From a bacterium (GTDB taxonomy: Bacteria > Eisenbacteria > RBG-16-71-46): a DNA stretch of 30,675 nucleotides. Both the position numbers and the translations under genes were made by a program. The notes beneath the pieces were generated by a model. The model was not told where the DNA came from, ran no database searches, and was given only the letters and a program-made list of their open reading frames with translations. The stretch covers positions 1-30,675 of the forward strand of contig JAYWEM010000009.1 in the NCBI GenBank assembly GCA_043779265.1. Reading direction: 5' to 3'. How positions within the stretch are numbered: position 1 is the stretch's first letter; each line of letters opens with the position of its first letter. Below are positions 1 to 30,675 of the stretch, piece by piece.

Positions 1-201
1 ACGCTCCACGAATGGAACGAGTCTTCCGGTAGACATGGCCGCGCCGAAGATGCAGCACGAGAAGTTGCGGCCGGGACCTTTCGCGAGACCCGAGGGCCCG
101 CTGAGGTGAGAAGCGCGGGGCTTCTGCTTTCCAGATGGCAGGGAGGCTACGCCATGCGTCCGGCGTCCGCAAGCGTGGGCTCTCGGCGGAGGTCGCCCGG
201 A

Positions 202-230
202 TTGACAGCCCGGCCTCCCCTTCCTAGCGT
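202..230 (+). promoter_or_regulatory. sigma70-type promoter for the OM barrel gene
   Basis: TTGACA (202-207), 17-nt spacer, TAGCGT (225-230); 54 nt upstream of ATG 285. Confidence 0.7.
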
Positions 231-284
231 CCCTCCCGCATGTGCCCGGCCATGGAGGCCGGGCCGCACCGGGGGAACCACCTC

Positions 285-926
285 ATGCTCAAGCGAATCG
301 CCACCGCGGCCGCGGTCCTGCTCCTTCTGACGTCGGCGCAGGCCATGGCCGTCGGCAAGGGTACGTCCACCTTCTCGATCCAGCTCGGCAACGGCACCGC
401 CGACCTCGCGGCGCCCTCCGGTGCCGGCTACATCACCTCGTTCGCCGTCTCCGAGATCGAGCCCAAGATCGAGTGGAGCCACCAGATGAAGGACGACTAC
501 GCGCTCAACATCGGGTTCGGCATCGGGATGTTCTCGGAGACCAACAAGCCGGGAACCGCCGCCTCGCCGGGCTCGCCCGACCTCGAGACCAAGGTGAAGT
601 CGTTCTTCGTCCGCATCGGCGGCGATCGCGTGGTCAAGGTGGGCGACCGCGCCGTGCTCTACTTCGGACCGGGCTTCGAGTACTGGTCGGGCAAGTACGA
701 GTACGACGGCGGCTCATTCACCGAGAACTCCGAGTCGGCCACGCGCATCAGCCTCTCGGGCCGCATCGGTGGAACCATGCTGCTGACCGAGAGCGTCGGC
801 TTCACCTGCAACGTCGGCCGCAAGCTCGGCACGGCGTCGATGAAGTGGGACGGCGCCGAGGCCACTTGGAACCCGAGCAGCACCGACGCCTCGGGCGGCA
901 TCACGTTCATCTTCGGCGGCAACTGA
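285..926 (+). CDS. Outer-membrane beta-barrel protein (OmpA/PorT-like, about 8 strands)
   Basis: Signal peptide MLKRIATAAAVLLLLTSAQAMA; alternating aromatic/Gly beta-strands; C-terminal GGITFIF; strong GC3 codon bias. Confidence 0.7.
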   Translation: MLKRIATAAAVLLLLTSAQAMAVGKGTSTFSIQLGNGTADLAAPSGAGYITSFAVSEIEPKIEWSHQMKDDYALNIGFGIGMFSETNKPGTAASPGSPDLETKVKSFFVRIGGDRVVKVGDRAVLYFGPGFEYWSGKYEYDGGSFTENSESATRISLSGRIGGTMLLTESVGFTCNVGRKLGTASMKWDGAEATWNPSSTDASGGITFIFGGN

Positions 927-945
927 CATCGCGTTCAAAGCAGTC

Positions 946-985
946 GCGGGGCCCCGGTGCGATGCGCCGGGGCCCCGTTGCATTT
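946..985 (+). terminator. Intrinsic terminator
   Basis: 14-15 bp stem CGGGGCCCCGGTGC-GAT-GCGCCGGGGCCCCG followed by TTGCATTT, 20 nt after the stop codon. Confidence 0.8.
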
Positions 986-1026
986 GGTGCAGGACTCGGG
1001 GCCGTCGTTTCGCCTAGGCTGTGCGC

Positions 1027-1674
1027 ATGAGATCCGTCGGCGTCGCATGTTTCCTGCTGATGTTCGCCGCTCCGGCGCTCGCGCAGCGCGCGAACGAGAC
1101 AGGCTCGCCCTATGTGCTGAGCGACACGACGCGCATCCTGCCGCGCTGGCTCGAGGGCCAGATCCAGCTGGGCTTCGGATGGATGGGTTCCCCCGGGCAT
1201 GAGCGATCGCGCTACGAGGCGGGCATCGGAGCAGCGCTCGCGGCGGAGGCCCGACCCCACCAACGCCTCGCCGTGCGAGGCCGCGTCTCCTATCTGGACC
1301 TGCCGCCCGATACGTTCGCGCCGATCTTCGAAGGGCTCACGCCCGTGTTGGTCAGCTTCATCTCGCAGCACGGCAGCCTGTTCACCGGCGCGATCGAGAT
1401 GGCGACTCCCATCCCCGCTTCGTTCTGGCTGTTCGCAGGCGCCGGCGGGGTCCGCTATGGGAGCAATGCCCTCTCGGAGTCGTTCGTGGTCCGTGACTCC
1501 GATCTGATTCCCATCGAGGACACCGGTTGGGGCACGCTGTGGAGCACGGGAGTGCAGTACCGATTCCAGCTGAACCCGCGCGACCACTTCATCCTCGAGG
1601 CGCGCAGCGAGAGCGCATCGCTCAGCGATCGCTTCCGCTTCTGGGGACTCTCGGTCGGGTATCGATTCCCCTGA
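1027..1674 (+). CDS. Outer-membrane beta-barrel protein
   Basis: Signal peptide MRSVGVACFLLMFAAPALA; strand-like segments (WLFAGAGGVRY, TGVQYRF); C-terminal LSVGYRF BAM-type signature. Confidence 0.6.
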   Translation: MRSVGVACFLLMFAAPALAQRANETGSPYVLSDTTRILPRWLEGQIQLGFGWMGSPGHERSRYEAGIGAALAAEARPHQRLAVRGRVSYLDLPPDTFAPIFEGLTPVLVSFISQHGSLFTGAIEMATPIPASFWLFAGAGGVRYGSNALSESFVVRDSDLIPIEDTGWGTLWSTGVQYRFQLNPRDHFILEARSESASLSDRFRFWGLSVGYRFP

Positions 1675-1687
1675 GCCTCGGTGGCGG

Positions 1688-3463
1688 CTAGTGCGCCTTG
1701 GTGCGGATCTCGCCCTGGATGCGCTCGAGGAAGTCCGGTAGCGCCATCGCCCCCAGATCGCCGAGGCCCTTGCGACGCGCCGACACGGTGCCCGCCTCGG
1801 CATCGCGCGGCCCGACGACCAGCATGTAGGGCACCTTCTGCAGCTCCGCGTCGCGGATCTTGGCGCCCAACTTCTCGTCGCGGATGTCGACCTCGGCCCT
1901 GACTCCAGCGGCTTTGAGCGCCGCGACCGTCGCCTCGGCGTACTCGCGCGCCTTGGGATTGACCGCGAGCACGAGTGCCTGGACCGGGGCGCACCACACG
2001 GGGAACTCGCCGCCCGTGTGCTCGATGAAGATGCCGACGAATCGCTCGAGCGATCCGTAGAGCGCGCGGTGCAGCATGATGACCTCGTGGTCCTGTCCGT
2101 CGGGCCCAGTGTAGTAGACGCCGAATCGCTTGGGCAGATTGAGGTCGACCTGGATCGTCGGGCACTGCCACTCGCGGCCGAGCGCGTCGAGCAGTTTGAC
2201 GTCGATCTTGGGCGCGTAGAAGGCACCGCCGCCCTCATCCACCTCGTAGGGCAGGCCGCGCTTCTCGAGTGCCTGACGCAGCGCATCGGTCGCGAACGCC
2301 CACTCCTCGTCGGAGCCGAGGTACTTGTCGGCCGGACGGGTGGCGAGATAGCAGCGGTACTCGTAGCCGCAGGTCTTGAGCAGAAGGTCCATCAGCTCGA
2401 GAATGCCCTCGATCTCGGACTGCAGCTGATCGGGCGTGCAGAAGATGTGCGAGTCATCCTGGGTGAACCCGCGCACGCGCTCCATGCCATGCAGCACGCC
2501 ACTGCGCTCGTAGCGATAGACGGTGCCCAGTTCGGCGTAGCGCAGCGGCAGCTCGCGGTAGGAGTGCTTGCGCGAGGTGTAGATCATGATGTGGTTGGGG
2601 CAGTTCATCGGCTTGGCGCGGTAGGCCTGATCGTCGATCTGCATCGGCGAGTACATGATGTCCGCGTAGTTCTGCAGATGCCCCGAGATCTCGTAGAGCT
2701 TCTCGCTCGAGATGTGCGGCGTGTAGACGAGCTGATAGCCGGCCTTCAGGTGCTCGTCTCTCCAGAAGGTCTCGAGCACGTGGCGCACCATGCCGAGGCG
2801 CGGATGCCAGTGCACCAGACCCGCGCCGACCTCCTCATGGATCGAGTAGAGGTCGAGATCGCGGCCGAGCCGTCGGTGATCGCGCTTCAGGGCCTCCTCG
2901 ATGCGCAGCAGGTGCGCGTCGAGATCCTCGGCCGAGAGGAACGCGGTGCCGTAGATGCGTTGCAGCATCTCGTTGCGCTCGCTGCCGAGCCAGTAGGCGC
3001 CCGCGAAGTGCGTGATCTTGCACGCCTTCACCTCGCCGGTGCTCTTCACGTGCGGACCACGGCACAGATCGAGGAACTGGCCATTGCGGTAGGTGGTGAC
3101 CTGCGCGCCCTCGGGGATCTGCGACAGGAAGTGCAGCTTGTACTTCTCCCCCAGTCCCTCCCAGTGCGCCTGCGCCTCGGCGCGTGTCAGTTCGCCCGCT
3201 TCGAACGGCTGATCGGCGGCGATGATCTCGCGCATCTTCGCCTCGATGCGCTCGATATCCTCGGGGAGGAACGGCGTCGGCTTGGCGAAGTCGTAGTAGA
3301 AGCCGTTGTCGATCGGCGGGCCGCCCGCGACTTTGACGTCTGGGAACAGCTCGGTGACCGCCGTCGCCAGGATGTGCGCCGTCGAATGCCGGAGTCGATA
3401 GAGGGCCTCGCCGCCCGGATAGGCGGACAGGTCGGGACCGGAGACTGCGGCCGACTTCGACAT
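1688..3463 (-). CDS. thrS: Threonine--tRNA ligase
   Basis: Editing motifs RHSTAH and DLCRGPH, RDHRRLG, Zn ligands KPMNCPNH / QDDSH / MLHRA, anticodon domain KIRDAELQKVPY; SD GAGGGAG before ATG 3463. Confidence 0.97.
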   Translation of the reverse strand: MSKSAAVSGPDLSAYPGGEALYRLRHSTAHILATAVTELFPDVKVAGGPPIDNGFYYDFAKPTPFLPEDIERIEAKMREIIAADQPFEAGELTRAEAQAHWEGLGEKYKLHFLSQIPEGAQVTTYRNGQFLDLCRGPHVKSTGEVKACKITHFAGAYWLGSERNEMLQRIYGTAFLSAEDLDAHLLRIEEALKRDHRRLGRDLDLYSIHEEVGAGLVHWHPRLGMVRHVLETFWRDEHLKAGYQLVYTPHISSEKLYEISGHLQNYADIMYSPMQIDDQAYRAKPMNCPNHIMIYTSRKHSYRELPLRYAELGTVYRYERSGVLHGMERVRGFTQDDSHIFCTPDQLQSEIEGILELMDLLLKTCGYEYRCYLATRPADKYLGSDEEWAFATDALRQALEKRGLPYEVDEGGGAFYAPKIDVKLLDALGREWQCPTIQVDLNLPKRFGVYYTGPDGQDHEVIMLHRALYGSLERFVGIFIEHTGGEFPVWCAPVQALVLAVNPKAREYAEATVAALKAAGVRAEVDIRDEKLGAKIRDAELQKVPYMLVVGPRDAEAGTVSARRKGLGDLGAMALPDFLERIQGEIRTKAH

Positions 3464-3545
3464 GGCGGGGACTCCCTCGGCGGGCTGGAACGGAGACGGG
3501 GCGGCGCGCCGGGGACCTCCCTGGCGTGCGCGCCCCGTCAAGACA

Positions 3546-3621
3546 TGGTGGGCGATACTGGACTTGAACCAGTGACCCCTTGCTTGTCGAGCAAGTGCTC
3601 TACCAACTGAGCTAATCGCCC
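3546..3621 (-). tRNA. tRNA-Val(GAC)
   Basis: GGGCGATTAGCTCAGTTGGTAGAGCACTTGCTCGACAAGCAAGGGGTCACTGGTTCAAGTCCAGTATCGCCCACCA: 76-nt cloverleaf, anticodon GAC, encoded CCA. Confidence 0.97.
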
Positions 3622-3683
3622 ATGAGGCCGAGCAGTGAAACGCAGGCCGTGCAGTTGGTCAAGCGGCGCGGCGTCCGTTCGAC

Positions 3684-4697
3684 TCAGACCCGGCGACCGA
3701 CGACCTCGGCGATGGTGCGGATCTGAGCAACCAGTTCGTCGAACTGCTCGGGATAGAGCGACTGCGCCCCATCCGAGAGCGCGCGATCCGGGTCGTTGTG
3801 AACCTCGATGATCAGCCCGTCGGCGCCGGCCGCGATCGAGGCTCGCGCCATCGGCGCCACCTTGTCGCGGATGCCCACGCCATGGCTCGGATCGACGATG
3901 ATCGGCAGGTGCGACAGCTCCTTCACGACCGGCACGGCGTTCAGGTCGAGCGTGTTGCGCGTGTAGGTCTCGAACGTGCGGATGCCGCGCTCACACAAGA
4001 TGACCCGCGAGTTTCCCTGCGCCATCACGTGCTCGGCCGACAGCAGCCACTCCTCGATCGTGCTCGAGAGGCCGCGCTTGAGGAGCACGGGCTTGTCGGT
4101 GTGGCCGACCTCGCGCAGCAGCGTGTAGTTCTGCATGTTGCGCGCCCCGATCTGCAGGATGTCGGCGTAGCGCGCGAGCAGGGCGACCTGCTGCGAGTCC
4201 ATCACCTCGCTCACGACGGCCAGGTCGAAGGCGTCCGCGGCGCGCCGCAGCAGTTTGAGCCCCTCCTCGCCCAGTCCCTGGAATGCGTAGGGTGAGGTGC
4301 GCGGCTTGAATGCGCCGCCTCGCATCACCGTCGCGCCCGCCTTGGCCACCGACTCGGCGATCGCGAATGCCTGCGCCTCCCCCTCGATGCTGCACGGCCC
4401 GGCCATCAGCACGATCTGGTCGCTGCCGATGTTGGCGCGGCCCACCGAGACGATGGTGTCGTGCGGGTGGAACGCCCGGCTCGCGAGCTTGAATGGACGC
4501 TTGAGTCGCTCGGAGCCATCGACGCCGTCCCACGTGGCGACCTCGTCCCAGTCGACCGCGCTGATCTCCCCGATCGCGGCGATGCGCGTGCCGGCCGGAT
4601 GATCGGTGCGGTACACGGCGAGCCCGGCCATGCGCAGACGGGACATCACGTCGCGCGTGACCGCTTCGGAGGTACCGGGTTTCAGTCGGACGAGCAC
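3684..4697 (-). CDS. aroF: 3-deoxy-7-phosphoheptulonate (DAHP) synthase, type I-beta with N-terminal regulatory domain
   Basis: [46 protein letters not shown] motifs; GGGGAG SD 6 nt before GTG 4697. Confidence 0.95.
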
Positions 4698-4711
4698 AGC
4701 GGACTCCCCAT

Positions 4712-4745
4712 ATGAGAACGGCCCATGCCATTCGGGCACGGGCCG
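4712..4745 (-). terminator. Attenuator terminator hairpin upstream of aroF
   Basis: 11-bp stem CGGCCCGTGCC-CGAAT-GGCATGGGCCG followed by TTCTCAT, between the leader ORF and the aroF SD. Confidence 0.7.
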
Positions 4746-4773
4746 AGCGATTCAGGAGGGACTGCGAGAGACC

Positions 4774-4848
4774 TCACTGGACCAGCACGGACCCCCGGCA
4801 ACGCCAGGCGCCGCCGTGCCAGTACTGATACTCGAAGTGAAGTCGCAT
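4774..4848 (-). CDS. Aromatic-rich leader peptide MRLHFEYQYWHGGAWRCRGSVLVQ (aroF attenuator)
   Basis: GGAGG SD (4855-4859) 6 nt before ATG; F, Y, Y, W, W within 11 codons; TGA 4774-4776; followed by a terminator and aroF. Confidence 0.75.
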   Translation of the reverse strand: MRLHFEYQYWHGGAWRCRGSVLVQ

Positions 4849-4884
4849 CCGAATCCTCCGAAGTGGGTGCATCGAGCGCGCGAG

Positions 4885-4914
4885 AGCCTAGCATCGGGCA
4901 CGGCATGTCGCCAA
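4885..4914 (-). promoter_or_regulatory. Putative sigma70 promoter for the aroF leader
   Basis: TTGGCG, 18 nt, TAGGCT preceded by TGc (extended -10). Confidence 0.5.
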
Positions 4915-4925
4915 CGGCGAAGGGT

Positions 4926-6260
4926 TCAGCGTGAAACGGCGAGGGTCCGGCTCAGCTGCTTCTCCCCCACCTGGAGTCTCGCCCAGTAGATCCCCGGCGC
5001 CACGGCCAGCCCGGAGTCATCGCGAAGGTCCCACAAGCGGGCGTGCTCGCCGGCTCCGACCTCGCCATCGGCCAACGTCCGGATGCGCGCGCCTCGCACA
5101 TCGTGGAGCTCGAGCCGGACGTGCGAGGTGGTGGGCAGTGTGAACCGCAGCGTCGTCGCGGTGCGCGCGGGACTCGGCGAGGCGGGTGCCAGAGCGAGCG
5201 TGCGCGGTCCGCCGTCGGACACATCCGCGAGCGCGCTCGGCGCCAGCAGGAACGGGCGCTGCTCACCGTTCGGGGCGATGCCCTCGCCGACGATCACGCC
5301 ATTGCCGTCGATGTCCCAGGCCCGGTAGAGATTCCAGCCGCTACCGGCGGAGACGAGTGAGTTGAGATCCATCAGTTGGTTCTGCCGCCACAGGATGGCG
5401 GCCATCGAACCATCGGCGCGCGTGCTCGCACCCACCACGTCGCCCGCATCGTTGAGACCGAACGCGGCGCTGTACATGCCGCCCAGCGTGCCGATCGACT
5501 TGAGTACGCCGTTCGTCCACAGGAAACCGCGGCTCTCCGCCGTGAGCAGCGAGATCTGCGACCAGCCGCACACCTGCGTCGAGAGGTTCACGTCGTGCGC
5601 GTAACTCGTGTAGCCGCCCAGCGTGCCGAGATCGACGAGCGGGCTGCCGGGCTTGGCGAGGAAGGCGTGGAAGCGATCGTTCTGCGGCGTCGCCGCCATG
5701 CCGACGATGTCGCCCCAGTCGTTGATCGCGTTGGCCCTCGATTGCGAACCGCCGAGCGTCCCCAGGTCCTGCAGCGCTCCACTGCTCCAGAAGAACGCGC
5801 GCTCTCGTCCGAGCGAGTCGAACGCCGAGCCGACGACGGTGCCGGTCGCGTTGATGTCGTTCGCGTCACTGCGAGCACCGCCGAAGCTACCGAGGTCGCT
5901 CATCTGACCATTGCGCCAGAGGAAAGCGCGCGGTGTGGTCTCGCCGCTGCGATAGGCCCATCCGACCACGTCGCCATGTCGATTGATGGCGCGCGCCAGA
6001 CTCTGCGAGCCGCCCAGCGTGCCGAGGTCGATGACCGTGCCGGTGCGATTGAGCATCGCGTGCACGAGTCCGCCCGGTACGAAGGAGTAGCCGACGCTCT
6101 CGCCCTGCCCATTGAGCGCGACCGCACCCGAGCCCGGCAGGCCGCCGAGGCTGCCGAGATCGACGATCTGGTACAGCGAGGCCCTGGCTGGAGACGGAGC
6201 CGCGGCAAGCGACAGTGCCAACAGCACAGTCGAGCCGGCACGGGCGAGCCGATGGCGCAT
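4926..6260 (-). CDS. Secreted HAF-repeat beta-propeller protein with C-terminal FlgD-Ig/T9SS-like domain
   Basis: Signal peptide; 7 repeats DLGTLGGxxSxAxAINxxGxVVG; C-terminal PSP...LHDVRGARIRTL...WDLRDDSG...PGIYW; SD GAGGAGG. Confidence 0.85.
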   Translation of the reverse strand: MRHRLARAGSTVLLALSLAAAPSPARASLYQIVDLGSLGGLPGSGAVALNGQGESVGYSFVPGGLVHAMLNRTGTVIDLGTLGGSQSLARAINRHGDVVGWAYRSGETTPRAFLWRNGQMSDLGSFGGARSDANDINATGTVVGSAFDSLGRERAFFWSSGALQDLGTLGGSQSRANAINDWGDIVGMAATPQNDRFHAFLAKPGSPLVDLGTLGGYTSYAHDVNLSTQVCGWSQISLLTAESRGFLWTNGVLKSIGTLGGMYSAAFGLNDAGDVVGASTRADGSMAAILWRQNQLMDLNSLVSAGSGWNLYRAWDIDGNGVIVGEGIAPNGEQRPFLLAPSALADVSDGGPRTLALAPASPSPARTATTLRFTLPTTSHVRLELHDVRGARIRTLADGEVGAGEHARLWDLRDDSGLAVAPGIYWARLQVGEKQLSRTLAVSR

Positions 6261-6349
6261 GCAGATCCTCCTCTTCAAGGAATCGATGGGCGGGCGGCCG
6301 CCGCTCGGGGCACGACGAGCCTACTCCTCGCCCCGCTTGGGCGGTAGCC

Positions 6350-7411
6350 CTACCGATCGCGGCCGCGAAGCGCCCGTTGATGCAGCCAGGCGTCCATCAG
6401 GGTCAGCGCCAGCATCGCCTCGGCCACCGGCACGACGCGCGGGCAGATGCACGGGTCGTGGCGACCCTCGATCGCCACGGTCTCGGTGCCGCCGCCGACG
6501 CGGGCCATGGTCTGGGGCTTGCCGATGCTGGTCGCCGGGCGCACCGCGACGCGAACCACGACCTCGGCCCCGTTCGAGATGCCGCCTGAGATGCCGCCCG
6601 CGAAGTTGGTCACGTGCCGCTCGCCGTCGAAGACGTCGTTGGTCTCCGAGCCATGGCGCGTGCACATCGAGAACCCGCCGCCGATCTCGACGCCCTTGGT
6701 CGCAGGGATCGAGAGCATCGCGGCGCCGAGCATGGCATCGAGCTTGGCCATCGTCGGATCGCCCCATCCCGCCGGAACCCCCATGGCCGCCACCTCCACC
6801 ACGCCGCCGATCGAGTCCTTGGCGTCACGTACCGCTGCGATGCGCGCTTCCATCTGGGTCGCCGCGGCAGCGTCGGGGCAGCGCACCGGATTGCGCTCGA
6901 CCTGATCCCAGTCGCGGACCGATGTCGCGAGATCGCCCACCTGCACCGTGCCGCCCACGATCCGGACGCCGATCGTGGCGAGCGCCGACCGAGCCACCGC
7001 ACCTGCGGCGACGCGGCCCAGCGTCTCGCGCCCGCTGCTGCGGCCGCCGCCTCGATGATCCCGCACGCCGTACTTCTCGTGATAGGCGTGATCGGCGTGG
7101 CCGGGCCGGAACACCTGCTTGAGCGCGTCATAGTCCTTGGAGCGCGAATCGGTATTGCGGACCAGCATGGCGATCGGGGACCCGAGCGTGACGCCTTCGA
7201 ACACACCCGAGAGGATCTCGACCTTATCGGCCTCCTGGCGCTGCGTCGTGATCGCGCTCTGCCCGGGCCGCCGCCGATCGAGTTCTCGCTGGATCGCGGC
7301 CGGATCGATCTGGAAGCCGGGCGGCATGCCATCGATGACGACGCCCACACCCGGCCCGTGCGACTCGCCGAACGTGGTGATGCGGAGCAGGTGGCCGAAC
7401 GTCGAACTCAC
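6350..7411 (-). CDS. aroC: Chorismate synthase
   Basis: TTFGESHG, RRRPGQS, FRPGHAD, RGGGRSSGRET, GGISGGISNG, GRHDPCI motifs. Confidence 0.97.
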   Translation of the reverse strand: MSSTFGHLLRITTFGESHGPGVGVVIDGMPPGFQIDPAAIQRELDRRRPGQSAITTQRQEADKVEILSGVFEGVTLGSPIAMLVRNTDSRSKDYDALKQVFRPGHADHAYHEKYGVRDHRGGGRSSGRETLGRVAAGAVARSALATIGVRIVGGTVQVGDLATSVRDWDQVERNPVRCPDAAAATQMEARIAAVRDAKDSIGGVVEVAAMGVPAGWGDPTMAKLDAMLGAAMLSIPATKGVEIGGGFSMCTRHGSETNDVFDGERHVTNFAGGISGGISNGAEVVVRVAVRPATSIGKPQTMARVGGGTETVAIEGRHDPCICPRVVPVAEAMLALTLMDAWLHQRALRGRDR

Positions 7412-7908
7412 CGCCGCCGCTCGCCCGGCTTGCGCCTCGTGGCGCCCTTCGCGGCCGTCTTCGGTCGTCGGCGAACGCTCGGCACCGCGGACTTCTTCCG
7501 ACTCTTCGCGAACTCCGCATTGGCGCTGATGCGGAACGCCAAGTGGCCCTTCACCATGCGCTCGAACTGATAGAGGTAGGTGACCCGGATGTCAGCACGC
7601 GCCTCGGCGATCCACGACTCGCAGCGCGACCAGGTGACCACATCCTCGCCCGTGTGATCGAAGAACAACTCCTCATGCAGCACGCCGCGATTGACCAGCG
7701 TGCCGACCATCTCCCAGTACGAGATCGTCATGCGGAACCAACGGTCCTCCATCGAGTGCGACAGGTAGCGCGTCTTGATCTCGTTCCAACTCGCCGGCTT
7801 GAACTCGGTCAGGAACCACTGGCGCGCGCGGCGCAGCTCAGGTTCTCGGCGCATCTCGTAGAGCTGCAGCAGCAACTGCGCATCGGCATGCGTCGGCTTG
7901 CGGGCCAT
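7408..7908 (-). CDS. Hypothetical protein (DUF4760-like) with basic C-terminal tail
   Basis: DAQLLLQLYEMRREPELRRARQWF...SYWEMVGTLVNRG; GGAAGGGG SD; GTGA overlap with aroC. Confidence 0.65.
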   Translation of the reverse strand: MARKPTHADAQLLLQLYEMRREPELRRARQWFLTEFKPASWNEIKTRYLSHSMEDRWFRMTISYWEMVGTLVNRGVLHEELFFDHTGEDVVTWSRCESWIAEARADIRVTYLYQFERMVKGHLAFRISANAEFAKSRKKSAVPSVRRRPKTAAKGATRRKPGERRR

Positions 7909-7910
7909 CG

Positions 7911-10900
7911 TCAGTTCCCCTTCCACTCGGGCATCCGGCCCGGGGTCCACGGCGCGCCGGCCGCTTCGGCGCGACGTTCCAGCTCAGCCACATCGCGCAT
8001 CAGCGTGCGCAGCATCTCGATCTCGCGGGTCAGGTCGCCCGAGGCGATCTCGGCGTTCCGCCGATGCGTCGCCGTCGGCGCGCTCGTCGAACTCCAGCTT
8101 CCATAGACGACCTGGTTCACGCGATCCATCAGCGAGGGGGGCACCGCTTCATTGCGACGGGCCAGGGCCTCGTCGCCGTTCAGCCGGATCGAGATCTCCT
8201 GGCAGCGGCGCTCGAGCGACAGAGCCTCCTGGCGCATCTCGACCGTGGCCCTTGGTGCATCATGCAGCGCGGTCTTCAGATGGAGCGAGCGGTTCGAGGC
8301 CTCGCCCAGCGTGCGCGTGGCGCCGAGCGCGGAGCGCTGCAGACTTGCCACCTGTGCATGGAACGCGACCAGCGCCGGCCGGTCGGCGGCGGGCAGCGTC
8401 GTATTGTGGAGCGGCACGCACTCGAAGGCCACGAGCTCGGTGAGCGTCGTCGTGACGCCGTCGATCCGTTCGGAGAGTTGCACGAAGTAGCGGCCCGGCA
8501 TCACCAACGGCCCGGTCGATTCCGACCCGAAGTCCGACCGGGTTCTGCCACCCGGCTGCGCGGGCTCGCTCGAGGGCGAGCGGAAGTCCCACGCGACACG
8601 CTGGAAACCCGCATCCGTGGGTCCCGTCAGCCGGCGCACCACCTGGCCCTGCGCGTCCGTCACCGTCAGCACGATGGCAGCGGCCTCCTCGCGATCCTCG
8701 GCGCGGATGGCGTCCCAAGTCGGGTAGGGGCTGCCCTCACCCGCCTTGCGCTGCTCCTTCTCGCGCTCGCGCCTCGTGTCACGGAGGCTCTTGCGGTCGG
8801 ACTTCAGGTGATAGGTGAAGATGGCGCCGAAGGGCGGGTTCTCGGCGAAGTAGTGCATCTCCCCCTGCGAGGCGCGTCCGTCGCCGCCGAGCGGCGAGGC
8901 CGGCACGTACATCAGGGCCGGCTTGACCGGGAACAGCGTCGCCTTCTGCTCGAGCGTCGCGAGCGACGCCGAACGAAGCGGCGAGTAGTCATCGAGGATG
9001 TAGAATCCTCGGCTGAACGAGCCCACCACGAGATCGTTCTCCCGCTTCTGGATCGCGAGGTCTCGCACGCACTGGACCGGCAGGCCACCCTTGAGCGCGA
9101 ACCAGTTCCTGCCGCCGTCCTTGGTGCAGAACACGCCGAACTCGGTTCCTGCGAACAGCAGGTCGGGATCGACGTGGTCCTCGACGAGCGCGTAGACGGA
9201 TCCGTTGTCAGGGAGTCCGGTCGTGATGGCACGCCAGGTGCGCCCAAGGTCATCGCTGCGATGGATGTACGGCTTGTAGTCGCCCATCTTGTGGCGATCG
9301 AACGCGGCGTAGAGGCGCGAGCGCGAGTGCTGCGACGCCAGCACACGTGAGACGTACGACCACTCGCCGACGAGCGGCGTGGAGTCGTAGCGCCGCCACG
9401 CAGCGCCGCTGTTCTCACTGATCTGGATGAGGCCGTCGTCGGTCCCCACCACGAGCAGACCCTCGACCAGCGGCGACTCATCGAGCGAGACGATGTTGCC
9501 GTAGTTGGACGTGCTCGCGTTCTTGGACACCGCGTCGATGCTCCAGATCCGGCCCATCACGGGCAGCTGATTGCGATCGACCTGCCGCGTCAGGTCGGGG
9601 CTCACGGCGCGCCAGGCATCGCCCCGGTCATCGCTTCGATAAAGGCGCTGCGAGGCGAAGTACAGTCGCGACGAAGCGTGCGGCGAGATGTTGAGCGGGC
9701 TGTCCCAGTTCCAGCGCGACGGCGCCTCGCCGGGCTCGATCTGCGGTTGGATGTCCACCGCCTCGCCGCTCTTGCGATCGAAGCGGACGATGCCGGCGTG
9801 CTGGTACTGACCGTAGACGATGTTGGGATCGGTCGGATCGACGCGCGGCTGGAAGCCGTCGCCGCCCAACACGATGAACCAGTCGCTCGAGCGGATGCCG
9901 TTGTCGTTGAGCGTGCGCGAGGGCCCGCCCTGGGTGTTGTTGTCCTGCGTGCCGCCGTAGACGTTGTAGAACGGCAGCGCCTCATCGAGCGCGAGCTTGT
10001 AGAACTGCGTGATGGGCAGGTTCGTGAAGTACTTCCACGTCTCGCCGCGATCGAAGGATTCGTACAAGCCACCGTCGCCGCCGACCAGCAGGTGCTCGCT
10101 GTCGCTCGGGTCGATCCACACCAGATGATCGTCCACGTGGCGCGCGCGATTACTCACGCGCCGCCAGGTGCGGCCGCCGTCATCGCTGGTCTGCAGGAAC
10201 GTGTCGATCGAATAGAGCCGATCGGGGATCGACGGGTCGCTGAACAGCTCCTGGTAGTACTGCGGGCTCGAGGAGATGCGGCCGTTCAGCTTCTCCCAGT
10301 TCATCCCGCCATCACCCGAGCGATAGGTGCCCGAGGCCTCGTGCTGGGCCTCGATGGTGGCGGTGATCACGTTCGCGTCGTGCGGCGAGACGGTCATGCC
10401 GATGCGGCCCATGTCGCCCGAGGGCAGGCCGTTCTTGAGCTTCGTCCAGGACTCGCCGCCATCGGCGCTCTTCCAGATGCCGCTGCCCGGACCGCCGTTG
10501 AGGAGCGTCCACACCTTGCGGTGCCGCTGATAGGTGGTCGCGTAGAGCACGTCGGGATTGCGCGGATCGAAGTGGACCTCGTTGGCGCCGGTCCACTCAT
10601 CGACGTTCAGCACCTTGCGCCACGTCTTGCCGCCATCGCTCGTCTTGTAGACCCCGCGATCGCCGCCCGCACTCCACAGCGGACCGAACGCGGCGACGAA
10701 CACGGTCTTCGAGTCCTTCGGGTGGACGCGCACCATGCCGATGCTGCCCGACTCCTTGAGACCGAGATTCGTCCAGTTCTTCCCGCCATCCTCGGAGCGA
10801 TACACGCCGTCGCCCCACCCGACCGAGCGCTGGCTGTTGTTCTCCCCCGATCCGACCCACACCGTGATGGGGTTCTGCGGGTCGAGCGTGACGCAGCCGA

Positions 10901-11228
10901 TGCTCGAGGTGCCCTGCCCGTCGAAGATCGGCTTCCAGCTCGTACCGGCATTGGTCGTCTTCCACACGCCGCCGTAGGAAGCCGCCAGGTACCACGTGCT
11001 CTTGTCGCCCGGGTGCACGACGAGATCGCCGACACGTCCCGAGGTGAGCGCGGGCCCGATCGAACGGAACTTGAGTCCCGAGAACGTGGCGCTCTCGAAG
11101 CCCTTCGACTTCTCGGACTTCGGAGTTGACGGACGGCCGACCGGCTTGGCGGGTGACTTCGCGGCATTCACGGCCGGCACGACGGTGACCATGGCGATGA
11201 GCGAGAGAGCTGTGAGCGTCCGCATCAT
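7911..11228 (-). CDS. Secreted BNR/Asp-box (VPS10/sortilin-like) glycosyl-hydrolase-family protein
   Basis: Signal peptide; FRSIGPALTSGRV; many SxDGGxxW Asp-boxes; HVDDH, GGTQDN, GGDGF; helical C-terminus. Confidence 0.85.
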   Translation of the reverse strand: MMRTLTALSLIAMVTVVPAVNAAKSPAKPVGRPSTPKSEKSKGFESATFSGLKFRSIGPALTSGRVGDLVVHPGDKSTWYLAASYGGVWKTTNAGTSWKPIFDGQGTSSIGCVTLDPQNPITVWVGSGENNSQRSVGWGDGVYRSEDGGKNWTNLGLKESGSIGMVRVHPKDSKTVFVAAFGPLWSAGGDRGVYKTSDGGKTWRKVLNVDEWTGANEVHFDPRNPDVLYATTYQRHRKVWTLLNGGPGSGIWKSADGGESWTKLKNGLPSGDMGRIGMTVSPHDANVITATIEAQHEASGTYRSGDGGMNWEKLNGRISSSPQYYQELFSDPSIPDRLYSIDTFLQTSDDGGRTWRRVSNRARHVDDHLVWIDPSDSEHLLVGGDGGLYESFDRGETWKYFTNLPITQFYKLALDEALPFYNVYGGTQDNNTQGGPSRTLNDNGIRSSDWFIVLGGDGFQPRVDPTDPNIVYGQYQHAGIVRFDRKSGEAVDIQPQIEPGEAPSRWNWDSPLNISPHASSRLYFASQRLYRSDDRGDAWRAVSPDLTRQVDRNQLPVMGRIWSIDAVSKNASTSNYGNIVSLDESPLVEGLLVVGTDDGLIQISENSGAAWRRYDSTPLVGEWSYVSRVLASQHSRSRLYAAFDRHKMGDYKPYIHRSDDLGRTWRAITTGLPDNGSVYALVEDHVDPDLLFAGTEFGVFCTKDGGRNWFALKGGLPVQCVRDLAIQKRENDLVVGSFSRGFYILDDYSPLRSASLATLEQKATLFPVKPALMYVPASPLGGDGRASQGEMHYFAENPPFGAIFTYHLKSDRKSLRDTRREREKEQRKAGEGSPYPTWDAIRAEDREEAAAIVLTVTDAQGQVVRRLTGPTDAGFQRVAWDFRSPSSEPAQPGGRTRSDFGSESTGPLVMPGRYFVQLSERIDGVTTTLTELVAFECVPLHNTTLPAADRPALVAFHAQVASLQRSALGATRTLGEASNRSLHLKTALHDAPRATVEMRQEALSLERRCQEISIRLNGDEALARRNEAVPPSLMDRVNQVVYGSWSSTSAPTATHRRNAEIASGDLTREIEMLRTLMRDVAELERRAEAAGAPWTPGRMPEWKGN

Positions 11229-11413
11229 TGGAGGGGAGTCCCCGGGGTCGATTGGAGCGAGTCCCGTCCTCTGCGAACGGGCGCACGAGGCTGGCGAGTA
11301 AGCGGCAGCCGTGTTCGGCCGTCAATCGGACGAGGCCGGGCGCGGAACCCCCGCCCCCCGGCGCGGTCCGGGCCCCCTGCGGCGTGAGCGGCTCTGTGGC
11401 AGAGTCGCGCGCC

Positions 11414-12514
11414 ATGGACCCTCACGCCTCCGTCACGATCGACCCGGACATCTCCCGCGCGCATACCCTTCCGGGGTGGATGTATTCGGATCCCGCCGTG
11501 TTCGCCGCGAGCCGCGGGAACGTGTTCGCGAGGAGTTGGCAGTTCGTCACCGACACCGGGCGCATCAAGGTGCCGGGCCAGGTGCACCCGTTCATCCTGC
11601 TCGAGGGTCACCTCGACGAACCGCTCATGCTGACCCGCGATCGCGCCGACCAGGTGCACTGCCTCTCCAATGTGTGCACACATCGCGGCACGCTCGTGTG
11701 CGAAGGCGACGCGGTCGAGTCCTCGCTGCGCTGCCGCTATCATGGGCGGCGCTTCGGGCTCGACGGGCGTTTCCAGTCGATGCCCGAGTTCGAGGGCGCC
11801 GTCGGCTTCCCCTCGCCCGCCGACGATCTGCCGCGTATCGCGTTCGGCACGTGGCGGGCCTTCGTGTTCGCATCGCTCGCATCCCCCGGCGCGCTCGATG
11901 CACTGGTCGCGCCGCTCGAGGCGCGCTGTGGGTTCCTGCCGATCGAGCAAGCACAGTTCCGGCCCGAACGCTCGCGCGAGTACCTCGTGCACGCGAACTG
12001 GGCACTCTACTGCGACAATTACCTCGAGGGCTTCCACATCCCCTACGTGCACGCCGGACTCGCGCAGACGCTCGACTACGGCGAGTATCGGACCCAACTG
12101 TTCGAGCGCTCCGTGCTGCAGCTGGGCGTGGCGGCCGATGCCGAGCCGGCGTTCGAGCTGCCGGCCGGTCACCCCGACCACGGCTCGCGCATCGCGGCGT
12201 GGTACTGGTGGCTGTGGCCGAACACGATGATCAATGTGTATCCGTGGGGCATCAGCGTGAACGTCGTGCGCCCGCTCGCGGTGGACCGCACCAAGGTCTC
12301 ATTCCTCTCGTATGTGTGGGATGAGTCCAAGCTCGATCTCGGAGCGGGCGGCGCCATCGACCGCGTCGAGCGCGAGGACGAAGTGATCGTCGAGAGCGTG
12401 CAGCGAGGCACCCGCTCGCGTTCCTACACGAGGGGGCGCTACTCGCCCACGCGTGAGCAGGGCGTCCATCACTTCCATCGCATGCTCGCCGAATCGCTGC
12501 GCCCGAACCTTTGA
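11414..12514 (+). CDS. Rieske non-heme iron oxygenase alpha subunit (choline monooxygenase/CntA-like)
   Basis: Rieske CTHRG...CRYHG; mononuclear Fe site NWALYCDNYLEGFHIPYVH...ED; C-terminal EQGVHHFH. Confidence 0.88.
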   Translation: MDPHASVTIDPDISRAHTLPGWMYSDPAVFAASRGNVFARSWQFVTDTGRIKVPGQVHPFILLEGHLDEPLMLTRDRADQVHCLSNVCTHRGTLVCEGDAVESSLRCRYHGRRFGLDGRFQSMPEFEGAVGFPSPADDLPRIAFGTWRAFVFASLASPGALDALVAPLEARCGFLPIEQAQFRPERSREYLVHANWALYCDNYLEGFHIPYVHAGLAQTLDYGEYRTQLFERSVLQLGVAADAEPAFELPAGHPDHGSRIAAWYWWLWPNTMINVYPWGISVNVVRPLAVDRTKVSFLSYVWDESKLDLGAGGAIDRVEREDEVIVESVQRGTRSRSYTRGRYSPTREQGVHHFHRMLAESLRPNL

Positions 12515-12522
12515 GAGGCCCC

Positions 12523-13812
12523 GTGCACTCGACCCGACTCCTGTTCGCATCGCTGCTGCTCGCCGCTTCCACCCTGACCGGTTGCTCAGGCGCCAACCCT
12601 GAGCCCCTCGCCGCCGAAGCGCCGAGAGCCTGGGCGCGGCCGCTGCGCGACACGACCTTCGCGAAGACCGATGCGCGGCGCGAGCGCGGCCGCTACCTCG
12701 CGACCACGATCGTGCAATGCATGATGTGCCACAGCGAACGTGACTGGAGCCAGCCCGGCGCGCCACCTCGAGCCGACCGCTACTTCGCCGGCTCGGTGAT
12801 GCGTGACGACTCGACGACGCGCTTGGTCGCCGCCAACTTGACGCCCGATCGTGAGACGGGCATCGGCCGCTGGAGCGACGACATGCTGGTGCGCGCCATC
12901 CGGGAGGGCGTCGGTCACGACGGACGCGCCCTGCATCCGCAGATGTGGTACGGCTCGTTCCGCGACTTGAGTGATGAGGATGTGGCCTCGATCGTCGTCT
13001 TCCTGCGATCGCTCCCCCCCATCAAGAACACCCTGCCGCCGACGCGATTGACCGAGGAGCGCAAACGCGAGATCGAGGCCTCGCTCGAGCCGCTCACCAC
13101 GCCCGTGCACGAGCGCGATCGTACGGACCCACTCGCACTTGGGCGGCACTTGATCCGAGTCGCCGATTGCGAGGGCTGTCACACCTCGTGGTACTCCAAG
13201 CGCAATCCGGGGCTGCTGGCCGGCGGCAACTGGATCGAGCTGGCGGCACAAGCCGCGTTCTCCACCAACATCACGCCCGATTCGAATGCCATCGGCACGT
13301 GGGACGAGGCGACGTTCGCGAGCATGATGCGCACAGGCAAGGGAGGCACGATGCACGGCGTCATGCCGTGGGTCGCCTTCGGGGGTCTGACCGACGAGGA
13401 CCTGAGCGCGATCCGCGCCGTGCTGATGGACATGCCCGCTGTAGAGCATCGCATCGACAATCTCTCGCCGGCCACGCCGTGCGCCGTGTGCGGTCAGTCA
13501 CACGGCCTCGGAGAGACGAATACGCTGAAGCGTCCCACCGGGATCGCGCTTCCGAGCGCGCTGCTCGCGAGTTATCAGGGCACGTATCGTACAAGCGTTC
13601 CTCCACTCGTCTGGATGGTGACGCTCGAGAAGGGCCGGCTGATCGCGCGTGAGCAGGATGGGCCGGATGCGGTGCTGATTCCGATGACCCGAACGCGATT
13701 CCACGCCGACGGCTGGCTGGCCCCGGTCGAGTTCCGCGGCGACTCGGCGGGACGGCCGACTCAATTGGTCTCACTCGAAGTGGAACCGCTCGTGGGCGTG
13801 CGTGCCCGCTGA
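12523..13812 (+). CDS. Di-heme c-type cytochrome lipoprotein with C-terminal DUF3471-like domain (alternative start TTG 12511)
   Basis: Lipobox LTGC; CMMCH and CEGCH each followed by NL/ITPD..GIGxW; distal Met candidates (HPQM, VMPW). Confidence 0.8.
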   Translation: MHSTRLLFASLLLAASTLTGCSGANPEPLAAEAPRAWARPLRDTTFAKTDARRERGRYLATTIVQCMMCHSERDWSQPGAPPRADRYFAGSVMRDDSTTRLVAANLTPDRETGIGRWSDDMLVRAIREGVGHDGRALHPQMWYGSFRDLSDEDVASIVVFLRSLPPIKNTLPPTRLTEERKREIEASLEPLTTPVHERDRTDPLALGRHLIRVADCEGCHTSWYSKRNPGLLAGGNWIELAAQAAFSTNITPDSNAIGTWDEATFASMMRTGKGGTMHGVMPWVAFGGLTDEDLSAIRAVLMDMPAVEHRIDNLSPATPCAVCGQSHGLGETNTLKRPTGIALPSALLASYQGTYRTSVPPLVWMVTLEKGRLIAREQDGPDAVLIPMTRTRFHADGWLAPVEFRGDSAGRPTQLVSLEVEPLVGVRAR

Positions 13813-15187
13813 ATCATCCGAGGGCTCGGCTGGGAGCGCGACTCTCAAGCGCGCCCTCGGCACCCGGGATGTGGCTCTCCTCACGATGGGCGCTGTCATC
13901 GGCACGGGCATCTTCCTCACGCCCGGCAGCGTCGTCGCCGAGGTCGGAGCCGCCGCCTCGCCCTTCGTCTGGCTCGTCGGCGGCCTGCTGACGCTGGCGG
14001 GCGCGCTGACCTACGCCGAGCTGGGTGCGATGTTCCCGCGGGCGGGCGGCCTCTATCACTTCCTCAAGGAAGCCTACGGGACGGTGTGGGGGTTCCTGTT
14101 CGGTTGGACCTGCCTGCTCGTCATCATGAGTGGCGGCATCGCCGCGATCGCCATCGGGTTCGGCGAGTACCTCGGCGCGTTCGTCCCCGTGTTCTCGAGC
14201 GCGCACATTGTGCTGCACGTGGGCGCCTGGCAGGTGAGCGGCGCGCAGGTGGCCGCGGTCGCGGCGATCGTGCTGCTGACGTGTATCAACCAGATGGGGC
14301 TCGAACCCGCCGCACTGCTACAGGCCGTGTTCACGTTCGCCAAGGTCGGCGCGATCGTGGCGCTCATCGCGTTCGGCGCCATGGCGATGCCCGTCACCGA
14401 GGTCGCGCCTTCATTGCCGGACTTCGCCTCAGACGGCGGACTCGGCCTGCTCGGGGCGTTCGGTGCGGCGATGGTGGCAGCGCTGTGGACGTTCGATGGT
14501 TGGTACGCCGCGACGTTCTCGGCGGGAGAAGTACGCCATCCTTCGCGGGACCTGCCGCGCGGTCTCATCGTGGGCGTGGTCGCGATCTCAGTGCTCTACG
14601 CCGCGCTCTCGCTCGTCTACCTGCGGGCGCTGCCCGAGGCCCAACTCGCAGCGTCGACTCGCGTCGCCGAGGATGCCGCACGCGCGTTGTTCGGCGAGTC
14701 CGCAGCCCGTGCCATGACGCTTGCGGTCGTCGTCTCGGCGTTCGGCTGCCTCGCGGCCACGATCCTCTACTCCTCTCGCGTCTATCAGCCGATGGCCGCC
14801 GATGGTGTGTTCTTCCGGCGCGTCGCGCACATCCATCCCAAGTGGAGGACGCCAGTCGCAGCGCTATGGCTGCAGAGCGGCTGGGCGATCGCACTGGCCC
14901 TGACCGGGAGCTACAGCCAACTCTTCACGTTCGTCACGTTCGGCAGTGTGCTCTTCCATGTCGCCGGCGGCCTCGCGCTGTTCCGTCTGCGAGCCACGCT
15001 TCCCAATGCGCCGCGGCCGTATCGGGCGGCTGGGTTCCCGCTCATCCCGGCGCTGTTCGTCCTCGGGATGCTGCTCCTGACGATCAACACGCTGATGACC
15101 GCGCCGCGCGAGTCGCTGCTCGGGCTGGCGCTGATCGCCGCGGGACTTCCGGCCTACGCGTTCTGGAGGCGGAAGCGCGCCGCTTGA
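13802..15187 (+). CDS. APC-family amino acid permease
   Basis: GAVIGTGIF, YAELGAMFPRAGG, FDGW...GEV, RPYRAAGFP; about 12 hydrophobic segments. Confidence 0.9.
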   Translation: MPAESSEGSAGSATLKRALGTRDVALLTMGAVIGTGIFLTPGSVVAEVGAAASPFVWLVGGLLTLAGALTYAELGAMFPRAGGLYHFLKEAYGTVWGFLFGWTCLLVIMSGGIAAIAIGFGEYLGAFVPVFSSAHIVLHVGAWQVSGAQVAAVAAIVLLTCINQMGLEPAALLQAVFTFAKVGAIVALIAFGAMAMPVTEVAPSLPDFASDGGLGLLGAFGAAMVAALWTFDGWYAATFSAGEVRHPSRDLPRGLIVGVVAISVLYAALSLVYLRALPEAQLAASTRVAEDAARALFGESAARAMTLAVVVSAFGCLAATILYSSRVYQPMAADGVFFRRVAHIHPKWRTPVAALWLQSGWAIALALTGSYSQLFTFVTFGSVLFHVAGGLALFRLRATLPNAPRPYRAAGFPLIPALFVLGMLLLTINTLMTAPRESLLGLALIAAGLPAYAFWRRKRAA

Positions 15188-15223
15188 TCGAGAGGCGTCG
15201 CCTGTGAGCGTGAGAAGTCTCGC

Positions 15224-15853
15224 TCAGGCCGCGCGCCGCGATCCTTCGACCTGGCTTTCATGGTCGTGCACGCCGCGCTGCTTGCGGTGCGCCATGTCGA
15301 GTGCATAGAACTCGCGGAACCTCGCAGCGGATTCATCGGCGTCTGCCGGCACGAGGCCGGCGGTCGGCCGGTCCTCGAGGAGCCGCCGCCAGATCGCCGA
15401 AGCATCGAGTGCCGGGTGATAGTGGACCGAGACTCCGGGCCGCGCCCCGGAGCCGAATGGCGTGTGACCGACGCACACGAACGAGGTGCCGTCGTCATAG
15501 AAGCTCACGCACTCGCTCCACCGTCCCACCACCGGGTGCTCATAAGAGGCGGCGTGGATCGCATTGGTCTCGTGCGCGAACAATGCCACCTTCACCTCGG
15601 GCAGCTCGGTCACGGTGAACCAACCGGCGAGCGTGAAACCGCCCTCTCTCATCTGATCGGCCAGTGCCTGGCGACACGACTCGTCCTCCCAACGCGGGGA
15701 CACCTGCGGCACCAGCGTGATCGTGTCGGGCTGGGCGGCCAAGGCCATTCGCGCGACCGAGCGGACGATCAGCGCGCCGGCCAGTCCACGCAGCGACAAG
15801 GCGAGCAGCGCGATGGCGGCCACGACCGCGTAGGCCATCCAATGAGCGGGCAT
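15224..15853 (-). CDS. Hypothetical protein with N-terminal membrane anchor (start may be 15838)
   Basis: Hydrophobic AYAVVAAIALLALSL followed by a globular domain; fills the gap downstream of arsS on the same strand. Confidence 0.6.
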   Translation of the reverse strand: MPAHWMAYAVVAAIALLALSLRGLAGALIVRSVARMALAAQPDTITLVPQVSPRWEDESCRQALADQMREGGFTLAGWFTVTELPEVKVALFAHETNAIHAASYEHPVVGRWSECVSFYDDGTSFVCVGHTPFGSGARPGVSVHYHPALDASAIWRRLLEDRPTAGLVPADADESAARFREFYALDMAHRKQRGVHDHESQVEGSRRAA

Positions 15854-15926
15854 GGAGTGGACATCGGCACGGAATGGCGATTCCTGCACCCTCGATGCTT
15901 CGCGCCGCAGCGTGAGGCGCCCGGCG

Positions 15927-16973
15927 TCAGCTCTCGATCGCGCCGCCGCACGTGGAGCCGGCGCCGGCGGTGCAGCCGAAGCAGTGGCGGGCGGTGCGGA
16001 CGCGGCGATGCAACTGGCCATTCTCGAGCAGTTCGGTGAGCGTCGTCGGGGCGCCATAACCGAGTGTCATGTCGAGCATCTGATTGAAGTCGCAGTCGAA
16101 CAGCTTGCCGTCGTAGCCCACCGACAGCGTGTTGCGGCACATCAGTCCCTCGACGGCAGCCGGATTGAACGCCTGCACGAGCGTGTCCATGTAGCGCTGG
16201 AGATTCCCCGAGCTCTCGAGGAACTCGAGGAAACGGCTGATCGGCATGTTGGTGATCGCGTAGAGACGGTCGAACACGATGCCATGGCGTGACTCGAGTT
16301 CGCGTCGGTAGTCGCGCTCGAGCGAGGCCTGATTGCCGGGCAGGAACGAGCCGACCGGGTTGTGCACCAAGTCGAGCACGAGGCCATCGCCTCGGCCGTA
16401 ACCGGCCGCGTTGAGTCGGCGCATCGCCTCCATGCTGCGATCGAAGACGCCGCTGCCGCGCTGCGCATCGGTGCCCTGACTGCGGAACGACGGCAGCGAT
16501 GCCACCACCTCGACACGGTGCTCGGTGAGGAAGTCGATGAGGTCGGCCTGTGGCGCGGTGAGCAGGATGGTGAGATTGCAGCGGTCGATCACCCGGCGGC
16601 CGAGCGCGCGCGCCTGTTCGACGAGCCAGCGGAACTGCGGATTCAACTCGGGCGCACCGCCCGTCACATCGAGCGTGGGGATCGGATGGCGCCTCAGCAC
16701 CTCGATCACCTGCTCGGCCGTTTCGCGCGTCATCACCTCGCGGCGGTCGGGCCCGGCATCGACGTGGCAGTGCGCGCACGTCTGGTTGCAGAGCTTGCCG
16801 ACGTTGACCTGAAGTATGTCGATCCGCGTCGTCTCCAGCACGGGGAGCCCGTGCGAGGCGAGCACGCCCTCGAACGCCGGTGCGCCGGTCGCATCGAGCT
16901 GCGCCAGCTGCAGCTCGGGATCGACGAGGCGTGAGGACCGCGACAGGAGTGAAGTGACCGGCGCGCGCGTCAT
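15927..16973 (-). CDS. arsS: Arsenosugar biosynthesis radical SAM protein ArsS (TIGR04167-type, DUF3641 C-terminus)
   Basis: LQVNVGKLCNQTCAHCHVDAGP, DVTGGAPELNP, DRCNLT, MCRNTLSV...DCDFNQML, HCFGCTAGAGSTCGG. Confidence 0.9.
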   Translation of the reverse strand: MTRAPVTSLLSRSSRLVDPELQLAQLDATGAPAFEGVLASHGLPVLETTRIDILQVNVGKLCNQTCAHCHVDAGPDRREVMTRETAEQVIEVLRRHPIPTLDVTGGAPELNPQFRWLVEQARALGRRVIDRCNLTILLTAPQADLIDFLTEHRVEVVASLPSFRSQGTDAQRGSGVFDRSMEAMRRLNAAGYGRGDGLVLDLVHNPVGSFLPGNQASLERDYRRELESRHGIVFDRLYAITNMPISRFLEFLESSGNLQRYMDTLVQAFNPAAVEGLMCRNTLSVGYDGKLFDCDFNQMLDMTLGYGAPTTLTELLENGQLHRRVRTARHCFGCTAGAGSTCGGAIES

Positions 16974-16979
16974 GCTCGG

Positions 16980-17312
16980 CTACATCCCCAGCTTCTCGGC
17001 GATGGTCCGCATCTGGACGCCGTGCGCCAGCGCCGCGCCGCCTCGGATGGCGTTCGCGACGTGCACCGCCTCGGTCATCTGATCCAGGTCGGCTCCCTGC
17101 TTGAGGCACGACTGCGTGTAGGAGTCGATGCAGTAGGGGCACTGGACCGCATGGGAGACCGCCAGCGCGATCAGGCTCTTCTCACGTTCCGAGAGCGCTC
17201 CCTCGGCGAAGACGGCGCTGTAGTACTCGGAGAACTTGGCCCACAGCTCGGGGCGATTCTTGCCCATCTCGGGGAATCGACCGAGATCCTCGGGCGCGTA
17301 GTACGTCTCCAT
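16980..17312 (-). CDS. Arsenosugar biosynthesis-associated peroxidase-like protein (AhpD/CMD family, TIGR04169-type)
   Basis: YYxPEDL...VFAEGALSEREKSLIALAVSHAVQCPYCID...IRGGAALAHGVQM; 6 nt upstream of arsS. Confidence 0.9.
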   Translation of the reverse strand: METYYAPEDLGRFPEMGKNRPELWAKFSEYYSAVFAEGALSEREKSLIALAVSHAVQCPYCIDSYTQSCLKQGADLDQMTEAVHVANAIRGGAALAHGVQMRTIAEKLGM

Positions 17313-17516
17313 GAAGCGGACTCTCCTTGGGCGAAGGGGCGAGTGGATGGGTGCCTCGGGACCGTGCTCCGCACGTTACATGCGGGGCGTCCGGGCGTCT
17401 CCCCGTGCTGCGCCCTCTTCAATGAACGAACGAGTGGGGTGAGTGGGACCCCGATGCACGAAAGCGCCCGCGCCCTCTGGCTTGTCCGCGCCGGGGGCGC
17501 CACGCATCATGCCCCG

Positions 17517-18338
17517 ATGCGAGTGGGAACGGTTCTCCTGGCAACCCTGGGTGCGATGAGTCTGGCGTCGGTTGCACGCTTCGATGCCAAGGCCCGGCCG
17601 CAGGTGCTGCACGTCCAGGCGGCCGCTTCGCTGGCCGCACCCTTCACCGAACTGGCGAGGCTGTTCGAGCGCCGGCGCCCCGGCGTCCACGTCCGACTGA
17701 ACTCGGCCGGCTCGCAGCAACTGGTGGCGCAGATCGAGCAGGGCGCGCGGGCGGATGTGCTCGCCACCGCCGATCTGCAGTGGATGCAGCGTGCGTCCGA
17801 GCGCGGCCTGCTCGCGTCGCCGCCGGTGATCTTCGCCCACAATCGATTGGCGCTGATCGTGCCGCGCAGGAACCTTGCAAGGATCGAGCGCCTCTCGGAC
17901 CTCGCTCGTCCGGGCGTGAAGCTCGTGCTCGGCGCGCCTTCGGTCCCGGTCGGAGGCTATGCGCGGTCGTTCCTCGCGAGATGCACGAGGGACTCCTCGC
18001 TCGGCACGGCCTTCGAGCGATCGGTGCTCGCCAACGTCGTCTCCGAGGAGGAGAACGTGAAGGCGGTGTTCGGCAAAGTGCAACTGGGCGAGGCCGATGC
18101 GGGGATCGTCTATCGCTCGGACCTGAGCGGCGCCTCTTCGCGGCACGTCCGCGAGATCGCGATCCCCTCCCATCTGAATGTGACAGCCTCCTTCCCGATC
18201 GCGATCCTCGCGCGCGGGGGCTCCTCGGGCGCCGCGCAGGCGTTCCTCGATCTGCTGCGCTCCGCCGAGGGCCGCGCCGTGCTCGAGCGTCACGGGCTGC
18301 AGCCCGCAGTGGACGCCGGCACCGGGAGCGCGCGATGA
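17517..18338 (+). CDS. modA: Molybdate ABC transporter substrate-binding protein
   Basis: AAASL, AGSQQLVAQIEQGARADV, VPVGGYA, NVKAV, ADAGIVYRSD. Confidence 0.88.
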   Translation: MRVGTVLLATLGAMSLASVARFDAKARPQVLHVQAAASLAAPFTELARLFERRRPGVHVRLNSAGSQQLVAQIEQGARADVLATADLQWMQRASERGLLASPPVIFAHNRLALIVPRRNLARIERLSDLARPGVKLVLGAPSVPVGGYARSFLARCTRDSSLGTAFERSVLANVVSEEENVKAVFGKVQLGEADAGIVYRSDLSGASSRHVREIAIPSHLNVTASFPIAILARGGSSGAAQAFLDLLRSAEGRAVLERHGLQPAVDAGTGSAR

Positions 18339-19186
18339 CCCTCGACGGCTCGCCTCGGCGGCACGCGTGGCTGGTGCCGGTGGCGATCTCGGCTGCGACC
18401 ATCCTGCTGCTCGCGTTCCTCGCGCTTCCCTTTATCGCCCTGTTGCTGCGCGTCTCGCCGGCGCAACTGGTCTCGAGGCTCGGTGATGTCGTGGTGCTCG
18501 ATGCCCTGCGATTGAGCCTCGAGACGAGCGCCGCCGCCACCGCGATCACGATCGCACTGGGCCTGCCGGCCGCCTATCTGCTGGCGACGCGCGAGTTCCC
18601 CGGCAAACGTCTCGCCGAGGTGCTGATCGACCTGCCGATGGTGCTCCCTCCCACCGTCGCCGGCTTCGCCATGCTGATGGCGTTCGGCCGCGCCGGGCTC
18701 GCCGGCGGCTCGCTCGAGGCGCTCGGCATCACGCTGCCCTTCACGACGCTGGGCGTCGTGCTGGCGCAGGTGTTCATGGCGGTGCCGTTCTTCGTCGGAC
18801 CCGCTCGCGCCGGCATCGCCGGCGTGGATCGCCGTCTGATCGAGGCCGCCTCGACCCTGCGCGCCTCCGAACTGCACACGTTCGTCCGTGTCATCCTGCC
18901 GCTGGCGATGCCGTCGCTGATCGCGGGAACGGCGATGAGCTGCGCCCGCGCACTCGGGGAGTTCGGCGCCACGATCACATTCGCGGGCAACTTCCCCGGC
19001 TCCACCCAGACCATGCCGCTCGCCGTGTACGTCGCGCTGCAGTCCGATCTCGATGCCGCCGTCGTCTTGTCCGTGCTCCTCCTTCTGATGGCCTTCGGTC
19101 TGCTGGCGGGACTGCGTTCCTCGCCCGCCAGCGGATTCTGGAACCGTGCGAATGCTCGACCTCGCGATCACCAGACGACTCGGTGA
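18335..19186 (+). CDS. modB: Molybdate ABC transporter permease
   Basis: DLPMVLPPTVAG, EAASTL, ARALGEFGATITFAGNFPG; ATGA overlap with modA. Confidence 0.9.
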   Translation: MTLDGSPRRHAWLVPVAISAATILLLAFLALPFIALLLRVSPAQLVSRLGDVVVLDALRLSLETSAAATAITIALGLPAAYLLATREFPGKRLAEVLIDLPMVLPPTVAGFAMLMAFGRAGLAGGSLEALGITLPFTTLGVVLAQVFMAVPFFVGPARAGIAGVDRRLIEAASTLRASELHTFVRVILPLAMPSLIAGTAMSCARALGEFGATITFAGNFPGSTQTMPLAVYVALQSDLDAAVVLSVLLLLMAFGLLAGLRSSPASGFWNRANARPRDHQTTR

Positions 19187-20225
19187 CTTCACGCTGCGCG
19201 CCGAGCTCTCGCTCGGCGATCGCGCCCAGCTCGTGCTGGTCGGCGAGAGCGGCTCGGGCAAGTCGACGCTGCTCAAGCTGCTCACCGGCCTGCTGCGCCC
19301 CGAGGACGGCCGCATCGTCGTGGATGGCGAGGTGTGGTTCGATCGCGCATCGGGCACCGATCGGCCGACTGCCGAGCGCTCGATCGGCTACGTCGCGCAG
19401 GACCTGGCGCTCTTCCCCCATCTGAGCGCGGCCGAGAACATCGGATTCGGGCTGCGGGCCAGTGGCCTGAGCGATGCCGAGTCGCGGCCGCGGATCGAGG
19501 CGACGCTCGACCGCCTGTCCATCCGCGATCTCTCGACTCGCAGACCCGGCGAGCTCTCGGGCGGTCAGCAGCAGCGCGTCGCGATCGCGCGTGCCCTGGT
19601 GCTGGAGCCGAGGCTCCTGCTGCTCGATGAACCCCTCTCGGCCCTCGACACGAGATCGCGCCGCGAGATCCGCGTCGAGTTGCGTCGGCTGCTCGAGGAC
19701 CTGCCCTGCATGTCGATCCATGTGACACACAGCCCGGTCGAGGCGCTCGCCCTGGGTGAGCAGATCGCGGTGCTCGAGTCCGGACGCATCAGCCAGAGCG
19801 GCAGCCGCGAAGATCTGATGCGGCATCCGCGTTCGCCCTATGTGGCGGAGTTCCTCGGCGTGAACCTGATCCGCGGCTCGATCGCCGATGGTCCGCCGCA
19901 TGGAAGTGTGAGCATCTCGCTCCCGCATGGCACGCTCGTCGTCACAGGGGATGGAAGCCGCGGTGAAGCCAGCGTCGTCATCCATCCGCGCGACATCACG
20001 CTGTCGCTCGAGCGCACGGTGGGCACGGCGCGCAACGTGTTCGTGGGGCCGATCGAGGAACTGGCGCCCGAGCCCCCGTCCGGCGAGCTGCTGCGCGTCT
20101 CGCTCGGCACAATGCCGCCGCTGATCGCTCAGGTGACGGCGCAGTCGGTTGCGGCGCTGGCGCTCAAGCCGGGCCTCACGGTGTACGCCTCGTTCAAGGC
20201 CGCGGGGGTGGCGGAGGGGCCGTGA
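19152..20225 (+). CDS. modC: Molybdate ABC transporter ATP-binding protein with TOBE domain
   Basis: Walker A GESGSGKST, LSGGQQQR, LLLDEP, C-terminal TARN...VYASFKA. Confidence 0.88.
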   Translation: MLDLAITRRLGDFTLRAELSLGDRAQLVLVGESGSGKSTLLKLLTGLLRPEDGRIVVDGEVWFDRASGTDRPTAERSIGYVAQDLALFPHLSAAENIGFGLRASGLSDAESRPRIEATLDRLSIRDLSTRRPGELSGGQQQRVAIARALVLEPRLLLLDEPLSALDTRSRREIRVELRRLLEDLPCMSIHVTHSPVEALALGEQIAVLESGRISQSGSREDLMRHPRSPYVAEFLGVNLIRGSIADGPPHGSVSISLPHGTLVVTGDGSRGEASVVIHPRDITLSLERTVGTARNVFVGPIEELAPEPPSGELLRVSLGTMPPLIAQVTAQSVAALALKPGLTVYASFKAAGVAEGP

Positions 20226-20835
20226 TCACGCCCCACGTCAGCTGCAGCACGCCGATGTCGGCGGATGCGACATCGCCCGTGTTGTCGGCGTCGCACAGCA
20301 CGCCGATCGCCTCCACTCGTTCGGGCGCCGTGCCGAACGCGGCCGCGAGGTCGGCGCCCAAGTCACGCTCCTCGGAGTGCCACTCGCCGATCGCCGAGGA
20401 GTTCCGCAGCGTGATCACCTTGATCCCGCTCGCATAGGGACTGTTCTGCCAGCGTCCGGGCGCTTCGCCCTGCGCCCATTGATAGAGCAGCCCTTTGGTG
20501 CGCCACGGAAGAATGCTGCGGTGCACCATGATGAACACCGCTGCGGTCCGATCATCGCGGGATCGCACGCGGGTGTCGGCTCCGACCGGGTGCCGGAGCG
20601 CTCGCCATTTCCAACTCAGCGTCGCTCCGCGGACGTCGCGATCGAGCGGCCAGAAGAGCGCCGAGTTCTTCCCCTTCGCCTCGGCTCTCAGCCACGCGGC
20701 GCTCGAGTCGCGCTGCGGCTCGTAGTGAGTGCGGCCGCGATAGGAGACGACGCGCCACTCGGGCGCGAGTGCTCGATCGGTGCCGTAGTCGAGTCGCAGC
20801 GTCATCGCCAGCGCGATCAGCAGGAGCATCGTCAT
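20194..20835 (-). CDS. DUF3047 domain-containing exported protein
   Basis: THYE...LRAEA...LSWKW...DDRTAAVF...LYQWA...SPY...GEWHSEERDLGADLAAAFG...IGVLCDADNTG. Confidence 0.8.
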   Translation of the reverse strand: MTMLLLIALAMTLRLDYGTDRALAPEWRVVSYRGRTHYEPQRDSSAAWLRAEAKGKNSALFWPLDRDVRGATLSWKWRALRHPVGADTRVRSRDDRTAAVFIMVHRSILPWRTKGLLYQWAQGEAPGRWQNSPYASGIKVITLRNSSAIGEWHSEERDLGADLAAAFGTAPERVEAIGVLCDADNTGDVASADIGVLQLTWGVITAPPPPPRP

Positions 20836-20881
20836 CCGAAGCCCAGATCGCCGTGCTGCCGGAGCGTGGTCTCGAGATCGC

Positions 20882-21994
20882 TCACGGCAGGATCCTTGCG
20901 ACGATCGCGAAGGTGAGGGCGCCCAGCACCGCGGCGAGCGGCAGCGTCACGACCCAGGACAGCAGGATGGTGCGGATCATCTTCCAATGGGCCTCGCCCG
21001 TACTCCAGCCGATGCCGATCAGCCCGCCGACGCCGACATGCGTCATCGACACGGGCAGGGCGAACACCGAGGCCGAGAGCACGACCGAGGCGGTGATGGC
21101 ATTCGTGGTGAGTGCCTGGCCCTCGTTGAGTGGCGTGATATTCAGACTCATCGTCTCGCCAACGCGCCGGGCGCCGAACCAGCCGCCCAGCATCATCGTG
21201 GCGGCGACCGCGATGAACGTGACGGTCGGAGGCAGCGTGACACCCGCGAGCGTCGCCCCGAACATCAATGCTGCGATCTTCGGCGTGTCGTTGAGTCCGC
21301 GTGCGAAGCTCTGGAGTCCGGCCGAGAGGAAGTGCGCCATCGAGACCAACTGCCGGGCGCTGACGCCGAGGACGGTGCTCTTCGAGGACGCATCGCAGGT
21401 GTGGACGATCGCAGGGGCTGCGGTGAAGGCGAGCGTGGCGCGCGTCGGAGCCATCGCTTCCTCATGCGTCGCGACGCAGACGCAGGTGGTCGGCTCCACC
21501 CCCATGGCCACGCGCAGGCGGCTCAGCAGCGGATAGAGCACCGCCACGAGCGCGAACGAGAGGATCGGACTCAGCAGGAGCGGCGCCACGAATCGCTGGG
21601 CGAGGCCGCTCATGTGCAACTGACCGGCCGAGGCCATCGCGCCCGCGCCGATCAGTGCGCCGAGGATGGCATGCGTGGTCGAGATCGGAATGCCGATGCG
21701 AGCGGCGAGGCCGACCGTGAGCGCCGTGCTGATCGCGACTCCCATCAGCAACGTCGGCAGTCCGACGAGCTCGGGCGGCAGCAGGCCTCCACCGCTGAAC
21801 GCCGCCGCCAGCCTCGCGCCGAGCACAGTGGCGGCGAGTCCTCCCGCCAGCGTCGTCAGCGTCGCCCAGATCAACGAGGTGCGGTACGACGCCGTCCGGC
21901 TGCCGAAGATCGTCGCGACGCCCTTGAAGTTGTCGTTCGCGCCGTTGGCGGCTGCGACCGCGAGCGCGCCGAGTACCAGCACCCATGCGCTCAT
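20882..21994 (-). CDS. Inorganic phosphate transporter (PiT family)
   Basis: NGANDNFKGVAT, PISTTHA, FARGLNDTPK, LPVSMTH, SWVVTLP. Confidence 0.88.
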   Translation of the reverse strand: MSAWVLVLGALAVAAANGANDNFKGVATIFGSRTASYRTSLIWATLTTLAGGLAATVLGARLAAAFSGGGLLPPELVGLPTLLMGVAISTALTVGLAARIGIPISTTHAILGALIGAGAMASAGQLHMSGLAQRFVAPLLLSPILSFALVAVLYPLLSRLRVAMGVEPTTCVCVATHEEAMAPTRATLAFTAAPAIVHTCDASSKSTVLGVSARQLVSMAHFLSAGLQSFARGLNDTPKIAALMFGATLAGVTLPPTVTFIAVAATMMLGGWFGARRVGETMSLNITPLNEGQALTTNAITASVVLSASVFALPVSMTHVGVGGLIGIGWSTGEAHWKMIRTILLSWVVTLPLAAVLGALTFAIVARILP

Positions 21995-22779
21995 GCGCGC
22001 CGGCCCGCACGGCGTCGGATCCGCGAGTGCGTTCGCGCGATGCGACGCGGGCCCGAGCGATGCGACTTGCGATCAGGCGAGGCGTCAGGCAGTTCGGGAG
22101 CTTCATAGGCGCGCGCCAGCTGGGCAGGCGCAACGCCGAGGTGGTAGGCGAGCATCAGCACCGCGTTCCTCGTGACCTGTCGGAGCGGACCGTGCTTCGA
22201 GAAACGCCGAGCGGACGTGACCACGTACTGCTCGAGCCGAACGAGTCGTCCGGTTCTCGCAAGTCGGCGCGCCAGGTCGACATCCTCGAAGAGCGGCATG
22301 GATCGGAAGCCGCCCGCGGCGTCATAGGCGCGCCTCGTGCAGAACATGCCCTGATCGCCGAGGAACGACGTCGTGAGCCGCAGCCCGCTCATCGCCGTGA
22401 GAGTGGAGAACACGACATGGGAGCGGTCGAAGCGGAGCCGGAAGGCCCCGCCCGAGACTCCGGCGACCGACAGCGCCTGCCGGATCGGACGCGAGGCATC
22501 GACGGGCAGCCGTGTGTCGGCGTGCAGGAAGACCAGCACCTGCCCCTCGGCGCAGGCTGCTCCGCGCTGCAGTTGCTCGCCGCGGCAGGCGCGTGGCGCG
22601 TCCACCCAGATCGCCCCCTCGGCACGAACCGCCTGCTTCACGTCATCGCTCTCATCGTGCGCCGAGACGATGACCTGCACGTCGCCCAGCGCGCAGCGTG
22701 CAGCGCGCACCGCCTCGATCAGGCGAGCGCCCTCGCGGAAGCTCGGGAGGATGACCGAGATCGACTCACCAGTGCCCAT
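21991..22779 (-). CDS. GT2 glycosyltransferase, TIGR04283 (arsenosugar-associated) type
   Basis: LVFLHADTRLP, GGAFRLRFD, GDQGMF, GGF..PLFEDV, VVTSARRF, LGVAPAQLARAY. Confidence 0.82.
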   Translation of the reverse strand: MGTGESISVILPSFREGARLIEAVRAARCALGDVQVIVSAHDESDDVKQAVRAEGAIWVDAPRACRGEQLQRGAACAEGQVLVFLHADTRLPVDASRPIRQALSVAGVSGGAFRLRFDRSHVVFSTLTAMSGLRLTTSFLGDQGMFCTRRAYDAAGGFRSMPLFEDVDLARRLARTGRLVRLEQYVVTSARRFSKHGPLRQVTRNAVLMLAYHLGVAPAQLARAYEAPELPDASPDRKSHRSGPRRIARTHSRIRRRAGRRA

Positions 22780-23521
22780 TGAGTGCCCAGTCATAGTCCA
22801 TGTGGTTGATGCGGGCGTTGGTGTCGATGGCGATCCCCCCGGTCCAGTGCCGAGCGACGAACTGTTGAACCGCGTTCGATCCTCGCCCGAAGTCCGAGCG
22901 GTACCACTTGAAGATCGCGGACAACTCGAGGGGGCCCTTTCCGCCGATCCGATTCTTGGTGCGATCGTGCAGGAAGTCCCGAGTCGCCGCATCGAGGTCG
23001 GCTTCGAGCGTGGCGGCCCGCAGTGCACGCTCGGGAAGCACGGGGCAACTGGCCGACGCACAGTTGAGCACGAAGTGGAGACGGGCCTCGCCGAAGCCCT
23101 TGCGCAGGATGTCGTGCTCGATCTCATTGAGTGAGACGCGCCGCCCACCGCTTCTCCCCTTCTCGCGGAAGAACCCGAGCGTCGGCACGCCGAGCATCTT
23201 GCCGACGTCGAGCACGCTCTTCGATCCCGGGCGTCGGATCACGCCATCGAGCACACGGGCGTTGTAGACGTTGACCCAGAAGGCGATCCGCTCTTCGCGG
23301 GGCCAAGCTTCGGGCCGAGCCTCGCTCGTCTCGGCGAGGAAACGCAGGAGTGGTCCGGGGTCACGGGCCAGTGCGCCGTAGTCCACTTGGCCCGCACTCA
23401 GATGCCGCGCGAGCACGGTGTCGAGCGCCGCCGACGAGACGGGCGCGCCTGCCCGTGCAGCAGGTGCCGCAACGGTCAGGAACATCAGGCCCAGTGCGAG
23501 ACTCGTCGTCCGCATGCGCAT
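22766..23521 (-). CDS. DUF547 domain-containing exported protein
   Basis: Signal peptide; GQVDY, AFWVNVYNA, SLNEIEHDILR, RLHFVLNCASASCP, LSAIFKWYRSDF, YDWALN; GAGGAG SD. Confidence 0.9.
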   Translation of the reverse strand: MRMRTTSLALGLMFLTVAAPAARAGAPVSSAALDTVLARHLSAGQVDYGALARDPGPLLRFLAETSEARPEAWPREERIAFWVNVYNARVLDGVIRRPGSKSVLDVGKMLGVPTLGFFREKGRSGGRRVSLNEIEHDILRKGFGEARLHFVLNCASASCPVLPERALRAATLEADLDAATRDFLHDRTKNRIGGKGPLELSAIFKWYRSDFGRGSNAVQQFVARHWTGGIAIDTNARINHMDYDWALNGHW

Positions 23522-23717
23522 CGAAGGTCCGTCTCCTCGGTTCAGGGGAGTGCCGGGCTCCGAGACTCCCACGGCACGAGGGGATTCCACTGTCCCAATC
23601 GGGCCCCCTCTACGTAAGGAGAGTGAGGGGTGTGACCCCGCGAGGCTCGGAAGCCCAACTCGCCGTTGGACTTGGCGCTTTGGAGCCACGCTGGCCGATC
23701 TCCCCGGGCCCCAGTTC

Positions 23718-23765
23718 CCGCATCTCGCACCACATCCAGCACCCCATCTCGCACCGCATCCAAGA
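23718..23765. repeat. Four imperfect 12-nt tandem repeats
   Basis: CCGCATCTCGCA / CCACATCCAGCA / CCCCATCTCGCA / CCGCATCCAAGA. Confidence 0.75.
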
Positions 23766-23914
23766 GGTTCTGGGTCCCGAGTAGGGTGGTTCGCGTTACG
23801 TGCTGATTCCGATTCCCCCGGGGATCGGCCCCAAGGCTTGATATCCTCGCCGCATCGTCGAAGGACTCGGAGCGCTCCGAGCCCTCGGCCGAACCCATTG
23901 CTCGAGAGGTGACC

Positions 23915-24544
23915 ATGCGCCGGATCCTGAGTCTGTCCCTGCTGATCGCCGCGCTCACGACGGCGCCTGCAGCCGCGCAGCCCCGCATCACCGTCGAGTA
24001 TCGCGACGAACTGCTGCGCGTGACGCTCGAGGGGAACTACGGCGGCACCTACTACCAGGTGTGGCGTTCGGGCGACCTCGTGGGTCAGTACAACCCGCTC
24101 ACTTCGCAGTACACGCTGTGCACCGGCGATTGTTTCCTGACCGACCTCGCCGTGGCGCCGGGCACGACCTACTACTACCGCTTCGACATCCAGGATCCGG
24201 CCACGGGCCAGCTCATCTCCTATGGCCCCTACGCCGTGCTCGTCCCCGATACGCCGTTCGGAGCGACGGTGTCGCCCAATCCCTCGCGTGGCAGCGCACG
24301 CATCGAGTTCTCGCTTCCCGGCAGCAGTCGCCGCGACGCGCCGCTCGAAGTGGACGCCCGGCTGCTCGATCTGCAGGGCCGCACGTTGCGCGTGCTGCAC
24401 TCGGGCGCAGTGCCGCGCGGCCTCTCGTCCATCACGTGGGATGGTCGCGGTGAATCCGGACGTGAGCTGAACGCCGGCATCTACTTCCTGCGAGTCGCCA
24501 CGCCGCTCGGGGTCTCGACGAGCCGCATCGTCCGGGTGCGTTGA
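23915..24544 (+). CDS. Small secreted protein with C-terminal FlgD-Ig/T9SS-like domain
   Basis: Signal peptide; about 95-aa Tyr-rich beta domain with CTGDC; SPNPSRG...[10 protein letters not shown]...WDGRGESG...AGIYF; SD GAGGTG. Confidence 0.82.
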
Positions 24545-26763
24545 GGCCCTCTCGCATCGAGGGCTTCATCGCCGGGTTGCGTCGACGCCCGCTGGCTCTG
24601 CTACTCGGTGCGACGCTCGCGCTCTCGGCGAGCATCTCGTGTGGATCCTCCGGCGGCGCGATCGGCGCGAACGATCACGCGCCCAATCGACTCGCTTCGG
24701 AGAAGAGCCCCTACCTCCTGCAGCACGCCCACAATCCGGTGGACTGGTATCCGTGGGGCGAGGAGGCCTTCGAGCGCGCGAGGCGAGAGGACCGGCCCAT
24801 CTTCCTGTCGATCGGCTACTCGACGTGTCATTGGTGCCATGTGATGGAGCGCGAATCGTTCGAGAACGATTCGGTCGCCGCCCTGATGAATCGCGTGTTC
24901 GTCTGTATCAAGGTGGACCGTGAGGAGCGCCCGGACGTCGATCGCGTGTACATGACCGCGATGCAGACCATGGGCCTGGGCGGGGGCTGGCCGCTCAACG
25001 TGTTCCTCACGCCCGATCGCAAGCCGTTCTTCGGCGGCACCTACTTCCCGCCGGAGACGCGAGCCGGCCGGATCGGCCTGCGTGAGCTGATCCCGCGCAT
25101 CGAACAGGCTTGGCGTGAACGGCGTGCCGACTTGGAGAGCTCGGGCGAACGGGTGATGGCGCACCTGAGTTCGATCGCGTCAGCCGATACCGGGGCGGCG
25201 GACCGCCTGGCCCTCTTCGAGGCGGCCGCTCGCGATCTCGAGGCCGCCGAGGACGCCCTGCACGGTGGCTTCGGCAGTAGCCCCAAATTCCCGACCGCGG
25301 GCAATCTGGCGTTCCTCATGCGTCACTGGGCCCGCGACACGTCCGCCCACTCTCGTTCGCTCGCGCTCGTCCTTCGGCAATTGGACGCGATGCGCGCGGG
25401 TGGCATCCATGACCAGATCGGTGGCGGATTCCATCGCTACACGGTCGATCGCGAATGGCTGACGCCGCACTTCGAGAAGATGCTCTACGACCAGGCGCAA
25501 CTGGCATGGGCGTATATGGAAGCCCATCAGGTGACCGGTCGACCCGAGTACGCCGAGGCCGCACGCGGCATCTTCGACTACGTCGCCCGCGATCTCACGT
25601 CACCTGAGGGGGCGTTCTTCTCAGCCGAGGATGCGGACAGCGAAGGTGAGGAGGGGCTCTTCTATGTCTGGCGGCCCTCGGAGCTCCATGCGGTGCTCGG
25701 AGCGCGCGATGCCGCTCTCGTTGCGATGCGTTACGGCGTGAGCGAACAGGGGAACTTCGAACACGGTGCCTCGATCCTGCACGAGAACGTCCCACTCTCG
25801 GAGGTGGCACGGCGCCAACGACGATCGGTCGATGAGACCTCACGCCTTCTGGCGGCCGCTCGAACCAAGCTGCTGAACGCCCGATCGAAGCGCGTTCGAC
25901 CGCACCTGGACGACAAGGTGCTGACGGCGTGGAACGGGCTCATGATCTCGGCTTACGCGCGCGGCGCGCGCGTGCTGCGGAATCCCGAGTATGCGAAGCG
26001 AGCCGAGCGTGCGGCGGACTTCGTGTGGAGCCGACTCTACGACTCGGGCACGCGCTCGCTCCATCGTCGCTGGCGCGACGGAGAAGCGGCGATGCCGGGG
26101 CAGCTCTCGGACTACGCCGATCTCGCGCTCGGCTTCATCGATCTGCACGGCGCGACCCAGGATCCCAAGTGGCTCGAGCGGGCGGTGCTGCTCACGGAGT
26201 GCCAGATCGAGCGCTTCTGGGACGAGGCCGATGGCGGATTCTTCGACAGCCCCTCCGACGATCCGCATCTCGCGATCCGGCTCAAGGATCACTTCGATGG
26301 CGCGGAGACGGCAGGCAACTCCGTCGCGCTCTCCAATCTGCAGTTGCTCGGCACGCTGCTCGACCGCGAGGAGTGGCTGGTGATGGCCAAGCGCGGATTC
26401 GACCACTTCGCAAGGCGATTGGATGGCCGGGCCGCCGGCATGGCCCAGATGCTGGCAGCGATGTTCCAGGAGCTCTCGGTCCCGCGTCACGTCGTCGTGG
26501 TCGGTGGCCCCGCGGATCCGGCGACCAAGCGCCTGCGAGGGGAGTTCGACTCGCGATTCCTGCCGCACGATCTGCTCATCGTGGCTGGCACCAGCCCACC
26601 GAGGCGTGAGCTCGACCGGCTTCTGCCATTCATCGCACCGCTGACGCCGCAGGGCGGGCGCGCCACCGCGTACGTGTGCGTCGAGCACGCCTGCCGCCTG
26701 CCGACGACGGATGCGCGTGAGTTCGGCGCACAACTCGAGGCGACCCGAGTCACGAGCCGCTAG
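24541..26763 (+). CDS. Thioredoxin domain-containing protein DUF255 (YyaL/SSP411 family)
   Basis: [86 protein letters not shown]. Confidence 0.93.
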
Positions 26764-26789
26764 CATGCGGGGCGTTTCCGAACGTCACA

Positions 26790-27317
26790 TCATCCGGAGA
26801 TCCCGTACTCGCGGCCCTGCCGGATCGACTCGGGCCACGTGCCCTCGAGTTCGACGCCCAGTCCGTGCGCGATCCGGTTCACGTAGTTGAAGTAGGACGC
26901 CACCTGGTTGGCATCGACGATCGCCCGATCATCGAGTCCCAGCGCGCGGAGCGGCTCGAGCGCGTCCTCTCGCAGCTCATGCGGCGAGCGAGTGAGCGCG
27001 ATCGCGTAGTGGCACAGTGCGCGCATGCGCGGTTCGAGTGCATCGAGACGACCGGAGGCGACCGCCTCCGTCAGTGAGGCGTCGCCGGATTCGCGGCCGA
27101 GCGCCTCTCCGTGGTGCGTCACTCAATAGTGGCACTCGTTGGCCGCCGAGACCGCGACCGCCATGGCCTCGCGCTCGGCGCGCGACAGCGGCGACTCCCC
27201 GAACATGACCGCGCGATAGAGTGCCAAGTGAGCGCGTTGCGCTGGGGCATTGAGCGAGTGCGATGCGACGATGTGCGCTTGGCCCTCGGCCGAGGGATCG
27301 ATGCGGACCCAGGTCAT
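26790..27317 (-). CDS. Peroxidase-related AhpD/CMD-family selenoprotein (CHYU; UGA 27123-27125 read as Sec; 175 aa)
   Basis: Two track ORFs are in frame and join as LSRAEREAMAVAVSAANECHY*VTHHGEAL...ASYFNYVNRIAHGLGV; the stop sits at the second Cys of the family CxxC. Confidence 0.85.
27076..27107 (-). promoter_or_regulatory. Putative bacterial SECIS element
   Basis: GAGGCG-c-TC-g-GCCG-[CGAATC]-CGGC-GA-CGCCTC; loop 29 nt after UGA; G at loop position 2. Confidence 0.6.
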
Positions 27318-27372
27318 GTGCTTCCCTCTCGCGTGGAGGCCAACCGCGATACCGCGCGATCGGCCGTGAATG

Positions 27373-27702
27373 TCACTTGGCCGGCAGCGACTCGGCGTAT
27401 TCGGTCGCCAGTCCGATCCAGTGGGCCAGCTGGGCCTTGGTGCGGTAGCCCGCCGCGCTGACGAACACCATGCCCTTCATCGGGCGACCGGTGAAGTCCA
27501 TCGGCCGCGCGCCGGCTCGCTTGAGCGCCGCCTCATGCGCATCGGGGCCGACGCGGACCATGAGGTCCTCCCTCGTCACGCCGCACGCCATGTGGCCGCG
27601 CATCATGAACGCGAGACCACCGAACATGCGCTTCTCGACGACCGACTTGCGCTTGCCCACCACTTCACGCACGCGCTCGGCGAGCGCTTCATCGAATGCC
27701 AT
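27373..27702 (-). CDS. TfoX/Sxy N-terminal domain protein
   Basis: MAFDEALAERVRE...EKRMFGGLAFM..GHMACGV...LMVRVGP...MDFTGRPMKGMVFV. Confidence 0.88.
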   Translation of the reverse strand: MAFDEALAERVREVVGKRKSVVEKRMFGGLAFMMRGHMACGVTREDLMVRVGPDAHEAALKRAGARPMDFTGRPMKGMVFVSAAGYRTKAQLAHWIGLATEYAESLPAK

Positions 27703-27747
27703 GACGCCTCCTCGTGAGCCGCGAGTGGCTGGTGAACGTCGGACCGA

Positions 27748-28791
27748 TCAGCGCAGCAGCGACGTCTCACGGTTCACCGCGACCCACGTGTACCAGTAGG
27801 TATCGAGCCCGGGCAGCACCGAGACGCCATCGATCATGGCGAGGCGCTCGAGCGAGGCGGCCGAGTCGAGCCGAACGGGCTTCGGTCTCCCTCGCCCGCG
27901 CGGCTCGGCGACGAAACCGCCTGCATCGGAGCGGATGAGTCCCCGGGGCACCAGCCAGGCACGGGTGGTCGCGAACACCGAGGAGCCGGGTTCGCGGAAC
28001 AGGAACACCTGCGGCGCCGCCTTCGAACTGTCGCCTGCAGTTGCCAGATAGCCGCCCGCAACCGTCTCGTGCGCAACGGCATAGGCCAGGGACTGCAACC
28101 GGAACGCGAAGATCGGATGCTTGGCCGCCAGCCGCTCGTCCGAGACCTTGGCATTGCGGAATGTGCGCTCGGACGTGAAGTGGTTCTCGTAGTGGTTCGT
28201 GGCCACATGCGACTTGCCCTCGACCGAGAGCACGCGCGTCTCTGGATGGCGACGGCGCCATTCACCCCACATCGCCTTCTCACCCGCCGGTAGCTCCGAG
28301 AGTCCGCGGCCCTCCATCGGGCCGCCGATCGAGGCGCCCTTCATGATCGACCACCAACTGTCGGTCTCGCGGTCGCGCATCACCAGAGCCGCATCCAGCA
28401 GCCCGCCCGAAGCTTCGAAGTTCAGAGTCCGATTCGCGATCGTCCGGTCGTACACGACGCCGGTATTGGCCAGTGGTCACCACACGGCCGCGATCGGGCG
28501 TCCTCCGACCGAGTCGTTCACGATCTCGTGGCCGTTCAGGAGATTCAAGCTGTATGCGCGCGCCTCACCCGCGATCTCGATGCCGAGCACCCACGCGGAG
28601 TCCGGCAGGTCGGCTTCGGCGGCCGAGACGAACTGCGGCGCGAACACCGCGGGGATACCGCCTCTCTCCATCAACATCTGCACGCCCGTCGGAATCGAAT
28701 CGGGGTGTGATGCGGCGTGTGCGAGCGGGGTGATCATCGCGAGGAGCACGGCCGCGAGTGTGGCTGGACGGAGCATCCTGATGGTCGGCAA
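27748..28791 (-). CDS. DUF3179 domain-containing exported selenoprotein (UGA 28477-28479 read as Sec; 347 aa)
   Basis: GGAGG SD + TTG start; signal peptide; GGIPAV, EARAYS, HEIVND..GGRPIAAVW*PLANTGVVYDR...FEASGGL...LVMRDRETDSWW; the stop aligns with the first Cys of family CPLC. Confidence 0.85.
28444..28463 (-). promoter_or_regulatory. Putative bacterial SECIS element
   Basis: CCG-gc-GTCG-[TGTA]-CGAC-CGG; loop 22 nt after UGA; G at loop position 2. Confidence 0.55.
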
Positions 28792-28803
28792 GGTTACCTC
28801 CTG

Positions 28804-29778
28804 CTACATCCAGCGCATGCGCTTGAACACGATCAGTTGCAGGATCGCAACGGCGATCAAGATGCCACACACGATGCCGAAGGCGGATGCGTTGTCGGCG
28901 CCGGGCATGCCGCCGACGTTGATTCCCAGCAGCCCGGTCAAGAGTCCCAGCGGCAGGAAGATGCCGGTGATGATCGAGAGCGCGTACATCGTGCGGTTCA
29001 TGCGCTCCGAGAGCCGGCTGTTGAGTTCCTCCTGGGTAACCGCGGCGCGGTCACGCGCGGAGTCGAGGTCCTCGACATGGCGCGTGGTGCGGTCGGCGAT
29101 CTCGCGCAGGTGCACGCGGCTGACATCATCGAGCCACGCGACGCGCTCGGCGTGCAGTTGGGCCACCGCATCGCGCTGCGGAGCGATGTAGCGGCGCAGC
29201 ATGACGATCTTGCGCCTCATGGTTCCGATTGTGGAGCGCAACGTGCGACTATCGTCGTCTGCCACGTCGTCATCGAGTGCATCGACCTGATCGTCGAGTT
29301 CGGCGAGCACGGTGCCGATGCGGTTCGTCAGCCCCTCGGCGATGTCGACCAGCAACTCGGTACTCGTCTTGGGTCCCTGCCCTGCCGCCAGTGCGGCCCG
29401 AAGGGCGTCGATCGCCATGACGCGCCGCTGGCGCGTGGTGATGACGCGCCTCTCATCGACGAACATGCGGATCGAGACCATATCCTCGGTCTCGGCGCCC
29501 GGGTTCATGTTGACGCCCCGCAGCACCACGAGCAGGCCGCCGTGCCCGGCGACGCTGCGCGGCCGGGTCTCCTCGGCCAGCAGCGCGAGCGTGATCGTCT
29601 CATCGAGGCCGCTGCGTTCCTCGAGCCAGCTCGCAGCCTGGGGATGCGAGTAGTCGAGGTGGACCCAGATCGTCCCGGCTTCCGGCGTCCATTGGTGGAT
29701 GCCGTTCCAGTCGAGCGGCTTACCACCACCTTGTCCATCGAGCACGAAGGCGGCGACGAGGCCGGCGTTGTCGGTCAT
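28804..29778 (-). CDS. zntB: Zinc transporter ZntB (CorA superfamily)
   Basis: WVHLDY, LLAEETRPR, LRGVNMNPGAETEDMVSIR, LRRYIAPQRDA, GLLGINVGGMPG (GIN motif); GGAGG SD. Confidence 0.92.
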   Translation of the reverse strand: MTDNAGLVAAFVLDGQGGGKPLDWNGIHQWTPEAGTIWVHLDYSHPQAASWLEERSGLDETITLALLAEETRPRSVAGHGGLLVVLRGVNMNPGAETEDMVSIRMFVDERRVITTRQRRVMAIDALRAALAAGQGPKTSTELLVDIAEGLTNRIGTVLAELDDQVDALDDDVADDDSRTLRSTIGTMRRKIVMLRRYIAPQRDAVAQLHAERVAWLDDVSRVHLREIADRTTRHVEDLDSARDRAAVTQEELNSRLSERMNRTMYALSIITGIFLPLGLLTGLLGINVGGMPGADNASAFGIVCGILIAVAILQLIVFKRMRWM

Positions 29779-29864
29779 CGGAACGGCCTCCATGCGGTGA
29801 GTCGGGTCAGGCGATCGATTGCGAGCGCTCGGACCATACGCCACGGCGGGGCAGGTTGCAGCAG

Positions 29865-29895
29865 AGAGGCCCGGGCATTCAGCGCCCGGGCCTCT
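29865..29895 (-). terminator. Hairpin/terminator after the FlgD-domain gene
   Basis: Perfect 12-bp inverted repeat AGAGGCCCGGGC-N7-GCCCGGGCCTCT, 26 nt after the stop; weak U-tract. Confidence 0.65.
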
Positions 29896-29921
29896 TCGCT
29901 TGCGACTCTCGAAGCGTTCGG

Positions 29922-30674
29922 CTATTCGAGCATGATCACCTTGCGCATGGTCGACTCGTTGCCCGCACGGAATCGGACCATGTAGATGCCGGGCGTCAGC
30001 TTGCGGCCCAGATCATCATCGCCCGACCACGCGATGCGATGCAGCCCCGCGCCGAGCCGTCCGGTCGAGAGCGTGCGCACCTTCGCGCCGTGCAGGTCGT
30101 ACACCTCGAGCGCGGCCTCCTGCTCGGCCGACAACTCGAACTCGAGTGCCGTGCCGCCACGCGCCGGGTTCGGGAACGCGCCGCGGAAGCTGGTGCGCTG
30201 CGCCGAGGTCCCGGGAGCGTCCACCGTGCCGGTCACGAATTGCAGGTTATAGCTGCCGTTGTAGCTGAAGCGATTGCGATGGGACTTCCACACGGAGACG
30301 CAGTAGTAGCCCGCCGTCGTGATATCCACGATCACCGACTCCATCCGATTCTCCGGTTCGAGCCACGCCAGTCCACCCGGGAAGGCGTCGGACTTGCCGC
30401 CATAGACCATGTCCTCGCCATGGAGCGTGAGGCCCCAGTCCACGCTGCCGGCCTCCGGCATCACGTCGATCTCCCAGCGGCCCGGCGTGAAGTAGACCTC
30501 GTGCAGGTTCATCACGCGGCCACCGAGCACGTTGAAGGGCCCATGCATGCCGGCCGGGTTGAACCCGAGATAGGGCGCGGTCACGACCTCGGCGTGATAC
30601 GCGGCGGTCCCCGTGCCGTAGCGGACGATGCCGACGTCGAACGCGCGGAATCCCGTTCGATTGAAGTTGGCGAT
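29922..30674 (-). CDS. C-terminal part of a secreted protein with FlgD-Ig/T9SS-like domain (5' end outside window)
   Basis: Frame open to the window edge (IANFNRTGFRAFDVG...); FPNPARGG...VYDLHGAKVRTL...WSGDDDLG...PGIYM. Confidence 0.82.
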   Translation of the reverse strand: MANFNRTGFRAFDVGIVRYGTGTAAYHAEVVTAPYLGFNPAGMHGPFNVLGGRVMNLHEVYFTPGRWEIDVMPEAGSVDWGLTLHGEDMVYGGKSDAFPGGLAWLEPENRMESVIVDITTAGYYCVSVWKSHRNRFSYNGSYNLQFVTGTVDAPGTSAQRTSFRGAFPNPARGGTALEFELSAEQEAALEVYDLHGAKVRTLSTGRLGAGLHRIAWSGDDDLGRKLTPGIYMVRFRAGNESTMRKVIMLE

Positions 30675-30675
30675 C

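Follow-up and report, generated by a model that had tools for sequence, protein, structure and literature searches.

A predicted leader-peptide attenuator upstream of aroF in Candidatus Eisenbacteria

Overall architecture of the aroF leader

In the 30,675-nucleotide stretch of Candidatus Eisenbacteria DNA that we analyzed (the window), the DAHP synthase gene aroF is preceded by a leader that, as modeled here, is most likely a classical ribosome-mediated transcription attenuator of the trpL type. The leader is real and conserved and very probably functional, and the attenuator assignment is well supported by its conservation, reading frame, spacing, helix pairing, and behavior in a simulation of ribosome stalling. 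Taken broadly, as an intrinsic attenuator of some kind that is read by the ribosome, the model is one that we hold with high confidence; in its more specific form, which we favor with some reservation, the predicted attenuator responds mainly to low Trp-tRNA and, in this genome, to low Tyr-tRNA. Among its sequence features are a Shine-Dalgarno (SD)-led leader ORF between promoter and gene and an in-frame enrichment of Trp and Tyr codons, and by prediction it also has mutually exclusive antiterminator and terminator helices, with the codons at positions where a stalled ribosome would release the antiterminator. It provides a first concrete, testable regulatory element for this little-studied lineage.

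In the proposed mechanism, transcription would start near 4878, the predicted start site. When charged tRNA is ample, the ribosome would pass codon 17 and run to the stop codon, where it would cover segment 2; with segment 2 covered, the hairpin at 4745–4719 would form and transcription would end near 4712. If the ribosome stalls at Y7, Y9, W10, or W15, segment 2 would remain available and could pair with the base of the terminator arm while the partner of that arm has yet to be made, and aroF would then be transcribed. A stall at F5 is predicted to act in the same direction with the weakest effect, and is probably incidental.

All parts of the leader lie on the minus strand. A promoter-like site of the sigma-70 type (4885–4914) combines TTGGCG (4914–4909) with, at a spacing of 18 nt, an extended TG element, TG-n-TAGGCT (4893–4885). 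The family form of this promoter is TTGACC-17/18-TGnTAGGCT, and a counterpart is found 5′ of nearly all of the relatives' leaders; the site is an addition to the elements listed in the first-pass annotation. A consensus promoter/terminator scan listed neither the promoter-like site nor the terminator-like hairpin: its thresholds are too strict for this site, and its simple terminator rule demands 5 T in 8 nt. The leader SD, GGAGG (4855–4859), stands 6 nt before an ATG at 4848 that opens an ORF of 24 codons, MRLHFEYQYWHGGAWRCRGSVLVQ* (4774–4848, stop codon 4776–4774), and this ORF contains the aromatic codons F5, Y7, Y9, W10, and W15. The first-pass annotation had described this arrangement from the DNA, and our check of the sequence found it correct to the base, as it did the 11-bp hairpin, its TTCTCAT tail, and the two arms proposed for a 1:2 helix.

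Segment 1 (codons 9–14, 4809–4823) forms the 5′ arm of a predicted protector hairpin in both minimum-free-energy and nascent folds, the arms of which, ACTGGCACGG (4823–4814) and CCGTGCTGGT (4790–4781), are in place; GGCAC within segment 1 is also predicted to be able to pair with the terminator arm. Segment 2 (4772–4799) contains GCCGGG (4799–4794), which is the pairing register of the family, and GGGTCCG...GAGG (4794–4772), which is the register favored here. Segment 3 (4740–4760) is predicted to pair with segment 2 and overlaps the base of the terminator 5′ arm. The terminator-like hairpin (4719–4745) has 11 bp with one G-U pair and a predicted energy of −22.4 kcal/mol, begins 28 nt past the leader stop codon, and is followed by an interrupted U tail, TTCTCATAT (4710–4718, in which TTCTCAT occupies 4718–4712). 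This tail has 5 T in 9 nt, against a family mean of 5.6 T in 9 nt, and clear U runs close the leaders of other families; 80 hairpins that follow stop codons elsewhere in this genome have a mean of 3.0 T and similarly interrupted tails. Rho is present in the genome. The hairpin ends 21 nt before the aroF start (17–79 nt in the relatives listed), and the aroF SD, GGGGAG (4704–4709), lies outside it, a distance that led us to reject translational attenuation by sequestration of the ribosome-binding site.

As a whole, the 181-nt leader folds more stably than its shuffled versions (z = −2.69, with 0 of 200 shuffles as good). Genome-wide, there are 3960 SD-led ORFs of 12–34 codons, 13 with at least five aromatic codons including at least two Trp and 14 with a terminator-like hairpin behind them; only this leader is both aromatic-rich and terminator-linked, where about 0.05 would be expected. 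Within its limits, the same scan found no second leader-peptide attenuator (his, thr, ilv, leu) in the genome. An Rfam scan of 3500–5200 returned only a tRNA and two chance matches, so that the leader matches none of the families for Trp or Phe leaders, T-boxes, or riboswitches. Four RNA runs (4–5% of words) cover only tRNA and conserved pieces of aroF from other organisms, with none at 4673–5000, and are uninformative on the leader.

Predicted effect of ribosome stalling

For the stall scan, the nascent RNA was folded from 12 nt past the A-site codon to the end of the terminator 5′ arm, and the energy holding that arm was scored. Control scans of two E. coli leaders peaked on W10–R12 for trpL and on the stretch from the later Phe codons to T13 for pheL. 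For the window leader, predicted arm-holding was −5.8 kcal/mol for a stall at F5, −8.8 at Y7, −8.3 at Y9, −9.0 at W10, and −11.8 at W15, compared to baselines of −2.5 at the stop codon and −3.9 with no ribosome; F5 is the weakest predicted stall site among its aromatic codons. The pairing of GGCAC in the W10–G12 codons with GTGCC of the terminator arm, which had been proposed as an additional contact, was recovered in the nascent folds and aids the predicted effect of a stall at F5. All 54 distinct leaders analyzed have a stall window in which arm-holding is at least 3 kcal/mol above the stop state, with means of −11.1 kcal/mol at the best position, −2.2 at the stop, and −3.5 with no ribosome. 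A Trp codon falls inside this window in 47 of them, a Tyr codon in 34, and a Phe codon in 19; all three are inside it in 11, and Trp alone in 10.

Folding at equilibrium gives a different picture: wherever the ribosome stalls on the window leader, the complete terminator prevails (P at least 0.98), and trpL behaves alike (at least 0.97), while pheL and two relatives' leaders (L016 and L043) switch even at equilibrium. Because the full terminator wins at every stall position at equilibrium, the predicted switch must be kinetic, and we rejected equilibrium folding as a switch test, as it is uninformative both for this genome and for trpL.

Conservation of the leader and its helices

Relatives were gathered with the AroF protein as query, and the upstream DNA of 68 genomes of the same family (f1) was inspected. 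The layout of promoter, upstream ORF (uORF), competing helix, and terminator precedes aroF in 50 of the 68 loci (25 of 36 in a first set, 25 of 32 in a second), and also in 3 of 3 genomes of family f2, 3 of 9 assessable genomes of family f3, and 2 of 7 genomes in other orders of the class, one of these weak. After 10 duplicates and one locus with a hairpin but no uORF (L057) were dropped, 54 distinct leaders remained, with the start codon chosen by hand in four cases (L011, L013, L022, and L048). The homologous ORFs in these leaders bear out the suggestion that aromatic-rich uORFs would be found upstream of aroF orthologs. The leader is missing from 18 family loci, 17 of which have aroC directly upstream and one (L020) another gene inserted. 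Relocation of the leader to the start of the aroC operon in such loci was considered and rejected, as the terminator motif occurs in 0 of 17 leaderless loci scanned, six of them with 4–10 kb of sequence.

When the GTDB species collection was scanned for an exact pattern, 40 sites matched, and 31 of them have aroF directly downstream; 22 of these 31 are titled Ca. Eisenbacteria and 3 carry the names of other taxa. The leader is present in genomes titled Polyangiaceae, Verrucomicrobiia, and Methylomirabilota (L085, L106, and L107), whose AroF proteins are 78–81% identical to that of the window; mislabeled or mixed bins seem a likelier explanation than transfer. No Trp-rich uORF was found ahead of a second trp/DAHP cluster in two further loci, L174 and L175, the latter with incomplete sequence.

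The helices are preserved to different degrees. Over 46 aligned leaders, 21 of which were found via a pattern containing parts of the helices and all of which also served to draw the structures, pairing reaches 98% in the terminator, 83.8% in the antiterminator, and 81.8% in the inner protector (1:2), compared to 31–59% for slid partners. Compensatory changes are few and most helix positions are invariant, although segments 2, 3, and 4 change together in two single sequences, L028 and L022; slid controls of the antiterminator show as many both-sided changes (6 pairs for a slide of +1), and RNAalifold returned the terminator only.

The 2:3 helix was first read as GCCGGG (4799–4794) with CTCGGC (4747–4742). 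These letters are present and form the register of most of the family; in this genome, however, that register is predicted to be 6.3 kcal/mol weaker than one shifted by about 6 nt, and has P ~0 in the ensemble. The shifted register pairs GGGTCCG (4794–4788) with CGGCCC (4745–4740) and extends to a long imperfect hairpin (4794–4772 with 4759–4740). It is predicted in a sister genome (L036) as well, and it brings W15 inside the stall window.

Control codons

The leader ORFs are 21–33 codons long, and the spacing from stop codon to hairpin is 20–28 nt in all 54. Over their 1340 codons, the frequencies of Trp (0.119), Tyr (0.056), and Phe (0.040) compare with 0.027, 0.010, and 0.018 in shuffles, with 0.022, 0.000, and 0.012 in the other two frames, and with about 0.016, 0.019, and 0.033 in the long ORFs of the genome. 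Trp is thus 4.4-fold, Tyr 5.5-fold, and Phe 2.2-fold above shuffles, with Phe near the level of the proteome. Tyr is encoded by both TAC (50) and TAT (25), and 58 of these codons lie inside the stall window and 17 outside. Part of the codon bias is driven by the RNA, as in most of the family the last W-R-G-R(-E) codons are segment 2 itself; since its codon forms part of this segment, that Trp is structural and lies outside the stall window.

Every one of the 54 leaders has a Trp codon, 40 have Tyr, 33 have Phe, and 25 have all three. In the 25 family leaders that were found by protein alone, with no DNA pattern, the corresponding counts are 25, 18, 11, and 7. A Trp codon is present in 57 of 58 control regions. 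The first-pass annotation had read the leader as a sensor of Phe, Tyr, and Trp together. The conservation of the aromatic codons bears this proposal out only in part: Trp is universal and Tyr common, and Phe, in 33 of 54 leaders, is close to its proteome level. Three-way integration is not a rule of the family, in which Trp would be the core input and Tyr a frequent second, and a Phe input in this genome is doubtful.

Pathway enzymes and codon content

The genome, which is 92% complete, carries trpA, trpE, and a chorismate mutase-TyrA fusion. trpE (L173, G000:C148:594-2129) has its start inside the 3′ end of the preceding ORF and lacks a leader, and no member of the TrpR family was found in the assembly at this completeness. 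The fusion (L172, G000:C175:12266-13381) lies directly behind a gene of the cystathionine/methionine lyase family. An initial view of the genome as lacking TyrA was rejected on account of this diverged protein, which the PDH_C profile matched weakly once and missed once; because the profile missed it, "TyrA not found" is an unsure label in other genomes too. Of 82 genomes of the order, only 10, among them this one, have a strong-scoring fusion of this type, and the sister genome G001 does not. Prephenate dehydratase (PDT) was not found by profile or by tblastn, and as the genome is 92% complete its gene may be unassembled. Phenylalanine hydroxylase was considered as a source of Tyr and rejected, as it was found neither here nor in 36 family genomes.

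Among the family genomes sampled, 34 of 36 yielded trpA, 42 of 70 the TyrA C-terminal domain (by a search that misses diverged forms), and 16 of 70 PDT, the same order of frequency as the leader codons. Most f1 genomes have no detectable PDT, and many have TyrA with no match to an AroQ-type chorismate mutase; Phe auxotrophy or an unrecognized enzyme is a possible explanation. Among 58 leader genomes, Tyr codons are present in 37 of 43 with TyrA vs 5 of 15 without (Fisher p = 0.0002), and in 27 of 32 vs 3 of 8 when completeness is at least 90%. Phe codons are present in 12 of 17 genomes with PDT vs 10 of 41 without (p = 0.002) when counted in the control region, which was defined after seeing the data, and in 14 of 17 vs 22 of 41 (p = 0.07) when counted in the whole peptide. 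A cross-control of PDT vs Tyr codons is also significant at a completeness of at least 90% (p = 0.007). After correction for kinship using 7–8 independent pairs on the AroF tree, 3.6 pairs go the same way for Tyr and 0.2 against (median p 0.25), and for Phe and PDT 1.4 go the same way and 0.4 against, of 8. Because the direction is right but not significant once kinship is corrected for, we treat the tracking of codons with enzymes as a lead and not as a result.

Alternative explanations

The evidence for a response mainly to Trp and Tyr has to be weighed against other uses of the same leader. That a single attenuator reads all three aromatic amino acids in this genome, F5 included, is in our view unlikely. 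F5 does sit on the plateau of the stall scan (−5.8 kcal/mol vs −2.5 at the stop), aided by the GGCAC/GTGCC pairing, and the 2.2-fold excess of Phe over shuffles, the 25 of 54 leaders with all three codons, and the control-region Phe codons of PDT-positive genomes (12 of 17 vs 10 of 41) all point in this direction. Yet PDT was not found here by profile or tblastn, the Phe frequency is close to that of the proteome, the control regions of two sister genomes have no Phe, and the link between Phe and PDT depends on the post hoc control region (p = 0.07 for the whole peptide) and vanishes in independent pairs. The opposite simplification, an attenuator of Trp only in which the Tyr and Phe codons are by-products of RNA helices or drift, we judge improbable. 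Tyr codons are 5.5-fold above shuffles, nearly absent from the other frames, drawn from both TAC and TAT, and concentrated in the stall window; moreover, Y7 and Y9 occur in this leader, with TyrA found, and both are missing from two sister genomes (82% and 58% complete) that have Trp-only control regions and in which no TyrA was found. What speaks for Trp alone is that its codon is the only universal one, that Trp is the sole aromatic residue coded inside the stall window of 10 of the 54 leaders, that in the G-Y-A stretch of the family the TAC/TTC codon takes part in protector pairing, and that trpE here lacks a leader.

Two further explanations concern the mechanism. The leader could act via Rho or via arrest by the nascent peptide, whether through tnaC-like sensing of free amino acids or through an R-x-R stall, and the weak U tail, the presence of Rho, and an R-x-R at both positions in 43 of 46 aligned leaders are consistent with such a mode. 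The peptide, however, is not conserved outside of its W/Y codons and the codons of segment 2, and the R-G-R is conserved because the paired RNA letters encode it; pairing in the hairpin is 98% and its tail averages 5.6 T in 9 nt, the U runs of other families are plain, and the other post-stop hairpins of this genome have similarly interrupted tails, all of which makes this mode very improbable. Finally, a leader that has decayed or become constitutive here, leaving a fixed partial terminator that merely damps aroF, is one to which we give hardly any weight. The weakened family antiterminator register, the victory of the terminator at equilibrium, and the loss of the leader from 18 of 68 family loci would fit such decay, but a shifted register of similar strength is predicted both here and in the sister L036, and this leader has kept its SD, its reading frame, the spacing of its stop codon, and five aromatic codons.

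Returning to the favored attenuator, with Trp as its main input and Tyr as the second in this genome, we offer tentatively a broader interpretation that is plausible, though the chances lie somewhat against it. The aroF leader of Eisenbacteria may be an evolvable sensor whose codons are retuned to the aromatic branches that each genome keeps: Trp always, Tyr with TyrA, and Phe with PDT. In this genome the Tyr codons might have entered together with the uncommon chorismate mutase-TyrA fusion that its sisters lack, and the leader could be the organism's only leader-peptide attenuator, with Trp control moved from the trp genes to the entry of the pathway. The roughly 60 natural variants, which differ in their Trp, Tyr, and Phe codons and in their branch enzymes, make it possible to examine directly how inputs to an attenuator are gained or lost.

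Relation to known attenuators

Multi-amino-acid sensing is not new in principle, as the single leaders thrL and ilvL of E. coli each read several end products of a branched pathway, although the amino acids there are other than those here. The E. coli trpL and pheL leaders share with the aroF leader a uORF, a protector, an antiterminator, and a terminator, with control codons where a stall frees the antiterminator (PMC11802643). They differ in that they control terminal branches and read one amino acid; the aroF leader has its segment 2 within the ORF and an interrupted U tail, and is directed at the first common step.

Attenuation at aroF, a gene that the first-pass annotation described as usually controlled by TyrR or allostery, has precedents. 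In Corynebacterium glutamicum, the aroR leader before aroF has the codons Phe-Tyr-Phe and is reported to respond to Phe and not to Tyr (PMC11802643, PMC4046766). The likeness lies in an aromatic-codon leader peptide upstream of a DAHP synthase gene, where stalling raises transcription; the difference lies in the codons, which here are F5, Y7, Y9, W10, and W15 in a family dominated by Trp, and in the phylum. Because the C. glutamicum leader has a Tyr codon yet no reported Tyr response, codon content alone is not decisive. In Acholeplasma, the uORFC-13-1 motif is a predicted combination of uORF and intrinsic terminator that occurs nowhere but upstream of aroF and comes with a promoter and a ribosome-binding site (PMC8632094). 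It resembles our leader in having a uORF and terminator before aroF and departs from it, as described, in containing Phe codon(s) only, in being a prediction and not an experiment, and in belonging to an unrelated phylum. In Thermus and Vibrio, too, DAHP synthase operons are listed as having predicted attenuators in front of them (PMC1173090), and a wider survey (Lopatovskaya et al. 2010, as cited in PMC4833913) may hold further cases. Within the open-access literature, we found no report of attenuation in Ca. Eisenbacteria. As both the mechanism and the aroF target have precedents, the surprise is modest.

aroF and neighboring genes

The aroF gene (3684–4697, minus strand, GTG start at 4697) encodes a class I-beta DAHP synthase of 337 amino acids that matches NCBIfam PRK08673 with 471 bits against a cut-off of 335, which confirms the position proposed for the leader directly upstream of aroF. 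It is the sole DAHP synthase copy found in the genome assembly. Its N-terminal extension (residues 1–65) aligns with the N-terminal domain of PDB 1RZM, and position 29 is Tyr in the window protein and His in most family members. This domain presumably mediates feedback by Tyr and Phe on the enzyme, an assumption that was not used as evidence. In two few-contig assemblies the aroF matches are split across frames (G014:C7:126129-127140 and G015:C1 near 3496576), probably through sequencing errors.

Between aroC and the aroF promoter, the window contains a minus-strand gene (4926–6278) for a protein with HAF repeats and a C-terminal FlgD Ig-like domain; in many relatives, aroC or the end of another gene lies directly before the aroF promoter. 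Directly 5′ of aroC is a gene for a DUF4760 protein (7408–7950, minus strand), and a similar-looking gene end precedes aroC in several relatives. A tRNA-Val(GAC) gene (3546–3663, minus strand) with its own promoter-like site, TTGACC-17-TTCACT, lies behind aroF and is followed by thrS. As only 6 of 29 family loci have a tRNA in the 500 nt that follow aroF, the attenuator probably has no control over tRNA-Val(GAC).

Follow-up and report, generated by a model that had tools for sequence, protein, structure and literature searches.

Why should two genes with in-frame TGA codons lie 1.35 kb apart within a single run of four genes in a bacterium of the Eisenbacteria, and does the run amount to a selenium-dependent system? 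The window analyzed here is a stretch of 30,675 nt of contig JAYWEM010000009.1 (assembly GCA_043779265.1), and the run occupies positions 26,790 to 29,778 of its minus strand, encoding ZntB-like, DUF3179, TfoX_N and AhpD-like proteins. The reading that we favor, with a probability of about 0.65, is that two very likely selenocysteine-decoding genes of known families, whose products probably act separately, lie in a stretch of genes of patchy distribution that was assembled locally and is probably co-transcribed. A first-pass annotation of the sequence had described four co-oriented genes with gaps of 12, 45 and 55 nt, converging on a CxxC-encoding DUF255 gene, and both descriptions were confirmed, the 12-nt gap assuming a TTG start for DUF3179 and becoming 27 nt if counted to the first ATG. 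The DUF255 gene (PF03190; thioredoxin-fold CHWC and glycosidase-like; 24541/24703-26763, plus strand) lies outside the run, 26 nt from ahpD.

A ribosome-binding site precedes each of the four genes, and co-transcription is plausible from their orientation and spacing. The promoter and terminator scan of 26,500-30,675 returned no promoter-like site and a single terminator-like site at chance level, with none on the strand of the run. Between the upstream gene and zntB there is a GC-rich perfect inverted repeat without a U tract (29865..29895, minus strand; -32.6 kcal/mol, z -6.1), which was not called in that scan and is a possible transcript boundary. Short contig pieces from a run of a second study, from a related strain, span the zntB-DUF3179 and tfoX-ahpD junctions, so close strains, at least, retain the gene order. 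GC content and codon usage of the four genes fall within the range of their neighbors and thus give no compositional sign of recent transfer; among the matches listed in a repeat search of 13,000-30,675 there were only diverged, chance-type repeats, none of which bounds the run, and an Rfam scan of the window found tRNA-Val only.

Selenocysteine is very likely inserted at both UGAs, because TGA recurs at these positions in homologues, hairpins follow selenocysteine codons far more often than cysteine codons, and selA (E 2e-140) and selB (over its cut-off) were found in the assembly. In DUF3179 the TGA (28477..28479, minus strand) encodes U105 in the motif W-U-P-L-A-N, and in the AhpD-like gene (27123..27125, minus strand) it encodes U65 in E-C-H-Y-U; each aligns with the cysteine of homologues, which agrees with the earlier claim of UGA at the catalytic cysteine position of two genes within 1.4 kb. 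The accompanying argument that these are unlikely to be independent nonsense mutations is also borne out, the two codons being more than chance and kept across homologues. TGA is found at the U105 column in most homologous DUF3179 loci and at the U65 column in 33 distinct AhpD-like homologues, with most Acidobacteriota matches carrying it. When database proteins are aligned, 89% have cysteine at the U105 column, and U is the commonest residue there in 199 distinct DUF3179 sequences (UxxC 114, UxxA 40, UxxT 12), counts that show conservation and not family-wide frequency, since most of the DUF3179 loci were gathered by searches with the window protein or chosen for TGA. Standard gene calls split both UGA genes, and their annotation needs correction.

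The SECIS-like hairpin of DUF3179 (28444..28463, minus strand) has 7 bp, one bulge and the loop CGUGU, with a G early in the loop. Its register is 96% paired, with swaps on both sides of the stem, in 86 distinct 40-mers following selenocysteine codons, compared with 54% in 14 cysteine 40-mers and 18-44% in shifted registers. The window hairpin forms, but its energy alone is not above that of shuffles, and whole-region minimum-energy folds did not single it out (z +0.3 to +1.05); only the comparative register did so. The AhpD family hairpin (27096..27112, minus strand) is in register 85% paired in 33 selenocysteine sequences versus 24% in 20 cysteine sequences. The window copy retains four of the six stem pairs, and a stronger hairpin downstream can form instead (27072-27111, z -2.98).

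Could one or both UGAs be true stops, leaving pseudogenes or acquired selenoprotein genes that are undecoded in this host? The weak fold of the window AhpD hairpin (z +0.89), with its two mismatches in the family register, would fit that explanation, as would the hairpins of the UxxA clade of DUF3179, whose stability does not exceed that of synonymous shuffles (mean z -0.14) and which show no stem covariation by RNAalifold within the clade. It would also fit that selD and selC (tRNA-Sec) were not found in the assembly, but their expected site is a contig break: selD is present in 37 of 40 relatives, usually adjoining tRNA-Sec, and the counterpart of the gene next after selD-selC in three relatives is truncated in this assembly where contig C19 starts. 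Both frames are, moreover, open and conserved past the UGA, and the same TGA is retained in dozens to more than 100 homologues, so that true stops are highly improbable. A genome-wide de novo search for frames that read through TGA was dropped after giving 85 noisy candidates and missing the AhpD gene, and we give no selenoprotein count for the genome. Selenocysteine in Eisenbacteria was not found in the literature searched, which takes in few subscription journals.

The DUF3179 protein (PF11376; 27748..28791, minus strand; 347 amino acids from TTG, with AGGAGG upstream) matches its family at E 1e-52 and 179.8 bits against a cut-off of 27. Like known DUF3179 selenoproteins, it has selenocysteine at the first cysteine of CPLC and the family hairpin in register. 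The UxxC/T forms already stand in published selenoprotein tables (PMC9312934, PMC13188914), and RefSeq uses the name 'DUF3179 domain-containing (seleno)protein'. Unlike these, the window motif is U-P-L-A (UxxA), which is unlisted in either paper, and the chain has no cysteine, U105 being its only Cys/Sec residue; UxxA is a motif variant within the DUF3179 family. With selenocysteine as the lone Cys/Sec residue, the UxxA branch offers a clean test case for the role of selenocysteine in the envelope. The window protein falls within a clade of 28 UxxA proteins, mainly from Acidobacteriota (support 0.94), neighboring genes vary across its closest clade, and DUF3179 occurs in 2 of 88 genomes of the host's own family. 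The AhpD-like protein clusters with CHYU proteins of Acidobacteriota (support 0.91), apart from the host's other paralogues. Both copies are likely to have come from outside the host lineage, as judged from trees without a proper root.

The N-terminus of DUF3179 is hydrophobic and resembles a signal peptide. Its structure model (pLDDT 95.9) predicts tandem Rieske-like β domains without cluster ligands and with the selenocysteine on a hairpin loop, the second repeat being assigned tentatively from the full-chain model, and DUF3179 may be a cluster-less Rieske-like redox protein. The Rieske CxH...CxxH ligands are absent, there being no conserved cysteine or histidine at the aligned positions. 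Compared with Rieske ferredoxins and the NirD-like cluster-less Rieske domains, the window protein thus lacks Cys/His at the four cluster-ligand positions, is tandem-duplicated and predicted to be exported, and carries selenocysteine on its hairpin loop. A Foldseek search with the model gave no match at E<=0.001, and PDB sequence searches gave none with either the protein or a 118-sequence profile. In the proposed mechanism SelB would read each UGA through its hairpin, and the exported DUF3179 would expose a single selenol on the hairpin loop of a Rieske-like domain that has no cluster. An oxidant or disulfide in the envelope would oxidize this selenol and, for want of a resolving cysteine, a TlpA/Dsb-type thiol partner would reduce it again. 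Genes for DsbD or Trx/Prx proteins flank several DUF3179 loci, and 5 of 15 long homologues have an N-terminal AhpC-TSA/Redoxin domain.

The AhpD-like protein (26790..27317, minus strand; 175 amino acids) scores 133.8 bits against TIGR01926 (cut-off 81.8) and contains the motif E-x6-V-S-x2-N-E-C62-H-Y-U65-x2-H-H, which supports its assignment as a peroxidase-related CxxU protein. Homologues of known structure (6k40, 2pfx, 3c1l; E 1e-25 to 1e-24) have CxxC at the same place. AhpD-like TIGR01926 proteins with CxxU appear in the same published selenoprotein tables (PMC9312934, PMC13188914), and the window copy shares the C-x-x-U, the upstream glutamate and the downstream His-His of described members (TIGR01926/COG2128; PMC13188914, PMC2398784), differing from them not in kind but in its weakened SECIS-like stem. 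In the cytoplasm it would cycle a Cys62-Sec65 selenenyl-sulfide, with a predicted activity of peroxidase type or as a disulfide reductase.

Neither of the other two genes would need selenium. The ZntB-like CorA-family transporter (28804..29778, minus strand; 324 amino acids; PF01544, E 1e-71) has a GIN loop motif at 285, matches ZntB (NF007092) over its full length and is closer to ZntB than to CorA (TIGR00383, 114.9 bits, cut-off 200.75), but at 286.8 bits it falls just below the curated NF007092 cut-off of 292 and is therefore filed as ZntB-like, with zinc or another divalent cation as its predicted substrate. Its best database matches are 75-78%, a Krumholzibacteria-named ZntB reaches 67%, and an orthologue is present in 1 of 205 other genomes of the phylum and in none of 88 of the host's own family. 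The TfoX N-terminal-domain protein (27373..27702, minus strand; 109 amino acids; PF04993, E 1.5e-16; no selenocysteine) would be a passenger; its gene is found in 11 of 40 relatives, in unrelated contexts.

The first-pass annotation had gone further and proposed a possibly undescribed selenium-dependent module for zinc, metalloid and redox handling, naming non-conservation of gene order beforehand as grounds for refutation. A conserved four-gene module would fit the shared orientation, the narrow gaps, the ribosome-binding sites of all four genes, the lack of a terminator-like site on the strand and the two junctions in the related strain, but profiling of gene order and co-occurrence went against it. 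Among 254 DUF3179 loci, zntB and tfoX were each nearby in none and DUF255 in one; at the 20 best Acidobacteriota AhpD loci, zntB, tfoX and DUF3179 were all absent. None of the four genes was at any of 29 relative DUF255 loci examined, each was patchy and unlinked among 40 relatives, the sole other zntB in the phylum adjoins corA and an AlgX-like gene, and the four-gene order with the zinc-transporter gene was in no other genome searched. Gene order thus already largely refutes the module, which we regard as very unlikely. What survives of the proposal is the selenocysteine codons, the signal-peptide-like DUF3179 and the CxxU peroxidase-related AhpD; an undescribed conserved module does not, and published families in an unconserved order point to a likely local gene pile-up instead of a new selenium-metal system. 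Selenoprotein operons such as grdAB, prdBC, frhA-frhD-hdrA, SAO and Tso (PMC13188914, section 9) likewise have two selenoprotein genes on one probable transcript, but those are recurrent sets, whereas the window order was found once and its products are likely to be in different compartments. The four-gene run is biologically ordinary, and the leads lie at the family level, in the DUF3179 fold, the UxxA branch and the AhpD adjacency.

The adjacent arsenic/molybdate island that had been reported does exist, as an arsS-TIGR04169/modABC/DUF3047-PiT-TIGR04283-DUF547 cluster (15927-about 23520) beginning about 3.3 kb from the run, but its functional tie to the run is weak. Might the two selenoproteins be satellites of the arsenosugar (ArsS) pathway, handling As(III) or thiol-arsenic adducts? 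Genes of the arsenosugar cluster are found close to 5 of 254 DUF3179 loci (L125, L134, L375, L387 and L432; a raw count), the last with a tandem DUF3179-AhpD pair beside PiT and TIGR04283 genes; one of the 15 long DUF3179 homologues is fused to an ArsP permease, and the closest AhpD homologue adjoins a DUF547 gene (L476). Against this, 249 of the 254 loci and all UxxA-clade loci lack such genes, the ArsS cluster already has its own AhpD-family partner (TIGR04169), the ArsS of the window is the cysteine form (GSTCGG) and lies 9.8 kb from the run, arsM lies on a different contig (C100), and the cluster is separated from the run by two genes on the opposite strand, including the DUF255 gene, which 39 of 40 relatives have. 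An arsenosugar role is improbable.

Separate action of the two selenoproteins, as favored here, has to be weighed against a loosely coupled trans-envelope redox pair of exported DUF3179 and cytoplasmic AhpD-like protein, repeatedly joined, with zntB and tfoX as passengers. The two genes are no more than 2 kb apart in 4 of 69 Acidobacteriota genomes with both, where 0.16 were expected by a Poisson test that assumes uniform genomes and independent kin and used 149 of 241 DUF3179 matches. Such adjacency above random suggests that co-location may not be accidental, although 65 of the 69 genomes hold the genes apart, stress or redox genes may simply cluster, and in the closest U-P-L-A clade an AhpD-like gene occurs in 19 of 20 genomes, never within about 6 kb of DUF3179. 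An AhpD-like gene is within 1 kb in 8 of 254 DUF3179 loci, two of the eight having been chosen because known to be close. Four Sec-Sec pairs within 1 kb (L156, L393, L357 and L178) are arranged in tandem, reversed, convergent and interleaved fashion, a variety that suggests they arose independently; there are also mixed and Cys-Cys pairs (L164, L431, L432), and genes for Prx-like and AhpD-like selenoproteins have been noted to lie together (PMC13188914, section 9). We consider a coupled pair unlikely. More doubtful still is a fuller version, in which DUF3179 would be an exported protein of two Rieske-like domains, its lone selenol replacing iron-sulfur cluster chemistry, and a cytoplasmic AhpD-type selenoprotein would be its recurrent partner. 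The two would make up an undescribed defense spanning the envelope, DUF3179 on the outer side and AhpD on the inner, directed at oxidants or at thiophilic metalloids, for example arsenic, and the window run would be one independent assembly of the pair. Neither the DUF3179-AhpD pair nor a Rieske-like DUF3179 fold was found in the same body of literature. The adjacency, low but above chance, hints at a shared role in stress.

The window corresponds to contig C9 in an assembly of 3.43 Mb that is 92% complete. Its minus strand carries a gene of the CorA family that most resembles ZntB (29778-28804; 286.8 bits to NF007092 against a cut-off of 292), followed by profile matches to DUF3179 (28791-27748), TfoX_N (27702-27373) and the AhpD-like family TIGR01926 (27317-26790). 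The coordinates bear out the first-pass annotation in placing these genes in one orientation with gaps of 12, 45 and 55 nt, and a purine-rich ribosome-binding site precedes every one of the four. Between zntB and the upstream gene lies a hairpin (13 bp, z -6.1) that lacks a U tract. Contigs from two sequencing runs, possibly the source of the same DNA, are identical to 25470-30675 (0 differences). Among the matches listed for a run from a second study, short pieces span two of the junctions, zntB-DUF3179 (18 differences in 213 nt) and tfoX-ahpD (1 in 247 nt).

Are the two in-frame TGA codons that had been claimed here read as selenocysteine (Sec, U)? Both were found, at 28479-28477 in the DUF3179 gene (W-U-P-L-A-N, with no Cys in the whole chain) and at 27125-27123 in the AhpD-like gene (C-H-Y-U). 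The genome contains selA and selB; selD and tRNA-Sec were not found in its assembly. Among 40 related genomes selD is present in 37, mostly adjoining tRNA-Sec, and contig C19 of the window's own genome (G000), outside the window, starts inside an orthologue of a gene that, in three relatives, comes after selD-selC. Because the first bases of C19 cut that orthologue, a gap in the assembly is the best reading of the missing genes. Homologues with the DUF3179 TGA occur in Poribacteria, Acidobacteriota, Chloroflexota, Latescibacterota and other groups, and 199 distinct sequences, a sample biased to TGA forms, include 114 with UxxC, 40 with UxxA and 12 with UxxT. Downstream of the TGA in 86 distinct Sec sequences of DUF3179, nt 17-23 are 96% paired with nt 29-35, with swaps on both sides, compared with 54% for the same register in 14 Cys sequences and 18-44% for shifted registers. 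The AhpD family register is 85% paired in 33 Sec sequences versus 24% in 20 Cys sequences. Within the UxxA clade, hairpin stability is not above that of synonymous shuffles and covariation is absent; the window AhpD copy keeps 4 of 6 stem pairs in the family register, where it folds weakly, and a stronger alternative hairpin is available further downstream. Weighing the conserved TGAs, sel genes and hairpins against these hairpin weaknesses, we conclude that UGA is very likely read as Sec in DUF3179 and likely so in the AhpD-like protein.

Both proteins belong to already known selenoprotein families. DUF3179 (UxxC/T) and AhpD-like (COG2128 or TIGR01926, CxxU) are tabulated as selenoproteins in PMC9312934, the same two rows stand in tables of PMC13188914, and DUF3179 is in a table of PMC9230427. 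For AhpD-like 1, the GOS survey (PMC2398784) lists 299 members and 7 come from Olavius symbionts (PMC1976440), and RefSeq already uses the protein name 'DUF3179 domain-containing (seleno)protein'. The window DUF3179 is a UxxA variant, for which modeling predicts a Rieske-like fold.

The two are genuine selenoprotein genes of known families, in an order shared only with near strains. The four-gene module that had been proposed was not recovered: gene order was not conserved across 254 DUF3179 loci, where zntB and tfoX each lay near DUF3179 in none, DUF255 in 1, AhpD-like genes in 10 and arsenosugar-type genes in 5. This pool (2.88 Mb; sufficient flank on both sides in 86 of the first 132 loci) comprises 80 GTDB loci, not independent because they are mostly Poribacteria, 51 of 52 metagenome loci (one, without a DUF3179 match, was left out), 20 own-phylum loci, 60 Acidobacteriota loci chosen mainly for TGA, and 43 without TGA, 3 chosen for AhpD proximity. 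None of the best 20 Acidobacteriota AhpD loci has zntB, tfoX or DUF3179. In the 40 relatives, DUF3179 matches occur in 2 (TGA in neither), AhpD-like genes in 28, TfoX in 11 and DUF255 in 39, the ZntB matches are CorA-type paralogues alone (21-31%), and none of the 29 DUF255 loci examined has any of the four genes beside it. Of 206 genomes of the phylum, 29 have DUF3179 (2 of 88 in the own family), and a zntB orthologue is present in 1 other genome. The order is known only from the window and near strains. A same-genus DUF255 match (L264, G001:C162) has one internal TGA.

What is new here is a measured, weak DUF3179-AhpD adjacency. A single sample of 401 Acidobacteriota genomes has DUF3179 in 145 (a tally that includes the unpublished genome G233) and AhpD-like genes in 113; both occur in 69, among the matches listed (149 of 241 DUF3179 matches usable). 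The two lie at most 2 kb apart in 4 of these 69, against 0.16 expected, with a nominal p of 3e-5 that overstates significance because kin are not independent. Sec-Sec pairs less than 1 kb apart take four distinct layouts (L156, L178, L357, L393). The association is real but weak and non-obligate, at a few percent of loci, and is absent from other members of the window protein's UxxA clade. Three of the window's genes meet at only one other locus, L156, which combines DUF3179(U) and AhpD(U) with DUF255, DsbD and an ECF sigma factor. L432 (G421:C1) has PiT, flavin disulfide reductase, TIGR04283 glycosyltransferase and nucleoside phosphorylase genes before a tandem DUF3179(CPLC)-AhpD(CRYC), then two MerR genes. 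On a Thiothrix plasmid (L474, NZ_CP133216.1), the DUF3179 gene has as neighbours genes for a GDCCVxC (seleno)protein, a 777-aa protein with a thioredoxin domain and two cytochrome c peroxidases.

Midpoint-rooted trees place the window DUF3179 in the UxxA clade (28 members, support 0.94), whose neighbour genes differ between genomes; 19 of 20 of these genomes have an AhpD-like gene, within about 6 kb in none. The window AhpD and two Acidobacteriota copies form one group (support 0.91), separate from both the other Sec paralogue of the host and the Cys clade of the host family. No compositional anomaly was seen in the four genes. Two further TIGR01926-like genes lie in the genome (G000:C175:9434-9913, G000:C81:551-952); one combines a C-P-Y-U motif with a canonical hairpin, and the other has no stop inside the match. 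A UxxA-clade DUF3179 (L350, G225:C36) has Trp for Sec (W-W-P-L-A-N), a motif without Cys or Sec. In a class-level relative (L327, G086:C1, about 6470-6901), an apparently broken or truncated U-P-L-A-N piece is 68% identical to the N-terminal part only of the window protein. In many own-phylum DUF3179 proteins (L329-L336; others L289-L317) the Sec/Cys position is taken by Ser, Asn or His (SPLC, NPLC, HPLC, SPLS), which suggests non-redox or single-Cys forms. A thiol-activated cytolysin family match (L138:10202-11686) is in the neighbourhood of a UxxA DUF3179 gene on a metagenome contig.

Of the proposed arsenic/molybdate connection, proximity stands and linkage is weak. The arsenosugar-type cluster with modABC (15927-23520) starts about 3.3 kb from the four genes, with two opposite-strand genes between. 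Its minus-strand blocks, arsS with TIGR04169 and then DUF547, TIGR04283, PiT and DUF3047, have plus-strand modABC between them. The window ArsS is the form with Cys in place of Sec, the cluster already includes an AhpD-family partner of its own, and arsM lies outside the window, on contig C100; this link is weaker than the DUF3179-AhpD adjacency. Elsewhere in the window, 11228-13812 holds a Rieske ring-hydroxylating oxygenase alpha subunit gene, then genes for a di-heme cytochrome c-like protein and an amino-acid permease, and four proteins (4926-6278, 7911-11228, 23909-24544, 29922-30675) carry FlgD-Ig C-terminal sorting-type domains.
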